DNA of 64,000 nt, taken from positions 14,178-78,177 of the forward strand of contig JAXMNT010000038.1 in NCBI GenBank assembly GCA_034670305.1, written 5' to 3'. The translations under genes and the position numbers were made by a program. Numbering within the stretch: the stretch's first letter is position 1; each line of letters opens with the position of its first letter. Positions 1-64,000 of the stretch are shown here, piece after piece. The notes beneath the pieces are model-generated. The model ran no database searches. It was not told the origin of the DNA and saw only the letters and a program-made list of their open reading frames with translations. The DNA is from Deltaproteobacteria bacterium (lineage in GTDB: Bacteria > Myxococcota_A > Polyangia > Polyangiales > Houyiibacteriaceae).

Positions 1-698
1 GCACCTGGGTGGCGACAGCGACCTGGTGGCTCGCGGGCGTCTGCTGCTACCCGACCATGTACTGCCTGGCTCTGAGCGTTCGGACGGATTCGGGCTGGTT
101 GGCGAGTGGCTGCATGGCGGCGATGTCGGGTGGCTGTCTGGTGGTCGCCTCGATCCAAGGGACCGCTTCACAGGACGCCGCCGCCTACCGCGCCGTCGAC
201 CTGGGCAAGGGTGGCGCGTTGGCCTGGACCATGCTCCAGGTCGTGATCTTCTGGGGACTGTTTCTCTGGGTGTTCCCGAAGACGGTGGTCGAGCTCGAAG
301 GGCGCTTCGGCGTGCCCGCCATTCCATCCGGGGGGTGGATTGCGCTCGCTGGGTTCGGCTTGGCCGGTTGCCTCGGCATGTGGAGCGGCACGACGATGGC
401 ACGCATCGGCCGCGGCACGCCGTTGCCGACGGCGGCGGCGAGCACCCTGGTGACCGCGGGGCCGTACCGCTGGGTGCGCAACCCGATGGCGGTGGCGGGG
501 ATCACGCAAGGCATCGTCATGGCGTGGTGGATGGGGAGCGCGTCGTACATCGCGCTTTCGCTGTTGGGCGGCGCCATCTGGCACGTGTTCGTGCGGCCGT
601 CGGAAGAGGCGGATCTCGAAGCCCGTTTCGGTGCGCCGTATCGGACCTACAAGACGCAGGTCGGCCTCTGGCTCCCGTGGCTGTTTCGCAGCCGCTAG
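1..698 (+). CDS. Isoprenylcysteine carboxylmethyltransferase / phospholipid methyltransferase family membrane protein (probably 5'-truncated by the window edge)
   Basis: Multiple hydrophobic helices; family-like motifs GxGTPLP, LVTAGPYRWVRNPM, EEADLEARFGAPYRTYK. Confidence 0.75.
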   Translation, partial: TWVATATWWLAGVCCYPTMYCLALSVRTDSGWLASGCMAAMSGGCLVVASIQGTASQDAAAYRAVDLGKGGALAWTMLQVVIFWGLFLWVFPKTVVELEGRFGVPAIPSGGWIALAGFGLAGCLGMWSGTTMARIGRGTPLPTAAASTLVTAGPYRWVRNPMAVAGITQGIVMAWWMGSASYIALSLLGGAIWHVFVRPSEEADLEARFGAPYRTYKTQVGLWLPWLFRSR

Positions 699-1255
699 CA
701 GGTCGCTGAAAAGCGACCTGCTCCCTTGCCGTTGCCCTTGCCCGTGCCCTTGCCCGCGTCGTGGACGCCGTGTGTTTCGCGACAGCTAGGCCGCGAATCG
801 GAGCCCGATGCCCAGCGGACGAAGCCGCCGGGCATCGGTCGGTGCTACGCGGCGCAGCTCCGCAGCCGCGCGACGCGTAGGAGGTTGTATGCGGCGCCGG
901 CCAGGTAGGCGGCGAACTGTGTCTTGCGTCTGCCTCGATATTGCTGGTCTCTCGCGGCGTCCCGAAGGGTGCGGACGCCTTCGGCCGTCCTGGAACCCTT
1001 CGGGAACGGCTCCGGACCTGCTCGTCGCTTCGCTCCTGCGCGGGCCCGAAGCCTCGCACGCGAGAGACAATATTTCTTGGGGGCACAGCCCCCAAGAAAC
1101 ATCGAACGGCCTCTCGCCCACCTCGAGCAGGTCGTCGCGATGCTCGTCGCGCTGATCAAGCGATCTGACCGCTGATCCGCGGGCAAGGGCAAAGGCAAGG
1201 GCAGGGGCAAGGGGCAGGCTGCGAGAACGCCCTGCGGGCGTTCTTCAGCAACCTG
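699..1255. mobile_element. Non-autonomous IS5-derived composite MITE
   Basis: Terminal inverted repeats CAGGTCGCTGAAAA (from 699) and TTCTTCAGCAACCTG (to 1255), flanked by CTAG (695-698) and TTAG (1256-1259). Minus-strand remnant YRGRRKTQFAAYLAGAAYNLLRVARL resembles an IS5 transposase C-terminus. The right part recurs inverted at 63880-64000. Confidence 0.8.
845..940 (-). pseudogene. C-terminal fragment of IS5-family transposase
   Basis: YRGRRKTQFAAYLAGAAYNLLRVARL matches the RxRG...AAAYNLxR pattern at the end of IS5 transposases; the rest of the gene is absent. Confidence 0.65.
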
Positions 1256-1266
1256 TTAGTACTCGG

Positions 1267-1962
1267 CTACAGGACGATGCGGCGGATGTTGAGGGTGTAG
1301 CTGCCGATGTCGGTGGTGATGGCGGTGAAGATGAGGGTGGTGTCGCCCGGGGCGACGCGGCCTCTGCAGGTGGGGCTGCCGCTGCAGTAGATGCCGTCGG
1401 AGCGGCCGTTGCTGACGGTGACGCTCCAGGTGCCGCTACCGCCGCCGGTGATGTCGGCGCAGAACGGATCGCCGGGGCGCACATCCCGGAAGTAGCTGTC
1501 GGGCGTGCCGCTCGAGGCGGACTCCCGGATGGTCTCGACGGTCAGCCCGGCTTCCTCGCAGGTGACCGGACCCGGGCCAGCATCGGTGCCAGCGTCGGTG
1601 CCAGCATCGGTGCCCGCGTCGGTGCCCGCGTCGGTGCCTGCGTCGGTGCCCGCGTCGGTGCCCGCGTCGGTGCCCGCGTCGGTGCCCGCGTCGGTGCCCG
1701 AGTCCGTGCTGGCGTCGAGGTCTGCGCCGGAATCGAGGTCTGCGCCGGAATCGAGGTTCGGGGCGTCGCTCGCAGCGTCCAAGTCGACCGCCGCGTCTGT
1801 CGAGGACGCGTCGATGTCTGCGGCATCGCGGTCGGGCGCGTCCGCTTCGGACCGGGCATCGCTGACCGGCCCTGCGTCCGCGCCAGTGCGCACGTCGTCG
1901 CCGCATGCCGCAGCGACGATGGGGAGAAGAACGAGCAGCGCGACGGGGTGATGAAGTCTCAC
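1267..1962 (-). CDS. Putative lipoprotein with DAGT-repeat linker and small C-terminal beta-rich domain
   Basis: Signal/lipobox VAAAC, tandem (TDAG)n encoded by 12-bp repeats, C-terminal globular Cys-containing segment. Confidence 0.7.
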
Positions 1963-2044
1963 CCGGCGGAGGTTCTCACATTGGTCGGGCAGGGGGCAGC
2001 CGCGGAGGGCGCCGGCGGGTTCTTGCCGCCCACTGCCGCAGACC

Positions 2045-2335
2045 ACTGCTGTCTCTGCTCGTTCCTGCTGCTGTGTCTGCTGCTGGTTCTGCTGCTGTGT
2101 CTGCTGCTGTGTCTGCTGCTGTGTCTGCTGCTGTGTCTGCTGCTGTGTCTGCTGCTGCCGATCCGAACCGACGCCGAAGCCGAACCCGAAGCCGAAGCCG
2201 AAGCCGAAGCCGACGCCGACGCCGAAGCCGAAGCCGAACCCGAAGCCGACCCCGAAGCCGAAGCCGACGCCGAAGCCGAAGCCGAAGCCGACGCCGACGC
2301 CGAAGTCGAAGCCGACGCCGAAGCCGACGCCGTCA
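2045..2335. repeat. Intergenic tandem arrays: (CTGCTGCTGTGT)n at ~2045-2160 and (GCCGAA/GCCGAC)n at ~2165-2335
   Basis: 12-mer and 6-mer tandem repeats visible between two minus-strand genes. Confidence 0.9.
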
Positions 2336-2340
2336 ACGCG

Positions 2341-3555
2341 TCAGAGGCGGGTGCAGGTGGAGGCGTTGGTGGGGCTGCAGGGGATGCCGCAGCTCGAGTC
2401 GCAGACCTGGCCGGTGTTGGTGTAGCCGTCGGGACAGGGCCAGTTGCCGCAGTTGGTGACCGTGGCGGCTTCGGCCAACGTGCAGGTGGTCGAGTTGGCG
2501 CCGGAGGGGCAGTCGCTTCCGCAGGTGGCCGTGCATTCCCAGCGGGAGTGGTAGTGGGTTTCGGGACACCGGTTGAAACAGGTGCGGTAGCTGTCGCTGC
2601 AGTTGGGGGCGCAGGTGATGGTGTTGTAGGGCGACGTGCTGCACGAGGTCGTGGCGTTGCATCCGGCGGTGCAGCTGACCGCGCTCCAGTGGTAGCCGGC
2701 GGGGCAGCCAGCGGTGCACTTGGTGATCGCGTCGCAGGTGCACACGTTGCAATCGCTCCAGGTGCATGTGCTCGAACAGGTGCGCGCGGTGCAGGTGTCG
2801 CACGCGCCGGTCGCACCGGGGGCGCACTCTCCTTCACCGGTGCACGACCCGAACAGCTCCCACCGACACGACTCGTTGCAGCGGCGGCTCTGGGTTCCGC
2901 AGTTGCCGCAGCTGCGCGCGTCGGTCGTGTCCGCCTCGCACTCTCCCGCGCCGGTGCACGGTCCCCACGGTCCGAACCCACAGCCTTCGTTGCAGATGCG
3001 GTCGCGGGTGCCGCAGTTGCCGCAGGCTTCGGTTTCGCGGGTGCCGGGCACGCACGTGCCCAAGTCGGTCCCGCACGCGACGCAGAGCGCATCCACGCAC
3101 TCGCCACCGCCCGGACACGGGGTGCCAGGGCAACACGGCGCGCCGGGTGCGCCACACTGGAGACAGCGTCCGACGGAGGTGTCGCATGAGAACCCGGTCG
3201 CGCAGGCGTCTCCGAGACAGCACGGGTCGTCCATGCGACCGCACGGGACGCAGGTGCCGGCGTCGCACACGAGCACGCCGTTGCACGCGTCGCCGTCGCA
3301 GCACGGTTGCCCGGTCGCGCCACACACACCCGGCGGCACATCGAAGCGCAACACGTCGCGGGCGGGTGCATCGAGGTTGGCGTCGACGCTGCGACTGTCC
3401 ATGGACGCATCTCGGCTCGCCACGCGCACACACACGCCCGCCTCGCAGGTCCAGCCATCGGCGCAGGGACACGAACGCCCTTCCAGGTCGACCTCGCTCA
3501 ACGCGCACGCGGGCACAGTGGCGAGGAGCAGGAGCGTGAGGAAGGAAGCGCGCAC
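2341..3555 (-). CDS. Cys-rich secreted lipoprotein
   Basis: Lipobox-like LATVPAC; repeated CGNCGT...C...W motifs; very high Cys content. Confidence 0.75.
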
Positions 3556-3604
3556 GAAACAACGACACCATACAAGAAAGCCGGGCCGCCGGACGGATGA
3601 GCGT

Positions 3605-4558
3605 CTAGTAGCTGGCCATGTCGGCGCAGTCCAAGTGGTCTCCGGGATCGACGCCGAGCAAGTCCGTGTAGCGCCGGTAGAACCCGATCCGATCGTCGAC
3701 ACGCGGGTCCGGGCCGATGTTGCACTCGAGGCCGCCGTTGATGATGTTCACGGTCATTCCGAATCCCGGACGGCGGTTGCCCGCCTCGTCCGCAGACGAC
3801 GGAGTCCAGTGGCCCACCATCACGTCGTGGCACGAAGGTTTGGGTGGCTGGCTTGTCATCCAGAACCAGATGGCGGTGCGAAACGCGACCACGCCGTCGG
3901 TGGCCACGAGATCCGGATCGCTCAAGAGATCCAGCCCGAGCGCCGCCCCGGCCTGCCCGTAGTTGTAGTTCCACGAGAGCTGCATCGGACCGCGGCCGTG
4001 GTACGTGCGTCCGGCCGCGCACGGCCACATCTCGGATGCAGCGCAGTAGCCCGTACATCCACCGCCGCCGCAGCCCACCTCTTCTTTGAAGCAGAGCCCC
4101 CACGCGTGCGGACCGTCCGGCGCAGTCGACCAACCCCCGGTCGTCTCGTGGGACACGTTCGCGAGAAACGCAGCCGCTTCCCGTCGACGGACCTCGAGGC
4201 TGCCTTCGCTGCAGAAGTCCGGGAACGTCTCGGCGGCCGCCAAGAGCGCCTCGTAGGTGAACAGGCTTCCATCGCACGCCGGGTCGGTTCGATGCAGAAA
4301 GAACGCGTCGTACATCGCGCGCGTGACGATGGCGGCGAAGTCGCCCGTGCCAGCGTCTGTGTCGTCGACGATGGTGTCGAAGGGCGCGTCGTCTGCGCCA
4401 GCGTCTCGAGCGCCAGCGTCCGACCCGGCATCCGGCGTCCGAGCGGCGTCGGCGAGCGCACTGTCCGGAACGGGTGCAGCGTCGCGCGCCACCGCGTCGT
4501 CGTCGCCGCCACAGGCGCCCATCAAGAGGATCGCCATCGTCGGAATGAAGCGTCTCAC
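3605..4558 (-). CDS. Glycoside hydrolase family 19 chitinase, lipoprotein
   Basis: [65 protein letters not shown]; lipobox LMGAC. Confidence 0.95.
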
Positions 4559-4655
4559 CGCCCTCAACGTCTCACGCGGTTCGAGGACATTCCAGGGCTC
4601 GAGGTTCTGTGAAACCGCCACGCGCCACTTCCGTCACCAAGGGGACGGAACACAA

Positions 4656-4686
4656 CTGCCCCTCGCGGCTTGGGCCGGAGGGGCAG
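4656..4686 (-). terminator. Hairpin downstream of tmRNA, possible terminator
   Basis: CTGCCCCTC (4656-4664) pairs with GAGGGGCAG (4678-4686); U tail is weak. Confidence 0.45.
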
Positions 4687-4690
4687 GGTT

Positions 4691-5049
4691 TGGTGGAGGC
4701 GCAGGGAATCGAACCCTGGTCCGAGAACGATCCAAATCGGCGTCTACGTGCGTATTCCGTGGACTTGAGTTTCGCTCAGACGTGCGCCCACGGACGGGCT
4801 CTTGTCTTCGCTAGCTGCTCTAAATCTCATCACCTCGTCGAGCTGCAACCGTGGTGACCAGTCGATTCAAATGACGCCTCCGAAGGGAGCATCGACAAGC
4901 TCCCTAATTCGGCGGCCCTACAGGTTTTTAAGCTGCGAGAGCGAGTGCGTTGTCGTTGGCACTTATAGGTTCCCACGCTTTTAACGCCGTCGTGAGCCGG
5001 CGGACACGCAACCGATTCTTCTTCGTCCCCGTCGAAACCGATCGCCCCC
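4691..5049 (-). ncRNA. ssrA: tmRNA (SsrA), tag peptide ANDNALALAA*
   Basis: 5' GGGGGCG pairs with 3' CGCCUCC-ACCA with a G3:U alanine determinant; T-arm GGTTCGATTCC; tag ORF at 4928-4960 on the minus strand. Confidence 0.97.
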
Positions 5050-5147
5050 AGAAGGGACACACCGTCGAAGGAACCCGGGTTTTCAACGAACCCGCCCACT
5101 ATGGGCACGGGCCATCGAAGAATCAACGTGCCGGAGCCGGGGAGCCG

Positions 5148-5362
5148 CCCTTGCCCTTGCCCCTGCCCTTGCTCTTGCTCTTGCCCTTGCCCCTGCCCTT
5201 GCCCTCGGAAAAAGCGGCAGACTCAGTGGCAGCGGCAGACTCAGTGGCAGCGGCAGACTCAGTGGCAGCGGCAGACTCAGTGGCAGCGGCAGACTCAGTG
5301 GCAGCGGCAGTGGCAGCGTTAGACTCAGTGGCCGCGGCAGACTCAGTGGCAGCGGCAGACTG
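5148..5362. repeat. Intergenic tandem arrays: (CCCTTG)n at ~5148-5204 and 18-mer (GCGGCAGACTCAGTGGCA)n at ~5214-5362
   Basis: Tandem repeats visible between sspB and ssrA. Confidence 0.9.
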
Positions 5363-5375
5363 CGTGCAGCGCCAG

Positions 5376-5900
5376 CTACTTGACGACGCGGAGGTGGGAG
5401 GGGCGGCCCGGGGTCGGGCCGTCGCCATCCGGATCGGGCGCGTCTTCGGTCTTCTCGATCGCTTCGACGAGGGCGCCGGGGGGCGGGGGGATGGTGGACT
5501 TTCGACCGCCCTTCACCACACGCAGACCCTTGGGCTCGCGTTTGCCCATCTCGCGCTCGACCTCTTCGACGAGCTCCGCCGGCATGGAGTCGGGCCAGAC
5601 CATCGCGCGGCCGTGCGAGTCGGCGAGCGCGTAGACGGCATCCCAGGGAACCGTCACGGAAAACGGGGAGCCACCGAAGCTCAGGGTTCCGAATATGCCC
5701 GCGTCGTCCACCCGGAGGTCCGGAATGGGTTTCGGCATGTCGAAACCGACCTGGAGCACCAACTGCGGCGACTGCCTCAGGTGGAGCGGGACGACGACGC
5801 CTTTGGCGCGCGGGTCCAGGTGGATGAACAGATCTCCGCGGAGCAAGAGGCCGCGTGCGACGTCTTGCTTGTCCGGAAGCTGCTGCTCTCCGTCCCCCAC
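5376..5900 (-). CDS. sspB: SspB-like ClpXP specificity-enhancing factor
   Basis: GVVVP...LVLQVG...LSFGGSPFSVTVPWDAVYAL core; C-terminal ClpX-docking-like tail RPSHLRVVK. Confidence 0.85.
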   Translation of the reverse strand: MGDGEQQLPDKQDVARGLLLRGDLFIHLDPRAKGVVVPLHLRQSPQLVLQVGFDMPKPIPDLRVDDAGIFGTLSFGGSPFSVTVPWDAVYALADSHGRAMVWPDSMPAELVEEVEREMGKREPKGLRVVKGGRKSTIPPPPGALVEAIEKTEDAPDPDGDGPTPGRPSHLRVVK

Positions 5901-6057
5901 CTACCAGCCATAGCATGTTGCGCCCCCTGCGCCAGAAGGGCGCACCGCTTCAAAAGCAGCCCTGGATCACGCGCCACCCTTCCGAACTTGAAACACGTTC
6001 CTTTCAGATCCGAACGACGTTCGCCGGACCCGCCGCGAAATCATGGGGGATTCCGGC

Positions 6058-6073
6058 TGGCACGCCGCATGCT
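6058..6073 (+). promoter_or_regulatory. Sigma54 -24/-12 promoter
   Basis: TGGCACG-CCGC-ATGCT versus consensus TGGCACG-N4-TTGCW, with correct GG/GC spacing. Confidence 0.7.
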
Positions 6074-6083
6074 TTGTATCCCC

Positions 6084-6198
6084 GCAGACGGTGGTTGGCC
6101 GAAACTACCCCCCCCCTCCTGTGACGGCCAACCTCGGACTCCGACGACTCGCTCCTGGACGAACCCCCCCTCATCCGGAGCGAGTCGTCGCTTATTTA
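6084..6198 (+). ncRNA. Candidate small RNA with two C-rich-loop hairpins (Pxr-like architecture)
   Basis: Stem GGTTGGCCG/CGGCCAACC (6093-6133) with a C9 loop; stem CGACGACTCGCTCC/GGAGCGAGTCGTCG (6142-6190) with a C7 loop, then TTATTT; starts about 12 nt after the sigma54 box. Confidence 0.6.
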
Positions 6199-6276
6199 AC
6201 CTGCCGAAGCGGCTGATTCGTCGGTGAGGACCGAGAGGTCTTCGTTTCGTAGGCGGGCTGCGTATACTCCCGCCCC

Positions 6277-7854
6277 ATGAGTGACCAGGAGGAGGAAGAG
6301 CAGCGGGCGTTCGTGGTGGCCCGGCTAGGCACCGAGACGTGGGTGACCGACCTCCCCACCGGTCAGCACATCACGGTGGGTTCTGCCGAAGCCGCCGACC
6401 TCCGCCTCGACGATCCGGGCATCGCGCCCGGCCAGCTGCGGCTCTTCTGGGATGGCAAGACCGTGACGTTGGAGGCGACCGCCGGCACGTTCCTCCAAGG
6501 AAAGAAGTTCGCGGGCGCCTGCGAACTCAAGCCAGGCGAAGAGCTGGCGATCGGTGGCGCGCAACTCGTGCTCGGGGTGTCGGTGCCTTTGGCCACCGGT
6601 GGACGTCGCGCGCTGACCCACCACGAGTTCCGCGAGCGTCTCTACGAAGAGCTCGCCCGCGCCAGTCGGGTCGGTCGTCCGACGACCCTGGTGATGATGA
6701 CCGCGCGCAGTGGGGAGGGTGGTCGCATCTCATCGGCGGCGCTCGATTCGTTCCGAGGCGGCGACGTCGTCGGTACCTATGCCTCGGACGAGCTCGAGAT
6801 GCTTCTCCCCGACACCGACTGGGACACCGCGCAGTTCGTGATCGAACGGTTGCTCGCGTCGGCGGAAGTCGAAGCGGCGGTCGGCCTGGCGGTCTCGCCC
6901 GATCACGGCGACTCGCCGGAGCGGCTCTTGCGGGCTGGGCGGCGCGCGCTCGCGTCCGCGCACAACGACGGCGCGACGTTTCGGGGACCGCCCGAGCCCT
7001 CGGCCGGCAGCCCGCGCACGGAACTGGCGGTGGAAGATCCCGCGACGGTCGCGCTCGTGTCCGACCTCGAAGACGCGGCCGCCGATGCGCAGCCGGTGTT
7101 GCTGCTCGGGGAGCGCAGCGCGGGCAAGAGCGCGTTCGCGCGGCTGGTCCACGAACGATCCGCCCGGACCGGCGAGTTCGTGACGGTGCACGGTGCGTCG
7201 GAGGAGACGTTCGATGCGTCGCGGCTCGAGCCGGCCGAAGGCGGCACGTTGTTCATGGACGAGGTGGGCGAGCTTCCGATCGACCATCAGCGCCAGCTCT
7301 TGGCGTGGCTCGACGAGAAGGAGCGGGACATCCGCCTCATCGCCACCACCCACCGCGCGCTTGCGGCGCTGGTGGAGCGCGATGCGTTCGACTCGGGTTT
7401 GCACGAGCTGCTTTCGACCCGCGTGCTGGAGGTGCCCGCGCTCCGCAACCGGCCGGGCGACATCCTGCCGCTCGCGACTCAGTTCGCGGAGGAGTCCGGC
7501 GCACCGACGCCGGTGAACTTCTCGCCGGGATCGATCGCGCGACTGCGCAGCTACCCCTGGCCGGGCAACGTGCTGGAGCTCCGCAACGCGATGGAGCGGG
7601 CGGTGCGGTTGGCCCGCGAGGGGGAGATCCTCGCCGAACACCTGCCCTCGGAACCGATGTCGATCGCGTCCAGTGAGGGCCGGCTTCGGGAACACGTGGA
7701 CAGCGTGGAGCGCGACGCGATCATCAAGGCGTTGGCCGACTCCAACCACAACCAGACCCACTCGGCCAAACGACTCGGCATCAGCCGCCGCGCGCTGATC
7801 TACAAGATGGAAAAGTACGGCCTGAAACGACCGCCCAAGGGCAGCAAGCGGTAG
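6277..7854 (+). CDS. FHA / degenerate GGDEF-like / sigma54-type AAA+ / Fis-HTH transcriptional regulator
   Basis: N-terminal FHA-like region; GERSAGKS Walker A; GGTLFMDEVGEL; YPWPGNVLELRN; HTH NQTHSAKRLGISRRALIYKM. Confidence 0.85.
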   Translation: MSDQEEEEQRAFVVARLGTETWVTDLPTGQHITVGSAEAADLRLDDPGIAPGQLRLFWDGKTVTLEATAGTFLQGKKFAGACELKPGEELAIGGAQLVLGVSVPLATGGRRALTHHEFRERLYEELARASRVGRPTTLVMMTARSGEGGRISSAALDSFRGGDVVGTYASDELEMLLPDTDWDTAQFVIERLLASAEVEAAVGLAVSPDHGDSPERLLRAGRRALASAHNDGATFRGPPEPSAGSPRTELAVEDPATVALVSDLEDAAADAQPVLLLGERSAGKSAFARLVHERSARTGEFVTVHGASEETFDASRLEPAEGGTLFMDEVGELPIDHQRQLLAWLDEKERDIRLIATTHRALAALVERDAFDSGLHELLSTRVLEVPALRNRPGDILPLATQFAEESGAPTPVNFSPGSIARLRSYPWPGNVLELRNAMERAVRLAREGEILAEHLPSEPMSIASSEGRLREHVDSVERDAIIKALADSNHNQTHSAKRLGISRRALIYKMEKYGLKRPPKGSKR

Positions 7855-8007
7855 TTCCGCTGGTTTGAGCGCGTGCTGTCCCGAATGTCGGGGCGGCGTG
7901 TCTCGTGGTCGTGGGCGAGGGACACGTGGGCACGCGGGCCGTGGTTTGGGTGCGGTTCTGACGGGAAGCAATGCCCCTCTCCGGAATGAAGGTGGTATGG
8001 TGCCCTC

Positions 8008-8724
8008 ATGGCCATCGCGCCGCGATCTGCGGATGAACTCCTTAAAGACGTCTCGAGGCTCAACGAGCTTCCTGCCGCTGATTTGAAGGCCCTTGCGGAG
8101 TCCGCCGAGGTGCGAAAAGCACCCAAGGGCGCTCCGCTCTTCAGTGAAGGTCAAGACGCCGAGGGGCTCTGGATCGTTCGCACCGGCGAAGTGAAGCTCA
8201 CCAAGAGCGGACGCGACGGCCGCGAACAGATCCTCTACCTCGCCCGTCCCGGCAAAGCGATCATCGAAGGTCTGCGGTTCGACGGCGGCGGGTACCCCGC
8301 AAGCGCCGTCGCCATGCGTGCGGCGAGCGCCATCTTGATCCCGAACGAGTTCCTCACGCGCCTCGGCGATCGCCGACCGCAGGTGCTGCGCACGTTGATC
8401 GACATGCGCGCCAAACGCTCCGACCGCACGCTGCAGCTCGTGAGCGACCTGTCGCTCCGCACGGTGCCGGCGCGCCTCGCGTCGTTCCTGTGCACGCTCG
8501 TCGCGATGCGCGAAGCCAAGGGCCAGGACTCGCGCAACCTCGTACGCGACCTGACCACCGAAACCGTCGCCGGCCGACTCGGCACGGTCCGCGAAGAGAT
8601 CAGCCGCGGCCTCGCGTACCTCGAACGCCAGGGCGCGCTGAACGTCAGCCCGGATCTCATCGAAGTCGTCGACCTCGAGCGGCTCGAACAGATCGCGTTC
8701 GGACCCAAGAAGGGTTCGAGCTGA
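8008..8724 (+). CDS. Crp/Fnr family transcriptional regulator
   Basis: cNMP-binding-like LFSEGQ...GEVKLTK...GREQIL; HTH LTTETVAGRLGTVREEISRGL. Confidence 0.9.
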   Translation: MAIAPRSADELLKDVSRLNELPAADLKALAESAEVRKAPKGAPLFSEGQDAEGLWIVRTGEVKLTKSGRDGREQILYLARPGKAIIEGLRFDGGGYPASAVAMRAASAILIPNEFLTRLGDRRPQVLRTLIDMRAKRSDRTLQLVSDLSLRTVPARLASFLCTLVAMREAKGQDSRNLVRDLTTETVAGRLGTVREEISRGLAYLERQGALNVSPDLIEVVDLERLEQIAFGPKKGSS

Positions 8725-8964
8725 ACGACGACTGAGCCGTCGATGAGAGCGGCTGCGACGATCGTCTTGCTCTCGAAGTCTTGCGCACCGGCTGCGGAAC
8801 CCAGCCACCGGTGCCCAATGGATGTGCGGCGAGAGGCACGCGCGCACTGCGCGCAGCTTTGCGTGGGAGTGCCCTCCGCGCCGGGTGTGCTGACTTATGG
8901 TCCAGGGGAACTCGCCGAGTAGCTCCCTCGGCTCTTTGCCCTGAGACGGCACCAACCAAGTGCG

Positions 8965-9240
8965 ACCGCCTAGTGGCCCGAGCGTCACCTGCTGCGGGGC
9001 CAGAGGACGCCGAGGTCGCGGTGTAGCTGAGAAGGCGGCGGGGTTCCGGCTTGGAGCGGCTGCGGGGACGGCCGCTGGCGGGCGGCGCGCTGCGGGGGCT
9101 TCTTTGCAGATGCACCATGCTGCTGCACCGCTTTGAACTGCCGTGTTCGGAGGACCGCCGTTCGTTGCCCGGCGGGCGGCACAAAGCGCAGCGCCCGACC
9201 CGCGTCGCCGGTGCCGAAAAGTGGCTGCGCCAGGAACAAA
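8965..9240. repeat. Left arm of long imperfect inverted repeat flanking the transposase
   Basis: Core 9103-9230 is an imperfect reverse complement of 9996-10123; GCGGGGTTCCGGC/GCCGGAACCCCGC extends the match outward. Confidence 0.8.
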
Positions 9241-9285
9241 GGACTTGAAACGATAGCCAAGATGTAGTATATTAGCCTAATCAAG

Positions 9286-9984
9286 ATGGCGCGCCGCACT
9301 CGAAAACTCAAACAGTTGGACCTGCAGTTTCGGCAGTGGGGTGGTCGACGGGCAGGCGCGGGTCGCAAGCCCAAGGGAGAACGGGCAGGCGTGCCGCATC
9401 GCCGGAGGTCGGCCATTCAGAACCGGCACCCCGTGCATGTGACCATCAAGGTCGCGAAGGACCTACCGAACCTGCGCCGCCGCGACCTGAGGGCGGTCTG
9501 CTTTGCGGTGTTGGAAGAAGCGGCCGAGCGCCACGGCATGCGCATCGTTCACTTCTCGATTCAAAGCAATCACGTGCATCTCATCGTCGAGTGCAAAGGC
9601 ACGACGGCGCTGCAACGCGGCATGAAAGGTTTGCTCGTTCGGCTGGCCAAGCGGCTCAACAAACACCTCGGCCGGCGCGGACAAGTCTTCCCCGACCGCT
9701 ACCACGTCGAGCCGCTGAAGACGCCGACCCAGGTCCGCCACGCGCTCCGCTACGTGTTGAACAACGCCCGCAAACACGCGGGGGCCCGCAAGAAGATCGA
9801 CGCCCACTGGGTGGATCCCTGCTCCACCGCGCACACCTTCGACGGTTGGAAGTCGACGCCAAAGTGCCCTGGGAACTGTGATCGGGCCCCGAGGATGCCA
9901 AGAGCCGGCACCTGGTTGCTCCGGGTCGGATGGAGAAAGCGCGGGAGGATCCCGATCGACGATGTCCCCGGCCCTCGCGGCTGA
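9286..9984 (+). mobile_element. REP-associated tyrosine (HUH/Y1, RAYT-like) transposase
   Basis: HPVHVT; HUH motif SNHVHLIVE; GQVFPDRYH; catalytic-Tyr region ALRYVLNNARKH. Confidence 0.88.
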
Positions 9985-9987
9985 CCA

Positions 9988-10258
9988 AGCTTCAAGCGCA
10001 GCCACTTCTCGACCACGCCGAGCCCAGTCCTGGCGCTGTGCCTCAACACAGAGCCGGGCAACGAACGGCGCCGCTTCGAACACGGCAGTTCAATGCGGTG
10101 CAGCAGCATGCTGCATTGGCAAACAAGCACCCTCGAACCGCCGCTGGTTCGGTCCGTTCAACCAAACTCCTGCGCGCCGGAACCCCGCCTCCCTACTGGC
10201 TAGGCCAAGAGATCAAGGCCACCAACCCACAACAGGCGACTGCGCTGGCCAGTGAGCT
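9988..10258. repeat. Right arm of long imperfect inverted repeat flanking the transposase
   Basis: Reverse-complement similarity to ~8965-9240. Confidence 0.8.
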
Positions 10259-10288
10259 GCGCTCGTCCGCGACATTCCCGAGACGCGT

Positions 10289-11149
10289 TCAGCCTTTGAC
10301 GCCGCCGGCGCCGAGGCCGCTGACGAGGTGGCGCTGCAGCCAGTAGAAGAGCGCCATCACCGGCACGCTCACCACCAGCGCGCCCGCTGCGAAGAGGCCC
10401 CACTCGGCGTCGTGTTCTTTCACGTAGCGCTGCAGCACGACCGGCAGGGTGAAGAACTCTTCGCGGTTGAGGAAGGTCGCGGCGAGAATGAACTCGTTCC
10501 AGGCGGTCATGAACGCGAACAAGAACGTGACCGCGAGGGCTGGGCGGGCGACTGGCAAGACGACACGCACGAACGCGCCGAAGCGGGTCGCGCCATCGAC
10601 CATGGCGGCTTCTTCGAGGTCGTGCGGGATGGTGTCGAATGCGCCTTTGAGCTGGAAGATGGCGAAGGGGACCGCGCTCGTGGCGTACACGAGCACCAGA
10701 CCCGACCGGCTGTCGATGAGCCCCAGTTGATCGAGGATCAGGTAAAGGGGAATCGCGGCGGCCACACCCGGAAACATCTGGGTCGCCAGCAGGGTGATCA
10801 TCGTCGTCTTCTTCCCGACGAATCGAAACCGGCTCATCGCGTAGGCGGCCGGCGTCGCGATCATCACGGCCACGAGCGCAGTGGCGATGGAGACCACCGA
10901 CGAGTTGACGAGCTGGCGCACGAAGAGCCAGCGCCCGTGGTCGTCCGAACGTGTGACAACGGCCTCGAGATGGTCGAGGGACGGGTCGGTTGGCCAGGGG
11001 ACCGCGCCCGGACTCGCGACGTCGCTGGAGGAGAAGGCGAGGGCGACGACCCAGAGGATCGGGTAGAGCGCGAACCCAACCGCAGCGATCAGCAACGTGT
11101 GCGAGACGATCGACTGCAGCGGCGTGGGCGGCCGAGTGTTCGGGGTCAT
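10289..11149 (-). CDS. Sugar ABC transporter permease (MalG-like)
   Basis: EAA loop DLEEAAMVDGAT; FMTAWNEF; hydrophobic helices. Confidence 0.9.
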   Translation of the reverse strand: MTPNTRPPTPLQSIVSHTLLIAAVGFALYPILWVVALAFSSSDVASPGAVPWPTDPSLDHLEAVVTRSDDHGRWLFVRQLVNSSVVSIATALVAVMIATPAAYAMSRFRFVGKKTTMITLLATQMFPGVAAAIPLYLILDQLGLIDSRSGLVLVYATSAVPFAIFQLKGAFDTIPHDLEEAAMVDGATRFGAFVRVVLPVARPALAVTFLFAFMTAWNEFILAATFLNREEFFTLPVVLQRYVKEHDAEWGLFAAGALVVSVPVMALFYWLQRHLVSGLGAGGVKG

Positions 11150-13311
11150 GCCGGCGCCGCCTTGCGAGACGCACCGAAGAGGCGGGTCGAGACCAACAGG
11201 ATGCCGAAGATCAGCACCGCGTACGCGGCCGCATAGCCGTACTGGCTGCCGCGCGTGAAGGCCCAGCGGTAGGCCTCGGAGACGAGGATCTCGGTGCGGC
11301 CTCCGGGCTCGCCGGCGCTCACCAGGAACACGACGTTGAACATGTTGAAGGTCCACACCGCGCCCATCGCGACGGCCGGTCCGAGGGCGGGGCGCAGCAT
11401 CGGCAACGTGACGCGCCGGAACTTCTGCCACGAGGTCGCGCCGTCGACCTCCGCCGCTTCGTAGAGTTCGTTCGGGATCGAGGTGAGCGCGCCGAGCGTG
11501 ACCACCATCATGAACGGGAAGCCGAGCCACACGTTGGTGGCGACGTTCGCCGTGAACGCGGTCGACCACTGCGCGAACCAGCTCACCGGTTCCACGCCGA
11601 GCCCTTCGAGCATCGCGTTGATGGCGCCGAGTTGCCGGTGGAACATGCCCTTCCACGCGAGCGCGGTGACGTAGCTCGGCACCGCCCATGGGAGGATCAG
11701 CACGACGCGGTAGAAGCCGCGCAGCTTCAGGGTCGGGCGGTGCAAGAGCAGCGCGAGCGCCATGCCGATCCCGAGGTGGAGCGCGATGTTCACCACCGTC
11801 CAGAGCACGGTGACGAGCAGCACCACGTAGAAGGATCGGCGCCCGAGCAGGTCCCCGCCGCGCGCGGAGAGGATGTCGACGTAGTTCGCGAACCCGACGA
11901 AGTGCATGTCGGTGCCGCGTCCGGCAAAGAGCGACGCGCCCGCGCCGACCAGCAGCGGAAGTAGGACCAGCAGACCCACCGCGACGAACGCGTGGATCAA
12001 GTAGCGGTAGGCCGGCATGGAGCGCCGGATCGCGACGCGGGTCTCCGGATCCTGCAGCCGGCGGACCCAGACGAAGACCACGAAGAGAAGAAATGCGCCG
12101 AGTGCGAGCAGGGTCGGGGTGGGGCTGACCGCTTCTGGCATGGGGCGGGTCGCGTCTGCAAAGTCGGCGGCACCGTCGGCGAGCGCGGCGTCGATGGGGG
12201 TGCCCTGGCGCAAGGCCGAGAGCAGCGCACCGCGCGCCGGCTCGAACACCTGCCGCATGCGCGGATGGGTGGGCATCGGGATCGCAGCCGCGGCGGCGCT
12301 GCGGAAGGTCGCGAGGACCTCGTCGTCGCCCCGCTCGCCCGCGAACGCCACGACCTGCCGACCGACGCGGGCACGGATTTCGGCACCGACCGGTCCAGCC
12401 AGAAACTCCGCCAGCGACCGCGCCTCGGGGCGTTCGGTGTGTGAGGTGACGAACGCGGCTTCGATCGTCGAGAAGGGCTGCACGGCGCCGCCCGATCGCA
12501 GCGGCGGCATCGGCACGACGCGCCATTGGAGATCCTCCGGCAGCCCGGGCGCCATCCAGGGACCGCTGATCGCAGCGGCGGCTTGTCCACCCGAGAACAA
12601 ACGCGAGACCAGTTCGCCGTTGGCTTCTTCGGGGATCGATCGTGCCCGCACCGCGTCGCGCACGAACCGGACCGTCGCGTGCGCGGCGTCTCCGACGAAG
12701 CCGTAGGTGCCGTCGTCGTTCAAGAGGCGGCCGCCGTGCGCATGCAGCAGCGCGGCGACGTAGTACGCATTCTCCGCTTCGAAGACGAGCGGGTAGGTCG
12801 CGTCGCAGGCGCTCGGTGTTTCGAGCAGGGCCTCGAAGGTCGCGGGCGCGGCGCCCGGGTAACAGGCCCGGTTCAGGTAGACCGCGGCGGTCTTGGTCGC
12901 GAGTGGGATCCCGTAGAGCGCGCCCCCATCGGTGAGCGCGGAGAGATCCTCCGCCGAGAACGACGTGACGTCGCTGCCTTCGATCGGCGCGATCAGGCTG
13001 CGCTCGAGGTAGCTCGCGAGCCGTTCGTGCGCGTCGATGAACACGTCCGGGCCCTGGCCGGTGGGGATCGCGCTCTCGAGTTTGGAGCCGTACGCGCCGA
13101 ACGCGTTGGCGAGGATCTCGACCTCGATGCCGTGCGCCTGCTCGAACGCACGGGCGGCTTGGCGAATGGCGTCTTCTTCCGCCCCGCCGTAGGCGTGCCA
13201 GAGTTTCAGTGGCTCTTGCGCGTGCGCTTCCGTCGCTCCCAAACTTGCGATGGCGGCCACGCACGCGCGAACGAGCCAGCGCAGCGCGCGCTCCCGGAAA
13301 GCGGTGGTCAT
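11146..13311 (-). CDS. Sugar-binding protein fused to ABC permease (MalE-MalF-like)
   Basis: N-terminal LKLWHAY...GPDVF...ISGPW binding-protein domain; C-terminal LILPWAVP, WLGFPFMM, ELYEAAEVDGA permease domain. Confidence 0.88.
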   Translation of the reverse strand: MTTAFRERALRWLVRACVAAIASLGATEAHAQEPLKLWHAYGGAEEDAIRQAARAFEQAHGIEVEILANAFGAYGSKLESAIPTGQGPDVFIDAHERLASYLERSLIAPIEGSDVTSFSAEDLSALTDGGALYGIPLATKTAAVYLNRACYPGAAPATFEALLETPSACDATYPLVFEAENAYYVAALLHAHGGRLLNDDGTYGFVGDAAHATVRFVRDAVRARSIPEEANGELVSRLFSGGQAAAAISGPWMAPGLPEDLQWRVVPMPPLRSGGAVQPFSTIEAAFVTSHTERPEARSLAEFLAGPVGAEIRARVGRQVVAFAGERGDDEVLATFRSAAAAAIPMPTHPRMRQVFEPARGALLSALRQGTPIDAALADGAADFADATRPMPEAVSPTPTLLALGAFLLFVVFVWVRRLQDPETRVAIRRSMPAYRYLIHAFVAVGLLVLLPLLVGAGASLFAGRGTDMHFVGFANYVDILSARGGDLLGRRSFYVVLLVTVLWTVVNIALHLGIGMALALLLHRPTLKLRGFYRVVLILPWAVPSYVTALAWKGMFHRQLGAINAMLEGLGVEPVSWFAQWSTAFTANVATNVWLGFPFMMVVTLGALTSIPNELYEAAEVDGATSWQKFRRVTLPMLRPALGPAVAMGAVWTFNMFNVVFLVSAGEPGGRTEILVSEAYRWAFTRGSQYGYAAAYAVLIFGILLVSTRLFGASRKAAPA

Positions 13312-14444
13312 TCCTGTTCGGAGCCGGTCGCGTCGCCGCCAGAGTCGCTGCTTGAGCTCGGCGCTTCGCCGCCGGAGTCGTTCCCCTCGTGCCGCAGCCC
13401 GGTCTCCGGATCGAAACAGTGGAGCGCCGCTGGGTCTGCGTGCAGACGCAGCGTCTCGCCGGCTTTGGGCCGCTGCTCTCCTTCCAGCCGGGCCACGAAA
13501 GCCTGACCGCCCACCGTGCCGTGTGCGTAGGTCTCGAACCCCATCGCTTCGACGACGCGCACTTCGAGTTCGAGCGCCGCGCGATCCGAGCTGTCCTCCG
13601 ACTCGGCGAGCCGCACGTCGTGGGGGCGGATGCCGAGGGTCTGCGGACCGGACAGCCGCAGCTCGAGCGGAAGGTCGACGCCTTGGGCGCGCGCCCGGCC
13701 GTCCTCCACGTCGACCTCCAGAAAGTTCATCGCCGGGCTGCCCATGAACCCAGCGACGAAGCGGGTGCGCGGCCGTTCGTAGATGTCGAGTGGCGCGCCG
13801 ACCTGTTCGACCACGCCGCGGTTCAGCACGACCAGCACGTCCGCGAGCGTCATCGCTTCCACCTGGTCGTGGGTGACGTAGACCATGGTCGCGGCGAGCT
13901 CTTGGTGCAGCCGCTTGATCTCCACCCGCACCTCGGCGCGCAGCGCAGCGTCCAGGTTCGAGAGCGGTTCGTCGAAGAGAAAGAGACTCGGCCGCCGCGC
14001 GATGGCCCGCCCCATCGCGACCCGCTGCCGCTGGCCGCCGCTGAGTTCGCGCGGGTAGCGTGCGAGCAGCTCGCCGAGTCCCAGCAGCCCGGCCACCTCT
14101 TCGACGCGCGCGTCGATCGTCGCGCGCGGCGTCTTGCGCAGCTCGAGTCCGAACGCGAGGTTCTTGCGCACGGTCAAGTGCGGGTAGAGCGCGTAGCTCT
14201 GGAAGACCATCGCGACGTCGCGGTCTTTCGGGGGCGCTCGGGTGACGTCGCGTTCGCCGATCTGGATCTTGCCTTCGTCGACTTGCTCCAGCCCCGCGAT
14301 GGTGCGCAAGAGGGTGCTCTTCCCGCAGCCGCTCGGACCCACGAGCACCATCAACTGGCCATCCGCCGCATGCAGGTCGATCCCCCGCAGGACGGGCGTC
14401 TTCCCGAACTGCTTCTGGATCCCCGCGAGTGTCAGGTCGGCCAC
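13308..14444 (-). CDS. Sugar ABC transporter ATP-binding protein (MalK/UgpC-like)
   Basis: GPSGCGKST, LSGGQRQRVAMGRA, FLFDEPLSNLDA, YVTHDQVEAMT. Confidence 0.95.
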   Translation of the reverse strand: MADLTLAGIQKQFGKTPVLRGIDLHAADGQLMVLVGPSGCGKSTLLRTIAGLEQVDEGKIQIGERDVTRAPPKDRDVAMVFQSYALYPHLTVRKNLAFGLELRKTPRATIDARVEEVAGLLGLGELLARYPRELSGGQRQRVAMGRAIARRPSLFLFDEPLSNLDAALRAEVRVEIKRLHQELAATMVYVTHDQVEAMTLADVLVVLNRGVVEQVGAPLDIYERPRTRFVAGFMGSPAMNFLEVDVEDGRARAQGVDLPLELRLSGPQTLGIRPHDVRLAESEDSSDRAALELEVRVVEAMGFETYAHGTVGGQAFVARLEGEQRPKAGETLRLHADPAALHCFDPETGLRHEGNDSGGEAPSSSSDSGGDATGSEQE

Positions 14445-14540
14445 GGCGCGAGGTGTACCGGACGAAGTCGCGGGGGCCAACACCTGTTCCCATCGTCCGA
14501 CCCTTGGAGGCTGGGCGCGGATGGAGTACAGCAGGAGGCC

Positions 14541-15026
14541 GTGACGTTTGTTTTCAAGAGCCTCTTCAGCACCTCCGTTCCTTCGCTCTTTGCCGCGGTG
14601 CTTTCGGGAATCGCAGTCTTGGTCGCCGGATGCGCAGATTCCTCGGTCCGGGTCCCCGGCGACCCGTGCCTGAACAGCGCCGACTGCGCCGAAGAGGACG
14701 CCTGCTTCGAGACCCGAGGCTCTGGCGACCCCGTCTGCATGGAGACGTGCGACGAGACGACCCGACTGTGCGACACGGTGGACCGCGAAGTCTGCCTCCC
14801 CGGCCCCAGCGGCACGCGTGTCTGCTACATCGGTGGCGACCTCCCGTTGAACGCAGATTGTGCCGACGGCGGGGACTGCGATGTGGGTCTCGTGTGCGTG
14901 AACGCCAACGGGGAAACGAAGTGCAAAACCGCGTGCGACACGAGAGTGGGCAACTGCGGAGACCTGACGTGTCTGGTCGTCGGCGCGGAGCCGGCGGGCT
15001 ACTGCGGACTCCCGCCTGCCGAGTAA
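14541..15026 (+). CDS. Small Cys-rich lipoprotein
   Basis: GGAGG RBS before GTG; lipobox LVAGC; many Cys. Confidence 0.7.
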   Translation: MTFVFKSLFSTSVPSLFAAVLSGIAVLVAGCADSSVRVPGDPCLNSADCAEEDACFETRGSGDPVCMETCDETTRLCDTVDREVCLPGPSGTRVCYIGGDLPLNADCADGGDCDVGLVCVNANGETKCKTACDTRVGNCGDLTCLVVGAEPAGYCGLPPAE

Positions 15027-15033
15027 GGGCCCT

Positions 15034-15450
15034 GTGACCTACCGGACCTCCCTCAAGGTGCGCTTCGGAGACGAAGACCACGCGCGGATCGTCTACTTTC
15101 CGCGGTTTCTGCACTTCTTTCACTGCGCCTTCGAAGACTTCTTCGGCGACCACGGCCATTCGTACCGGAAGGTGCTGGACGAAGACGGGTTCGGCTGGCC
15201 CGCCGTGCACGTCGACGTGGATTTCCAGAGTCCGCTGCGTTTCGGCGACGTCTTCGACATCGATGTCTGGGTCGAGAAGGTCGGCCGGAAGTCGGCGACG
15301 TTCCGATACCGCGGCCGGTGCGAGGGGCGGGACGTGGCCACGGCGACCATCGTCGTGGCCTGCATCGACATGAAGAAGTTCGTCGGGGTGCCGATCCAAG
15401 AGCCCTACCGGACCCTGTTCGAGAACAACCAGACGCCGCCCCAGGACTGA
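15034..15450 (+). CDS. Acyl-CoA thioesterase (4HBT/hotdog family)
   Basis: VRFGDEDHARIVYFPRF; DFQSPLRFGD. Confidence 0.88.
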   Translation: MTYRTSLKVRFGDEDHARIVYFPRFLHFFHCAFEDFFGDHGHSYRKVLDEDGFGWPAVHVDVDFQSPLRFGDVFDIDVWVEKVGRKSATFRYRGRCEGRDVATATIVVACIDMKKFVGVPIQEPYRTLFENNQTPPQD

Positions 15451-15558
15451 GCTTCCGTCCAGCCTTCCGCGCAGCCTTCCGCCCAGCCTTCCCCCCAGCC
15501 TGGGCTCTGACGCGGCGCGTCGAGAAAAGACCGAGTGATCCGGACGGGTGTGCCGGGT

Positions 15559-16251
15559 ATGCTCCGCGGCATGTCGATGGCACAAGCGGCGCTCGATGCA
15601 GCGCGCGGTTACTTGAAGACGCACCCCGAAGAGATCGGTCGCGCCATGCGCAACGCGCTCGGCCTCCGGGTCGGTGTCCCGATCAATGCACTGCGATGGC
15701 TCGGCCGACAGGCGGAGAAGTCCGGCAAGGTGGAGGATCTGAAGATCGATCCGACCCCGCCCGGGATCCGCGTGGGCGCCAGCATCGATCTGATGCACAC
15801 GCCGATTCGCGCGAGCGCGATCATCTTCATCGACCGCGTGGTCTTCAACGAAGACGAACTCACCGTCGCGCTGCGACTCGAAGAAGTGTCGCTCAAGCTC
15901 AACGGCGAAGCCGAGACGCCGGTCGCCGCGCTCATCAAGAGTGGCGCGCTCGATCTGAGCCGGCCGGGCACGTTGCTCAACTACATGCCGAAGCGCAGCC
16001 CGGTGATCGCCGAGGCCTCGGACAACCGCATCACGCTCGATCTGATGCGGGATCCCAAGATCGCGAAGAACAAACTTCTCCGGAACGCCATTGGCGCGGT
16101 GACCTCGTTCTTCACGTTGCAGACGATCGCGACCGACACGAGCCACCTGGACATCTCGTTCCGAGCGTTCCCTGGCGGCATCCGCGGCGCCGCCCGTTCG
16201 GTCCGCCAGCACGTGCTCCTGCCGTCGATCGGCAAGATCCTCCCCGGCTGA
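15559..16251 (+). CDS. Hypothetical protein
   Basis: Protein-like composition and gene-like codon usage; no recognised motif; start uncertain. Confidence 0.65.
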   Translation: MLRGMSMAQAALDAARGYLKTHPEEIGRAMRNALGLRVGVPINALRWLGRQAEKSGKVEDLKIDPTPPGIRVGASIDLMHTPIRASAIIFIDRVVFNEDELTVALRLEEVSLKLNGEAETPVAALIKSGALDLSRPGTLLNYMPKRSPVIAEASDNRITLDLMRDPKIAKNKLLRNAIGAVTSFFTLQTIATDTSHLDISFRAFPGGIRGAARSVRQHVLLPSIGKILPG

Positions 16252-16284
16252 AGTCTCGCGAAGCGAGCCAGGCCCGTAGTGCTA
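16252..16284 (+). repeat. Dispersed ~33 bp REP-like repeat, copy 1
   Basis: AGTCTCGCGAAGCGAGCCAGGCCCGTAGTGCTA; recurs at 28674, 38527 and 60550 (reverse). Confidence 0.8.
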
Positions 16285-16294
16285 GACTAGAAGC

Positions 16295-18103
16295 GTGAAG
16301 GCGCTCATCAAGGTCGGCTACGCCTGCAACGACCATTGCGGCTTCTGCCACACGTTGCACGTGCGCGACGTGCAGGGCAGCGCCGACGAAGTGAGCGCGA
16401 AGATCGTCCGGGCGCACGAGCTCGGCCACACGATGATCGTGCTCAGCGGCGGTGAACCGACCATTCGGCCGGAGCTCCAAGCGTGGGCACAGCAGTCCGC
16501 CGATCTCGGCATGGACTTCGGGCTCGTGACGAACGGTCGCATGCTGGCGTACCCGGAGGTCGTCGACGCATTGATCGAACGCCGACTCAAGTACGTCTAC
16601 CTCTCGCTGCACGGCGGCACCGACCGGGTGCACAACCTGATGGTGCGGAGCCATGCATTCGAGGAGACCTACGGTGCGCTCGCGAACCTCACCGGACGCG
16701 GCATCGACCTGCACATCAACTGCGTCATCACCAAGCAGAACATGAAACATCTGCGCGGCGTGGTGGACGCCTGCCTGCCTTACGAGGACGCGCAGGTGAA
16801 GTTCTCCATGGTCGAGCCGAAGGGCGGCGGCGATGTGCTCTTTCACCGATTGATGCCGCGCGTCGCCGAGGTCGCCGGCCACGTCCGCGATGCGCTCGCG
16901 TACGCGGCGACCAAGACCGCGGGTCGACCGGGACCGACGTTCGCCCACGGCGCGATCCCGCTCTGTCTCATGCCGGGCCACGAAGCGGCGTTCGACGACC
17001 TCAAGACCCATGCGTTCCGGACCATGGTCGAAGTCGGCGAGACGGACTTCTTTCCGGTCGACGACCTGAACAAGGTGCAGCCGCCCGAGAAGTGCGGGTC
17101 CTGTTCCCTGCGCGGGCCGTGTCCAGGTCTTTACAAGGGGTACGCGGAGTCCTTCGGGAGCGACGAGCTCATCCCGCGTGCCGAACCGGAAGTGTCGGTG
17201 CCGCGGGGCAACAGCTTCAACTTCGTCTTCGTTCGGCGCTGGGCCACCGAGGTTCCGTGCGCGCTGCGCGACGCGGAGCTCGGTGTCACGCCCTGGGACC
17301 GCGGCCGGGATCTCTTCGTGCGGCACGACGGCAAGCTGGGCCTGTACCGATGCGAGAGCCGAGACTTCTCCGACGTCGACATCGCGCACATCAAACACGA
17401 CCTCGGTCAGATCTACGTGGACGCGTCCCGTGGCAAAGCCGCGCCGGACGACTTCGCGAAAGACCTGGTCAAACTCCAGCGCTCGAGCACCTGCGAAGGC
17501 TGTTCGTTCGAAGCCACCTGCACCGGCATGTTCGAGCCGGTGTTCGAAGACGTGTTCACCCGCGACGACCAGACGATCCGCGCGCTGCTCGAGACCGCCA
17601 CCGGCGACGTGCTCGACCTCGGCTGCGGCGCCGGTCCTTACGCGGCGCTGCTCAAACCGCGGGTCGCCGAACAGCAGCTCTCCTACGTCGGCGTCGACCC
17701 GGACGAACACGCGCTCGGCCGCGTGCGGGCGGAGTGGCCGGACGTCGAGTTGCTCGCGGCCGAGGGCGAAGACCTCTCTCCCCTGGGCGAACGCACGTTC
17801 GATCGCGTGTTCGTACTCCGCAGCTGGAACCACCTGCACGACCCCGACGCGGTGCTGGTCGAGGTGCTTCGGCACTTGCGGGAGGACGGAGAGCTCGTCG
17901 TCTCAGACGACGTCGCGTTCGGACTCGCCAGAAGCGCGCCCCAAGCGAAGGTCGGCGAACGCGAGGGGGCGTTTGAACACCACCGCAACGATGGGCTCGA
18001 CGCCTGCGCACGGGTGCTCGAGCGACACGGCCTGCACGTGTTCGAGCGCCACGACGTCGAGCGCCAGACCAGCAACCGCTGGCTCCTGCGCGCCCGCCGC
18101 TGA
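16295..18103 (+). CDS. Radical SAM enzyme fused to class I SAM-dependent methyltransferase
   Basis: CNDHCGFC (CX3CX2C), SGGEPT, two auxiliary CxxCx5CxG motifs, VLDLGCGAG. Confidence 0.88.
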   Translation: MKALIKVGYACNDHCGFCHTLHVRDVQGSADEVSAKIVRAHELGHTMIVLSGGEPTIRPELQAWAQQSADLGMDFGLVTNGRMLAYPEVVDALIERRLKYVYLSLHGGTDRVHNLMVRSHAFEETYGALANLTGRGIDLHINCVITKQNMKHLRGVVDACLPYEDAQVKFSMVEPKGGGDVLFHRLMPRVAEVAGHVRDALAYAATKTAGRPGPTFAHGAIPLCLMPGHEAAFDDLKTHAFRTMVEVGETDFFPVDDLNKVQPPEKCGSCSLRGPCPGLYKGYAESFGSDELIPRAEPEVSVPRGNSFNFVFVRRWATEVPCALRDAELGVTPWDRGRDLFVRHDGKLGLYRCESRDFSDVDIAHIKHDLGQIYVDASRGKAAPDDFAKDLVKLQRSSTCEGCSFEATCTGMFEPVFEDVFTRDDQTIRALLETATGDVLDLGCGAGPYAALLKPRVAEQQLSYVGVDPDEHALGRVRAEWPDVELLAAEGEDLSPLGERTFDRVFVLRSWNHLHDPDAVLVEVLRHLREDGELVVSDDVAFGLARSAPQAKVGEREGAFEHHRNDGLDACARVLERHGLHVFERHDVERQTSNRWLLRARR

Positions 18104-18146
18104 GCGGCACCCGGAACTCTGGCGCCCGGGCGCTGTCGTACCGGGC

Positions 18147-18776
18147 GTGCGCTTCATCGGGTTCGCGGTTGTCACGACATTGGCCATGCTCTTTTGGGCA
18201 TCCGGCACGAATGAACGCGCGCTCGAAGCACGGGAGTCCGAGTTCGGCGGCATCCAGCCCGGCGACTTGGTCTTCCAAGATCTCGAGTGTGGGCTCCGCT
18301 GCGCACTCATCCGGCGCATGACGCGCTCGCGCTACACCCATGTGGGCATCGTTCTGGAAGAAGACGGCGAGCGGGTCGTGTGGGAGGCCTACGCGCCGGT
18401 CGGTCACGTGCCGCTCGCAGAGTGGGTCGCGCGCGGGAGGCAGGGGCTGTTGGCCGTCTACCGTCCGAGCGGCGCCTGGGATCAGGACCGGGTCGCGGCG
18501 GAAGTGCGCCTTCAGGCCGGCCGTCCGTACGACGGCGACTATCAGTGGGACGAAGCACGGATCTACTGCAGCGAGCTCATCGCGAAGGCCTACGAACGGG
18601 CTGCGGGTGAGTCCGTGTTTCCGCCGCACACGGTCGACCTCGGACAGGAGGCGCCCCGCATCGCGCGGCTGACCGGTGGGCGGCTCACCCCAGAGACGCA
18701 GATGGTCACGCCCTACGATCTGACCCAGCACCCGGGCATCCGGCGGGTCGTCGATCAGCTCGCCGACGATCGCTGA
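18147..18776 (+). CDS. Permuted papain-like amidase (YiiX/YebB, NlpC/P60 superfamily)
   Basis: GDLVFQ, SRYTHVGIV, GRPYD, IYCSELI. Confidence 0.85.
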   Translation: MRFIGFAVVTTLAMLFWASGTNERALEARESEFGGIQPGDLVFQDLECGLRCALIRRMTRSRYTHVGIVLEEDGERVVWEAYAPVGHVPLAEWVARGRQGLLAVYRPSGAWDQDRVAAEVRLQAGRPYDGDYQWDEARIYCSELIAKAYERAAGESVFPPHTVDLGQEAPRIARLTGGRLTPETQMVTPYDLTQHPGIRRVVDQLADDR

Positions 18777-19029
18777 ACACCATACGCGAAGCATGACCGG
18801 TCGGTCCGGAAGCGCCGCCGTGCGTGTGGCTTCTCACGGGGGTGTTCGGCCACACCGACCAGAAACCGCGACGATCGCGAACCACCGTCAATCGCGGGCA
18901 ATTGTGGGCTTGTCCGGACCTTGCACACCGTTCGCACGCGTTGCTAGGGTTCCGCCGCGACGTGTGTCTCGGTCGGTCGTGTGGTCCGCCCGATTCATCC
19001 CTTCGCAACTTCTGGAGGCCTTGCTTCGC

Positions 19030-20889
19030 ATGTGTCCGACTCGTGTGTGTGTCGTGCTGGTTCTGTCTGCGTTGTCCGCGTGTGTGGTGGATGACGCCGG
19101 CTCTCGAACCAGCGCCATCGTCAATGGAGAACAAGTCGAAGGCACCGAGCCGGCGACGGTCGCCGTCCTCAACCGCTTCGGTGGCTTGTGCACCGGTACG
19201 CTCATCGCGCCGCGCGTGGTGCTGACGGCCAAACACTGCGTTCAGAACCCAGGCGCCTCCGAGCCGGGGTCCCCGGGCGCGTTCGTGATCGGCGTAGGCG
19301 ACAACATCAACCGCCTCGAACGCACCTTCTCGGTCAGCGACGTGGTGACGACCCCGGGTGTGTACTCCGACCGGGGTGGCCTCTCGGGCGCATTGGTCGG
19401 CATCGACATCGCGCTGGTCACGACCACCACCGTCGTGGATGGCGTCACCCCGATCCCGGTCCACCGCGGCGACCCCCGTGACCTCATCGGTCAGGACGTG
19501 CGCGCGGTTGGGTTCGGACAGATTCCAAGCGGCTCCGCCGGCCGCAAGTACCGAACCGTCAACGACATCGTCAACGTGGCCGGCAACGTCATCTACATGA
19601 ACCCGACGATTTGCCAGGGCGACTCGGGCGGCCCTCTGCTGACCATGGACCCGGAAGAAGTCGTCGGCATCGCTTCCTTCGGTACGGGGGCGTGTGGGAG
19701 CGGACGCAATGGGCACAACGTCGTGTATGCGTTCCTCGAGATGGTGGACGACGCGATCCGCGCCAGTGGTGTGTGCGTGGGCGACGGCGAAGAGGTGTGT
19801 GACGGCGAAGACAACGACTGCGACGACGCGGTGGACGAAGACTGCTCCCGGGTCGGCGAAACCTGCACCGACGACAGCGAGTGCGTGACGCTCTTGTGCC
19901 GCGAGATCGACGGAGCACGCATCTGCACCCAGGACTGCAACCCGCTGCGGCCGTTCAGCTCCTGTCCCCCGTCCATGTTCTGCGCGACCACTGCGGGATG
20001 CGACGGCCAATGCGTGTTCGGCGAAGAGGGCGCGGGCATGAACGACGAGACGTGCGAGGACGCGACCGACTGTGCCTCGCTCTTCTGCGCCGATCCGGGC
20101 GACGGGCGCAAGCGCTGCCTCGACCCGTGCATGGGCGACGCCGGTACGTGCCTCGCGGGCGACGTCTGCGCCGCGCCTCCGATGGCGTGCGGTGGATGTG
20201 TGCCGGCGGCCCTGGTGGGCGAAGCACGCGGCATCGGTGAACCCTGCGAAGGGCCCGAGTCCTGCCGGAGCGAGATCTGCTTCACCGAGGAGAGCGCGTC
20301 GTACTGCAGCCGAGACTGCACCGTCGACAGCGATTGCGGAGAGGCCTTCCACTGCCGGCCGCCCAGCGACGCGTCCCCCGGACGCTGCGTCCGCGGCGAA
20401 CGAGGTGGCGTGGGCAGCGGCTGCGTCGACAACCCGGACTGCGGCGAAGGGTTCTTCTGTGCCGCCCTCGGCGAGACCCGCTGGTGTACGAGCTTCTGCC
20501 GCGAGACGGACGAATGCCCGCCGGAGTTCACCTGCGAGCTCGTTGGCGAAGACACGTCCATCTGCGTGCCCGAACGGGGCGTGGTCGGCGCGCCGTGCAT
20601 GGGGGCCGACGAGTGCATCTCCGCCCTCTGCGAGCCGGTCGGCGTCGAAGAGGCGCTCATCTGCAGCCGCGAGTGCGGCGGCGATGCCCCGTGCGACCCC
20701 GGTTTCGAATGCCGGCGTAGCGAAGACGGCTCGGTGGCGTACTGCACCCGGACCCTGGTCCCCGAAGTCGTCGAATCGGGCGGCTGCGCCACCGGCGGTG
20801 CGTCGGCCGGCTCTGGTTTCTTTCTGTTTCTCTTGATCTTCGCCGCACGTCGGCGCCGTTCCATCTCACGAGGTTCCCATGCGTCGTAG
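19030..20889 (+). CDS. Trypsin-like serine protease with Cys-rich repeats and MYXO-CTERM-like tail
   Basis: IVNG, LTAKHC, DIAL, GDSGGP; tail GGC-hydrophobic-RRRR. Confidence 0.88.
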   Translation: MCPTRVCVVLVLSALSACVVDDAGSRTSAIVNGEQVEGTEPATVAVLNRFGGLCTGTLIAPRVVLTAKHCVQNPGASEPGSPGAFVIGVGDNINRLERTFSVSDVVTTPGVYSDRGGLSGALVGIDIALVTTTTVVDGVTPIPVHRGDPRDLIGQDVRAVGFGQIPSGSAGRKYRTVNDIVNVAGNVIYMNPTICQGDSGGPLLTMDPEEVVGIASFGTGACGSGRNGHNVVYAFLEMVDDAIRASGVCVGDGEEVCDGEDNDCDDAVDEDCSRVGETCTDDSECVTLLCREIDGARICTQDCNPLRPFSSCPPSMFCATTAGCDGQCVFGEEGAGMNDETCEDATDCASLFCADPGDGRKRCLDPCMGDAGTCLAGDVCAAPPMACGGCVPAALVGEARGIGEPCEGPESCRSEICFTEESASYCSRDCTVDSDCGEAFHCRPPSDASPGRCVRGERGGVGSGCVDNPDCGEGFFCAALGETRWCTSFCRETDECPPEFTCELVGEDTSICVPERGVVGAPCMGADECISALCEPVGVEEALICSRECGGDAPCDPGFECRRSEDGSVAYCTRTLVPEVVESGGCATGGASAGSGFFLFLLIFAARRRRSISRGSHAS

Positions 20890-22705
20890 CGCCGTTCTCT
20901 TGTTGATCCTGTCCGCTTGCGTCGCGGATCCCTACGGCGCCTCGGAGTACGAGATCGTCGACGGCACGAACGACACCGAACACCCCGAAGTGGTGTTCCT
21001 CTACCAGACCATCGGCGCGGCCTGCACCGCGACGGTGATCGCGCCGCGTGTCGTGCTGACGGCCAAACACTGTGTGCAAGACCGGGGGCAGAACCGCGCC
21101 GCTGCGGCGTCCACGTTCCGCATCCTGATCGGCACCAACTCCCGCCGCGCCACTGCGCAGTACTTTGCGCAGGAAGTGCGTCCGGCACCGGGCCGCTGGG
21201 ACCTGCGCGACGCGTCGGACGTCGCCGTCATCATCACGACCGAACCGATCCGCGAGGTCACGCCGCGCGCGATGAACTTCGGCAACCCATCCGCGCTCAA
21301 CGGGCGCACCTTCACCGCGGTCGGCTACGGCCAGACGCCGAGTGGCGGAAGCGGTACCCGGCTGACCACGTTCAAGACCGTGCAGGGCACCGAGCGCGGC
21401 TTCATCTACGTGCGCCCCTCGGTGTGTTCGGGCGACTCCGGCGGCCCGCTCATCGGACCGGAAGGCGACATCTGGGGCGTGGCGTCGTTCATCTACAGTG
21501 AGACCGGCGGTTCGCCTTCGTGCGGCAGCGCGCCGGGCGCCTACAACAGCATTCAGTCCTACCAGTCGCTCATCGAGACCGCGATCGAAGACAGCGGTTC
21601 CTGCGTCCCGTCGGAAGAGGTCTGCAACGGCATCGACGACAACTGCGACGAAGTCGTCGACGAGGGCTGCACGCCGCTCGGTGAACCCTGCGTTGCCGAC
21701 GGCGAGTGCGTCGGAGAGACCTGCCGCCAGGTCTCGCCGGACTCCGGCAAGATCTGCACGATCGGCTGCAACCCGCTCGAGCCCGAGATCGGATGCATGG
21801 AAGGGTTCTACTGTGCCAGCGAGGGCTGCGACGGATTCTGCGCACCCGGCGTGCGCGGGGAACTCGACCTCGAGGCGGACTGCACCGCCGACACGGACTG
21901 TTACTTGCTCAACTGCGAGGACCCGGGCGATGGCCGGTCGCGATGCCTCGCGCGTTGCATCGGTGACGGCGGCAACTGCCTCGCCGGCGAAGTCTGCGCG
22001 GCGCCCTCGGGTGCGTGCGGCGCGTGTGTCGACCGGGCGCTCGTCGGCGAAGCACGTGGCTACGGCGAGCCGTGCGACATGGACTCGGAGTGCGCGAGCG
22101 CGCTCTGCCTCGAAGACGAGCACAGCCTTTACTGCTCGCGCACCTGCGAGACCGACGAAGACTGCGGCGACACCTTCCACTGCCGGACCGTGGGAACCGA
22201 ACCGGAGGTGATGCGCGCGTGCGTGCGTGGTCCGCGCGGCGACGTGGGCGACGCGTGCGTGACCAACGAGGACTGCGGCTCCGGCATCTGTGCGGTGCTC
22301 GGCGATCGCACGTGGTGTACCGCGATGTGCAACCCGGACGACGGATGCGTAGACGGCTTCTCTTGCGAGCCGGTGGGGGAGAGCATGATCTGTGTGCCCG
22401 AGAGCAGCCTGGTCGGCGAAGAGTGCATGGAGAACGCGGACTGCACGTCCGGCTTGTGCGCCATCGGCACCGCCTCGGGCAACGTCTGCACCCGGTTCTG
22501 CGACGGCGGCGAACTCGCCTGCGCTTCGGGCTTCGAGTGTGTGCGCATCAGCGGCGGTCGCGAGAGCATTTGTCTGCCCGCGGGTGGGAACGAGCCCGCT
22601 TCGGGCGGCGGGTGCAACGTGGCGCTCGACCGCTCGTCGGGTACGCCGTTGGCACTCGGGTTCGGTCTGTTGCTCGCGTTCGTGTGGCGGCGTCGCACCC
22701 GTTGA
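20879..22705 (+). CDS. Trypsin-like serine protease with Cys-rich repeats and MYXO-CTERM-like tail (tandem paralogue)
   Basis: IVDG, LTAKHC, DVAV, GDSGGP; tail GGGC-hydrophobic-RRRTR. Confidence 0.88.
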   Translation: MRRSAVLLLILSACVADPYGASEYEIVDGTNDTEHPEVVFLYQTIGAACTATVIAPRVVLTAKHCVQDRGQNRAAAASTFRILIGTNSRRATAQYFAQEVRPAPGRWDLRDASDVAVIITTEPIREVTPRAMNFGNPSALNGRTFTAVGYGQTPSGGSGTRLTTFKTVQGTERGFIYVRPSVCSGDSGGPLIGPEGDIWGVASFIYSETGGSPSCGSAPGAYNSIQSYQSLIETAIEDSGSCVPSEEVCNGIDDNCDEVVDEGCTPLGEPCVADGECVGETCRQVSPDSGKICTIGCNPLEPEIGCMEGFYCASEGCDGFCAPGVRGELDLEADCTADTDCYLLNCEDPGDGRSRCLARCIGDGGNCLAGEVCAAPSGACGACVDRALVGEARGYGEPCDMDSECASALCLEDEHSLYCSRTCETDEDCGDTFHCRTVGTEPEVMRACVRGPRGDVGDACVTNEDCGSGICAVLGDRTWCTAMCNPDDGCVDGFSCEPVGESMICVPESSLVGEECMENADCTSGLCAIGTASGNVCTRFCDGGELACASGFECVRISGGRESICLPAGGNEPASGGGCNVALDRSSGTPLALGFGLLLAFVWRRRTR

Positions 22706-22854
22706 GGTTCATCGGCGGTCCGCCGCACACGGATTCCACACGGACACGGGGGTTTTGCCCCGTGCGTGTGGTTGAAGTCACGGCACGCCGTAGATCCCGA
22801 CCAAGGGATCACCGACCATGCATGTGATGATTCGACCGGGGGGACGGAGAGACC

Positions 22855-24816
22855 ATGGAAGCTGACTCTGACTCCATCCAATTCACCGGACGCATTCTGT
22901 ACCTCACCGAAGATCCGGAGCTCTTGCGCCGGCAGCTTGGTGGCGAGGACCTGCCGTTCGACGAAGAGCGGGCGCTGCGGAACAACATCAGCACCGACGA
23001 GATCACGCCGGGCTGGGTCTGCTTCTACTACGACGAGACGCTCGGTCGTTTCTCGATGGTCGGCCTCAAAGGCGGCGTCATCGAGAAGGACTCGATCAAG
23101 AACGGCGGCTTCGAAGTCATCGTCAGTGGTCTGAGCAAAGGCTGTGGCAGCAGCCGTGAGACGGCGCCGTACAGCGAGAAGGCCGCGGGCATCCGGCTCG
23201 TCATCGCGAAGAGCATCGAGAAGATCTACGGACAGAACTGCCAGAACATCGGTCTGCTGACGTCGACCGATTTCGGCCTCATTCCGCGCATCCTCGCGGG
23301 CGAAGCGATCCCGAAATCCGAGTTCACCGATGGGCTCGATCCCATCAGCGCCGACATCGTCTCGAGCGGCGGCCTGTTTGCGTACAACCGGCTGCGCATG
23401 GCCGGCGAAACCGCACCGCCGAAGATCGAACGCGCGCCGCGCCCGATGACGCTCGTCGAGAAGATCATCGCGAAGAACGCGGTCGTGGACGCGCGAGAGT
23501 CGAAACTCGGCGTGCCCGCGGTGGCGCCGGGCGATGCGCTCTTCATTCGCGCCGACGTGCGGTTCAGCCACGAATACGTGACGCCGATGGCGGACTCGCT
23601 CTTTCGCGATGCCCTCGGCAACGACGCGAAGGTGACCGACCCGGACAGCGTCTTCGCGTTCCGAGACCACCTCACCTTCCTCGGCGACGTGATGAGTCCA
23701 GAGAAGCGAGAGATGGGCCTGCTCACCCACGCCGACGGCCTCGCGACCACCCAGGCCGGCTTCGCGAAGAAGCACGGGCTCAAGCTCTACGGCGAGAGCG
23801 ACCAAGGCGGCTCGGAAGCCATTTGCCACAACGCGGTGGTCGAAGACCTTGCGCTGCCGGGCGACGCGGTGGTCGGGACCGACAGCCACACCTGCATGGC
23901 CGGTGTGCTCGGCGCATTTGCGTTCGGCGTCGGCAGCACCGACATGGCGAACAGCTGGTACACGAAGGACGTGCGCGTTCGCGTGCCGGAGACGGTTCGA
24001 TTCGTCCTGAACGGTTCGCTCCGTGCGGGCGTGAGCGCGAAGGACGTGATGCTTCACATCCTGAGCCAGCCCTTTTTCCGGACCAGCAAGGGCATCGGCA
24101 AGGTGCTCGAGTTCGCGGGGGAGGGCATCGCCAGCCTGCCGCTCGACGAGCGCGCGACGCTGACGAACATGGCGGTCGAGGCGGGCGGGTTCACCGGCAT
24201 CATCGAAGCCGACGAAGTCATCGTGGACTACCTGCACGTGCAGCGCGGCCTCCCGAAGGAGGAACTGCGGGCGCGGATCCTCAAGAGCGATCCGGACGCG
24301 ACCTACCTCGAGACGATCGAGATCGACCTCGACGGCATCGGTCCGATGGTCGCGACGCCCGGCGACCCGCGCAACGGCATCGCGATGTCGGCGCTCGACG
24401 ACGACGTCAAGATCGACATCGCCTACGGCGGCTCCTGCACCGGCGGCAAGAAGAGCGACATGGACATGTACGCCCAGGTCATCTCCGCCGCGCTCGAGCG
24501 TGGGCTCAAAGTGGCGGACGGGGTGGAGTGCTACATCCAGTTCGGCAGCCAACAGATCCGGAAGTACGCGGTCGAGAAGGGCTACCTCGCGCTCTTCGAG
24601 AAGGCCGGCGTCACGGTGATCGACCCGAGCTGCGGCGCCTGCATCAACGCAGGCCCCGGTGCTTCGCGCACCAAAGAGCAGGTTTCGGTCAGCGCCCAGA
24701 ACCGCAACTTCCCGGGCCGCAGCGGGCCCGGCCAGGTCTACCTGGCGAGCCCCCTGACCGTGGCCGCCAGCGCGATCATGGGACGCATCGTCCCCCCCGA
24801 AGCGATCCTCGGCTAG
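22855..24816 (+). CDS. Aconitase-family hydratase, swivel (LeuD-like) domain fused N-terminal to LeuC-like domain
   Basis: NISTDEITP, GCGSSRETA (swivel); GTDSHTC, GSCTGG, CGACI (4Fe-4S ligands), NRNFPGRSG, YLASP. Confidence 0.9.
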   Translation: MEADSDSIQFTGRILYLTEDPELLRRQLGGEDLPFDEERALRNNISTDEITPGWVCFYYDETLGRFSMVGLKGGVIEKDSIKNGGFEVIVSGLSKGCGSSRETAPYSEKAAGIRLVIAKSIEKIYGQNCQNIGLLTSTDFGLIPRILAGEAIPKSEFTDGLDPISADIVSSGGLFAYNRLRMAGETAPPKIERAPRPMTLVEKIIAKNAVVDARESKLGVPAVAPGDALFIRADVRFSHEYVTPMADSLFRDALGNDAKVTDPDSVFAFRDHLTFLGDVMSPEKREMGLLTHADGLATTQAGFAKKHGLKLYGESDQGGSEAICHNAVVEDLALPGDAVVGTDSHTCMAGVLGAFAFGVGSTDMANSWYTKDVRVRVPETVRFVLNGSLRAGVSAKDVMLHILSQPFFRTSKGIGKVLEFAGEGIASLPLDERATLTNMAVEAGGFTGIIEADEVIVDYLHVQRGLPKEELRARILKSDPDATYLETIEIDLDGIGPMVATPGDPRNGIAMSALDDDVKIDIAYGGSCTGGKKSDMDMYAQVISAALERGLKVADGVECYIQFGSQQIRKYAVEKGYLALFEKAGVTVIDPSCGACINAGPGASRTKEQVSVSAQNRNFPGRSGPGQVYLASPLTVAASAIMGRIVPPEAILG

Positions 24817-27272
24817 CCGAAGTCGCAGCTCATCAACACTTCGGACATGCCGGAGTTGTTGGTCTCGTCGCACTCGTTGTAGGTGCTGCCGCCCATGCCG
24901 TCCGAGTCCACCGTCGCGTCGACGGTGAAGTTCACGAACGAGAAGCCGCCGGGGAAGGTGGCGGTGAAGATCACGGTCTCTTCCTGGCCGGGCAACAAGA
25001 AGCGGGTGGTGCGCTCGACACCGAGGTCCATGGCCGCGCCACCCTCCGGCGTGAGCGTGGCGATGACGGGAACGCCCGCCGCGACACCGAGCGCGCCGCG
25101 GTTGCCGACGGTGACGCCGATTCGAAGCGTGCCGCTCGCTTCGCACTCCTCGAGTTCGATGGACACGACCACGAGATCCGGCGCGTCGAAGAGTCCGCCC
25201 GGCTGCACGTTCTGGCGGAAGTTGTTCAGCCGCGAGTTGAGCCAGTTGGGCTCTTCCATGCGCGGGATCTGACCGTCTTCGGTCACGTTCGTCACGTGGT
25301 AGGTGTGCTGGTTCCAGATGCGCCGGGTGCGGACCCAGTTGTTGTCGGTGTCTTCCCAGATCTCGATGCCACCCAGTGTGCCCGAGCCGGTGTTGGGCTC
25401 CGGAATGACGACTTCGCTCTTTCCGTCGTTGTCGACGTCCACGACGATCGGCATCTCCATGCGGGTGTTGCTGCGGTGGGTGGGGTCGTCGTAGAGGACG
25501 GCACCCGTCCGGCCGTCGAAGATGCGGAAGCTCGTCTCGTCCGCGTAGACGACCTCGGCTGCGCCATCGCCCTCGAAGTCGAACACACTCGATCCAGTCG
25601 CGCGGCTCGAGCAGTCTTGGTTGCGGACCTGCCAGAGCACGAACTCGGATTCGCACTCGTCCGGGAGCGGGTCGCCGGTGCAGTCGAGGTCGATCACCAC
25701 GTAGTAGTCCGCGCCGGCCGTGCCGATCTCCGGGCGTCCGTCCCCGTCGAAGTCCGCGATGGTGGGCGGGCCGCTCTCGTTGCTGCCGCACGACACCCGC
25801 GGGATGACCACCTGCTGCTTGAGCGTGCCGTCGTGTTCGAGGATCCACACATCGCCCCGCCGCACGACGACGACCTCTGCTTCGTCGTCGTCGTCGAAGT
25901 TGCCGATCGCGTCGTAGCCATCGCACGCCACCGCGCCCGCGCAGTTCGAGCTCGCGCTCGGGAACGTGAACGTCCACTCCTCGCTGCCGTCCCGGCCGTC
26001 GTAAACGGTGTTGCCGGCGATCACTTCCATCACGCCGTCGAGATCGATGTCGGCGATCGTCGAGACCGGTCCGAGGAACGCGTTGTTGCCGACCCCCGCG
26101 CTGGCGCCGACGGTGTTGCGTCCGTTCCAGAGCAGGGTTCCGTCGAGCCCGTTGAGCGCGATGTTGCCGACCACGACTTCGGGCTGGCCGTCGCCGTTGA
26201 GGTCCGCGATCGCCGGCTGGGAGCCGCCGCCGGGGTCTGCCGGCACGTTGGTGGTGTTGCGCCAGAGCTCTTCCCAGGCGGAGCCGTCGGCTGCGGTTCG
26301 GCGGAACGCGATCGTACCGCCGGCCTTGAAGGTCACGACGATCTCGGGGACCCGCTCGTCGGCCATCGAGTCCGGGTGCAAGTTGCCGAGCGCGACGCCG
26401 GATGAGTTGTCGACGAAGGGCATGGTGATCGTCGCCAGCGTGTTCATCGTGCCGTCCTCGTTGCACAAGCCGCTCACCACCCGCAGTCGGCCGTTGGCGG
26501 TGCAACAGCCGTTGCCCTGGCGATCGAAGCTGACGAACACGATGTCGGGGATGTCGAGCGTGTCGGTGACCCCGTCCTCGTTGTCGTCGGTGAGGTTGGC
26601 GACCGCGGGGGTCATCACCACGTCGTCGAAGCTCGCAGAGTCACCCGCTGCGGGCCGCCACTGACACGCGGTCCGGGGGTTGAAGTCGCCGACGGGCGGC
26701 ATGAACTCACACACATCGACCGCGTCGCGCGGCACGCATCGCCCGAGCCCGACCTCGCACAGCTCGTCCGCCTCGCACTGCTCGGTGAGCGTGCACTCGT
26801 CGCCGAGATCGATGCAGTCGTTGCTCAGACACGCTTGCTCTGCGCCGCAGCATTGTTCGCCCGCCGCACCGCAGCGCTGCGCTTCGTCGGCGCATTCGAT
26901 GACGCACGCGTTGTCGAGGCATTCGTCGGTCTCGGCGCAGCACACGCCGCCACAGAGCGTGCGCTCGCCGCAGTCGGTGACGCAGCGTCCGTCCATGCAC
27001 GCGTCGGCTGCCTCGCAGCAGCGCGCGAGGGCGCCGGTGCCGCACGCCGGCCGTTCGTCTTCACACATCAGGTCGGGCGCATCGCGTCCTGTGCTGCCGT
27101 CGATGTCTTCGACCAGGACGCACATGCTGTCGACGCAGTTGCGTCCCGCTGGGCAGTCGGCGGTCGTGACGCAGGTGGTGGGGTCGCCCCCGCCACAGTC
27201 GCAGGCGCCGAAGAGCATGAAGGACAAAGCGAAGGTGGCGCGGAGAAGACCAAGACGTGACATCGGCGTCAT
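24813..27272 (-). CDS. FG-GAP/integrin-like repeat lipoprotein with C-terminal CARDB-like domain
   Basis: Lipobox-like FGAC; repeated ADLNGDGQPEV, DFDGDGRPEI, FDFEGDGAAEVVYADE; TRRIWNQHTY; ECDETNN. Confidence 0.85.
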   Translation of the reverse strand: MTPMSRLGLLRATFALSFMLFGACDCGGGDPTTCVTTADCPAGRNCVDSMCVLVEDIDGSTGRDAPDLMCEDERPACGTGALARCCEAADACMDGRCVTDCGERTLCGGVCCAETDECLDNACVIECADEAQRCGAAGEQCCGAEQACLSNDCIDLGDECTLTEQCEADELCEVGLGRCVPRDAVDVCEFMPPVGDFNPRTACQWRPAAGDSASFDDVVMTPAVANLTDDNEDGVTDTLDIPDIVFVSFDRQGNGCCTANGRLRVVSGLCNEDGTMNTLATITMPFVDNSSGVALGNLHPDSMADERVPEIVVTFKAGGTIAFRRTAADGSAWEELWRNTTNVPADPGGGSQPAIADLNGDGQPEVVVGNIALNGLDGTLLWNGRNTVGASAGVGNNAFLGPVSTIADIDLDGVMEVIAGNTVYDGRDGSEEWTFTFPSASSNCAGAVACDGYDAIGNFDDDDEAEVVVVRRGDVWILEHDGTLKQQVVIPRVSCGSNESGPPTIADFDGDGRPEIGTAGADYYVVIDLDCTGDPLPDECESEFVLWQVRNQDCSSRATGSSVFDFEGDGAAEVVYADETSFRIFDGRTGAVLYDDPTHRSNTRMEMPIVVDVDNDGKSEVVIPEPNTGSGTLGGIEIWEDTDNNWVRTRRIWNQHTYHVTNVTEDGQIPRMEEPNWLNSRLNNFRQNVQPGGLFDAPDLVVVSIELEECEASGTLRIGVTVGNRGALGVAAGVPVIATLTPEGGAAMDLGVERTTRFLLPGQEETVIFTATFPGGFSFVNFTVDATVDSDGMGGSTYNECDETNNSGMSEVLMSCDFG

Positions 27273-27537
27273 TGTAGCCAACCTGGACCGCCTCTGTCTG
27301 GCGATTCGGCGATTCAGGTTGGTCGCGCGCAGTCGGCCCGAGGAACCACGGGCCGTGCAGAACCTTGCCAAGCCTCGCGGTGGCGATGCCGCGCCCCCGT
27401 TCGCGGACTCCGCGGTCTGAAACAATTGGAACCGAGAACACGGTTCACTTCCGCCCAGGATCGGCTCGCCAGGTTGCTCGCGCGGTTCGATCATTTCGTC
27501 GGGGACCGGCCCGCACCCAGCGGACACAGTGCGCCCC

Positions 27538-28620
27538 ATGAAACACGGAATCAGCGCCCTCGGGCTCGCTCTGCCCAGCCGCTACCTCGACGTGCGCGAC
27601 CTCGCCACGCTGCGCGGTGTCGAGCCGGACAAGTACACCAAAGGCCTCGGCTGCCACGAGATCGCCCTCTGCGGACCGGACGAAGACGCGGCGTCGCTGG
27701 GTGCGAAAGCGGCGCGTCGCGCGCTCGAGCGCTGGGGCGGAGACCTCGGTCGCATCGGCCTCTTGGCGGTCGGGACCGAGACCGGCGCCGACATGAGCCG
27801 GCCGATGAGCGCGTTCGTCGCCGACCACCTGAAACTTCGAGGCCGCATGCGCAGCTACGAAGCCAAACATGCCTGCTACGGCGGGACCGTCGCACTTCGC
27901 CAAGCGCTCGAGTGGCGCGCGAGCGGCGCGCATCGAGGACGCGCGGCGCTGGTCGTCGCGACCGATGTCGGGCTGTACGCGCCCGCCGATCCCGGCGAGG
28001 CCACCCAAGGCGCGGGTGCGGTCGCGTTCGTGCTCGACGACGACGCGTTGGTTGCGTCGATCGATCTCGAGAGCCACGCGTTCGCATCGCCCGCCTTCGA
28101 TTTCTGGCGTCCGGTGGGCGAACGGTTCCCCCGCGTCGAAGGTCCCCTCAGTCTCGACTGCTACCGCGAGGCGGTGGAGAAGACGTTCGGCGGCTGGGCC
28201 GGAGAGTCGTCGGTGCAGGATGCGCTTGCGACGCTGGAAGCGGTCGCGTTCCACGTGCCGTTCCCCAAGATGGTGAAGAAGGCGGTGCTGCATCTCGGCG
28301 CCACGCAGGGGTGGGACGAGGGCGATACCGCGACGTTCTTCGAGACGAAGGTCGCTCCGACGATGCGCTGGAACCGCCACATGGGGAACAGCTACACCGC
28401 GGCGCTTTGGTGGAGTGTGGCGTGCGCGCTGGTCGGTCGAAAACCGGGCGACGCGCTCGGTGCGTTCTCCTACGGCTCCGGGTTCGGCAGCGAGCTGTCG
28501 ATCCTGCGCGCGGGCGAGGCGGCCGCCGAGGCGCTCTGGCAAAAGGACGTCGAAGCCGACCTGAGCGCACGTGTCCGCATGGATGCCGCCGAGTACGACG
28601 CTTGGCGCGGGTCGGTCTGA
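27538..28620 (+). CDS. mvaS: Hydroxymethylglutaryl-CoA synthase
   Basis: VGTETGAD, KHACYGGT (catalytic Cys), GEATQGAGAVA, FHVPF, GNSYTA, FSYGSG. Confidence 0.9.
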   Translation: MKHGISALGLALPSRYLDVRDLATLRGVEPDKYTKGLGCHEIALCGPDEDAASLGAKAARRALERWGGDLGRIGLLAVGTETGADMSRPMSAFVADHLKLRGRMRSYEAKHACYGGTVALRQALEWRASGAHRGRAALVVATDVGLYAPADPGEATQGAGAVAFVLDDDALVASIDLESHAFASPAFDFWRPVGERFPRVEGPLSLDCYREAVEKTFGGWAGESSVQDALATLEAVAFHVPFPKMVKKAVLHLGATQGWDEGDTATFFETKVAPTMRWNRHMGNSYTAALWWSVACALVGRKPGDALGAFSYGSGFGSELSILRAGEAAAEALWQKDVEADLSARVRMDAAEYDAWRGSV

Positions 28621-28673
28621 GTCGACGTCGAAGCGAGGCAGGCGGCTCCGCTCGTGCACCTGCGCAGGCCGCC

Positions 28674-28706
28674 AGTCTCGCGAAGCGAGCCAGGCCCGTG
28701 GTGCTA
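28674..28706 (+). repeat. Dispersed ~33 bp REP-like repeat, copy 2
   Basis: AGTCTCGCGAAGCGAGCCAGGCCCGTGGTGCTA. Confidence 0.8.
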
Positions 28707-30461
28707 TAAAAAAAGCCACTGGAGGATGGTGATGCTCGTGGTGCAGACGATCAGCTGAAGCGGCAGGCCGAGTCGCAAGAAGTCCGTGTACCGGTAGCCG
28801 CCCGGTCCGTAGACCATCAGGTTCGCGGCGTAGCCGACGGGGGTGCTGAACGCGGTGGACGCGGCGACCATGATCATCAGTGTCATCGGCAAGAGCGCGA
28901 TGCCCTGCGCTTCGGCGACGCTCGCGGCGATCGGGAACATGAGCGCGGCGGAGGTCGCGGTGTACACGGTGCCGGCGAGCGCGGCGGTGAGCGCGTAGAG
29001 GGTCACCAGCAACGCGGTGCGCCCGTACGGTTCGACCAGCGCGACGACCTGACCGGCCACGACTTCGGCCGCGCCGCTCTCCGCCATCGCGTGACCCACG
29101 CCGAGCGCGCTGCCGACTGTGATCAACACGCGGATGTCGAGCGCGGCGCGCGCCTCTGCGCCGTCGAGACAGCGCAAGAGCAACATACACCCCGCGGCGG
29201 CGAGGCTGGCGGTGACGAGCGGCACCGCGCCCGCGGCGTTGACGGCAACCATCGCGACCAGGACCACGAACGCGACGCCGGCTTTCTCGTGTTTCGGCGG
29301 TGTGCTTCCTTCGACCTCGCTCACGAGCGCGAACGCGGGGTCGCCGCGGTGTTTGCGCGCGAAGGTCGGATGGGTTTCGAGCAAGAGGACATCGCCCGGC
29401 TCGAGTTCGATGTCGCCGATGCGGCCGACCACGTGGGTGCCGTGCCGGTGCACCGCGATGATGGCGGCGTTGTAGAGCGTGCGGAAGCGCGTGTCGCGCA
29501 CGCTCGATCCCACCAGCGCGCTCTGCGCGGCGACGACGGCTTCGACCCACCGGCGCTGTCCTTCGAGTTTGTCGACCTGGTCCGCTTCGGGGACCAGCCT
29601 CAGCCGCCGCAGATCCACCGCGGTCTCGACCGCACCAGTGAAGCGAAGGATGTCGCCTTCCCTCAGGTGCGTCTGCGGACCGACCGCGGGCAGCAGCTCA
29701 CCCTTGCGTTCGATGCCGCTGAGGAAGAGCCCCGGGAGGCGCCGCAGTCCGCTCGCTTCGATCGTCTCGCCGCCGACCGGCGAACCCTTCTCGACGCGCA
29801 TCCGGATCAAGTATTCGCGCGATGCTTCGTGCGAGGTGTCGACGCCGGTGCGGTCGCGCAGCAGCCAGCGGGACGCGACGACCACGTAGATCGTGCCGAG
29901 CACGAGCGCGGGCAGTCCGAGCCAGGTCACGTCGAACATGCCGAGTTGGAGGTTCGGGTCGACGGTGTGCGCGAGCCCCGAGACGACGAGGTTGGTGCTC
30001 GTCCCGATGAGTGTGCAGGTGCCGCCGAGGATCGCGGCGTAGCTCAGGGGCATCAGCAACATCGAGACGCTGATGCCGGTCTGCCTCGACCAGCGCTGCA
30101 GCAGCGGTACGAACATCGCCACCACCGGCGTGTTGTTGAGGAACGCGCTGAGCGCTCCGACCGGGACCATGACGCGCAGCTGGGCGCCGGCGATGTTGCG
30201 CGGGGTGCCGAGCACCCGGCGGGCCACGTAGTCGAGCGCGCCGGTCTGTTGCACGCCCGCGGCCACGACGAAGAGCGCGCCGATGGTCACGACGGCCGGG
30301 TTGGCGAAGCCCTGAAACGCTTCGGCCGGTTCGAGCACGCCCGTCGCCAAGAGCACGGTCAGGCCCGCGACCAAGACGAGGTCGGGTCCGGCGAGGCTGG
30401 CGACCATGGCCGCGACCATCGCCGCGACGACGCCGATCGTGACCCAACCGTCGGTGGTCAT
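28704..30461 (-). CDS. SLC13/CitMHS-type transporter with TrkA-C domains
   Basis: SAFLNNTPVVA, GGTCTLIGTSTNL, TPVGYAANLMVYGPGGY. Confidence 0.9.
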   Translation of the reverse strand: MTTDGWVTIGVVAAMVAAMVASLAGPDLVLVAGLTVLLATGVLEPAEAFQGFANPAVVTIGALFVVAAGVQQTGALDYVARRVLGTPRNIAGAQLRVMVPVGALSAFLNNTPVVAMFVPLLQRWSRQTGISVSMLLMPLSYAAILGGTCTLIGTSTNLVVSGLAHTVDPNLQLGMFDVTWLGLPALVLGTIYVVVASRWLLRDRTGVDTSHEASREYLIRMRVEKGSPVGGETIEASGLRRLPGLFLSGIERKGELLPAVGPQTHLREGDILRFTGAVETAVDLRRLRLVPEADQVDKLEGQRRWVEAVVAAQSALVGSSVRDTRFRTLYNAAIIAVHRHGTHVVGRIGDIELEPGDVLLLETHPTFARKHRGDPAFALVSEVEGSTPPKHEKAGVAFVVLVAMVAVNAAGAVPLVTASLAAAGCMLLLRCLDGAEARAALDIRVLITVGSALGVGHAMAESGAAEVVAGQVVALVEPYGRTALLVTLYALTAALAGTVYTATSAALMFPIAASVAEAQGIALLPMTLMIMVAASTAFSTPVGYAANLMVYGPGGYRYTDFLRLGLPLQLIVCTTSITILQWLFL

Positions 30462-30544
30462 CTCGCGGGGCTCATGACGCGGTGCTCACGCATCGGGTGG
30501 TCGGCCGCCCGGTGGAGGCACGCGGTGGGCGCGATCGAACACGC

Positions 30545-31531
30545 TCACTCCGGGATCTGGAAGAGCACGCTCGGTCCAGGCACGCCGTTCGGGAACGCCG
30601 CCCCCAAGAAGCTGACGATGCGCATCGTCGGGGTTTGGCTCTCGGCGGTGACGACCACGCCGCACGCGGTGGAGCCACACAGGGGGCGGAGGGTGCGGCC
30701 GACGGCGCCGTTCTCGGTGGTGGTGGACTGGAATCGCCAGGTGAACGCCGCGGTGGTCGCGGGTTCTTCCTCGACCTCTTCGGAACCGGGGGGCGGCGTG
30801 ATGCCTTCGAGCATCTCGACCGGCTGCGGGGTGGGCGCGGCCTCTTCGGCTCCGTGGCGGTGCAGCTCGATCTTCACGCCGTTGCCGCGGGCGAAGAGCG
30901 TGATCTGCATCTGGCCGCCCTCGGCCACGCTGCTCGATTTGAAGGCGCAGTCGACGTAGGGACCGTCGCGGCACTCGGTGTACATGTCCCCCCAGACGGG
31001 TTCGAGCTCGTCCCATTGCCGCTGGTAGGGCCCCTCGAAGCTGGCCCACTCTTCGGACTCTTCGCGAACGTCGTAGGCGCCGATCTTCAGGAAGCCGGTG
31101 TCGGTCGTCTGGCCGCGCCGAACCTCGATCCCAATCTCTCGGAGCCCCGCGGCCTTGAGGGTGGCGAGCACCAGCGCCATCGTGCGGTACGGGGTGTTCG
31201 CGTGCAGACGAAGCGCGGCGGAGCCACGCGCTGGGGCCGCTTCGATGGCGGTCACGAGCGATCGGATGCGCATGCCATCGACCTCCTCGTCCGGGATGCG
31301 GCCGCCCGTCAGCTCGAGCACGGTGTGTGCTTCGACCCGCATCTTGGACGGCGACACTTCGATGCGCAGGGGGCTCTGCGGACTCGAATCGTGCCGGAAG
31401 GAGATGGGCAACTCCATGATGCCGACGACGGGGTCCGGGGACTCTTCGGGCACCTCCGGCTCGTCGTCACATCCCGTAACGGAGAGCGAGAGCGAGAGGG
31501 CGACGGAGGCGAGGAGGAGGACGCTGCGCAT
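30545..31531 (-). CDS. Hypothetical lipoprotein with ExbD-like segment
   Basis: Lipobox VTGC; LRLHANTPYRTMALVLATLKAAG resembles the ExbD/TolR periplasmic motif. Confidence 0.6.
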   Translation of the reverse strand: MRSVLLLASVALSLSLSVTGCDDEPEVPEESPDPVVGIMELPISFRHDSSPQSPLRIEVSPSKMRVEAHTVLELTGGRIPDEEVDGMRIRSLVTAIEAAPARGSAALRLHANTPYRTMALVLATLKAAGLREIGIEVRRGQTTDTGFLKIGAYDVREESEEWASFEGPYQRQWDELEPVWGDMYTECRDGPYVDCAFKSSSVAEGGQMQITLFARGNGVKIELHRHGAEEAAPTPQPVEMLEGITPPPGSEEVEEEPATTAAFTWRFQSTTTENGAVGRTLRPLCGSTACGVVVTAESQTPTMRIVSFLGAAFPNGVPGPSVLFQIPE

Positions 31532-31587
31532 GGCGCCGGACGATACTCGAAATGCCCCCAGTGTTAAACGGGTGTCTCTCAGAGGTG

Positions 31588-33855
31588 TCAGGGGATGCAG
31601 CGACCGTCTGGGTCGCATGTCTCGCCTGGATCGCAGTCGCCGTCGTTCCGGCACTCGACCGGAATGCGGCATCGGTCGTCGACGCACACCTGCCCGGCCG
31701 GACAATCCGCGGACACCCGGCAGGTGGTCGCGGGCTCACAGAAGCCGAAGTTGCACACTTCGCCTTCGGCACAATCGACGTCACGGTCGCATTCGTCGGG
31801 CGGGATGAAGAAGCAGAAGCCGGCGAAGCAGCTCTGGCCCGGGGGGCACTCGTCGTCTTCGACGCAGCCGCCCTCGACCGTGCACTTGTTGTTGATGCAC
31901 ATCCGGCCGGGGCCACAGTCCATGTCCGTCCCGCAGAAGAGCCACGGGAAACACCGGTCGGCCACGCACTCCCAGCCGTAGTTGCAGTCTCCGTCGCCGC
32001 TGCACCCTTCTGGCTGGCAGTAGTTGGACTCGCAGACTTCACCGGCCGGACAGTCGTCGTCGCGCGCGCAGTCCGGGGTGATGAAACACGCCCCGAAGTC
32101 GGCGCAGGTCGTGCCCGGCGGACAGCCGGCGTCCGGGCTGCCAGGCGGCGCACAGAGCTGCAGCGCGACGCATTGATCGCCGAGACAGGTCCAGCTGATC
32201 GGACAGTCGGCCGAGGAGGCACAGGTGATCTCAGGCAGGCACGAGCGGGTCGAGACGCTGCAGAACGTGCCGGCGGGGCAGTCGGAGTTCTCGCGGCACG
32301 GTTCGTCCTGACACCGTCCGGTGACGCAGGTCTCGCCGCGCGCGCAGTCCGAGTCTGTGCGGCACTCGCCGACGAAGCGGCAGGAACCGAGCACGCATTC
32401 GAATTCGTCGTCGCAGTCGATGTCGCGCGTGCACTCGCCCACGAAGGCGCACATGCCGCCAAGGCACGCGAACCGGTCGGGGCAGTCTGCGTCGCGGGTG
32501 CACTCGCCGACGAAGATGCAACGGCCGGACTCGCACACGAGACCGCTGCCCATGCAGTCCGCGTCCGCCGAGCACTCCGGCGGAGGCACGCACACGCCGT
32601 CGTCGCAGATCTGCATGCCTTCGCAGGGCACTTCGGGGCAGGTGGGATCTGGATCCTGACAGAACCCGAAGTTGCACACCTGCCCGCCGGGACAGTCCGC
32701 GTCTCGATCGCACATCTCGTCGGGCAGCTGGATGCACGCACCCGAGATGCAGTAGGAGCGCGGGGTGCTGAACGGGCAGTCTGCGTCGGTGGTGCAGTCG
32801 GTGCCCACGCACATGCGCCCAATGCACCGCATGCCCGGCGCGGGACAGTCCGTGTCCATCTCGCAGAAGAAGCCGGGGAAACAGCGGTTGGCCACACACG
32901 ACCAGCCGCTCGCGCAATCGGCGTCGACGTCGCAGTCCGAGGGCTGGCAGAAGCCGAACTCGCAGATGAGCGCGCCCGGGCAGTCGTCGTCGCTCCGGCA
33001 CACGTCGTCGTCGACGCAGCGGAATCCGTCGCAGAGCTCCGGCGGTGGACAGTCCGCGTGTTCGCGGCAGCGACGAAGGGGCGAACATCGGTTGAAGAAG
33101 CAGTAGTCGCCGGCGGGACAGTCTCCGTCGGTGTCGCACTCGGTGGCGGGGATGCAGCGGCGGGCGAGCGCATCGCAGACCTCGTCGTCGTCGCAGTCCG
33201 CGTCGCGCACGCACCCCGTGGGCACACACCGCGCGGCCTCACAACGGAACCCAGCGGCGCACTCTCGGTCGCTGAGGCAGTCGCCGGTGAACACGCACCG
33301 CGCGGCCGTGCACTCGAACCCGACGCTGCACTCGGCGCTGGTCATACAGTCGCCCGTGAAGACGCAGGTCTCCGAGATGCACTCGAACCCTGCGCCGGCG
33401 CAGTCTCGGTCGCGGGTGCAGTCGGGCAGCGCGACGCACGCGCCATCGACGCAGTCGAAGCCGGGATCGCAATCGCTTCGGGTGGAACAATCGGGCCGCG
33501 GCACGCAGCGTTCGCGCACGCAATCGAACCCGGCCGGGCAGTCGACCGCGCGCACGCACTCGACCGGTGTCTCGCAGCGACCGCCGGTGCAGCGTTCGCC
33601 TGGCAAACAATCGATGTCGGTTCGGCATTCGATCGCGCTCACGCACAGCCCGCCCTCGCAGGCCCGGCCCGGGCCACACTCGGCATCGGTCGTGCACCCC
33701 GAGGGTGCGTCGTCGGTGGAACCGTCGACCGGGCGGGCATCGCGCGCGGCGTCGATGGGCCCTCCGTCGGGCACGAAGTCGTCGACGAGGACCGAACGTC
33801 CACAGCCGAGGACGGAAAACACGAGCCCGAACACACCCATCCACCGGAAGACCAT
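31588..33855 (-). CDS. Large Cys-rich repeat lipoprotein (CxxDxDCxxGxxCxxxxC repeats)
   Basis: Lipobox VLGC followed by dozens of ~20-aa four-Cys modules. Confidence 0.85.
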   Translation of the reverse strand: MVFRWMGVFGLVFSVLGCGRSVLVDDFVPDGGPIDAARDARPVDGSTDDAPSGCTTDAECGPGRACEGGLCVSAIECRTDIDCLPGERCTGGRCETPVECVRAVDCPAGFDCVRERCVPRPDCSTRSDCDPGFDCVDGACVALPDCTRDRDCAGAGFECISETCVFTGDCMTSAECSVGFECTAARCVFTGDCLSDRECAAGFRCEAARCVPTGCVRDADCDDDEVCDALARRCIPATECDTDGDCPAGDYCFFNRCSPLRRCREHADCPPPELCDGFRCVDDDVCRSDDDCPGALICEFGFCQPSDCDVDADCASGWSCVANRCFPGFFCEMDTDCPAPGMRCIGRMCVGTDCTTDADCPFSTPRSYCISGACIQLPDEMCDRDADCPGGQVCNFGFCQDPDPTCPEVPCEGMQICDDGVCVPPPECSADADCMGSGLVCESGRCIFVGECTRDADCPDRFACLGGMCAFVGECTRDIDCDDEFECVLGSCRFVGECRTDSDCARGETCVTGRCQDEPCRENSDCPAGTFCSVSTRSCLPEITCASSADCPISWTCLGDQCVALQLCAPPGSPDAGCPPGTTCADFGACFITPDCARDDDCPAGEVCESNYCQPEGCSGDGDCNYGWECVADRCFPWLFCGTDMDCGPGRMCINNKCTVEGGCVEDDECPPGQSCFAGFCFFIPPDECDRDVDCAEGEVCNFGFCEPATTCRVSADCPAGQVCVDDRCRIPVECRNDGDCDPGETCDPDGRCIP

Positions 33856-33984
33856 AGGAGGAGTCTAAACCGAGGCCGCGAGGGCTGCGAGGTTGTCCGG
33901 CGGTGGGAATGGACCCAATCCCCCGTCATGGGTCATTCCACCAAAAGTTTCCGGAAGGGAGCAGCTGATCTACGCTCCCTCACG

Positions 33985-34314
33985 ATGAAAAAGTCCAAGA
34001 TGAGTCGGCGCGTGTTTCTGGTTCGTGGCGCAGGCGCGACCGCTGCGGTGGGCGCGGGTCTGCTGACCCTCGGCGCCGGCTGTGGCGGCAGCGAGGGGCC
34101 CAACTGTCAGGACGTGACCGCCCTCACCGATGCCGAGCGCAGCGCCCGCGTGAACCTCGGTTACGTCGAGGTCTCTCCGCACGCCGCGGCGAAGAACTGC
34201 ACGAACTGCAACTTCTTCACCGCCGGGGCGGCGAACGCCTGCGGGACCTGCACGCTGGTGAAGGGACCGATCAACCCAGCGGGCTACTGCAACAGCTGGG
34301 CGATCAAGGCCTAG
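33985..34314 (+). CDS. High-potential iron-sulfur protein (HiPIP), Tat-exported
   Basis: SRRVFL Tat signal; CTNCNFF...C...INPAGYCNSW. Confidence 0.9.
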   Translation: MKKSKMSRRVFLVRGAGATAAVGAGLLTLGAGCGGSEGPNCQDVTALTDAERSARVNLGYVEVSPHAAAKNCTNCNFFTAGAANACGTCTLVKGPINPAGYCNSWAIKA

Positions 34315-34952
34315 GCCCGCCGCAGGCTCTCGAGCGTCGAAGACGAGATCGCGCGTGGCCGTTCGGAGTCGTGCGCGGGAAGGACCGGCGCGCTGCTGGG
34401 CGGAATCGAACCGCGCACCGATCGACGCATGAGCCCAGCGTGCACGTCGTGCACCGTGAGCCGCTGCCGGATCCAGGTGGCCAGCGCGCTCGCGTCCGTG
34501 GCCGCGCGGGTCGCGTGGCGCACCGACTCCGCGGCGTGCCCGCGTTCCGCGTAGTACCCGAGGGCGGCTTCTGCGTCGCACGCGAATGCGACCGAAGCGC
34601 AGGCGCGCTCCAAATGCGTGGGGCTCTCGGTGCGGCTGGCTCTGAATCCGGATGCCCAGCACTCGCGGGCGGTCGACGCACCACGGGACCACTGCTTGGC
34701 GAGCCTCCACGCGTCGGGGCCGGCTCCCTCGCCCAGTGAGCCACCTGCATGGCGCGCGACGTCTTCGATGAGATCGCAGGCCAGGGCGACCAAACTCTCG
34801 CGCGGGTGGCCGGCCGAAGTGGCGAGCTGGACCAGCCAGTCGGCGCGTGGGCAGGACCGCCATGCCCGATCCAGGGAGCCGGCGTCGCGCAGGAACTGAG
34901 CGAGCGGTTCGTCCGGGATCAAGGAAGCGAAGTCTTCGTCGAGGTGGATCAT
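34311..34952 (-). CDS. Hypothetical protein
   Basis: Gene-like ORF with WRSCPRADWL motif. Confidence 0.55.
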   Translation of the reverse strand: MIHLDEDFASLIPDEPLAQFLRDAGSLDRAWRSCPRADWLVQLATSAGHPRESLVALACDLIEDVARHAGGSLGEGAGPDAWRLAKQWSRGASTARECWASGFRASRTESPTHLERACASVAFACDAEAALGYYAERGHAAESVRHATRAATDASALATWIRQRLTVHDVHAGLMRRSVRGSIPPSSAPVLPAHDSERPRAISSSTLESLRRA

Positions 34953-35099
34953 GGAACTCCTGGCCAAGGCTCCTGACAGTGCAACGATCGTGCACTGAAA
35001 AAGTTCAATCATTCTGCCGAACTGTTGGGGGCGCGCCCCCGCGCATGCCCCGTTCTTGGGGGCTGCAGCCCACATGGCCAGGGGTGGATCCCACACCCA

Positions 35100-36269
35100 T
35101 CACTGCGATTCCCGCAGGACCGGTGCCAGCGCATCCAGGGCTTCTTCGAGGGCGTCCAGCGGCAAACTGGTGAAACAGAGCCGGACCCAACGGGCGTAGG
35201 ACGCGCCGCAGGCCGCACCCGGCGTGAGCAGCACACCGTGGTCGAGGGCGCGCTCCAGGAAGGGCAGCGCATCGGTCTCGCCTTCCCGCAGGTGCGGGGT
35301 CGCGTCGAAAAAGAGGAACGTACCCCCGGGCGGCACCGGTTCGCCGAGCCGTTCTGCGGCCAGTCGCGCGGCGGCTCCGAACTGGTCGCGGCGGCGGGCG
35401 AGGAACGCGTCGCCATGCTTGATCGCGGCCGCCACGCCGTGCTGCATCGGGCGCGGGGCGCAGTAGTTGAGGAACGTCTGACACCCGCGGACCGCTTGCA
35501 TCGCCGCTTCACAGCCATGCGCCCACCCCACCCGCGCGCCTGCGAGACCGTACGTCTTGGAGGATGTGTGGCAGGCGACGTAGCGATCCTGCACATCGTC
35601 GCGGGTCCAGATCGGGCGGGGCGCGTCACCGAAGTAGATCTTCTCGTAGGCCTCGTCGCAGACGATCCAGAGGTCGTGCGCGACCGCGACCTGAACCGCT
35701 TGTTCGACCTGCGCGTCGGACCACATCGCGCCGGTCGGGTTGTGCGGCGAGTTGAGGTAGAGCGCGACGGTGCGCGGGGTGATCGCGGCTTCGAGCGCCG
35801 CCCGCAGATCGGTGGGGGCAAGGTGCGCGAGTCCGTCGACCTCGACCGGCACCGCCCCGCGGCTCGCGATGATGCCGCGGATCAGCGGCCAATACGGTGC
35901 GGGGAGAAGTACTTCGTCGCCGGGATCGAGCAGCGCGCGGCTGATCACCATCAGACCACTCGTGGCACCACTGACGATCTGGATGCGATCGCGGGGGACG
36001 TCCCGGTGGGCGGACAGCTGCGCTTGCACCGCGTCGAGCAACACCGGCTCCCCCTGAACCGGTGCGTACTGATGCACGAGCGGCAGCGCAGCGCTCCGCT
36101 GAGATTCCGCGCGGGCGACCTCGAGCGGCTCCTCCCATGTGTCGCCGACATGCAGCGGGTGCACGACTTCTCCGCGGGCGCGCTTCTCCGCGGCCCGGGC
36201 GGCGAGCCCACTGAATACTCGAGACGACAGGGTGGCGGTGGACGCCGCCACGGAGGGATGTCGAGGCAT
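35100..36269 (-). CDS. PLP-dependent aminotransferase class I/II
   Basis: LNSPHNPTG, CDEAYE, SSKTYGLAGARVG. Confidence 0.92.
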   Translation of the reverse strand: MPRHPSVAASTATLSSRVFSGLAARAAEKRARGEVVHPLHVGDTWEEPLEVARAESQRSAALPLVHQYAPVQGEPVLLDAVQAQLSAHRDVPRDRIQIVSGATSGLMVISRALLDPGDEVLLPAPYWPLIRGIIASRGAVPVEVDGLAHLAPTDLRAALEAAITPRTVALYLNSPHNPTGAMWSDAQVEQAVQVAVAHDLWIVCDEAYEKIYFGDAPRPIWTRDDVQDRYVACHTSSKTYGLAGARVGWAHGCEAAMQAVRGCQTFLNYCAPRPMQHGVAAAIKHGDAFLARRRDQFGAAARLAAERLGEPVPPGGTFLFFDATPHLREGETDALPFLERALDHGVLLTPGAACGASYARWVRLCFTSLPLDALEEALDALAPVLRESQ

Positions 36270-36331
36270 GCGCCAGACGTGCCGCAATCCATGCCCGACT
36301 TCAAGCACGCCCGACGCGGCTGGGAGGGGGG

Positions 36332-36871
36332 CTAGACCAGTTCGAAGTCGCCGGTGAGGGAGTCGGCGATCTGTCCACCGTCGAGCAGCCACGGGAGCTT
36401 CGGGGCATGGCGGCGCGGCACCCGAACGACCACGGGTCGCTCGTAGGTTCGAAATACGAAGTCCCACAGCGGCGAGGTCACGCCGTGGTTCATGAAAGGC
36501 CGCGTGAAGTGGTGGTGAAAATGGTGGCGGCGGGCCCAGCGGCCGTAGAACGTGCGCGGCGCGTGCACATGCAGGTCCCGGTGGACGAACTCGTACGTGC
36601 GCCAGCCGGCGGCAAACCCCCCGACGAAGCAGCCTGCGGCCCCCATGCCGAAAATGGGGGCCGTGATCAGAAACAGCGCGCTCAGCACGGGCACCGCGAG
36701 CAGCAACTTCTTGGTCCACGGGGTGAAGTAGTCGGGTTTGGAGTGATGGCGCAGGTGCTCGCGTGAGCCTTCCGTGCGCCCTTTGGGTTTGTGGCCTCCC
36801 CAGGCGTGGAGCGCGTACTCCGCGAACGTCCAGAAGAAGAACCCGACCAGCGCTGCGACGACGTATTCCAT
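36332..36871 (-). CDS. Fatty acid hydroxylase / sterol desaturase family protein
   Basis: His boxes HAWGGH, HLRHH, HRDLH, HHFHHH; NHGVTSPLWDFVF. Confidence 0.85.
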   Translation of the reverse strand: MEYVVAALVGFFFWTFAEYALHAWGGHKPKGRTEGSREHLRHHSKPDYFTPWTKKLLLAVPVLSALFLITAPIFGMGAAGCFVGGFAAGWRTYEFVHRDLHVHAPRTFYGRWARRHHFHHHFTRPFMNHGVTSPLWDFVFRTYERPVVVRVPRRHAPKLPWLLDGGQIADSLTGDFELV

Positions 36872-36874
36872 AAT

Positions 36875-36889
36875 GTGAACCCCGTTCAC
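36875..36889. promoter_or_regulatory. Palindromic operator candidate at the hydroxylase start
   Basis: GTGAAC-CCC-GTTCAC, 3 nt from the ATG. Confidence 0.5.
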
Positions 36890-37104
36890 TTTTTGACATG
36901 GGTCGAGGGCGCTGTCCAGTGCGGAAGACCACCAAAGTGCGGAACACGTTGCGCGAAACGAAGTTGGGGGGAGGCCGGAGGGGCTTTGCCCCGCGGGCCG
37001 GAGGGGATGCGCCCATCCCCCGAACAGGGTCCGTCAAGAGCAACTGGCCGATGGCGGCGGTTTCCTCAAACGGGGGAGGGCGGCTCCCTGCTAGTCTCCG
37101 CGCC

Positions 37105-37812
37105 ATGTCTGAACTGGTTCGGATCGACGTGGTCGATTCCGTAGCGACCCTCACGATGGACGACGGCAAAGCCAACGCGTTGTCCCACGACATGTTGACT
37201 GCCCTCGCCTCTGCGCTCGAGAAAGCGCGGACCGAGGCCAAGGCGGTGGTGTTGACCGGTCGGGATGGGCGCTTCTGCGCCGGGTTCGATCTCAAGGTGA
37301 TGATGGCCGGGCCCGCGGCCGCCATCGCCCTCACCTCGGCCGGGTGCGACGTCCTCATGAGGCTCTACGAACACCCTCAACCGGTGGTCGCCGCGTGCAC
37401 CGGACATGCGATGGCCGGTGGCGCGCTCCTGCTGCTCTGTTGCGACACCCGCATCGGCATCGAGGGTGACTTTCGCATCGGGCTCAACGAGGTCGCGATC
37501 GGCATGCCGCTCCCGGTGTTCGCCAGCGAGCTCGCCCGCGAACGACTTCGCCGCAACGCCTTCTTGCGCGCGACGCTTCAGGGACACGTGCACAGTCCGA
37601 GCGAAGCGGCCGATGTAGGATTCCTCGACCGGGTCGTCGCGCCCGGCGAGCTCCTCGAGACCGCGCGAAGCGAGGCGCTGGCGCTGGCGAAGCTTCCGGT
37701 CAAGGCGTACGCCAGCACCAAACGAAGCCTGCGGGAGCCCCTGATCGCCCACGTGCGCGCCACCTACGAAGACGACGTACGCCGGGTCATGTCGGTCATG
37801 ACCGAGTCGTAG
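37105..37812 (+). CDS. Enoyl-CoA hydratase/isomerase (crotonase) family protein
   Basis: DDGKANAL, FCAGFDL, GHAMAGG, GLNEVAIG. Confidence 0.9.
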   Translation: MSELVRIDVVDSVATLTMDDGKANALSHDMLTALASALEKARTEAKAVVLTGRDGRFCAGFDLKVMMAGPAAAIALTSAGCDVLMRLYEHPQPVVAACTGHAMAGGALLLLCCDTRIGIEGDFRIGLNEVAIGMPLPVFASELARERLRRNAFLRATLQGHVHSPSEAADVGFLDRVVAPGELLETARSEALALAKLPVKAYASTKRSLREPLIAHVRATYEDDVRRVMSVMTES

Positions 37813-37828
37813 AAGAAGAGGAACATCG

Positions 37829-38467
37829 ATGGCACAAGACACGCCCGCCCCGCCGGCCTCGGAGAGTTGCCCAGGTACCGGATCCCTCCACGCCACCATC
37901 GTCACGAGCATGGGCGAGTTGCACGCGGCGCTCTACGAAGCGTCGGTGCCGCGCACGGTCGCCAACTTCGTCGCGCTCGCGATGGGCACCGTCGAATGGA
38001 CGCCGCCCGCGGCCGCACCGAGCTTTGGTGATCTCTCGAGTGCGAAGAAGGGGTGGACCGGCGGTGGCGCCGCCACGGTCGACGGTCCTGAAAAAGTACG
38101 TCGGCCGCTCTACAGCGGCACGATCATCCACCGGGTGATCCCCGAGTTCATGATCCAGCTCGGGTGTCCGAAGGGCAACGGCACCGGCAACCCCGGCTGG
38201 AAGTTCGCGGACGAGTTCGTCCGCTCACTGCGGCACGACGCGCCGGGCACCTTGTCGATGGCCAACTCGGGTCCGAACTCCAACGGCTCGCAGTTCTTCG
38301 TGACCGAGGTGCCGACGCCGCACCTGGACGACAAACACACCGTGTTCGGTCGCGTGACGGCAGAGAGCGTCGAACTCGTGAAGAAGATCGCCCGGGTTCC
38401 GACCGCGGCTCGCGACCGGCCGAAGACCGACATCGTGCTCGAGGAGATTCGCATCTTCCGAAAGTGA
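37829..38467 (+). CDS. Cyclophilin-type peptidyl-prolyl isomerase
   Basis: HRVIPEFMIQ, SMANSGPNSNGSQFF, HLDDKHTVFG. Confidence 0.95.
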   Translation: MAQDTPAPPASESCPGTGSLHATIVTSMGELHAALYEASVPRTVANFVALAMGTVEWTPPAAAPSFGDLSSAKKGWTGGGAATVDGPEKVRRPLYSGTIIHRVIPEFMIQLGCPKGNGTGNPGWKFADEFVRSLRHDAPGTLSMANSGPNSNGSQFFVTEVPTPHLDDKHTVFGRVTAESVELVKKIARVPTAARDRPKTDIVLEEIRIFRK

Positions 38468-38526
38468 GGATCGTGCCTGCCCGCCAGTCTCGCGAAAGCC
38501 ACGCTCAGCCTTGGCGAGAGGCCGCC

Positions 38527-38557
38527 AGTCTCGCGGAGCGAGCCCGGCCTGTGGTGC
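38527..38557 (+). repeat. Dispersed REP-like repeat, copy 3 (partial extra copy at ~38483)
   Basis: AGTCTCGCGGAGCGAGCCCGGCCTGTGGTGC. Confidence 0.7.
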
Positions 38558-38563
38558 AGCGAA

Positions 38564-39595
38564 CTAAGTGCTGCGGGCTTCGCGGTCGGAGACGAGCGCG
38601 ACTTCGAGTTCTCGGCCGAGCGCGCCGAGGCCATCGTCGAGTGAGTCGACCTTCGCGTGTCCTGCGACTTCGGCGGCGAGCCGTGCCGCCACGCCTTCGA
38701 GTCGGCTGACGAGCGCTTCCATGCGGGCTTCGGCGACCTGGGTCTCCCCGTCGAGTTCGTCGCGGCGGGCCACCGCTTCCGTTCCGACACCTTCGATGCG
38801 CTCGCGGGACCGGCTGATTTCGAGGGCGTGGGCCCGAACCTTCTCTGCGAGTTCACCGAGTTCGGCGGCCGCTGCCACCACCGGATCGTAGGCCGGTCCG
38901 AGCCGACGGCCCTCCCGCGCAACGGCCCCCACCGCACGACGCGCGCGCCGGCTCCAGCCCGCCCACCGGTCGCGTCTGCGTCGCCGGAACCACACCAGCA
39001 GCCCGAATGTCGCAACGATTGCGCCGAGGACGACGGTCACGATCGTGGACATGGACTCGGTGCGGGGCGAAGACGTGAGGGCGGGAGACGGGAGCAGGGC
39101 GGGCGTCGCGACGGTGGGGACCGTGCGCACGAGGATCTCGATGCGGCCGCGCAGCTGGCGCACGGCCTCGCTGCGGGTTTGCAAGTTGGCGGCGGCGATG
39201 CGGGCGATGGCGAACGAGACCCGCGCATCGTGCGAGGGGAGCCGCACCACGTACGAGTGGGTGTCGACGTTTTCGCTCAGCAACGTGCTGCCTTCCGGAA
39301 GGAGCACGTACGGGCCATCGGCTTCGAAGCGCAGGTCCGGGGTTTGGCGGTGGAACGCATCCAGGGTGCTTCCGGCCGCGGGAATGGACACGGTGCCGAC
39401 CACCTCGATCGTCCGCTCGTCGTCCAAGAGATTGGAGACATCCAGGACGCTTCCGTCGAGCGGCAACTCGAGCCGCTCGGTGACGACGGTCGCCGGTTCG
39501 TCCGCCAGCGCGGGCGCGGCACCGAGCGCGAGTGCGCACACGGCGAGCGTGAGGCGCCATGCGCCTTGCCACCTCGATGCAGTCGACGGGCTCAT
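38564..39595 (-). CDS. Hypothetical exported single-pass membrane protein with coiled-coil C-terminus
   Basis: Signal peptide, transmembrane helix followed by RRRRR; overlaps the stop of the VWA gene. Confidence 0.7.
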   Translation of the reverse strand: MSPSTASRWQGAWRLTLAVCALALGAAPALADEPATVVTERLELPLDGSVLDVSNLLDDERTIEVVGTVSIPAAGSTLDAFHRQTPDLRFEADGPYVLLPEGSTLLSENVDTHSYVVRLPSHDARVSFAIARIAAANLQTRSEAVRQLRGRIEILVRTVPTVATPALLPSPALTSSPRTESMSTIVTVVLGAIVATFGLLVWFRRRRRDRWAGWSRRARRAVGAVAREGRRLGPAYDPVVAAAAELGELAEKVRAHALEISRSRERIEGVGTEAVARRDELDGETQVAEARMEALVSRLEGVAARLAAEVAGHAKVDSLDDGLGALGRELEVALVSDREARST

Positions 39596-41478
39596 CGCAT
39601 CCGCCGATCACCGAAGTAGTTCATCGCCATGACCAGGGTGTCGCGGGAGCCGCTGTCCCAGCTGCCCCAGGCGCCCTGGACGACCTGCTCGTAGCGGGCC
39701 AGCAGCGCTGCGTCCTGACGCAAGCCGTCGTCGCGCCACAGCTGCGCCGCCGCCTGCAGGAGTTCGCGGCGCTCGGTCAATGCGCGTCGGGCACTCGCCG
39801 CGTCGCCGCGCCCGAGGGCATCGGCGGCGCCTTGCAGTGCCGAGCCAGCCTGGAATGCGAGCACGGTGCGTTTCACCGGTCGGACCACCGACGCTTGGGC
39901 GCGGGCCGCGTCGGTGGTGCGCTCGGCGGTGACTTCGCGGACGACGTGGCCGTTCCGGTTTCGGATCAAGTCTTTGAAGTCGAGTGTGACCGTGGCGATG
40001 TCGCTCGTGCGGGTTCCGGCCGGAACCTCCAGCTCCATCAGGATGACGTGCTGGTCGCCGCGGCGGAACGTCGGCAAGTGGATGCGGAGACCGCGCTCTT
40101 CTTCGTTCTGGCGGTCGCGGGCGACGCCGAGTTGGCGGGCGATGCGCTGGTCGACGGCGACTTCGGTCGCGCGGACGGCGGCGTGTTCGGTCTCACTCAG
40201 CAAACGCGATCCGTACACCTTCGTGGCACGCACGCCTTCGGCGAGTTCGACCCGAACCCGCAGACCCTGCGCCACCGCTTGGGCGCGCGCCTCGAGTTCG
40301 TCTTCGAGGATGTCGGCCATGTCTTCGGGCCGGCGCACGAAGTGGTAGCTGCCGCTTCCTTCGCGGGCGATGGTGATCATCGTCTGCTCGTCGAAGTCGG
40401 TGCCGAGCCCGATGGCGGTCGTGAGCACACCCGCTCGGTCGAACGTGCGTCGGGCGACGGCGCCGAGCATCTGCACGTTGGTCTGACCGACGGTGACCCG
40501 ACCATCGGAGACCAGGAAGGTCATCCCGACGGTGCCGCCGGCGCGCGCCCGGGGGGCGTGTTGGTCGACGAGCTCGAGCGCCGCGCCGATGTTGGTGCCG
40601 CCGCCCGGAACGAGCCGGTTGATCGCGGCATGCGCCGAGCGGCGGTTGCCCACGCGGGCCGGGCGCACATCGAGCGTGGCTTCGTCCGAGTAGGTGACCA
40701 GACCGAACGTGTCCTGGGGCTGAAGCGCGTCCACGATGCTGTGGGCGGCGCGGATGGCGTGCTGCCACTTGTGGCCGTCTTGCATCGAACCGCTTCGATC
40801 GAGCACCAGACGCACATCCATCTGCGGGCGGCGCGGCATCTCTCCCTGTCGTCCGATGAGCGCGACCTGAAGATGGACTCGCTCGGTGCCGGTGGTCAGC
40901 TGAGCGCGTTCGAGCTCCGCGAACATGTCGACGCCCTGGCTGGCGGGCACCGGGTAGGGCAGCGGTTCGCGGTCGCCGAACGCTTCGATGCGGACGAGCT
41001 CGCCGCCGACCATCACGCCGCGGTCCAGCAGGTCGTCGAGTCGGGCGCGCACGCCGTTGCCGCCGACGAAGTTCGAGGCGAGCACCCCGTTCTGAGGAAG
41101 CGGCGCGGCCGGCATCGGCTGGCCGGGGGCCATCAGACGACGGGGCCTGGGGCGCGAGGCCTCCTGACGCGCGGTCCCAGTGCTGGCTGCCATGGCGGAC
41201 GCGCGGCCCACGTAGCCGGCGGCACCACCGCGCGCGCCCTGGGAGCCCGCAACGACGTCGTCGTACTCCGCCGGCGCCTCTTCCGCGACGCCGGTCTCCA
41301 TCTCGGGTTCGGCCAGGTCCGCCAGTTGTTCGGTCCCCACGGTGGCGGGCTCCTGGGCTCTGGGAAGTTCTTGAACCTCTTGAATGGTGGCCGCCGCCGG
41401 CTCGGCATCGGCGTTGAAGCCGCAACCGAGCGCCAGTACCAGACTCCAGATCCCCACGCGCGTCGTATGTTTGTTCAT
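39592..41478 (-). CDS. von Willebrand factor A domain lipoprotein
   Basis: Lipobox ALGC; MIDAS LDRSGSM; GGTNIG; SDG. Confidence 0.88.
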   Translation of the reverse strand: MNKHTTRVGIWSLVLALGCGFNADAEPAAATIQEVQELPRAQEPATVGTEQLADLAEPEMETGVAEEAPAEYDDVVAGSQGARGGAAGYVGRASAMAASTGTARQEASRPRPRRLMAPGQPMPAAPLPQNGVLASNFVGGNGVRARLDDLLDRGVMVGGELVRIEAFGDREPLPYPVPASQGVDMFAELERAQLTTGTERVHLQVALIGRQGEMPRRPQMDVRLVLDRSGSMQDGHKWQHAIRAAHSIVDALQPQDTFGLVTYSDEATLDVRPARVGNRRSAHAAINRLVPGGGTNIGAALELVDQHAPRARAGGTVGMTFLVSDGRVTVGQTNVQMLGAVARRTFDRAGVLTTAIGLGTDFDEQTMITIAREGSGSYHFVRRPEDMADILEDELEARAQAVAQGLRVRVELAEGVRATKVYGSRLLSETEHAAVRATEVAVDQRIARQLGVARDRQNEEERGLRIHLPTFRRGDQHVILMELEVPAGTRTSDIATVTLDFKDLIRNRNGHVVREVTAERTTDAARAQASVVRPVKRTVLAFQAGSALQGAADALGRGDAASARRALTERRELLQAAAQLWRDDGLRQDAALLARYEQVVQGAWGSWDSGSRDTLVMAMNYFGDRRMR

Positions 41479-41672
41479 GTTTCGTCCTCAGGGCGGACCC
41501 GTCCATTTGGGCTGAGCCGCCTCCCGGGCGTCTCGAGCCGCATCCACCGTCCGCAGAACGAGACTCACGACGGGCGGCCAGTCTTTGAAAAAAAAGACCG
41601 GGCCTTCCTGCTTGCCGAGACGGGTGGCGCGCGCCGCATGCAAGCGGCGGCGGCCTGCAGTAGGATTCGCCC

Positions 41673-43442
41673 GTGAACAACGTCCAGGCGATGCAGCGGA
41701 TCGGTGAGACGGTCGATCGCTACAAGATCGAGTCCGTGCTCGGCTCCGGCGGCTTTGGCGCGGTCTTCCGCGCGCGGCACGTCATGATGGATCGCCAGGT
41801 CGCGCTGAAGCTCCTGCACCCCTCGGCCGCGGCGAGCGACGAGATCCGCGAGCGCTTCATTCGCGAGGCCCGCACGCTCGGCAAGCTCGGTCACCCGCAC
41901 ATCATCGAGATCTACGACTGCGGCGTGACGAATGGCGGCGAGCTCTTTCTCGCCATGCAGCTGCTCGAGGGCGAAGACCTCTCCGAACGGGCCGAGAAGC
42001 ATCGTCTGACCGTGGATGCGGTCGTGGACGTGACGGTTCAGGTACTCGATGCACTCGAAGCCGCGCACGCGGCTGGCATCGTCCACCGGGATCTGAAACC
42101 GGCGAACGTCTACCTCGCGACCCAGCGCGGCCAAGAGGTCGTCAAACTTCTCGACTTCGGCATCAGCAAACTCGACGCGGGCGAGGGCACCGGCCTGACC
42201 CACACGGGGGTCGTGATGGGGACGCCCCACTACATGGCGCCCGAACTCTTCAGCGGTATGAAGGGCGCGGACCACCGCGCGGACATCTACGCCGTCGGTG
42301 TGATGCTCTACGAACTCTTCTCGGGCGGGCCGCCGCACGACGCAGCGAGTTACGAGCAGCTGGTGGTGAAGATCGCGACCACCGATCCCACCCCGCTTCG
42401 GCAGAAGTTGCCCTCGTTGCCGGAGGCGCTCCAGCAAGTGGTCGAGCAGGCGCTCCGCAGGGATCCCGACCAGCGGTTCTCGAGCGCGAAAGAGATGCGG
42501 ACCGCACTCGAGCGCGCCCGCGGTGCGTCGACCGTGCCTCTGCAGGTCGACCCATCGCTCGCGTTTGCGGCGACCGGATACTCGTCCCCCCTATCGTCGG
42601 CACCGACCGGTGCCGCCAGTGGGCCATCGGGCCCGCTCACGCCCCCACCGGCCCGCGCGCCGGTGGACATGATGGGCGGGGTCGCACCCCAGTCGACGCC
42701 GATGAGCTCAGCGTCCTTGCCTGGTCATGTGCCTGCACCCGCCATGGGGGGCAGCCCTGGCTTCGGGGGCATGCCCCAAGCGATTCCTCCGTCCTCCGAC
42801 GGCGGCGACATGACGAAGCTCGTCTGGGGCGCGACCGGCGTCCTGACGCTCCTCGTCGCCATGGGCATCGGGCTCGCGGTCTTGTCGAGCCAGGACGACG
42901 ATTCCGAGACCGCCGCTGGACCGAACTCCGGCTTCAGCGTCGATGTCAGCCCGCACACTGCGGCGCCCCACCAACCCCCCGTCGTCGACAGCATCGGTGC
43001 GAGGGGACCCATGCAGCCAGCCCAGGTGGTCGCACCGCAGCAGGTCGCGCCGCAGCAGGTCGCGCCCCAGGTCGCGGCGCCACCCGTCCAGCCCTCGATC
43101 GTGCCTCAGGCCACGAACACGCCCAGTGTTCCGGCCGCGACCGGGGGCCGCATTCGGATGCACGAACCCAACTTCGTCAGCAGCACCCCGCCGAGCAGCA
43201 GCTCCATCTTCGCGCGCTTCGAGAGTCAGCGCGCGGCACTGCAACGTTGCCGCCGCGACGTGCCGAACGTCGCGCGGGTGAGCTTGATGTTCAACAGCGG
43301 GCGGGTCTCGCTGGCCACGGCGCACGGCTCGACCGACGAGGAGGTCGGTCGTTGCGTGGCGAGCATCATGCGCGAAGCAGGACCGATCGACAGCCAAGGC
43401 TCGGGCATCATTCAGCTCGTGTTCGACCTGCCGCCAGGCTGA
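41673..43442 (+). CDS. Membrane Ser/Thr protein kinase
   Basis: LGSGGFG, VALK, HRDLKPAN, DFG, GTPHYMAPE; one transmembrane helix. Confidence 0.95.
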   Translation: MNNVQAMQRIGETVDRYKIESVLGSGGFGAVFRARHVMMDRQVALKLLHPSAAASDEIRERFIREARTLGKLGHPHIIEIYDCGVTNGGELFLAMQLLEGEDLSERAEKHRLTVDAVVDVTVQVLDALEAAHAAGIVHRDLKPANVYLATQRGQEVVKLLDFGISKLDAGEGTGLTHTGVVMGTPHYMAPELFSGMKGADHRADIYAVGVMLYELFSGGPPHDAASYEQLVVKIATTDPTPLRQKLPSLPEALQQVVEQALRRDPDQRFSSAKEMRTALERARGASTVPLQVDPSLAFAATGYSSPLSSAPTGAASGPSGPLTPPPARAPVDMMGGVAPQSTPMSSASLPGHVPAPAMGGSPGFGGMPQAIPPSSDGGDMTKLVWGATGVLTLLVAMGIGLAVLSSQDDDSETAAGPNSGFSVDVSPHTAAPHQPPVVDSIGARGPMQPAQVVAPQQVAPQQVAPQVAAPPVQPSIVPQATNTPSVPAATGGRIRMHEPNFVSSTPPSSSSIFARFESQRAALQRCRRDVPNVARVSLMFNSGRVSLATAHGSTDEEVGRCVASIMREAGPIDSQGSGIIQLVFDLPPG

Positions 43443-43467
43443 ACTTCAACGCCCGAGCGCGCTCGGA

Positions 43468-44454
43468 TCAGTCGTCGGCGTTCTGCGAGCGCGCGTACGC
43501 CAGGCCCACGTAAGGCCCCATCGGGCTCGCGAAGTTGCCGCCCACGGTGGTCAGGCGGCGACCGTCTCCGAAGATGGCGTGGAACGCGTGGAAGGTGTCC
43601 TGGTAGTCGTCGTGCACCATCTCGAGCGACGTGAAGTCGAACCGGCTGATCTGACCCTGCTCGCCCACCGCATGGATGACGTCGTCGCTGCCCATCCACA
43701 CCCCGTTGAGTCCGGGCAGCGCCGCGGGCTGCTCGCCCATCCATTCGGTTCCGTCGTACCGGTACACCCAGCCGTTGCCCCGTCCGCCGACCGCTGCGAT
43801 CCGGTTCGGCCCGGTGCCCCAGATGCTGATGAGATCCACCGAGGCGCCGATGTTCACTTCGGACCACGCCGCGCCGTCGTAGTGAAGCACCACCCCCCGT
43901 TGCCCGACCACCCAGACATCGTCGGGTCCGCTCCCCCACACCTTGAAGAACGCGAACACGTTGGCGCGTTCGAGCTCTGGCAGCACGACCGGCGTCCACG
44001 CCGAGCCGTCGTAGTGCGTCACCGTAGGCACGCCGCCGGCGAACGGGTTGCCGCCCACCGCGTAGACGTCGTCGGGTGCGGCGCCCCAGACGCCCCACAG
44101 CACCTCGGAGGTGCCCGAGTCCTGCCGGGTCCAGGACGTTCCGTCGTGGTGGAGGATCGTGCCGCCTTCCCCCACGACGAAGACATCGTCTGAACCGAAC
44201 CCGAACACCCAGTTCAAGAGCGGCAGATCGCTGAGTCCCGTGTCGAGGGGGGACCATCCGCCGGCGTTCCGATGGAAGATCGCGCCGGTCGAGGGCCGAC
44301 CTTGGCCGCCGACCGCATAGAGATCGTCCGATCCGGGCCCCCAGACGCTCAGAAGCCATTGGGAGGAGGGGTCGAAGGCGGGCGCCCAAGGTTCGCTGGC
44401 GGGGCCGGGACATCCGAGAAGACAGGTGAGGCACACCGACAAGAGAAGGCGCAT
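43468..44454 (-). CDS. Beta-propeller repeat lipoprotein
   Basis: Lipobox LLGC; repeats of VWG...DDVYAVG...HYDGxxW. Confidence 0.8.
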   Translation of the reverse strand: MRLLLSVCLTCLLGCPGPASEPWAPAFDPSSQWLLSVWGPGSDDLYAVGGQGRPSTGAIFHRNAGGWSPLDTGLSDLPLLNWVFGFGSDDVFVVGEGGTILHHDGTSWTRQDSGTSEVLWGVWGAAPDDVYAVGGNPFAGGVPTVTHYDGSAWTPVVLPELERANVFAFFKVWGSGPDDVWVVGQRGVVLHYDGAAWSEVNIGASVDLISIWGTGPNRIAAVGGRGNGWVYRYDGTEWMGEQPAALPGLNGVWMGSDDVIHAVGEQGQISRFDFTSLEMVHDDYQDTFHAFHAIFGDGRRLTTVGGNFASPMGPYVGLAYARSQNADD

Positions 44455-44523
44455 CCCCACATCCTACACACTCCCAAAGTGGGTTGGGCCGGTCGCACGC
44501 GTTCGGATGCCCGAGCACTCGAA

Positions 44524-44550
44524 CTGGAACTTGTTCTGGAACTTGTTCTG
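44524..44550. promoter_or_regulatory. Tandem 12-bp repeat of near-palindromic boxes upstream of the sterol cluster
   Basis: TGGAACTTGTTCTG occurs twice (44525-44538, 44537-44550). Confidence 0.4.
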
Positions 44551-44789
44551 ATGCGGCGCCGGACAAGCACTCTCATAACGCCCTGGAAACAAACAGCTTT
44601 TCGGCGTACTGCGGACCGTGGATCGGCTGACCTGGATCGGGCGACGGTTCGCTTCCCCGTGGCCACCGCTCGCCGGATTCCTCGCATCCGCGTGGGGTTC
44701 ACTTGCTAACTGGACCCGGTCGACCGCTGCGCGCCGTTCGGATCCGGGGGGATCCGCCGACCGCCAGCAACCGCGGCCGACCCGACATC

Positions 44790-47700
44790 ATGACGCACAC
44801 AACCCACCCTTCGATCGCCAACAGCTACGACGTCGTCGTCGTGGGCGCGGGCCCTGCTGGGGCTGCCGCCTCCGCCGGATTCGCCCGGCGCGGCGCGCGG
44901 GTGCTTCTTCTCGAAGCCAACCCCAAAGCATCGACCCGGCTCGCTGGTGAGTGGATCCACCCAACCGGGGCCGACGTGCTCGCGGGCTTCGGCCTGACCC
45001 CGCATGAAGCGACCGCGTCGCACACCCCGAGCCATGGGTTCGTGGTGTTCCCGGACGACGAGTCCGATCCGATCGTGCTTCCTTACGCCGACGGCGCGGT
45101 CGGGTTCTCGTGCGAGCACCACGATCTGGTGGAGTCGCTTCGGACCCAGGCCCACGCGCTGAGCGGCGTCACCTACCTCGAGCGGGCGCGCGTCACCGAG
45201 ATCTCGGGCGCCCGCGTCCAGTTCGCCTACGAAGGTCAGACCCGTGAGGTCCTGGCCGACCGCATCGTGGGCGCAGACGGACGCTCATCCATCGTGCGCA
45301 AGAGCCTGGGCGGTCCGACCGAAGCCGAGGTGATCTCGCACATGGCCGGCGTCGAACTCAACGACGTCGAAGTTCCGTTCGAAGGGTTTGGCCACGTGCT
45401 TCTCGGCGGACCCGGCCCGGTGCTGCTCTACCGCATCGCGCCTGGTCGCGTGCGCGCGTGTCTCGACATCGAAGTCGGTGCGCCCGGTGCCAGACGCGAT
45501 GCGAGTTACCTGTGGGAAGCGTTCGCGCCCCGCTTTCCGGCGGCGCTCCGACCCGCGCTCCGCAAAGCGCTCCGATCGCAGCGGCTCACCTGGGCATGCA
45601 ACCGGTTCTTGCCGCGTGCGTTCTACGGCGAGGGACGCGCCGCGCTCGTTGGAGACGCGGTCGGCTTCTACCACCCGCTCACCGCGAGCGGCATCAGCAT
45701 TGGGCTTCGCGATGCCGAAGCGCTCGTCCGCTCGAACGACGTGGCCAGCTACCAGTCGGAGCGCGAAGCCGCGTCCTATGTGCCGGAGCTGCTCGCGAAC
45801 GCGCTCTACCAGGTGTTCACCCGCGAAGACGCCAGTGCAGCGTCGATCCGAGCGGCCGTGTACGACGTCTGGCGCGCCAGCCCGTCGGAGCGTCAGCGCA
45901 CGATGCGGATCCTCTCCGGTTCCGAGATCCGCACCGGTCAGTTCGGCAGCGCGTTCGTACGCGTCGCCCTTCGAGCGCTTCGTTCTCAGGCGGCCGACCA
46001 GGGCGTGGCCCGTTTCGCGACCGAGCTCGGCCGCTTCCTGGAGTTCGCCCAGTGGCCTGGCGCGACGGTGGTGCCCGCAGCGATTCGCCGACGCGTCCGC
46101 CCGACCGGCACCGCGCTGCAGCCGCTCCGCGGTCTCGGCGTGAAGCCGACGCTTCCCGAGCTCCCCGAGGTGTCCAGCGCACAGACCTCCGTGACGGTCG
46201 ATGTCGACGCGTTGCTCGCGAAGGTTGCCGACGACGTGTCCCAGGCGTCCGTGATCGCGCGGCTCGCCGAACGTCTCGAGACCCACAGCCGACAGGGCGA
46301 CCTGGACGCCGTGGTGCTCGACTCCGAGTCGCTGCTTGCGATGTCCGCCGAGACGCCCGCCGACCGGCTGCACCGCGCGCGCGCACTCGCCACCACCCAG
46401 CGCCGGTACCCGGGCGCACTGGCGCGCCACATCGGGCCCGAGCTTCGCCGGATCGCCGGCCGCGTGCGCGCCGACGAAGCCGTGACGAGCCACCCGCGCG
46501 ATGTGGCCCTCGCGCTCGAGACCCTCTTTCACTGCGGTGTGCCCGTGTACGACGCGCTTTGTCGCCGGTTCATCCGCGCGCTTGGCGCCGCGCAGACCGA
46601 AGACGGAAGCTGGGGCGGTGCGGTGACCACCGCGATCGTGGCGCGCGCCCTGCTCGTGTCCGAAGCTCCGCTTTGGGCCGCCATCGAGCGGGGGCTCTCG
46701 AGCCTCGATGCATCGATCACGCTCGGGGCGGAAGCCGCCGAAGCACTGACCCTCTACCGAGCGCGCCGCGCCATGCGCCTCACCGCCCGGACCGCCCGCG
46801 CCTCCCAGGACGCTCAGCCGGCCGACCATGCGTACTGTTCCGAGGCACTGCTCGCGGTCTCGCGCAGCTTCGCGCGTCCAATCGAGATGCTGCCCGGCGA
46901 TCTTCGGAGCGCCGTCACTTGTGGCTACTTGCTCTGCCGCATCGCCGACACGGTCGAAGACCACCACGGGTTCACCAGGGACGAACGCGACGAGCGCTAC
47001 GGAACCTTCCTGTCCGCCATCGAAGGCCCGGCCGACAGCGCGCCGGTCGCGCGGTTCGAGGAACTGTTCGCAGACGTCGAAGGCGAGCCGGCCGAGATCG
47101 ACCTCTGCCGCAACCTCTCGTCGGTGTTGCGGGTGTTCCGCGCGCTGCCTGAGGCGATGCAGACCAAGACGATTCGCTGGGTCGCCGAGATGACCCGCGG
47201 CATGCAGATCTACTCGCACCGTCCGCCCGGCAGCGACGACTACACCGCGCTGCACACGGTCGAGGACCTCGAGCGCTACTGCTACTTCGTGGCGGGCACC
47301 GTGGGCCACATGCTCACCGACCTCTTCGTCGAAGAGATCGGCGAAGTCGGCACCAGCGTGGAGCACGCGCTGCGCACCGAAGCCGAAGCGTTTGGTGTTG
47401 GCCTGCAGTTCGTGAACATCCTCAAGGACGTGACCGACGACCGCGAGCGACTCGTCTCGTTCATTCCGCGGACGTCCTGTTTCAAAGAGGGGCTGCAACT
47501 CTCGCAGCTCACCGATCCAGCGCGCCGGTCCGAAGCCCACCAGGTCGTCGCGCCGCTCTTCGACATCGCCCAGGGCCGCCTCGACCGCGCCCTCAACTAC
47601 GTGCTGGCCATCCCGGCCGAACACACCGCCGTGCGGCTCTTCTGTCTGCTGCCGCTCTGGATGGCAGTTCGCACGCTGGTCCATGCGCGCGGCAACGACG

Positions 47701-47867
47701 CGATGTTCGTGACCGGTGCGCCAGTGAAGATCGCCCGCGCCGAAGTCGAACAGCTGATCGCCGACTGCATGGCGCACGTGGGTCAGGACGACCTTCTTCG
47801 CGTTCGTTACGACGCGCTCTGGCGCGCCCCACTTTCCGCCCCGCACACCCAGAGCGCCGTCCACTGA
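44790..47867 (+). CDS. Squalene epoxidase - squalene synthase fusion protein
   Basis: N-terminal: VVGAGPAG, RLAGEWIHPTG, GADG, GDAVGFYHPLTASG, LANALYQVF. C-terminal: YLLCRIADTVED, YCYFVAGTVG, GLQFVNILKD, FCLLPLWMAVRTL. One uninterrupted ORF. Confidence 0.88.
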   Translation: MTHTTHPSIANSYDVVVVGAGPAGAAASAGFARRGARVLLLEANPKASTRLAGEWIHPTGADVLAGFGLTPHEATASHTPSHGFVVFPDDESDPIVLPYADGAVGFSCEHHDLVESLRTQAHALSGVTYLERARVTEISGARVQFAYEGQTREVLADRIVGADGRSSIVRKSLGGPTEAEVISHMAGVELNDVEVPFEGFGHVLLGGPGPVLLYRIAPGRVRACLDIEVGAPGARRDASYLWEAFAPRFPAALRPALRKALRSQRLTWACNRFLPRAFYGEGRAALVGDAVGFYHPLTASGISIGLRDAEALVRSNDVASYQSEREAASYVPELLANALYQVFTREDASAASIRAAVYDVWRASPSERQRTMRILSGSEIRTGQFGSAFVRVALRALRSQAADQGVARFATELGRFLEFAQWPGATVVPAAIRRRVRPTGTALQPLRGLGVKPTLPELPEVSSAQTSVTVDVDALLAKVADDVSQASVIARLAERLETHSRQGDLDAVVLDSESLLAMSAETPADRLHRARALATTQRRYPGALARHIGPELRRIAGRVRADEAVTSHPRDVALALETLFHCGVPVYDALCRRFIRALGAAQTEDGSWGGAVTTAIVARALLVSEAPLWAAIERGLSSLDASITLGAEAAEALTLYRARRAMRLTARTARASQDAQPADHAYCSEALLAVSRSFARPIEMLPGDLRSAVTCGYLLCRIADTVEDHHGFTRDERDERYGTFLSAIEGPADSAPVARFEELFADVEGEPAEIDLCRNLSSVLRVFRALPEAMQTKTIRWVAEMTRGMQIYSHRPPGSDDYTALHTVEDLERYCYFVAGTVGHMLTDLFVEEIGEVGTSVEHALRTEAEAFGVGLQFVNILKDVTDDRERLVSFIPRTSCFKEGLQLSQLTDPARRSEAHQVVAPLFDIAQGRLDRALNYVLAIPAEHTAVRLFCLLPLWMAVRTLVHARGNDAMFVTGAPVKIARAEVEQLIADCMAHVGQDDLLRVRYDALWRAPLSAPHTQSAVH

Positions 47868-47904
47868 AAGATTTCGGCTCGTTTCGCGAGCCAGTGAGAA
47901 CACC

Positions 47905-49008
47905 ATGAAACACGCAAGCGATGCTCCCATTCTCGTGACCGGCGGCGCCGGTCATGTCGGCGCCAACCTCGTTCACCGCCTCGTCGAAGACGGCCACCGT
48001 GTGCGTGTGTTGCTGCGCGCCGGCGAGAACAACGAATCCGTGCAAGGGCTCGACGTCGAGTCCGCGATCGGCGACCTGCGCGATCCGACTTCGCTGCGCG
48101 AAGCGGTCAAGGGATGCCGCCGGGTCTTTCACGTCGCCTCGATGGTCAGCACCATCGACGGTGACGCCGACCACCGCCGCGCGATCTACGAGACCAACGT
48201 CGTCGGCACCCGTCATCTGCTCCGCGCCGCGCGCGAGCACTCGGTCGAGAAGTTCGTCCTGACGAGCTCCTTCTCTGCGGTCGGCTACGACCTCGACGAG
48301 ACCGACCAGCCCGCCCACGAAGGCATGGGGTTCTACCCGTTCCACCGCGCGATGCCCTACGAGCGCACCAAGGTGCTCCAGGAGCACGAAGTGCTCAAAG
48401 CCGTCGTCGAAGGTCTCGATGCGTGCATCGTCACGAGCTGCGCAGTCATCGGCGCGCACGACTACCTGCCGAGCCGCATGGGCCGCACGATGGCCAAGTT
48501 CGCCAACCGGAAGCTGAACGCCTACGTGCCGGGCGGCTTCGAGTTCGTCGCCGCGCGCGACATCGTGGCGGGCCACCTGCTCGGCATGGAACGCGGCCGC
48601 GTCGGACAGAAGTACGTCATCGCGAGCCAGTTCCTCACGCTCGACGACATCTGGGACATGCTCGAAGAGATCACCGGCCAGCCGCGCCCGCGCTTCAAGG
48701 TGCCGAGCGCCGCGCTCTTGCCGATCGCCGAGCTCAGCAGCTGGATGATGTACCGCATCAGCCCGCGCTTCCCCCAGCTCCTCACACCGGGCGCGATCCG
48801 GCGGCTGCAGCTCCGCCGCCACGCGGACACGAGCAAAGCCCGCCGCGAGCTCGGCTTCGTGCCGACCCCGATGGAGGAAGCGTTTGCCGAGGCCTACGCG
48901 TTCCACTTCTCGAGGGGCGCGATCACCCACCCCGAGGCCAAGAAGCCCGTTGCGCCGAAACCCTCGCGCACCGCGCCCATCCACTCCGACATCCGAATCC
49001 ACGCCTGA
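47905..49008 (+). CDS. NAD(P)-dependent extended SDR (3beta-HSD/HpnA-like; candidate SdmB-type sterol C-4 decarboxylase/reductase)
   Basis: TGGAGHVG, YERTK (YxxxK); next to a Rieske gene inside the sterol cluster. Confidence 0.8.
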   Translation: MKHASDAPILVTGGAGHVGANLVHRLVEDGHRVRVLLRAGENNESVQGLDVESAIGDLRDPTSLREAVKGCRRVFHVASMVSTIDGDADHRRAIYETNVVGTRHLLRAAREHSVEKFVLTSSFSAVGYDLDETDQPAHEGMGFYPFHRAMPYERTKVLQEHEVLKAVVEGLDACIVTSCAVIGAHDYLPSRMGRTMAKFANRKLNAYVPGGFEFVAARDIVAGHLLGMERGRVGQKYVIASQFLTLDDIWDMLEEITGQPRPRFKVPSAALLPIAELSSWMMYRISPRFPQLLTPGAIRRLQLRRHADTSKARRELGFVPTPMEEAFAEAYAFHFSRGAITHPEAKKPVAPKPSRTAPIHSDIRIHA

Positions 49009-49011
49009 GCC

Positions 49012-50145
49012 ATGAGCAGAGTTTACGTTCAGCAAGATGCCCCGCCGCCTTCGTTCGAAGAGGCGAAGAACACCCGTCAGAAGGTGCGCGCCGCCGGCAT
49101 GCACCCCGACTACTGGTACCCCGCGGCCTGGGCCAAAGATCTCAAGCCCGGCGAAGTGAAGGAAGTCGTCTTCTGGAAGCGCAGCATCGCGCTCTTCCGG
49201 GGCGACGACGGGCAGGTCCGCGCCATCGACAACCGGTGCGCGCACCGGCAGCTCAAGCTCACCACCGGCCACGTCGAGGGCTGCAACCTCGTCTGCCCGT
49301 ACCACGGTTGGGCGTACGACGGGCAGGGCCGCGTCGTGGACATTCCGCACTCGCTCTTCGGTCGCAAGTTCCCGAAGTTCCAGGTGCCCTCGATCCCCGT
49401 GAAGGTGAAGCACGGCCTCATCTTCATCTTCCCCGGCGACCCGGAGAAGTCCGAGGACGTGGCGCCCCCGGACATCCCTGAGCTCGAAGGCAAGAACCCC
49501 TGGCCGACCGTCTGCGTGGACTCCACCTGGAAGGCCCACCACTCGATGATCATGGACAACGTGAGCGACTTCACGCACGCGTTTCTCCACCGTCGCTTCA
49601 AGCCCTTCGACGACGCCAAGCTCATTCACTACGAGACCATCGGCGACACCGTCGAACTCGAGTACGAGACCAAGGTCGGACGCGGACCCATCAGTGGACT
49701 CTTCGTCGACCGAAGCCGCGTCGACTCCGACTCGATGAAGCTCGGGTACGAGTACCCGTACCAGCGCAGCAACACGGACAACCAGATCAAACACTGGTGC
49801 TTCGTGCGGCCGATCGACGAACGCACGACGGCGAGCTTCTTCATCTTCTACTTCCGCTCGTTCCGCGTGCCATTCACGAAGGTCCCGCTCCCGTTCAACG
49901 TGATGCGCGGGCTGTTGGCGATCGGCAAGAAGCTCACGGTTCAGCCGCTCCTCGAAGAAGACGGAGTCGCGGTCGAGTGCGAGCAGGACGGGTACGACCG
50001 CCACTGGGACGCACCGCTCGCGGAGCTCAACCCGGTCGTGAAGTCCTTTCAGGAACTGACCATTCGCAAGTGGGAGGAGTACCTGGCCAGCCAGACCCTC
50101 ACCACCATCAGCAAGAAGTCGAAAGACGAAGAGGCGCGGGTATGA
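49012..50145 (+). CDS. Rieske non-heme iron oxygenase (candidate SdmA-type sterol C-4 methyl oxidase)
   Basis: CAHR...CPYHGW Rieske ligands; DNVSDFTHAFLH mononuclear Fe motif. Confidence 0.82.
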   Translation: MSRVYVQQDAPPPSFEEAKNTRQKVRAAGMHPDYWYPAAWAKDLKPGEVKEVVFWKRSIALFRGDDGQVRAIDNRCAHRQLKLTTGHVEGCNLVCPYHGWAYDGQGRVVDIPHSLFGRKFPKFQVPSIPVKVKHGLIFIFPGDPEKSEDVAPPDIPELEGKNPWPTVCVDSTWKAHHSMIMDNVSDFTHAFLHRRFKPFDDAKLIHYETIGDTVELEYETKVGRGPISGLFVDRSRVDSDSMKLGYEYPYQRSNTDNQIKHWCFVRPIDERTTASFFIFYFRSFRVPFTKVPLPFNVMRGLLAIGKKLTVQPLLEEDGVAVECEQDGYDRHWDAPLAELNPVVKSFQELTIRKWEEYLASQTLTTISKKSKDEEARV

Positions 50146-51443
50146 CCACCACGACGGACGAACGAAGCTCCCGGATCCCGGGGTTCTACCGCCTCGACGT
50201 CGAAGAGCGGCACGACGAGCTGCGGGAACGTTTCGGGCTCAGCACCGAAGATCTCGACATCCTCAAAGACGGCAGCCGGCTCGGGGTCGACCGCGCGGAC
50301 AAGATGGTCGAGAACTGCGTGGGCGTCTTCGGATTGCCGATCGGTCTTGGGCTGAACTTCCACATCAACGGACGCGACTTCACGATCCCGATGGTGGTCG
50401 AAGAGCCGTCCGTGGTGGCGGCCGTGAGCAACATGGCGCGCACCGTTCGCAAGTCCGGAGGGTTCCGCGCCGAGGCCGACGAATCGTTGATGATCGGCCA
50501 GGTCCAGATCCTCGACGTCGAAGACGCGGACGTCGCGGTGGCGGCGCTCGAACAGAACAAGCAGCGCTTGCTCGACGAAGCCAACGCCGTGCATCCCAAC
50601 ATGAAGCGCCGCGGCGGCGGAGCGCTCGACATCGAGGTGCGCCGTTTCGACGCGCCGTACCCGATGCTGGTGCTGCACCTCATCGTGGACTGCGGCGAAG
50701 CCATGGGTGCCAACGCGATCAACGCGATGGCCGAAGGGGTCGCACCGCTCGTCGAGCGCCTCACCGGCGGCCGCGTGAACCTGCGGATCCTCTCGAACCT
50801 CGCCGACCGCCGCTGCGCGCGGGCGTGGTGCTCGATCCCCGAGCTCCTTCTCGCAGGCAACGGGTTCACCGGTGCCGAAGTCGCCGAGGGCATCGTCGAG
50901 GCCTACCAGTTCGCGGCGGTCGATCCCTACCGCGCCGCCACCCACAACAAGGGTGTGATGAACGGCGTGGACGCGGTCGCGATCGCCACGGGCAACGACT
51001 GGCGCGGCGTCGAAGCGGGCGCCCACGCGTTCGCAGCGCGGGATGGCAAGTACACCTCGCTCACCAAGTGGTGGCGCGCGGACGGCCAGCTCCATGGCTT
51101 CATCGAGTTGCCCATGGCGGTCGGTGTGGTCGGTGGCAGCACCAACGTGCACCCGACCCTCCGGGTCATGCGCAAGATCCTCAGCGTGGAGAGCGCCGCG
51201 GAACTCGGCATGGTCATGGCCACCGTCGGTCTCGCTCAGAACATGGGCGCGCTGCGCGCACTGGCGACCGAAGGCATTCAGCGCGGACACATGAGTCTGC
51301 ACGCGCGCTCGGTGGCACTCGCCGCTGGTGCCGAAGGCAGGCTCGTCGACGAGATCGCTCGCGAGCTCATCGCGGCCGAGTCGATCAAACTCGACACCGC
51401 ACGCGACCTCATCGCCGCCAAGCTGCGCCGCAAGGTCGGCTGA
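50142..51443 (+). CDS. mvaA: HMG-CoA reductase, class II
   Basis: MVENCVG, EEPSVVAA, EAMGANAIN, ILSNL, RAATHNKGVMNG, GIQRGHMSLH; ATGA overlap with the Rieske gene. Confidence 0.93.
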   Translation: MTTTTDERSSRIPGFYRLDVEERHDELRERFGLSTEDLDILKDGSRLGVDRADKMVENCVGVFGLPIGLGLNFHINGRDFTIPMVVEEPSVVAAVSNMARTVRKSGGFRAEADESLMIGQVQILDVEDADVAVAALEQNKQRLLDEANAVHPNMKRRGGGALDIEVRRFDAPYPMLVLHLIVDCGEAMGANAINAMAEGVAPLVERLTGGRVNLRILSNLADRRCARAWCSIPELLLAGNGFTGAEVAEGIVEAYQFAAVDPYRAATHNKGVMNGVDAVAIATGNDWRGVEAGAHAFAARDGKYTSLTKWWRADGQLHGFIELPMAVGVVGGSTNVHPTLRVMRKILSVESAAELGMVMATVGLAQNMGALRALATEGIQRGHMSLHARSVALAAGAEGRLVDEIARELIAAESIKLDTARDLIAAKLRRKVG

Positions 51444-51490
51444 GCTGCGGCCGGGCCGCGCGCCCGGCCGTCCCCTTCCGGAGAACGTCC

Positions 51491-53575
51491 ATGGCCTCGT
51501 CCCTCGATCTCGAACTCAGCCTCGACCGTGGGGTGCGCCGGCTCGTCGATCTCGCCGACACGCACCACGCAAGCCACGATGGCGACGACGGCACCGACCG
51601 GGTGCTGCGTCACTTCGAGGGCGAAGACGTCTGGAACAGCATGTTGCCCGCGCAATACGCGATGGCGATGCACGTGATGGGGGAGGAACTCTCCGAGGAG
51701 CGCAAGCGGCGCATCGTGCGGCAGCTCGAGCACGAGCAACTTCCGGGCGGACTCTGGGGGCTGCACCGGTTCGGGGAGCCTTCGCTCTTCATGACCGCGC
51801 TCTCTTACGTCGCCGCGCGTTGCGTCGGCGTGCCCGCAGACGACCCCCGTTTGGCAGCGGCTCGGACGATGTTCGCGAGCGAAGACGTTCGCGCCATTCC
51901 GAGTTGGGGCAAGGCGTGGCTCTCGCTGATGAACGTCTACGGCTGGGAGGGCGTCAACGCCGTGCCGCCGGAAGCATGGCTCCTCCCAGAGCGCCTGCCG
52001 CTCCATCCGGCGAACTACTACTGCCACACGCGGCTCATCTACATGGGCATGGCGAGCGTGTTCGGCCAGAAGCTCCGTGCGCCCCGCAGCGCGCTGGTCG
52101 ATGCCCTTCGCGCCGAGCTCTACCCGAACCGAGACTACGCCTCGATCGACTTCCGGAGCGCGCGCCACCTGCTCCGCGAAGACGATCTCTGGGCACCGCC
52201 GACCAAGACGCTCAAGGCGATGTACGAGGCGGTCAACTTGTTCGAACGCGTGCAGTCGAAGATCCCCGGCCTCGGCCTGCGGGCGCGCTGTCTCGCCGAG
52301 CTTCGGGAGCGCATGAAGTTCGAGCTGCGCAGCTCGGACCACACCTGTCTCTCGCCGGTGAACGGGTTGCTCTTCATGCTCACCCTCTGGGCCCACGATC
52401 CGAAGGACCCGGATCTCGCCGAACAGCGACGCCGTTTCGAGGGCTGGATCTGGGAGGACGAAGACGAAGGACTCCGCATCTGCGGCGCGCGGAGCGCGAC
52501 GTGGGACACGAGCTTCGCGATCCAGTCGCTCGTGGCTTCGCGTCCATCCGTGTCGCCGTCGACCCGAACCCGTCTCGACGCCGTCGTCGAGGAGTCGGTG
52601 GCGTGGCTTCGGTCTCAGCAGATCACCGCGCCCCAACGCCCGCTCGACGAGTACAAACGCGCGTACCGAGTGGACCCAACCGGCGGCTTCTGCTTCGCGG
52701 GCATCTGGCACGGCTGGCCAGTGAGTGACTGCACCGCCGAAGCGCTCGAAGCGTTCCTCGAAGCGGACGCGATCACCCCGCACGATCCTCAGGTGCTGAC
52801 CGCAGGCATTCGGTTCCTGCTCCAGTGTCAGAACCCCGACGGCGGTTTCGGAAGCTACGAAGCCCGCAAGTCGATGGAGATGGAGTGGATGAACCCCGCC
52901 GAGATGTTCGGCGACTCCATGACCGAACGGTCGTACGTCGAGTGCACCGCGAGCAACCTCATCGCGCTCGTGCGGGTGCGTGCACGGCTCCAGCAAACGG
53001 GCGGCGAGGGCCAGCTGCTTCGCCGCATGGATCAGGCGATCCGCCAAGCCGAACGGCTGCTTCGCAAACGTCAGAACGAAGACGGTTCCTGGGACGGCGC
53101 CTGGGGCGTCGCGTTTCTCTACGGCACGCTCTTCGGCATCCGCGGGCTGCGCGCCGCCGGCGCCGACGCGTCCGACCCGGCGATCGCTGCGGCCACCGAG
53201 TTCATTCGAGGCCACCAGCGCGCGGACGGCGCCTGGGGCGAACACTGGCGCACCTGTCTGACCGACCGGTACGAGCCGTTCGACCACGGGCACATCGTGC
53301 AGACCGCGTGGGCGGTCCTGGCCCTCGCGAACGCGTCCGAAGCGCCGAGCCCCGAAGACGAAGCGGCGATCCTGCGCGGCTGCGCCTGGCTCGCCTCTCA
53401 ACAGCAAGCCGATGGCGACTGGCCCGAGCAGGAGTTTTCGGGCGTGTTCTTCCGCACCGCACTCATCGACTACCGGGCCTACCGTCGGGTGTTCCCGGTC
53501 TGGGCTCTGAGCTATGGTGCCGCGCTTCACAAGCGACTCGGCGCCCATCGGCCCGCCGCCCAACCCGTCGCCTGA
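51491..53575 (+). CDS. osc: Oxidosqualene cyclase (2,3-oxidosqualene sterol cyclase)
   Basis: HGWPVSDCTAE (DCTAE, not the DXDD of squalene-hopene cyclase), YYCHTRLIY, QNPDGGFGSYE, SYVECT, QW repeats, GAWGVAFLYGT. Confidence 0.93.
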   Translation: MASSLDLELSLDRGVRRLVDLADTHHASHDGDDGTDRVLRHFEGEDVWNSMLPAQYAMAMHVMGEELSEERKRRIVRQLEHEQLPGGLWGLHRFGEPSLFMTALSYVAARCVGVPADDPRLAAARTMFASEDVRAIPSWGKAWLSLMNVYGWEGVNAVPPEAWLLPERLPLHPANYYCHTRLIYMGMASVFGQKLRAPRSALVDALRAELYPNRDYASIDFRSARHLLREDDLWAPPTKTLKAMYEAVNLFERVQSKIPGLGLRARCLAELRERMKFELRSSDHTCLSPVNGLLFMLTLWAHDPKDPDLAEQRRRFEGWIWEDEDEGLRICGARSATWDTSFAIQSLVASRPSVSPSTRTRLDAVVEESVAWLRSQQITAPQRPLDEYKRAYRVDPTGGFCFAGIWHGWPVSDCTAEALEAFLEADAITPHDPQVLTAGIRFLLQCQNPDGGFGSYEARKSMEMEWMNPAEMFGDSMTERSYVECTASNLIALVRVRARLQQTGGEGQLLRRMDQAIRQAERLLRKRQNEDGSWDGAWGVAFLYGTLFGIRGLRAAGADASDPAIAAATEFIRGHQRADGAWGEHWRTCLTDRYEPFDHGHIVQTAWAVLALANASEAPSPEDEAAILRGCAWLASQQQADGDWPEQEFSGVFFRTALIDYRAYRRVFPVWALSYGAALHKRLGAHRPAAQPVA

Positions 53576-53634
53576 GTCTCCATCTCCACCCGCGCCACCG
53601 GCCGGGTTCAACCGCCAGCCAGAGAGTACGCACC

Positions 53635-54624
53635 ATGTCCGGAGTCAGCCGCGAGTCCTTCCAATCGACCGTCGACGAGTACCAGGGTCTTCACGACGAG
53701 AGCGGAAGCGACGTCGAGCAGCGCAAGGCCCAGTACACGAAGCTCGTGAACCAGTACTACGACCTGGCCACGGACTTCTACGAGTTCGGTTGGGGCGAGC
53801 ACTTCCACTTCGCGCCGCGATGGAAGAAAGAGAAGTTCCTCGCGAGCCTCGAGCGTCACGAGCGGCACCTCGCGCGCAAGCTCCGGCTCTACCCGGGCAT
53901 GGAAGTCCTCGATGTCGGCTGCGGCGTCGGTGGACCCGCGCGCTACATCGCGAAGCACACCGGCGCCAAGATCGTCGGCGTGAACAACAACGCCTACCAG
54001 ATCAGCCGCGGCGAGAAGCACACCCAGAAGGCCAAGCTCAACCACCTGGTCAGCTTCCAGAAGGCGGACTTCATGGCGCTCCCGGCCGAGGACGGACGTT
54101 TCGACGCCGTCTACACGATCGAAGCGAGCTGCCACGCGCCCGACCGCGTGAAGCTCTTCCAGGAGTTGCGGCGGGTGATGAAGCCGGGCGCGCTCTTCGG
54201 TGGTTACGAGTGGTGTCTCACCGACCAGTACGACGAGTCGAACCCCGCGCACGTGAAGATCAAGAAGGACATCGAGATCGGCAATGGTCTCCCCGACCTC
54301 TCGCACACCTCGGTGATCGACCAGTCGCTCGAGGCGGCCGGGTTCGAAGTCCTCGAGACCCAAGACCTCGCGCCGACCGGCGACCCGGAGACCCCGTGGT
54401 ACCTGGCGCTCACCGGCGGCGATCTCTCGCTGGCGAGTTTCCCGCGCACGCCGATCGGGCGAACCGTGACCAACTTCGCGACCAAGCTCATGGAGAAGGT
54501 CGGCATCGCGCCGAAGGGCACCCAGGCCGTCAGCAGCTTCCTCAACCAGGGCGCCGACGCGCTCGTGGCGGGCGGCGAGACCGGCACCTTCACGCCCATG
54601 TACTTCTTCGTCGCCCGCGCCTAG
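53635..54624 (+). CDS. smt: Sterol C-24 methyltransferase (SMT/ERG6-like)
   Basis: YYDLATDFYEFGWGEHFHFA (region I), LDVGCGVGGPAR, IEASCHAP, KPGxxFGGYEW, IEIGNGLP, FTPMYFF. Confidence 0.93.
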   Translation: MSGVSRESFQSTVDEYQGLHDESGSDVEQRKAQYTKLVNQYYDLATDFYEFGWGEHFHFAPRWKKEKFLASLERHERHLARKLRLYPGMEVLDVGCGVGGPARYIAKHTGAKIVGVNNNAYQISRGEKHTQKAKLNHLVSFQKADFMALPAEDGRFDAVYTIEASCHAPDRVKLFQELRRVMKPGALFGGYEWCLTDQYDESNPAHVKIKKDIEIGNGLPDLSHTSVIDQSLEAAGFEVLETQDLAPTGDPETPWYLALTGGDLSLASFPRTPIGRTVTNFATKLMEKVGIAPKGTQAVSSFLNQGADALVAGGETGTFTPMYFFVARA

Positions 54625-54870
54625 CGGTCGGAACTGGCCGGGTCGCCGGCCTCCTACACGGGGCCTTCTACACTGGCCTCACACTGGCTCGGCCGCCTAT
54701 GGTGGCCATGGCCGTGCCTCGATCCGATGGGCTGACGGTTCGGTGGGGCTGGGGCCACAAACCCACATGGAGTGACGCTCCTCACTGCCGCTCGACGCGT
54801 AGGTGAAGGGGAGGGCGGGATCCGCTATGTTTCGCGCGACCTTCCTTCCCGGATCCTTCCTGGAGACCCC

Positions 54871-56391
54871 ATGTTTGCCCGTTTGAACTTCACCCACCTC
54901 GCTTTCTTCGCCCTCGCTTCCACCCTCGCACTCTCCGGTTGCGGACGATCGAGCCTCTTGAGCGATCTCTCGGACGGCGGCGGCGTGCGCCGGGACGCGG
55001 GCGATGGCGGTGGCGGTGGCGGCTGTGGCGACGGGCTCTGTGGCGCGACGGAGAACTGCGCGACGTGCCCGGCCGACTGCGAGATGTGTCCGGACGAGTG
55101 CGGCGACGGACTCTGCGCACCGACCGAAGACTGTTCCACCTGCGCGCCCGACTGCGGTTCCTGCCGCGACTGCGGCGATGGATTCTGCGACCCGGACCTC
55201 ATGGAGAACTGCGAGACGTGTCCCGCCGACTGCGACGCATGCGCTGGTTGCGGCGATGGGCTCTGCGGTATGGGTGAGAACTGCGCTTCGTGTGCGGAAG
55301 ACTGCGGCGCGTGCGTGCGGTGCGGAGACGGGCTCTGTCGCGACGGCGAGACCTGCTCCACCTGTCCGGGCGACTGCGGATTCTGCGAGGAATGCGGCGA
55401 CGGAACGTGCAGCGCGAGCGAGAACTGCAGCTCGTGTCCGAGCGACTGCGGCGTGTGCATGACTTGCGGCGACGGCCGGTGTGGCGCGGGCGAAGATTGC
55501 GCTTCTTGCCCCGACGACTGCGGCCGCTGTGAGACCTGCGGCGATGGCGAGTGTTCGGACGCCGAGGACTGCTTCTCCTGTCCACGCGACTGCGGCCGCT
55601 GTGAGTTCTGCGGCGACATGACCTGCTCCGGCAGCGAGACCTGCGGCAGCTGTCCCGAAGACTGCGGCCTCTGCGAGCGCTGTGGCAACGGCCTTTGTGC
55701 CCCGAGCGAAGACTGCTCCACCTGTCCGCGCGACTGCGGTCTCTGCGAGTTCTGCGGCGACGCCACCTGTCAGGCGACCGAGTCCTGCAGCAGCTGCCCG
55801 GGCGACTGCGGCGCGTGCCGGACCTGCGGAGACGGCTTCTGCCGCGCGGGCGACGGCGAGGACTGCCTCACCTGTGCGGCGGACTGTGACCCTTGTCCGG
55901 AGTGTGGCAACGGGGAATGCACGCCGGGCATCGAGAACTGCTCCACCTGCCCGGCCGACTGCGGCCGATGCGACCCGTGCGGCGACGGACGCTGCCGTCG
56001 CCCTGAAGACTGCGCGAGCTGCTCTGCGGACTGCGGCGTGTGTTCGGTCTGCGGCAACGGCATGTGCGAGGGCGACGAGTTCGAGACGTGCGTCAACTGC
56101 CCGGCCGACTGCGGCATGTGCGGCGGCGTCACCTGCATCGAGGTCGCGACTTGCATCTTCGGCTGCGTCGACTTCGGCGGCGGTGGCGGTGGACCGCCGG
56201 ACTTCTCGTTCTCGTGCGTGGCGGATTGCTCGGCGCGGGCCTGTGCCGACGTCCGGTTCTTCGTGGACGAGGTCATCAACTGCGCCATCCGTGAGATCTT
56301 CACGTGCGGCGACATCAGCTGCGTCATGGACAACTGCTCCGAAGCGATCGGCGCGTGTCTGAGCGCCCCCCGCTGCCCGCCCACGATGTGA
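54871..56391 (+). CDS. Cys-rich repeat lipoprotein (CGDGxC...ExCxxCPxDC repeats)
   Basis: Lipobox LSGC; about 15 tandem ~24-aa modules. Confidence 0.85.
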   Translation: MFARLNFTHLAFFALASTLALSGCGRSSLLSDLSDGGGVRRDAGDGGGGGGCGDGLCGATENCATCPADCEMCPDECGDGLCAPTEDCSTCAPDCGSCRDCGDGFCDPDLMENCETCPADCDACAGCGDGLCGMGENCASCAEDCGACVRCGDGLCRDGETCSTCPGDCGFCEECGDGTCSASENCSSCPSDCGVCMTCGDGRCGAGEDCASCPDDCGRCETCGDGECSDAEDCFSCPRDCGRCEFCGDMTCSGSETCGSCPEDCGLCERCGNGLCAPSEDCSTCPRDCGLCEFCGDATCQATESCSSCPGDCGACRTCGDGFCRAGDGEDCLTCAADCDPCPECGNGECTPGIENCSTCPADCGRCDPCGDGRCRRPEDCASCSADCGVCSVCGNGMCEGDEFETCVNCPADCGMCGGVTCIEVATCIFGCVDFGGGGGGPPDFSFSCVADCSARACADVRFFVDEVINCAIREIFTCGDISCVMDNCSEAIGACLSAPRCPPTM

Positions 56392-56428
56392 GCGACCCCG
56401 GGCCTTGAAGAAGGTCCGGTCCCGTCAG

Positions 56429-56457
56429 AGGCCCGCACGAATTCGTGCGGGCCTTTT
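56429..56457 (+). terminator. Intrinsic terminator
   Basis: Perfect palindrome AGGCCCGCACGAATTCGTGCGGGCCT ending in a T run. Confidence 0.75.
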
Positions 56458-56595
56458 CGCGTTCTCGGGGCCACTGGGTCGAAACGTCCCGGGATGGTGA
56501 TGCCCCGCGAACACAAAACTTCACAATTCGCCGCCCGAACGACACCGTGAGAATTCCCTTTGATTACAGATGCTTGCGCACGGAGGGCAGGGTTT

Positions 56596-56668
56596 TGGAC
56601 CGATTGGTCAAGATAATGGGTTGACGGAGCGCTTTCCTGGTCCCAAATGTTTTGGACCGGTCGGTCCA
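56596..56668. promoter_or_regulatory. Two palindromic TetR-type operator candidates upstream of the ECF sigma gene
   Basis: TGGACCGATTGGTCAA (56596-56611) and TGGACCGGTCGGTCCA (56653-56668). Confidence 0.6.
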
Positions 56669-56695
56669 CAAGGGTGGATCGAAGTGGAGGCGGCG

Positions 56696-57193
56696 ATGAC
56701 GACGGCGACGATTGATGACGCAACGATTCGAGAGATGGAACCCGCGCTGATGCGCTACGCGCGGCAGCGCGTCGGGCCCGACCTGGCAGCCGACGTGGTC
56801 CAGGAGACCTGGGTCGCGGCGATCAAAGGCGTCGGCGGATTCGCTGGCCGGTCGTCTCTCAAGACCTGGCTGACGAGCATCCTGCGCCGCAAGATCGTCG
56901 ACGTGCACCGTCGCAAGCGTCCGCAGGTGAGCTTCGAAGAGCACCACACGCCCCCGGCCATGGCGCCGAGGGAGCGGCTCGACGACGAAGCAGCGCTGGA
57001 GGTGGTCGGCGCCTCACTCGACGCGCTTCCAAAGCGCGAGCGGGAAGCGGTCACGCTGGTGGACGTCCAGGGCTACGACCGGGACGAGGCCGCCCAAGAG
57101 ATGGGCGTGTCCCGCGGTGCGCTTCGCGTGATGCTCCACCGTGGTCGTGGGCGGTTGAAGAAGAAGCTCGAGTCTGCCGACCACGCGCTCTAA
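56696..57193 (+). CDS. ECF RNA polymerase sigma factor
   Basis: ADVVQETW, FAGRSSLKTWLTSI, region 4 EAAQEMGVSRGALRVMLHRGR; GGAGG RBS. Confidence 0.92.
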   Translation: MTTATIDDATIREMEPALMRYARQRVGPDLAADVVQETWVAAIKGVGGFAGRSSLKTWLTSILRRKIVDVHRRKRPQVSFEEHHTPPAMAPRERLDDEAALEVVGASLDALPKREREAVTLVDVQGYDRDEAAQEMGVSRGALRVMLHRGRGRLKKKLESADHAL

Positions 57194-57216
57194 GCGCGGA
57201 CGGACGCGGTGCGCTC

Positions 57217-57636
57217 CTACGCGACCACCGTCACGCTGATGCGTCGGCGGTGCGCCGCGTGGCGGTGCTCCCACAGGTAGAGCCCCTGCCAGGTGCCGAG
57301 GTCGCACCGGCCGCTGGCGATCGGAATCGTGATCGACGTCGCCGTGAGCGCGGTGCGGACGTGGGCCGGCATGTCGTCGGGCCCCTCGTCGACGTGACGG
57401 AAGAGCGGGTCCCCATCCGGCGCCAGTCGAGAGAGAAACCGCTCGAGGTCCCGGCGAACTTCCGGGTCGGCGTTTTCGTTCAGCAGCAACGACGCGCTCG
57501 TGTGGTGTACGAAGACGGTCGCCACGCCCGGCCCACGAACCTCCATGCCCGCAACCGCCTGCTGAACCTTCGCGGTGATGTCGATCGTGCTGCGGCCGGT
57601 CGTGTGCACTTCGATCATGGCCTGATGAACGGTCAC
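57217..57636 (-). CDS. yjbQ: YjbQ/UPF0047 family protein
   Basis: HTSASLLLNENADP, EGPDDMPAH, LGTWQGLYLWEHR. Confidence 0.92.
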   Translation of the reverse strand: MTVHQAMIEVHTTGRSTIDITAKVQQAVAGMEVRGPGVATVFVHHTSASLLLNENADPEVRRDLERFLSRLAPDGDPLFRHVDEGPDDMPAHVRTALTATSITIPIASGRCDLGTWQGLYLWEHRHAAHRRRISVTVVA

Positions 57637-58148
57637 GTCGTCTCCTCTCGTCCTGGGATCAGCGTCCACATCGCGGCCTGCTCACTCTCGTAGACGACGA
57701 CCTTCTCCCCGGGTTGGTCGTCGTCGTCGTCGGGGCGGGTTTGGGTGAACCGAAACCCGTAGCGCACAAAGATCTGTTTCTCGCCGCGACGCATCCGCGT
57801 GCCCCAGCCCTCGAGCACCAACGGCGTGCGCATGTCCGCCAGCGCCAGGAACTTGGCGCTGTAGATCTTGCCGCCGTAGCCGATCCAGCCCTCGCTGTGC
57901 CGGAGCCCGAGCACGTAGTAGGCGTGTACGAAGCCGACCATGCCGGTCATGTGGACCATCAGTCCGCCGCTGACATGACGCGGATGAAAACGCGGGTCCG
58001 CCCGCTGCTCGCGGGTAAGGGGCAGTTCGTCCGAGACGGGCATCCGCACCACCACGCGACTCTTCTCTTCGTCGACCTCGAGCAACTCGTCGATCAACAA
58101 CCCGCCCGGCCCATAGGGACAGTCCGCCACGAACTCCGCATCCAGCAT
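57633..58148 (-). CDS. Hypothetical protein, possible hotdog fold (FabZ-like)
   Basis: PYGPGGLLIDEL N-terminus; translationally coupled to yjbQ. Confidence 0.6.
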   Translation of the reverse strand: MLDAEFVADCPYGPGGLLIDELLEVDEEKSRVVVRMPVSDELPLTREQRADPRFHPRHVSGGLMVHMTGMVGFVHAYYVLGLRHSEGWIGYGGKIYSAKFLALADMRTPLVLEGWGTRMRRGEKQIFVRYGFRFTQTRPDDDDDQPGEKVVVYESEQAAMWTLIPGREETT

Positions 58149-58204
58149 GGCCGCCTTCTAGCAGCCGAACTCGAAACGTCATCCCCGCGGCCCGAATCGG
58201 AGGA

Positions 58205-58882
58205 CTACAGCGCGTACGTGTCGTCCAGGTACCGGACGATGTCGGCGCTCTCGAACATCTCGACGCCCGTGTTCGGGTCGTGCAGCCATGGGACCTGCAT
58301 CTTGCCGCTGCGCTTGATGAACGCGGGCCGGCTCGGGCTCTTCTTGGCGACGTTGGTGAGCCGGTACGGAAGCTCCAGCTCGCACAAGGTCTCGCGCACC
58401 CGGCGGCACCAGGGACTCGCCTCGAACCCGACGAGTTCGAGGTCCTGTTCGGGCTGCCTCGAGGGACGGGCCCGCATGCCGCCGTGGCGGAACGCGGAGC
58501 CGAGCCCGGCGGTCGGCGTCGCGATGAACGGACGCATCACGAGCGGGGTCTTGCCGGTGCCGTAGGTCTTGAAGAGGTAGTCGACGATGGCGGTGCTCTC
58601 GAGCAACTCGACGCCGGTGTTCGGATCGATCAGAAACGGGAACTGTGCTTTGCCGCTGCGCGCTTCGGCGGCCGGGCGGTAGCGGGTGCCCCCCTTCGGA
58701 CAGGGGCGCAGGTCGGCTTCGAGATCCAGCATGGAGATCGCTTCGCGCACCTTGCGGCAGAACGGGCAGGCCTCGAACTCGTAGAGTTCCAGCGGTTTGT
58801 CGGGCCGGGCGCCGAGCGGCGCGGTGATGAGTCCCGCGTGGACTCGGAACACACTGGGGGCGTACAACGTCACGACGTCCAT
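58205..58882 (-). CDS. Tandem GST-N/glutaredoxin domain protein
   Basis: Two repeats: CPFCRKVRE...PFLIDPNTG...ES and SPWCRRVRE...VPWLHDPNTG...FES. Confidence 0.88.
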   Translation of the reverse strand: MDVVTLYAPSVFRVHAGLITAPLGARPDKPLELYEFEACPFCRKVREAISMLDLEADLRPCPKGGTRYRPAAEARSGKAQFPFLIDPNTGVELLESTAIVDYLFKTYGTGKTPLVMRPFIATPTAGLGSAFRHGGMRARPSRQPEQDLELVGFEASPWCRRVRETLCELELPYRLTNVAKKSPSRPAFIKRSGKMQVPWLHDPNTGVEMFESADIVRYLDDTYAL

Positions 58883-58982
58883 GGGGTCTCCTGAACCGGC
58901 CCACCGAACCGGTGGGCGCCCGGAAGTGTGCGCGACAACCGGTGGGTTGTCAGTCGCTCGACCGTCGCTCGTCAGACGCGCG

Positions 58983-60521
58983 TCAGTCGGCGGGGTCTGC
59001 CGCTGGGTCTGCGGTCGGAATCGCGATCGCCTCCCCGTGCATCAGGACCGTGACGCGGCCTTCGTCGGCCGATCGCTCCACCACCACATGATGGATGCCA
59101 GGCTGCAGTTCGGCCTCGAGCGTGTCTTCTGCGAACGCCACGCAGGCGCTCGGTGCCATCGTCTCACCGAGCAGCACCACGCGAGCGCCGCCGAAGGTGT
59201 GCACGGTGAGTGAGACCGGCGTCTCCGTTCGGATCCGGTACACGCGTTCCGGGCCGTTCGCCGGTTCCGCGTTCTCGCATCCGTACCCGTCGAGCGTGCT
59301 GCTCTCGGTTGCCGTCGGTTCGGGTGCATCGTTCGTCGGGTCGGGCGCGTCGTCGGTCGAGTCCGCGGCCTCTGCGGTTTCGTCTGCGGGTGCATGGCCT
59401 GCGTCTTCGGTCTCCGATTCCTCGGCGGGCACTTCTTCTTCGGCCCGCTCCCACGTCTCCCCGAAGGGCAGCGTGCTGAGGCGGAGGGGCACTTCGGCGG
59501 TCCGGTCGCCGAAGAGGGGCTCGACGGGCGCATCGGGCGGCGCACCGGCGAGTCCGAGCCGGACCCGGTGCAACGACTCCAGCGTCCTCAGGTTCCGCTG
59601 ATTCTGCCCGTAGGCGAGACCTTCTTCGGTCAGCACACAGGGGCGGCCGCGTCCGCCGACCTGGAAGACGTTGGGGTGCACGCCATCGCTCGCGAGTCCC
59701 TGGCGCGCCAGTCCTGACACCGCTTGATGAAAGTCGATGTACGGAACCCGGTGGGCGAGCGCGAGTCCGCGGCTGACCTCGTTGTAGTGTGTCGCGTGCT
59801 CGTCCATCTCATCGGCATCGCCGCGTGGGAGCACCGCGCCGAGGATTGGCACCACGCCTCGGCGGGTGAGCTGGTCGATGGCGTCTTCGAGCCGTTCCCC
59901 GAAGCGGCGTTCGTTCCGGCCCTGCACATCGTTGCCACCGAAGAACAGCAGCGCGTAGCGCGCCGAGATGTCCCGTACTTCGCGCACGATGCGCGAGGGT
60001 CGGCCCGTGAGCCCTTGGCGCAGCGACCACCCGACCACCGTGGCCGTCGACTCCCGCCGGAAGGGATCGGTGCCGCGCGCCCGGGCTTCGCGAAACAGTT
60101 CGAGTGTCGGCGCGAGTTCGGTGTGGGTGCCGAGATCGGTCAGCGACTCACGCGCGAAGCAGTGCAAGAAGCTGTGGGTGGCGGCGCTGCTGCCACCGAG
60201 TTTGGCGAACACGTCGTCGCTCAGCTCGGCTCGGTCGGCGATCTCCCGCAATGCCGCGGCCTCGGCCGGACCCATGTGGGACTGGATCGTGCGGGGCGCG
60301 ATCGCCAACGCCGGGTCGGGCGGCGGCTCGGGTTCCGGTTGCGGTTCGGGCTCCGGCTCCGGCTCGGTGGCGACCGTCTCGCCGCCTGCGACCGGTGCGG
60401 CAGGCTCAGGCTCGACGGGTTCCATCGTGCCGCAGGGCGAGAGGGTGGCCACCGCGAGGGTGAGCAAGGCAAAGGTGATCGGAATGGGCACGTACTTCCG
60501 GATGTACCCAAACCACGCCAT
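58983..60521 (-). CDS. SGNH/GDSL hydrolase-like exported protein
   Basis: GGNDV block and DGVHPN (DxxH); block I degenerate (KLGGSS); start uncertain. Confidence 0.7.
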   Translation of the reverse strand: MAWFGYIRKYVPIPITFALLTLAVATLSPCGTMEPVEPEPAAPVAGGETVATEPEPEPEPQPEPEPPPDPALAIAPRTIQSHMGPAEAAALREIADRAELSDDVFAKLGGSSAATHSFLHCFARESLTDLGTHTELAPTLELFREARARGTDPFRRESTATVVGWSLRQGLTGRPSRIVREVRDISARYALLFFGGNDVQGRNERRFGERLEDAIDQLTRRGVVPILGAVLPRGDADEMDEHATHYNEVSRGLALAHRVPYIDFHQAVSGLARQGLASDGVHPNVFQVGGRGRPCVLTEEGLAYGQNQRNLRTLESLHRVRLGLAGAPPDAPVEPLFGDRTAEVPLRLSTLPFGETWERAEEEVPAEESETEDAGHAPADETAEAADSTDDAPDPTNDAPEPTATESSTLDGYGCENAEPANGPERVYRIRTETPVSLTVHTFGGARVVLLGETMAPSACVAFAEDTLEAELQPGIHHVVVERSADEGRVTVLMHGEAIAIPTADPAADPAD

Positions 60522-60549
60522 TCGGTCGAGAAGCTAGCACTTCTTCCTG

Positions 60550-60579
60550 GCACTACGGGCCTGGCTCGCTTCGCGAGAC
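60550..60579 (-). repeat. Dispersed REP-like repeat, copy 4 (inverted)
   Basis: GCACTACGGGCCTGGCTCGCTTCGCGAGAC is the reverse complement of copy 1. Confidence 0.8.
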
Positions 60580-60621
60580 GCTTCGTTGAAACGACTGCGT
60601 GTTCGCGCCGTAGGATGGGGT

Positions 60622-61560
60622 GTGACTTCGCAGGGACGCGACGACCCGACCTCGGAAGCCGCGTACTTCGGGCGGCGGCGGTTGCTGTCGATGGCACCGG
60701 GCCTGATCGCACTCGCCAGCGGGTCGGGATGCGAGGGGCCGGCCTCGGCCCGTGCACTGCAGCCGGTTCGGGCAGCGAGGTCGACGCGGTTCTCGGTGGA
60801 CCGCGCGATCACGCCGGCTTCGATCGCGGGGCGCTACAACAACTTCTACGAGTTCGGTCCGGACAAGGAAGCGGTCGCGGAACGTGCGCGCCGCATGCAA
60901 ACAGAGGGGTGGACCGTGGAGCTCGCGGGGCTGGTCGATCGGCCTGCGCGGTTCGATCTCGATCAGCTGGCCCGCTTGATGCCGATCGAAGAGCGGGTCT
61001 ACCGGTTTCGGTGTGTCGAAGCGTGGGCGATGGTCGTGCCTTGGACCGGGTTCCCCCTGCGCGCGCTGCTGGAACACGTGGGGGTGAAGTCGGACGCTCG
61101 GTTCGTTCGGTTCGAGACGTTTGGCCGGTCGCACGGCGTGGGCGCGCCTGGGTTCGAAACGCAGTCCTGGTACCCGTGGCCGTACGTCGAAGCCTTGCGG
61201 CTCGACGAAGCCATGAACGAGCTGACGCTCCTGGCCACGGGGCTCTACGGGCGCGCGCTCCCGCCACAGCACGGGGCGCCGATCCGGCTCGTGGTCCCTT
61301 GGAAGTACGGGTTCAAGAGCATTAAGAGCGTCGTGCGGATCGAACTCACCCGCACTCAGCCGGTGACGTTCTGGAACGGCCTCGAGCCACGCGAGTACGG
61401 CTTCTTCGCGAACGTCGATCCGCTGACCCCACATCCGCGCTGGTCCCAGGCCACCCACCGCTGGATCGACACCGGCAGCCGCAGTCCGACCAAGATCTAC
61501 AATGGCTACGGCGGGTTCGTCGCGCAGCTCTATCCAGCCGGTCCCTCGGCTCGGCGCTGA
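60622..61560 (+). CDS. msrP: Protein-methionine-sulfoxide reductase catalytic subunit
   Basis: RRR Tat-like signal, YNNFYEFG, RCVEAW, WPYVEALRLDEAM, PWKYGFKSIKS, EYGFFANV, HPRWSQA. Confidence 0.93.
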   Translation: MTSQGRDDPTSEAAYFGRRRLLSMAPGLIALASGSGCEGPASARALQPVRAARSTRFSVDRAITPASIAGRYNNFYEFGPDKEAVAERARRMQTEGWTVELAGLVDRPARFDLDQLARLMPIEERVYRFRCVEAWAMVVPWTGFPLRALLEHVGVKSDARFVRFETFGRSHGVGAPGFETQSWYPWPYVEALRLDEAMNELTLLATGLYGRALPPQHGAPIRLVVPWKYGFKSIKSVVRIELTRTQPVTFWNGLEPREYGFFANVDPLTPHPRWSQATHRWIDTGSRSPTKIYNGYGGFVAQLYPAGPSARR

Positions 61561-61661
61561 ACGCCTGGACCCAGTTGCGCGGCGGCGTGGCTCGGGCGAC
61601 CATCGGGGTCTTGCGCTCCGACCACCACGGGGGATCTGCGGCCCGTTCTCTCACGGGACGC

Positions 61662-62639
61662 GTGCGGGGCTTCGCGCTCGCGGTGGTCGCGCTCTGTCTG
61701 CTCGTCCCCCGCATGGGCGCGGCCACCGGAGGTGAACGGGTGCCCGCGTCGGTCCACTCGGCTTCTTCAGAGGCGGTCGCATCCTCGAGTCACGCCGTCG
61801 CCTGGAGTCACGCCGACCGCTCGACGCCGCAGCCGATCCTGTCCGAGTGGGCGCCGTCCAACCGCCCCTCGCGGAGCTCCGGGTACCCGTGGCGTGGCGG
61901 GCTCGAGAACTCGGTGCGTTTGCAGGAGTCCGCGACGTTGCGGTTCATGGACGTGGACCGGCCGCGTGGAAACTTCTTTGGGACGCGGCGACTCGTCGGG
62001 TTGCTCGAGCGCACCGCAGCGGTGGTCGACGAGCGGGCGCCTGGCGCACGCATGAACGTCGGCGAACTCAGTCGCCGAACGGGCGGCAACATCGTGGGCC
62101 ACCGCAGTCACGAGAACGGCCGAGACGTGGACCTCGGGTTCTACATGGTCGACGACGCTGGCCTGCCGGTCGAGACCCGCCGTTTTCTGAACGTGCGGCG
62201 GAGCGGTCGGGCACGCAACGCCGTGGCGCCTGGTCCGGACGCTCCTGGAGAGTCAGGGCTGCAGTTCGATCCCATCCGCAACTGGATGATGATCGAAGCG
62301 CTCATCACCGATCCGGAGGTCGTCGTGCAACACGCGTTCGTGCACCGCGATGTGCGCCGACTCTTGGTTCGGCAAGGTCGACGCATGGGCGCGAGCGACG
62401 ACCTGATCGAGCGGGTGGAGCGGGTGGTCATCTCGCCCGGCGTCCGCCATCCTCACCGCAACCACTTCCACGTGCGCATCTACTGCGGTCCCGACGACAT
62501 GCCCGGCTGCCGCGACCGCGGACCTTTCTGGCCGTGGCTCGGAGAGGGCCACCCGTTTCATGGGCTCGTCGTGCCGCTTCCAGGCGTGGACGTGGAAGCG
62601 CAGCGGGCGATCTCCGCGACGCGTCGAACCGCGCGTTGA
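61662..62639 (+). CDS. Penicillin-insensitive murein endopeptidase (MepA-like)
   Basis: HRSHENGRDVD and HRNHFHVRI zinc motifs; signal peptide. Confidence 0.85.
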   Translation: MRGFALAVVALCLLVPRMGAATGGERVPASVHSASSEAVASSSHAVAWSHADRSTPQPILSEWAPSNRPSRSSGYPWRGGLENSVRLQESATLRFMDVDRPRGNFFGTRRLVGLLERTAAVVDERAPGARMNVGELSRRTGGNIVGHRSHENGRDVDLGFYMVDDAGLPVETRRFLNVRRSGRARNAVAPGPDAPGESGLQFDPIRNWMMIEALITDPEVVVQHAFVHRDVRRLLVRQGRRMGASDDLIERVERVVISPGVRHPHRNHFHVRIYCGPDDMPGCRDRGPFWPWLGEGHPFHGLVVPLPGVDVEAQRAISATRRTAR

Positions 62640-62652
62640 TCCTCACGACTCG

Positions 62653-63879
62653 ATGACCGATCCCTCGTCCACCGAAGCGTCGCTGCGTCCGTCCCCCCGC
62701 GAGCCAGGTCGCGCATGGCGGGCTGCGGGCGCCATGGGTCTCTTCGTCGGCGGCTGGGTCTGGTTCTGGTTCCAGTACGGAGGCACCTTCTTGGCGGGCA
62801 CCTCGATGTACACCGAGTCCGTCATGGCGCTCTTCTACCGTTGGGGTGCGACCGGACTGGCGGCGGCGGCCGGCATCTTGGCCGCGGTCGGTTCGTTCGT
62901 CCTCCGGTTCTTGGCCATCAACCAGCGCAAGCGCGTGGTGGGCCAGTGCACGCTTCGATGGGGACCCTGGGGGATCGAGGAGCGCATCGACGGCGTGGTG
63001 TGGACCGCGTTTCCGTGGGACGGAGTGCGCGCGACCACCATGGCTCAGAGCCGTCGCATCCGGGACACGCAATACAACCGGCAGGGGAAGTCGCGGCGAG
63101 GCCCGGCCCGCACGGTCACGACGATCCGGGCGATCCGTTTTGAGTCTCCAGGCGGACACGCGATCACGGTCTACCCCTTGGATCTGATCGGAGGTCGCCT
63201 CCCCGGTCCCAACAGCCCCAACAGCGGAGGGTGGTTCCACCGAGGGCTGCCGTGCCTCCCGCACACCTACCTCCCGAAGCTCATGCAGCAAGCGCGCGCG
63301 GCGGGTGTGAAGGTCACGTCCGGTCGCGTCGAGGGCTCCGAACTCGCGGCGGGGCGCGTCTTGATTCCGTTCGTGCCCGAGCAGTGGACGCTCGGCGCCG
63401 CGGGCGCTGCCCTGATGGCGTCGGCGTACGTCGGGGGCATGTTCGGGTTGTTTGGGTGGCCAGGCTACCTGCTCGCGGGCATTGGGGTGTTGCTGCTCTG
63501 CCTGCCGGTGCGCGGTCTCTTCCGGCAGCTCCGAGCGCTCTCGAGCCGTCCGGGCTCCGGCGAGCGGGTGACTCTGGTCAGCGGCACGGAGGAGCGCATC
63601 ACCGTGCGGAGCGACGGGAAGACCCGCGTGGTCGATCTCACCGGCGTCGTTTGCAGCGATGCGTTCATCCACAAGCGCACCGACGTAGACCTCTGGTTGA
63701 CGGTCGCAGCGGGTGAAGCGAACCCGTACCGCGGGGGCATCGAGCGGGCGACGCGCATCGAGGTGTGCGCGCGAAGTGAAGTGCGCAACGCGTACGCGTA
63801 CGCGGCCGGACTCGAGCTGATCGGTGCATCGGCCCTGGTGGTCTTCGCCCTGCTGCTCTCCTTCCCGAACCTCCTCTAG
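62653..63879 (+). CDS. Hypothetical multi-pass membrane protein
   Basis: Several hydrophobic helices; no recognised motif. Confidence 0.6.
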   Translation: MTDPSSTEASLRPSPREPGRAWRAAGAMGLFVGGWVWFWFQYGGTFLAGTSMYTESVMALFYRWGATGLAAAAGILAAVGSFVLRFLAINQRKRVVGQCTLRWGPWGIEERIDGVVWTAFPWDGVRATTMAQSRRIRDTQYNRQGKSRRGPARTVTTIRAIRFESPGGHAITVYPLDLIGGRLPGPNSPNSGGWFHRGLPCLPHTYLPKLMQQARAAGVKVTSGRVEGSELAAGRVLIPFVPEQWTLGAAGAALMASAYVGGMFGLFGWPGYLLAGIGVLLLCLPVRGLFRQLRALSSRPGSGERVTLVSGTEERITVRSDGKTRVVDLTGVVCSDAFIHKRTDVDLWLTVAAGEANPYRGGIERATRIEVCARSEVRNAYAYAAGLELIGASALVVFALLLSFPNLL

Positions 63880-64000
63880 CAGGTTGCTGAAGAACGCCCG
63901 CAGGGCGTTCTCGCAGCCTGCCCCTTGCCCCTGCCCTTGCCTTTGCCCTTGCCCGCGGATCAGCGGTCAGATCGCTTGATCAGCGCGACGAGCATCGCGA
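63880..64000 (-). mobile_element. Second, inverted copy of the IS5-derived MITE (runs off the window)
   Basis: Reverse complement of ~1135-1255; preceded by CTAG (63876-63879). Confidence 0.85.

Follow-up and report, generated by a model that had tools for sequence, protein, structure and literature searches.

A putative sterol biosynthesis cassette with a C-24 methyltransferase homologue in an uncultured Myxococcota genome

Evaluating a 64,000-nt window (the whole stretch of DNA analysed) of a marine-type myxobacterial genome, we found six co-oriented plus-strand genes at 44790–54624, assigned through Pfam, NCBIfam and PDB matches. These are, in order, a squalene epoxidase/squalene synthase (SE/SQS) fusion (44790–47867), an SdmB-like gene (47905–49008), an SdmA-like gene (49012–50145), a class II HMG-CoA reductase (HMGR; 50142–51443), an oxidosqualene cyclase (OSC; 51491–53575) and a sterol C-24 methyltransferase (SMT; 53635–54624), with intergenic gaps of 37, 3, −4, 47 and 59 nt. 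An initial annotation had claimed six closely spaced, co-oriented gene families here, and Pfam matches bore this out for all six, with its outer bounds (44790 and 54624) falling exactly on the opening ATG and the final stop codon. The organism is an uncultured Myxococcota bacterium known as a MAG only, and its draft genome comprises 7.93 Mb in 105 contigs (96% complete, contamination estimate 0.36%).

The first gene encodes a three-part protein of 1025 aa, with SE (105.8 bits) and SQS_PSY (145.9 bits) Pfam matches in one ORF. Its epoxidase domain, an FAD monooxygenase at approximately aa 10–408 (44817–46013), and its squalene synthase domain, at approximately aa 663–994 (46776–47771), were each recognized by Pfam, NCBIfam and PDB, with PDB sequence searches matching aa 10–358 to human squalene monooxygenase (6c6n, E 2.8e-28) and aa 663–994 to squalene synthases (7wgh, E 7.9e-16; 1ezf, E 3.7e-14), and with TIGR01559 scoring the synthase domain at 111 bits, under its cut-off of 286.75. 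Across alignment A1, in which fusion relatives are 54–62% identical, the epoxidase motifs GxGxxG (VVVVGAGPAG), GADGRSS and GDAVGFYHPLTASG and the Asp-rich synthase motifs DTVED and DVTDD are invariant. The middle module (aa 425–690; 46062–46859) had no sequence match in Pfam, NCBIfam or PDB and no catalytic motif was seen in it; its AlphaFold2 model (19 sequences; pLDDT 86.2, pTM 0.73) predicts an all-helical hairpin repeat with 13 helices of at least 4 residues, 10 of them forming a repeat core at residues 64–238. Foldseek returned nothing for this model at E<=1e-3, the top match being human OSC 1w6j (E 0.011, TMq 0.41) and the next ones transcobalamin, C3d/TED and the small cyclase 8pak, and a protein atlas lead (0.78) pointed to SQHop_cyclase-like clusters, such that the predicted structure weakly resembles an alpha/alpha-toroid (terpene-cyclase-like) fold. 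Both the conservation of this helical, cyclase-like module between the epoxidase and synthase domains, varying from 55 to 411 aa among fusions, and the single-ORF SE–SQS fusion itself, present in 29 of 80 related loci, look new.

The next two genes gave the SdmB and SdmA models as their top NCBIfam matches, each over the full length and each short of a cut-off of 600 (an equivalog cut-off for SdmB). The SdmB-like NAD(P)-dependent reductase/dehydrogenase, a candidate C-4 demethylation component, scored 305.6 bits (NF052578, E 6e-91; Pfam Epimerase 117.2, 3Beta_HSD 85.8), and the SdmA-like Rieske oxygenase of the 4-methylsterol monooxygenase type scored 397.4 bits (NF052579, E 4.7e-119; Pfam Rieske 81.3, VanA_C 44.9). 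Because the E. salina SdmAB by itself took off no C-4 methyl and required a second reductase (PMC10202945), the extent of C-4 demethylation is not readable from sequence. Overlapping the SdmA-like stop by 4 nt, the HMGR gene (Pfam HMG-CoA_red 359.7; TIGR00532 400 bits, over the cut-off of 259.95; PDB 6dio, E 5e-133, and 1qax, E 9.3e-128) encodes a cluster-specific paralogue, one of three genome-wide, with the other two 51% and 42% identical to it. Its substrate is made by HMG-CoA synthase, whose sole genome match is a plus-strand open frame at 27421–28620 (HMG_CoA_synt_N 93 bits, HMG_CoA_synt_C 67.8 bits), outside the cluster and 16 kb upstream; given this gene and the finding of no LytB/IspH in the 96% complete genome, mevalonate is probably the sole isoprenoid route.

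The cyclase, single-copy in a genome where we found no hopene cyclase, matched Pfam SQHop_cyclase_N/C (151.7/161) and human lanosterol synthase (1w6k, E 9.7e-118), and scored 443.9 against TIGR01787, over the cut-off of 322.7. It carries D455 within VSDCTAE, as expected from its earlier assignment as a DCTAE-type enzyme. The SMT, the only Sterol_MT_C match genome-wide (84.8 bits, cut-off 21.7; SMT/ERG6 family), has each of the 25 residues that functional SMTs share according to the available portion of a preprint (10.64898/2025.12.19.695621). Numbered by motif spacing rather than by alignment with yeast ERG6, these include, at a constant offset of 32, Y74, T78, Y81, G84-W85-G86, F89-H90-F91, D125xGxGxxGP133, G147, Q154, D189, E195, G217 and G268 and, after small shifts, W286, G333, L341, G352, F357 and P359; F83 and N249 are also present. 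Since G249N mutants in that portion of the preprint continued to form C29 sterols and formed none of C30, N249 predicts methylation, perhaps ethylation, and not propylation. SMT homologues occur in 62 of 88 species genomes of the Houyiibacteriaceae, a point that looks new.

The full collinear set with SMT recurs in nine other Myxococcota MAG contigs (L087, L088, L090, L092, L095, L098, L099, L103, L106) and is broken off by a contig end in three more (L091, L093, L097), while SMT, OSC, SE and both Sdm-like genes occur together in 44 of 80 SMT loci. This recurrence in independent assemblies, including an identical order on a closed 9.07-Mb Polyangiales chromosome (L004/L090), places the gene order far beyond chance; the cluster flanks are not conserved among relatives. 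Tandem SMT pairs were seen in relatives L103 and G005. Separately, we observed an unfused order, HMGR-SQS-SdmB-SdmA-SE-OSC, in L146, L150, L152, L158, L160 and L162, and a squalene monooxygenase/OSC fusion in L016 (1148-codon open frame).

Turning to the remainder of the genome, candidates for the CYP51, C-14 reductase and isomerase for which the initial annotation had suggested searching were located on other contigs. They comprise a CYP51-Fer4 fusion for C-14 demethylation (PDB 6mcw, E 5.4e-164) adjoined by an 8,14-sterol-reductase-like gene, with the NTF2-fold gene after CYP51 keeping, at one constant offset, the six residues of the 8,14-Bsr pocket, together with an ERG24-type reductase (the only ERG4/ERG24 homologue) and an EBP-like isomerase. 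Among 160 sterol-cluster loci, 73 contain a homologue of this CYP51 and 65 one of the ERG24-type reductase, and in L097 and L102 the gene just upstream of the fusion encodes an EBP homologue (78% and 76% identity). The GGR family had no genome match at cut-off, nor was any gene assignable as a C-5 desaturase, a delta-7 reductase or a 24(28)-reductase. The claim that the cluster covers the pathway was thus right in its gene identities and too broad in its extent, as the six genes are incomplete, with the C-14 steps, reductases, isomerase and HMG-CoA synthase lying outside.

Considering the chemistry these genes would support, the cyclase product is most likely a tetracyclic sterol, lanosterol, although H449, a cycloartenol-synthase residue, and A381, neither T nor Y and adjoining an alignment gap, mean that it could be lanosterol, parkeol or cycloartenol. 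A product of cycloartenol, parkeol or another triterpenoid, with different downstream chemistry, would also fit the TIGR03463 score of 648, under the cut-off of 851, but we regard it as unlikely given that V453 is the lanosterol-type residue and that true Y/H/I cyclases at other loci (10 of 121 motif matches) look unlike it (QGYN...HGWPI). The GARS/H/V pattern that it does carry is found in 104 of 121 motif matches, loci of cyanobacterial records included, and a cyanobacterial (Calothrix) cyclase gave lanosterol (PMC10202945), the tie here being to the cyanobacterial records and not to the Calothrix enzyme's own motif; Lee & Welander class the Polyangiaceae and Sandaracinaceae cyclases as lanosterol synthases, Labilithrix excepted (2024 preprint, 10.1101/2024.11.01.621555). 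Were sterols made and the SMT inactive, or not acting on C-24 of the organism's own sterols (one option being sterols acquired from eukaryotic prey or biofilm partners), there would be no de novo 24-alkyl sterols in this organism. Such an enzyme can occur without de novo synthesis, as in Houyiibacteriaceae genus g17 SMT homologues are present in 36 of 55 genomes and OSC in just 20, with G071 and G074 (97–98% complete, 5–6 contigs) having SMT and lacking OSC. Activity is also not guaranteed by sequence, as the available preprint portion counts 11 inactive SMTs, 4 of which kept the conserved residues (10.64898/2025.12.19.695621). In Brown 2023, 12 of 14 environmental homologues, two of them from a Sandaracinus MAG cluster, alkylated sterols in vitro, which speaks for an active SMT, while the main text reports two as inactive (PMC10070321). 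Against this, every residue conserved among functional SMTs is in place and the gene closes the cluster 59 nt past the cyclase, a position kept in the nine other MAGs, making an SMT without this role rather improbable.

As for the arrangement itself, the 329-nt intergenic region upstream of the fusion gene (44461–44789, plus strand) is a probable promoter region containing a tandem 12-nt repeat, GGAACTTGTTCT x2 at 44526–44549, with the palindrome GAACTTGTTC within both copies; these are the only two exact copies of the 12-mer in the 7.93-Mb genome. GAACNNGTTC falls inside the 700 nt that precede the SE match at 7 of 29 fusion loci (background 0.024–0.046 per kb), and a scan of the upstream region found no sigma-70-like site. 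Spacing alone suggests a single transcription unit for the six genes, the promoter and terminator scans being uninformative on this point. That internal promoters instead drive subsets, for example HMGR-OSC-SMT apart, is a tentative alternative, for which the 37-, 47- and 59-nt gaps are roomy enough and the modules appear separable, given an additional 1.4-kb insert between HMGR and OSC in L096 and L106 and no SMT <=3.4 kb downstream in L094; it sits less well with the 3-nt gap and 4-nt overlap joining SdmB-like, SdmA-like and HMGR, and with gaps free of terminator-like sites (5 found versus 6.8 expected, all intragenic). One could imagine that a 105-contig draft carrying SMT, OSC, SE and SQS families best known in eukaryotes owes this cluster to misassembly, misbinning or eukaryotic contamination, yet this is extremely improbable, as window GC content is even (0.66–0.70), GC3 of the six intronless genes (0.84–0.92) equals that of flanking housekeeping genes, and the company is bacterial-type (SdmA/SdmB-like, class II HMGR, ECF sigma factor, tmRNA). 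Furthermore, the contamination estimate is low, the order is repeated on the closed chromosome, and four sequencing runs of one study, possibly the origin of the analysed genome, each yielded a single 31.9-kb contig that covers 41000–58000 with 0 differences; this settles the earlier concern over chimerism.

Taken together, we consider it probable that the region serves this uncultured Myxococcota bacterium as a sterol biosynthesis cassette, operating by a route proposed from gene identities. Cluster HMGR would raise mevalonate flux, the C-terminal domain of the fusion would condense two farnesyl diphosphates to squalene, which its N-terminal domain would epoxidise to 2,3-oxidosqualene, and the OSC would form a tetracyclic sterol, most likely lanosterol. 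The SdmA/SdmB-like pair would then take off one or both C-4 methyl groups, and the SMT would move a methyl from S-adenosylmethionine onto C-24 of a delta-24 sterol, giving 24-methyl(ene) and possibly 24-ethyl(idene), not 24-isopropyl, side chains. Nuclear tailoring encoded elsewhere would involve C-14 demethylation by the CYP51-ferredoxin fusion, the adjacent 8,14-sterol-reductase homologue and/or the ERG24-type reductase, and the EBP-like isomerase. A capacity for de novo C-24-alkylated sterols is therefore plausible at the genomic level, and it is in this form that the initial claim of bacterial 24-alkyl sterol production holds.

An SMT-containing bacterial sterol pathway is of a kind already published, and the premise of novelty, 24-alkyl sterols being classically treated as eukaryotic biomarkers, is outdated, as Brown, Olagunju, Giner & Welander 2023 described functional bacterial SMTs in clusters with sdmAB and OSC (PMC10070321), and Hoshino & Gaucher 2021 had earlier listed SMT in myxobacteria (PMC8237579), in the portions of both papers available. 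The marine Sandaracinus sp. MAG in the former, one of several uncultured bacteria with SMT-containing sterol clusters, shares with our window SMT, OSC and sdmA/sdmB homologues in a myxobacterial host, C-14 demethylation elsewhere in the MAG and the same biomarker implication; its two SMTs comprise an ethylating and a methylating enzyme, whereas the window has one SMT, and the main text, as available, names neither an SE-SQS fusion nor HMGR, both present here. Sandaracinus amylolyticus (10.1101/2024.11.01.621555) is alike as a single Polyangia cluster with sterol and isoprenoid-precursor genes and a lanosterol-type cyclase, but makes cholesterol via a GGR-type C-24 reductase, with no SMT mentioned in the main text; the unfused clusters described above may be of this type. 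Methylococcus capsulatus compares in that the SdmA/SdmB-like genes match Methylococcus-based models best (PMC10202945), albeit at about half of their equivalog cut-offs, in a CYP51 fused to ferredoxin (PMC7947880, PMC10202945 and PMC13277303, in the parts available) and in the 8,14-Bsr pocket residues (PMC13277303), whereas our genome also encodes an ERG24-type reductase and methanotrophs, in the same parts of those three sources, remove only one C-4 methyl and have no SMT. Bacterial squalene monooxygenase/OSC fusions (PMC10070321, as available) similarly join the epoxidase to a neighbouring pathway enzyme, but in the window the partner is the preceding enzyme, SQS, linked via a helical module, with the cyclase separate. 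Finally, protein families and catalytic motifs are held in common with eukaryotic ERG6/SMT1, ERG7/LSS, ERG1/SQLE and ERG9/FDFT1, while the window differs from eukaryotes in its non-homologous bacterial SdmA/SdmB-type pair for C-4 demethylation, its class II HMGR and its clustered, partly fused sterol genes.

Resolving the open reading frames across 44790-54624 bore out, through their Pfam domains, the six gene families that the initial annotation had named there, all co-oriented, closely spaced and bounded exactly by the first start codon and the last stop codon. The cluster opens with a squalene epoxidase-squalene synthase (SE-SQS) fusion gene (44790-47867, + strand, 1025 aa; Pfam SE at 105.8 bits and SQS_PSY at 145.9 bits, sharing one frame), followed on the same strand by an SdmB-like gene (47905-49008, +, 367 aa; Epimerase and 3Beta_HSD), an SdmA-like gene (49012-50145, +, 377 aa; Rieske and VanA_C), a class II HMG-CoA reductase (HMGR) gene (50142-51443, +, 433 aa; HMG-CoA_red 359.7 bits), an oxidosqualene cyclase (OSC) gene (51491-53575, +, 694 aa; squalene/oxidosqualene cyclase N and C domains, VSDCTAE) and a sterol C-24 methyltransferase (SMT) gene (53635-54624, +, 329 aa; SAM methyltransferase and Sterol_MT_C, 84.8 bits). 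Intergenic gaps are, in order, 37, 3, -4, 47 and 59 nt, with a 329-nt gap and then a divergent lipoprotein-like gene upstream of the fusion gene, and 147 nt separating the SMT gene from a Cys-rich repeat protein gene downstream. Third-position GC of the six genes (0.84-0.92) is that of the window's aconitase and HMG-CoA synthase genes, and GC is 0.66-0.70 throughout the window. We dismissed the long antisense ORFs that overlap the cluster as artefacts of high GC, since both the Pfam domains and the GC3 signal fall in the forward frames. Searching the whole genome, we found OSC, SE, SQS, SdmA-like and SMT each in single copy and no hopene cyclase. Among the surroundings, the Cys-rich repeat protein (54772-56391, +) has 103 Cys in 539 aa, repeats like CGDGxCxxxExCxxCPxDCGxC and a lipoprotein-like N-terminus, and matches nothing in Pfam or NCBIfam; next to it, downstream, comes an ECF sigma factor gene at 56570-57193, and a tmRNA gene lies at 4691-5049 (-; Rfam RF00023, 169.9 bits).

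The source genome is a draft of 7.93 Mb in 105 contigs (estimated completeness 96.2%, contamination 0.36%). Checking whether the contig was sound revealed that the cluster is not an assembly artefact, as the same gene order recurs in independent assemblies and the interval 41000-58000 is spanned by one 31.9-kb contig, with 0 differences, in each of 4 runs from one study. That study, labelled plastic metagenome, may be the source of the genome itself, so these runs are not independent of it. In four marine metagenome runs (X5-X8), just 9-14% of the cluster's sequence words are present, and we draw no habitat claim from them.

Conservation was evaluated by tblastn of the window's proteins against 80 loci retrieved through the SMT (best 80 of 280 relatives) and a second set of 80 found with the fusion protein (best 80 of 110), seven contigs being common to both sets. 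The order fusion, SdmB-like, SdmA-like, HMGR, OSC, SMT recurs in at least nine other contigs of metagenome-assembled genomes (MAGs) within these sets (best 80 of 280 and best 80 of 110; loci L087, L088, L090, L092, L095, L098, L099, L103 and L106); among these is a closed 9.07-Mb Polyangiales chromosome. Further loci depart from this layout: the cluster is interrupted by contig ends in L091, L093 and L097, L094 has no SMT within 3.4 kb downstream, L096 has no Rieske match, and both Sdm-like genes are absent from L100. No counterparts of the window's flanking genes were found beside the relatives' clusters (tblastn, fetched loci), and it is therefore the cluster itself, not its neighbourhood, that is conserved. 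More loosely, SMT, OSC, SE, SdmA-like and SdmB-like genes occur together in 44 of the 80 SMT loci (best 80 of 280).

Extending the view to 88 species genomes of the family, which include the window's own as the sole member of its genus, we found an SMT homologue in 62 (E<=1e-40), covering 15 of 18 genera, and an OSC in 45 (E<=1e-60). This shows that SMT is the rule, not the exception, in this myxobacterial family, which thereby offers a well-defined group to bring into culture, to analyse for lipids and to draw on for heterologous expression. Within one genus (g17; G030-G084, many of ~4 Mb), 36 of 55 genomes carry an SMT homologue and 20 of 55 an OSC, and two that are 97-98% complete (G071, G074) have the SMT homologue with the oxidosqualene cyclase absent. 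SMT without OSC in this genus may point to an enzyme that methylates sterols taken up from elsewhere, or some other substrate.

The fusion protein was borne out as a squalene epoxidase/synthase with both domains in one ORF. A sequence search of PDB pairs residues 10-358 with human squalene monooxygenase 6c6n (E 2.8e-28) and residues 663-994 with squalene synthases (E 8e-16 to 4e-11); the SE domain has FAD motifs and the SQS_PSY domain two Asp-rich motifs. Single-ORF SE-SQS proteins occur in 29 of the 80 fusion-query loci (best 80 of 110), all from MAGs (26 with Myxococcota-type names, two labelled Deltaproteobacteria and one uncultured bacterium), with inter-domain segments of 55-411 aa; cyanobacterial isolates and other Polyangia in that set (best 80 of 110) have SE and SQS genes adjacent and separate. 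Our full-text literature search found no description of a natural SE-SQS fusion, and figures or supplements may show one; the relevant passages of Brown et al. 2023 (PMC10070321) mention only SMO/OSC fusions. That SMO/OSC type was also seen here, at L016:6555-9998, where SE and OSC share one 1148-codon open frame adjoining an SMT.

Between the two catalytic domains lies a middle module (aa 425-690) for which we found no match in Pfam, NCBIfam or PDB by sequence. Its AlphaFold2 model, built with 19 homologues, is entirely helical (pLDDT 86.2, pTM 0.73), and a Foldseek search with it returned nothing at E<=1e-3, the best matches being alpha/alpha-toroid proteins: human OSC (E 0.011, TMq 0.41), then transcobalamin, complement C3d/TED and a small myxobacterial cyclase. 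These toroid matches agree with a weak language-model lead (0.78) from the module to squalene-cyclase-like clusters. With moderate confidence, we read the modelled module as a putative degenerate cyclase-like helical repeat. Predicting a complex of the module with the cyclase gave a score of 0.00 (mark 0.32), which speaks neither for nor against binding.

Alongside this form, a second SE-SQS fusion type is present at L107-L113, L115 and L148 (best 80 of 110), with a middle module of 380-411 aa in most (90 aa in L108, 233 aa in L148) and more distinct Q-x-x-DGSW-type repeats. The fusion gene precedes one for a distant cyclase (33-38% identity) whose Y/H/I or Y/N/V residues are cycloartenol-synthase-like, and these loci have no Sdm-like genes or SMT nearby.

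Turning to the cyclase, alignment to human lanosterol synthase 1w6k (E 9.7e-118) places its VSDCTAE motif on the catalytic D455, which upholds the proposed DCTAE type; the protein, a cyclase of two alpha/alpha-barrel domains, passes TIGR01787 (443.9, cut-off 322.7) and does not pass TIGR03463. At the product-determining positions, lanosterol synthases have T381, C or Q449 and V453, and cycloartenol synthases Y/H/I. The window's cyclase has Ala at 381 beside a one-residue gap, His at 449 and Val at 453, so that by this rule 453 is of lanosterol type and 449 of cycloartenol type. The same GARS/H/V pattern appears in 104 of 121 cyclase motif matches in the fetched loci, including loci of cyanobacterial records, the rest being ten Y/H/I, six Y/N/V and one stray. 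The cyclases of Polyangiaceae and Sandaracinaceae are assigned as lanosterol synthases, Labilithrix excepted (Lee & Welander, 10.1101/2024.11.01.621555), and the Calothrix cyclase gave lanosterol (Lee et al. 2023, PMC10202945). Given the shared pattern and these published assignments, lanosterol is thus the likeliest predicted product, a reading that we hold with good confidence.

The methyltransferase was likewise confirmed as a member of the sterol C-24 family by its Sterol_MT_C domain (PF08498, 84.8 bits, cut-off 21.7), its class I SAM methyltransferase domain (Methyltransf_11, 74.7 bits) and conserved residues. Because PDB holds no solved SMT structure (best matches were unrelated small-molecule methyltransferases), residues were mapped from a list of 25 conserved in all functional SMTs (Brown & Welander preprint, 10.64898/2025.12.19.695621), with numbering set by placing G84 on the GWG motif and using motif spacing, not alignment with ERG6. 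Y74, T78, Y81, F83, GWGxxFHF, DxGxGxxGP, G147, Q154, D189, E195, G217 and G268 all lie at a constant offset of 32, and W286 together with G333, L341, G352, F357 and P359 can be placed once shifts of 1 and 6 residues are allowed for. Both Region I (YEFGWGxxFHF) and Region II (DxGxGxxGP) are in place. Position 249 is Asn (N217 in IEIGNGLP), not Gly, as it is in the three closest relatives (best 80 of 280). The preprint reports that 24-isopropyl products require Gly249, that C29 sterols were still formed by the G249N, A, S and T mutants, and that four of eleven inactive SMTs retained the conserved residues (10.64898/2025.12.19.695621). From Asn249 and these mutant results, we predict that the enzyme would methylate, possibly ethylate and not propylate; the residue argues against propylation only, not against SMT membership.

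Less complete agreement was found for the pair proposed to be of SdmA/SdmB type. The Rieske oxygenase and NAD(P) reductase genes do sit side by side, 3 nt apart, and their best full-length NCBIfam matches are SdmA (NF052579, 397.4 bits) and SdmB (NF052578, 305.6 bits), but both scores fall below the equivalog cut-off of 600, and we therefore name them SdmA-like and SdmB-like. Removal of C-4 methyls differs among homologues, with Methylococcus removing one, Calothrix two, and E. salina needing a second reductase (PMC10202945).

Precursor supply is represented by the cluster's HMGR, borne out as class II (TIGR00532 400 bits, cut-off 259.95, passed; PDB class II enzymes at E 5e-133), and by an HMG-CoA synthase gene in the window at 27421-28620; no LytB/IspH match was found in the genome. 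The genome has three HMGR paralogues, the other two at G000:C3:36928-38106 (L181:7800-9281) and G000:C97:10019-11092 (contigs C3 and C97 of the same genome; 51% and 42% identical). The C3 copy adjoins a polyprenyl synthetase and menaquinone-type genes (chorismate-binding and TPP enzymes), neighbours which suggest that the paralogues are pathway-dedicated copies.

Looking elsewhere in the genome for CYP51, a C-14 reductase and an isomerase recovered a CYP51-Fer4 protein, an 8,14-Bsr-like candidate, an ERG4/ERG24 homologue and an EBP-like protein. Contig C33 encodes the P450 with a C-terminal Fer4 domain, residues 20-518 of which match the 551-residue CYP51 chain 6mcw (E 5.4e-164), which we take to be the Methylococcus ferredoxin-fused CYP51; CYP51 homologues are present in 73 of the 160 sterol-cluster loci (best 80 of 280 plus best 80 of 110). 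Three nt downstream of this gene is a 212-aa ORF (G000:C33:36295-36930, - strand; also L084:8293-8931 and L167:1501-2136), a candidate 8,14-reductase whose model has a predicted NTF2-like fold, with 451 Foldseek matches at E<=1e-3, the top ones being NTF2-like, SnoaL-like and ketosteroid-isomerase structures. It lies beside CYP51 in 12 of 13 relatives' loci and is present in 43 of the 88 family genomes. Its residues Y48, Y54, Y89, Y91, D144 and D147 are all invariant in our alignment A4 and correspond, by a +11 offset and not by direct alignment, to the 8,14-Bsr pocket Y37, Y43, Y78, Y80, D133 and D136, such that the ORF combines the NTF2-superfamily fold, co-location with a ferredoxin-linked CYP51 and the pocket residues of 8,14-Bsr. 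The ERG4/ERG24 homologue (230 bits) and the EBP-like protein (47.8 bits) are on other contigs; ERG24-type reductase homologues occur in 65 of the 160 sterol-cluster loci (best 80 of 280 plus best 80 of 110), and in L097 and L102 the fusion gene is immediately preceded by an EBP homologue (78% and 76% identical).

No C-5 desaturase, delta-7 reductase or 24(28)-reductase was assignable in the genome. The search for a GGR-type C-24 reductase gave 19 weak TIGR02032 matches in the genome, none above cut-off, and that for a C-5 desaturase gave 8 FA_hydroxylase matches, three with a sterol-locus match, all in L011. Separately, 8 kb before the cluster on its upstream side is a fatty-acid-hydroxylase-family gene (36332-37033, -; 44.9 bits), and since it has no homologue in other genomes' sterol loci we see no evidence that it acts on sterols. 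Similarly, a CMAS-family methyltransferase gene (L085:10411-11262, -) is directly upstream of the ERG24-type gene, on the same strand with a 12-nt gap; it was not counted as a sterol gene because it has no homologue in the 160 sterol loci (best 80 of 280 plus best 80 of 110).

As to regulation, the six genes may form one transcription unit, as their spacing and the lack of terminator-like sites in the gaps suggest. Terminator-like sites are not above chance frequency and none falls between cluster genes; sigma-70-like promoter sites numbered 0 (0.7 expected), a scan that is uninformative for this phylum; and Rfam returned only the tmRNA across the whole window, with no riboswitch near the cluster. 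The cluster leader carries a 12-nt tandem repeat, GGAACTTGTTCT, twice at 44526-44549, its only two exact copies in the genome, and a palindrome, GAACNNGTTC, precedes the fusion gene in 7 of 29 loci (~0.5-0.9 expected), two pairs of which are close relatives. This GGAACTTGTTCT/GAACNNGTTC element may be an operator, which we offer as a lead only. An ECF-promoter reading of the GGAAC repeat was dropped because there is no matching -10 element at the right spacing.

In the fossil record, 24-alkyl steranes are taken as traces of eukaryotes, algae and sponges among them. In the window, the full upstream pathway can be seen, well assembled, in one compact cassette. The genome is 96% complete, comes from a marine-type community attached to surfaces, and has identifiable nuclear-tailoring genes at other places. 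This family of uncultured marine Myxococcota is probably free-living. More speculatively, and as a reading to which we assign a rather low probability, the three-part protein could be a natural two-step channel from FPP to oxidosqualene that, with its own HMGR paralogue, makes the cluster a portable, self-sufficient sterol cassette. Joined to the CYP51-ferredoxin/8,14-reductase pair, that cassette would yield 24-methylated 8(14)- or 8-unsaturated sterols; if true, this would mean a widespread, non-symbiont bacterial origin of 24-alkyl steranes. The SE-SQS fusion with its helical middle module may also interest triterpenoid pathway engineers.

Compared with known systems, the SMT-bearing bacterial sterol cluster is already known in kind. 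Functional SMTs have been demonstrated from bacterial sterol clusters with sdmAB and OSC, including a marine Sandaracinus MAG, and marine myxobacteria were named the best candidates, with no isolate confirming this (Brown et al. 2023, PMC10070321); SMT in myxobacteria is listed by Hoshino & Gaucher 2021 (PMC8237579), and a Sandaracinus cluster described by Lee & Welander 2024 (10.1101/2024.11.01.621555) includes isoprenoid-precursor genes. What is added here is incremental: the three-part fusion, the family-wide prevalence of SMT and the residue-level product prediction. One relative, at L103:15325-17590 (also G005:C93:15325-17596), carries, behind the cyclase, two tandem SMT genes whose identity to the SMT of the window is 75% and 53%, a pair that resembles the published two-SMT Sandaracinus cluster.

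Follow-up and report, generated by a model that had tools for sequence, protein, structure and literature searches.

A squalene epoxidase-squalene synthase fusion gene with a predicted cyclase relic at the head of a bacterial sterol operon

Squalene is extremely hydrophobic, and in eukaryotes its synthesis and its epoxidation are carried out by separate ER-anchored enzymes, of which the epoxidase is rate-limiting. The stretch of DNA analysed here (64,000 nucleotides, hereafter the window) contains one reading frame with motifs of both enzymes. This raises the question of whether a squalene epoxidase (SE) and a squalene synthase (SQS) are truly encoded as one chain and, if so, what such a protein would do.

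The fusion gene and its family

The SE-SQS fusion gene is genuine. It occupies positions 44790-47867 of the forward strand as an uninterrupted frame of 1025 codons plus a stop, as expected from the single open reading frame of about 1025 amino acids given in the preliminary description, and all four motifs quoted there (DTVED, YCYFVAGTVG, LQFVNILKD and FCLLP) are present in the translation. The open frame runs from 44703 to 47867 (+) and begins with TTG; the ATG at 44790 is the earliest ATG and yields the 1025-residue protein. In the alignment, homologues of the family share a start point at the consensus M..YDVVVVGAGPAG. Long open reading frames are frequent in DNA with the local GC content of 66-70%, but the Pfam scores for SE and SQS_PSY place the fusion far beyond chance. 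The features of the gene are as follows.

44790..47867, +, whole gene: SE, predicted cyclase relic and SQS in a single chain (ORF, translation, Pfam, AF2)
44790..46109, +, predicted squalene epoxidase module, residues 1-440 (Pfam, phmmer, Foldseek)
44844..44861, +, GxGxxG dinucleotide-binding motif, G19, G21 and G24 (translation, family alignment)
46110..46202, +, extended connecting stretch without regular secondary structure, residues 441-471 (AF2 DSSP)
46203..46784, +, helical module that model and profile identify as an oxidosqualene cyclase relic (C-terminal third), residues 472-665 (AF2, Foldseek, hhalign)
46815..47825, +, predicted squalene synthase module (class I head-to-head prenyl synthase), residues 676-1012 (Pfam, NCBIfam, PDB)
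46947..46961, +, first Asp-rich motif DTVED, D720-D724 (aligned to human SQS DTLED)
47427..47441, +, second Asp-rich motif DVTDD, D880-D884 (aligned to human SQS DYLED)

In each of four DNA runs, a single contig spans 44600-48100 with no differences and no gaps. These runs belong to the same study and are possibly the assembly's own source, and their support is therefore non-independent. Independent support comes from the family, in which residues of both enzymes are found in one chain in all 121 aligned members, from many assemblies. The frame is open across the junction in each of these members, which fall into three length classes. Both enzymes are carried by every one of the best 120 database relatives, and the architecture is present in complete genomes of cultured strains. 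The fusion is no rarity: it is the common form in Myxococcota and is found in cultured sterol producers, for which the literature already has the protein under the name 'SE'.

The length of the fused proteins defines a short, a medium and a long form, and in some relatives the two enzymes come from split, neighbouring genes. At the five split loci checked, SE is directly followed by SQS in a different frame (5 of 5), the order from which a fusion of neighbours would be expected to arise. On the tree of the SQS domain there are at least 12 changes of architecture, and Myxococcota have SE fused to SQS, SE fused to oxidosqualene cyclase (OSC), both or none. Because the cross-genome protein search scored only two candidates in each genome, its counts are minimum values, and many of its 107 matches are weak and to other flavin monooxygenases; a locus search among genome contigs with the single fusion protein as query returned one locus only. 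We aligned the window protein with 38 relatives, 37 of them selected because their best local alignment spans 95-100% of the query (97% for P0015). Their identity to the query is 41-73% in local alignments and 45-73% for the 38 within this alignment. Mean identity is 59% and 65% in the two enzyme modules versus 29-35% in the middle, as purifying selection on both enzymes would be expected to produce.

In the literature text searched, no natural SE-SQS fusion is described or assayed, in agreement with the earlier statement that no characterised example was known. This applies to passages of PMC8237579, PMC7306690, PMC4919349 and PMC10202945, although the synteny figure of PMC7306690 and the supplementary information of PMC8237579 may show one, and likewise to those of bioRxiv 10.1101/2024.11.01.621555, PMC10152446, PMC12146001 and PMC10070321. 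The window protein is an additional member of a family that is catalogued in databases but unstudied as a fusion.

Module composition of the chain

The full-length AF2 model has a mean pLDDT of 89.9 and a pTM of 0.66, the latter giving only moderate confidence in the geometry between domains. The only low-confidence internal stretch is residues 667-672, directly N-terminal of the SQS module. The order given in the preliminary description, N-terminal SE and C-terminal SQS, holds, but its two-part layout overlooked a folded third module between them.

The N-terminal module is predicted to be a complete bacterial-type squalene epoxidase, with an FAD domain, a substrate domain and a C-terminal helical membrane-association subdomain. 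Pfam assigns FAD_binding_3 to residues 13-313 (2.3e-23, 83.4 bits against a cut-off of 22) and SE to residues 160-408 (2.6e-30, 105.9 bits against a cut-off of 20.1). The module matches human SQLE (6c6n) with a phmmer E-value of 2.8e-28. Foldseek comparison of the AF2 model with 6c6n_A (E 8.9e-21, TM 0.84 on the target, 456 aligned columns, 450 residues) recovers the SQLE fold, including the C-terminal helical membrane-association domain. In the GxGxxG motif, G19 and G21 are glycine in 120 of 121 family members and G24 in all 121; E42 and the GD motif (G288, D289) are kept in 120-121 of 121. The positions of Y195 and Q168 of human SQLE are occupied in the alignment by F84 and H57, which sets the window protein apart from the eukaryotic SQLE subfamily. 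A Y195F change in human SQLE is reported to remove more than 90% of its activity (PMC6327030). We rejected the idea that the phenylalanine disables the window epoxidase, given that the F/H pair is the norm in stand-alone bacterial homologues: among 117 of these, cyanobacterial and Gemmataceae proteins included, plus the query, H is found at the H57 position in 118 of 118 and F at the F84 position in 111 of 118. The window epoxidase thus belongs to the bacterial clade rather than to the eukaryotic subfamily.

The epoxidase module is followed by the extended stretch (residues 441-471, block pLDDT 75-89) and by a middle module of about 190 residues modelled as nine or ten helices. Folded alone, the latter reaches a pLDDT of 94.8 and a pTM of 0.89. 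Pfam finds no domain, cyclase included, between SE and SQS_PSY in the window protein. The top Foldseek match of the middle module is human OSC (1w6j, E 7.3e-3, rmsd 2.3, 146 columns), followed by other alpha/alpha toroids, with nothing at E ≤ 1e-3. Profile comparison is clearer: with hhalign, the profile of the medium form aligns to the cyclase regions in two SE-OSC fusions (E 1.8e-13 and 3.4e-12, probability 98%) and, more weakly, to the window's own OSC (2e-5). The homologous stretch falls after DCTAE in all three cyclases compared, and the middle module has a QW-like 'QTEDGSWGG'. The catalytic acid motif DCTAE is absent from it, with no DCT anywhere in the middle sequence, and it is not a complete two-barrel cyclase with DCTAE or DxDD. 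Fold and profile thus identify the middle module not as a cyclase but as what is left of an oxidosqualene cyclase, namely its C-terminal third. This link is visible only through profiles: a single-sequence phmmer search of 1.84 billion representatives with the middle module found two proteins, both fused family members, and no stand-alone form. A predicted complex of the module with the operon OSC scored 0.00, which is no evidence either way.

The C-terminal module is predicted to be a one-step squalene synthase. Pfam assigns SQS_PSY to residues 689-983 (2.2e-42, 146 bits against a cut-off of 26). The top NCBIfam model is TIGR01559 squal_synth (111.2 bits, cut-off 286.75), ahead of HpnD (54.4), HpnC (44.5) and CrtB (about 43). 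The PDB matches include the squalene synthases 7wgh (7.9e-16) and human 3vj8 (9.5e-15), and squalene synthases score about 55-60 bits versus about 35 for dehydrosqualene and phytoene synthases. In the Asp-rich motifs, D720, E723, D724, D880 and D884 are kept in 121 of 121 family members; the SRSF flap, Y830, Q873/N876 and F951-C952 are kept in 120-121 of 121. F951-C952 align with the 'FCAIP' region of human SQS, which we take to be the site serving the second half-reaction. A TM-like C-terminal segment is absent, no 19-residue window reaching a Kyte-Doolittle value of 1.6. We rejected the explanation that fusion substitutes for a lost synthase TM anchor, as neither the fused nor the split synthase has such a segment.

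Operon, predicted function and alternatives

The fusion gene heads a sterol operon with SdmB, SdmA, HMG-CoA reductase, oxidosqualene cyclase and sterol methyltransferase genes. All lie on the fusion's strand, with gaps of at most 50 bases or overlaps.

47905..49008, +, SdmB-like sterol C-4 demethylation dehydrogenase (NCBIfam NF052578 SdmB 6.1e-91, under cut-off; Pfam Epimerase, 3Beta_HSD)
49012..50145, +, SdmA-like Rieske 4-beta-methylsterol monooxygenase (NCBIfam NF052579 4.7e-119, under cut-off; Pfam Rieske, VanA_C)
50142..51443, +, HMG-CoA reductase (Pfam HMG-CoA_red 2.2e-107; putative start ATG 50142, which overlaps the stop of SdmA)
51491..53575, +, oxidosqualene cyclase, 694 aa, with VSDCTAE motif (TIGR03463 osq_cycl 3.5e-194; putative start ATG 51491)
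53635..54624, +, sterol methyltransferase (Pfam Sterol_MT_C 1.3e-24 plus methyltransferase domains; putative start ATG 53635)

A scan of 43300-56500 found no promoter-like and five terminator-like sites, versus 6.5 ± 2.7 in shuffles, and is uninformative. The genome, that of a myxobacterium which probably belongs to the Polyangiales, is metagenome-assembled (105 contigs, 96% complete). Its one PF08491 match is the fusion, the sole SE-family gene. PF00494 matches the fusion and a HpnD/CrtB-like protein of 349 residues, leaving the fusion as the sole SQS-type gene, and with only two PF00494 genes there is no HpnC+HpnD pair. The one PF13243 match is the operon OSC, the only cyclase found. Eight genes belong to the FA_hydroxylase family.

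The fusion is probably a bifunctional enzyme that converts FPP to oxidosqualene. This part of the preliminary description is supported by sequence, fold, gene context and genome inventory, with the correction that the chain has three modules and not two. We assign a probability of roughly 0.78 to a three-module sterol-pathway enzyme in which the synthase would make squalene, the epoxidase would make oxidosqualene and the relic would serve as a spacer or scaffold. The analysis shows domain identities, conserved catalytic residues, fold, the operon and the status as sole SE-family and SQS-type gene; we infer both activities, their products, the role of the spacer and the benefit of fusion. The C-terminal module would condense two farnesyl diphosphates, with Mg2+ bound by the two Asp-rich motifs, and reduce presqualene diphosphate with NADPH to squalene. 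The N-terminal FAD squalene monooxygenase, held on the membrane by its own C-terminal helices, would then convert squalene and O2 to 2,3-oxidosqualene, which would pass to the free oxidosqualene cyclase, whose gene lies four genes further downstream. The well-folded cyclase remnant would be non-catalytic, a rigid spacer or scaffold between the enzymes. Fusion would set epoxidase and synthase at 1:1 and may keep the synthase, which has no anchor, at the membrane surface on which the epoxidase acts. Channelling of squalene within the chain is pure speculation.

Several alternatives bear on this reading. An assembly or frameshift artefact joining two genes might be suspected in a metagenome-assembled genome of 105 contigs whose supporting runs are possibly its own source, but it is extremely improbable in view of the single contig crossing the gene without difference in all four runs and of the 120 other proteins with this architecture, those from complete genomes of cultured strains included. 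The fusion could also be genetic only, with internal initiation or proteolysis releasing epoxidase and synthase as individual proteins. In relatives, neighbouring split genes do work, the repeated changes of architecture indicate that linkage is not strictly required, and the low-confidence residues lie directly before the SQS module; yet this is scarcely probable when the junction is open in all 121 members of three length classes, the middle module is predicted to be folded rather than a disordered linker, and no data suggest processing. It is very unlikely that the C-terminal module is not a true squalene synthase and makes presqualene diphosphate, hydroxysqualene, dehydrosqualene or phytoene. 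Its TIGR01559 score is under the curated cut-off, PF00494 spans all of these activities and NADPH use is unreadable from sequence. However, that score is twice those of the HpnD, HpnC or CrtB models, the PDB scores favour squalene synthases, the SQS-type motifs SRSF, YCxxVAGxVG and FC(x)(x)P align with human SQS, the HpnC+HpnD route is impossible with two PF00494 genes, and the operon cyclase needs oxidosqualene, hence squalene.

Distinctly unlikely, too, is that only one enzyme module is active and the other is a disabled anchor or regulator, the missing step being supplied by another protein such as a fatty-acid-hydroxylase-type epoxidase. The replacement of the eukaryotic Y195/Q168 would fit, one of the eight FA_hydroxylase genes could encode an alternative epoxidase of that superfamily, and disabled SE-like domains exist in the phylum: the N-terminus of the cyclase fusion of genome G350 is 38% identical to the window SE and has no Pfam SE match at 1e-5. 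The first of these points is weak evidence with F/H usual in stand-alone bacterial homologues. Moreover, all cofactor and catalytic motifs examined are kept in 120-121 of 121 members, the genome has no second SE-family or SQS-type gene, and in Cystobacter fuscus, which makes cycloartenol, the fused protein is the listed SE.

We consider it unlikely, as a joint proposal, that the relic is more than a spacer, that the family descends from an SE-OSC fusion that was duplicated and then decayed reciprocally, and that sterols are made by an assembly on the membrane. In one copy, of which the first of the paired G350 genes is an example, the cyclase would have been retained while the epoxidase decayed; in the other, the epoxidase would have been retained, the catalytic two-thirds of the cyclase lost and the adjacent squalene synthase taken in. 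The remaining half-barrel might handle the C30 chain, in transfer from squalene synthase to epoxidase, or dock the free cyclase. If true, one membrane-bound bacterial assembly would lead from FPP to sterol and would foreshadow, in a prokaryote, the ER sterol metabolon of eukaryotes, within the lineage proposed to have donated the eukaryotic sterol genes.

Significance and comparison with known systems

Under the three-module reading, the natural joining of synthase and epoxidase in one chain offers a ready means of asking whether physical coupling raises flux or protects the intermediate. Long-spacer, medium-spacer, near-spacerless and split versions are all present in the phylum, which facilitates such a comparison. 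The fusion may also be a compact part for engineering bacterial production of oxidosqualene and triterpenoids. Gene inventories that give the fused protein only as 'SE' may under-count or misplace the squalene synthase step. The cyclase relic would be a record of the shuffling of the first three sterol enzymes in Myxococcota, the lineage from which eukaryotic sterol genes have been proposed to derive (Hoshino & Gaucher 2021).

Compared with human SQLE (6C6N), the FAD, substrate and C-terminal helical membrane domains superpose on those of the window protein (TM 0.84, 24% identity) and the GxGxxG and GD motifs are common to both, whereas the window protein is without the N-terminal regulatory region and its chain extends into two more modules. 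Both Asp-rich motifs, the SRSF flap, the YCxxVAG tyrosine and the second-half-reaction F-C of human SQS (3VJ8/1EZF) and 7WGH align with those of the window protein. Unlike eukaryote-type SQS, the window synthase has no C-terminal transmembrane anchor, its N-terminus is joined to the epoxidase, and it scores under the TIGR01559 equivalog cut-off for the one-step enzyme.

Fused SMO/OSC homologs (Brown et al. 2023) have an N-terminal SE followed by cyclase sequence, as in the window protein. Such SE-OSC fusions, for example that of G284 (L027:878-4318, 1146 aa), have a complete cyclase with DCTAE and no synthase, while the window protein has only the part after DCTAE, followed by squalene synthase. 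In a sister genus within the family (for example G017, L013), SE and SQS are split but adjacent, follow the order of the window protein and are 43% and 52% identical to its two enzyme modules; they are two genes in different frames with no cyclase relic. The closest parallel in module order is D187_003106 of Cystobacter fuscus DSM 2262 (1163 aa; EPX59202.1 / WP_002623688.1), with SE, cyclase relic and SQS. It aligns along the whole chain with the window protein (43% identity in the best local alignment for P0092, which represents its cluster) and adjoins the OSC gene D187_003104 of its strain. The middle module of D187_003106 exceeds that of the window protein by about 120-140 residues and gives a match to Pfam SQHop_cyclase_C (8.9e-8), which the window's shorter relic does not. 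This protein is named 'squalene/phytoene synthase family protein', 'Squalene monooxygenase' or 'hypothetical' in databases and is listed simply as the 'SE' of this cycloartenol-producing strain (Wei et al. 2016, Tables 3-4). The order of SE, cyclase relic and SQS seen in the window protein is also that of relatives from C. ferrugineus and Sandaracinus amylolyticus.

Reading frame and recurrence of the fusion gene

The gene at 44790-47867 (forward strand) encodes a squalene epoxidase (SE) and a squalene synthase (SQS) in one chain. Because the window is 66-70% GC, many frames carry long ORFs, and an antisense ORF of 881 codons overlaps the gene. The true frame is settled by the Pfam domain scores of its translation, namely FAD_binding_3 (residues 13-313, 2.3e-23), SE (residues 160-408, 2.6e-30) and SQS_PSY (residues 689-983, 2.2e-42). 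The first ATG, at 44790, gives a protein of 1025 residues, and this start is common to relatives in the alignment of the family. All four SQS-like motifs quoted in the preliminary description were found in the translation. In each of four DNA runs (4/4), a single contig covers 44600-48100 with no differences or gaps; the four runs share one study, and the assembly was possibly built from them. The SE plus SQS architecture is also found in 120 other database proteins. This recurrence is a stronger argument against an artefact than the contig cover in the four runs; the rarity first assumed for the fusion does not hold.

The fusion gene is followed by five genes on the same strand, all separated by gaps of at most 50 bases or overlapping, and we infer that they form one operon ending with the sterol methyltransferase.

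Genes of the inferred sterol operon (window positions, strand, product, support)
44703-47867, +, ORF of the fusion gene (ORF listing)
47905-49008, +, SdmB-like dehydrogenase (6.1e-91)
49012-50145, +, SdmA-like Rieske oxygenase (4.7e-119)
ends 51443, +, HMG-CoA reductase (2.2e-107)
ends 53575, +, oxidosqualene cyclase (OSC) with VSDCTAE (TIGR03463, 3.5e-194)
53635-54624, +, sterol methyltransferase, closing the operon (Sterol_MT_C, 1.3e-24)

The methyltransferase may point to side-chain-methylated sterols in this myxobacterium, a trait of interest for the debate over sterane biomarkers. Directly upstream of the operon (39559-44566) lie a 705-aa ORF and a divergently oriented 384-aa ORF, neither with a family match, and a Ser/Thr protein kinase is encoded at 41673-43442 (Pkinase, 6e-49).

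The fusion gene sits in a sterol operon, in a genome (7.93 Mb, 105 contigs, 96% complete) with no other SE-family or SQS-type gene. The fusion is the sole PF08491 match and one of two PF00494 matches, the other being an HpnD/CrtB-like protein of 349 aa encoded on a different contig; with just two PF00494 genes, an HpnC plus HpnD route is not possible. The second PF00494 gene (G000:C45, 1354-2403, reverse strand) scores 189 bits with HpnD and 188 bits with CrtB, both below the cut-offs; its neighbours encode a response regulator and a carboxyltransferase, and neither is a carotenoid or hopanoid gene. The only cyclase in the genome is the OSC of the operon. The genome also has eight FA_hydroxylase genes, so an alternative epoxidase of that superfamily may exist. 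One of the eight encodes a 185-aa protein at 36332-36889 (reverse strand), 8 kb upstream of the operon.

The epoxidase and synthase modules

The AlphaFold model of the fusion protein has a mean pLDDT of 89.9 and a pTM of 0.66. Among solved structures, the N-terminal module matches human squalene epoxidase (6c6n, 2.8e-28), on which its model superposes with a TM of 0.84 over 456 columns; the module therefore includes the C-terminal helical membrane-association domain. The C-terminal module matches squalene synthases (7wgh, 7.9e-16; human 3vj8, 9.5e-15), and dehydrosqualene and phytoene synthase structures match it less well (about 1e-8). Its top NCBIfam model is the squalene synthase model TIGR01559, at 111 bits against a cut-off of 286.75, followed by HpnD (54 bits), HpnC (44.5) and CrtB (about 43). 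No transmembrane segment is present in either the fused or the split synthase.

To assess residue conservation, the query and the 120 listed relatives were aligned with MAFFT. GxGxxG, E42 and G288-D289 on the SE side, and SRSF, DTVED, Y830, Q873, N876, D880, D884 and F951-C952 on the SQS side, each occur in at least 120 of the 121 sequences. Both enzyme modules are complete, with intact catalytic residues. Averaged across 38 full-length relatives, identity is 59% over residues 1-440 and 65% over residues 679-1025, and 29-35% between them.

F84 and H57 of the fusion protein align with Y195 and Q168 of human SQLE (numbering verified with F166 and I197, two residues that PMC6327030 names). The Y195F substitution in human SQLE is described in PMC6327030 as removing more than 90% of the activity. 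The F/H pair occurs in all 121 fused family members. When the query was aligned with 117 stand-alone bacterial SE homologues, cyanobacterial and Gemmataceae proteins among them, the histidine was found in 118/118 sequences and the phenylalanine in 111/118. We read the pair as a trait of the bacterial SE clade, not a defect; this part of the active site must be organised differently in bacterial epoxidases than in human SQLE.

Following the established chemistry of these families, the synthase module would convert two FPP, with Mg2+ and NADPH, to squalene, and the epoxidase module, held at the membrane by its helical subdomain, would use oxygen to form 2,3-oxidosqualene. The free OSC would cyclise this product, and SdmA/SdmB and the methyltransferase would then modify the sterol. 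The tether to the epoxidase would put squalene release at the membrane; the squalene channelling suggested in the preliminary description is speculative.

The middle module

Residues 472-665 have no Pfam match and are modelled as a confident fold of nine or ten helices; folded in isolation, they reach a pLDDT of 94.8 and a pTM of 0.89. A partial SQHop_cyclase_C domain was detected at the same place in all six longer relatives scanned (about 1130-1200 aa; E 2.2e-8 to 1.6e-3), over the gathering score in three of them, and in neither of two short forms. The long-form middle profile matches residues 440-673 of the 694-residue window OSC (E 1.1e-13), and the medium-form profile, whose first row is the query, matches this OSC weakly (E 2e-5, probability 77%). 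The cyclase parts of two SE-OSC fusions from the same phylum match both profiles more strongly than the window OSC does (2.6e-18 and 1.1e-17 for the long form; 1.8e-13 and 3.4e-12, probability 98%, for the medium form). In all three cyclases compared, the matched stretch starts downstream of the catalytic DCTAE, and DCT was not found in the middle-module sequence.

A Foldseek search with the isolated module placed human OSC first, although weakly (E 7.3e-3, rmsd 2.3 Å, 146 columns), followed by other alpha/alpha toroids, with no match as good as 1e-3. A single-sequence search of 1.84 billion representatives gave two matches, both fused family members. On these profile and model comparisons, the middle module is a folded, fast-evolving and non-catalytic remnant (relic) of the C-terminal third of an OSC, which would act as a spacer between the two enzymes.

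Distribution, history and related fusions

All 14 organism-named matches to the fusion protein are Myxococcota (one labelled 'Deltaproteobacteria bacterium'). Among named relatives, a Polyangiaceae MAG is closest (62% identity). By middle length, the best 120 relatives comprise 13 short (23-94 residues), 31 medium (232-293; 32 including the query) and 76 long forms (316-527). In a phylum sample of 401 genomes, with two candidates scored per genome, both halves share one open frame in at least six (G000, G235, G325, G350, G375 and G275), and in at least eight genomes of one sister genus SE and SQS are distinct open frames, with SQS immediately after SE. In the five split loci fetched, the halves lie in different reading frames (5/5), one also confirmed by ORF listing.

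A quick maximum likelihood tree of the SQS module was built from 127 rows under LG+G4, with SH-aLRT as the only support measure and a midpoint root. On it, the four architecture states require 12 changes (minimum possible 3, shuffled mean 45.8), with gain and loss not distinguishable, and split forms are nested among fused ones. A stand-alone SQS from a genome of the same family (G059:C310, 1495-2559, reverse strand) is sister to the SQS module of the medium-form relative P0031, with short branches and an SH-aLRT of 100. No SE was found within 1.5 kb upstream of it; a recent fission could explain this, as could an assembly break.

Family members are named 'squalene/phytoene synthase family protein', 'FAD-dependent oxidoreductase', 'Squalene monooxygenase' or 'Squalene synthase' in databases. 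No statement or assay of an SE-SQS fusion was found in the searched text of the literature on bacterial sterol synthesis, whose figures and supplements, outside the search, may show the architecture. The SE-relic-SQS family is catalogued but unstudied, and the window gene is a further member that merits a biochemist's attention.

Brown et al. 2023 refer in their methods to 'fused SMO/OSC homologs'. Genome G284 encodes such an SE-OSC fusion, of 1146 aa, together with a free SQS of 352 aa, clustered with SdmA/B-like genes and a P450. In G350 (contig C3), a gene at 925-4458 encodes a 1177-aa protein whose SE-like N-terminus is degenerate and whose cyclase is complete, and 36 bases after it a second gene (4494-7901) encodes a 1135-aa SE-relic-SQS protein; the pair looks like reciprocal decay after duplication. 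Cystobacter fuscus DSM 2262 makes cycloartenol, and D187_003106 is given as its SE in Tables 3-4 of Wei et al. 2016. We found D187_003106 to be a 1163-aa member of the SE-relic-SQS family, and its presence in a cycloartenol producer supports the view that in the fused state the epoxidase module, at the least, is active.
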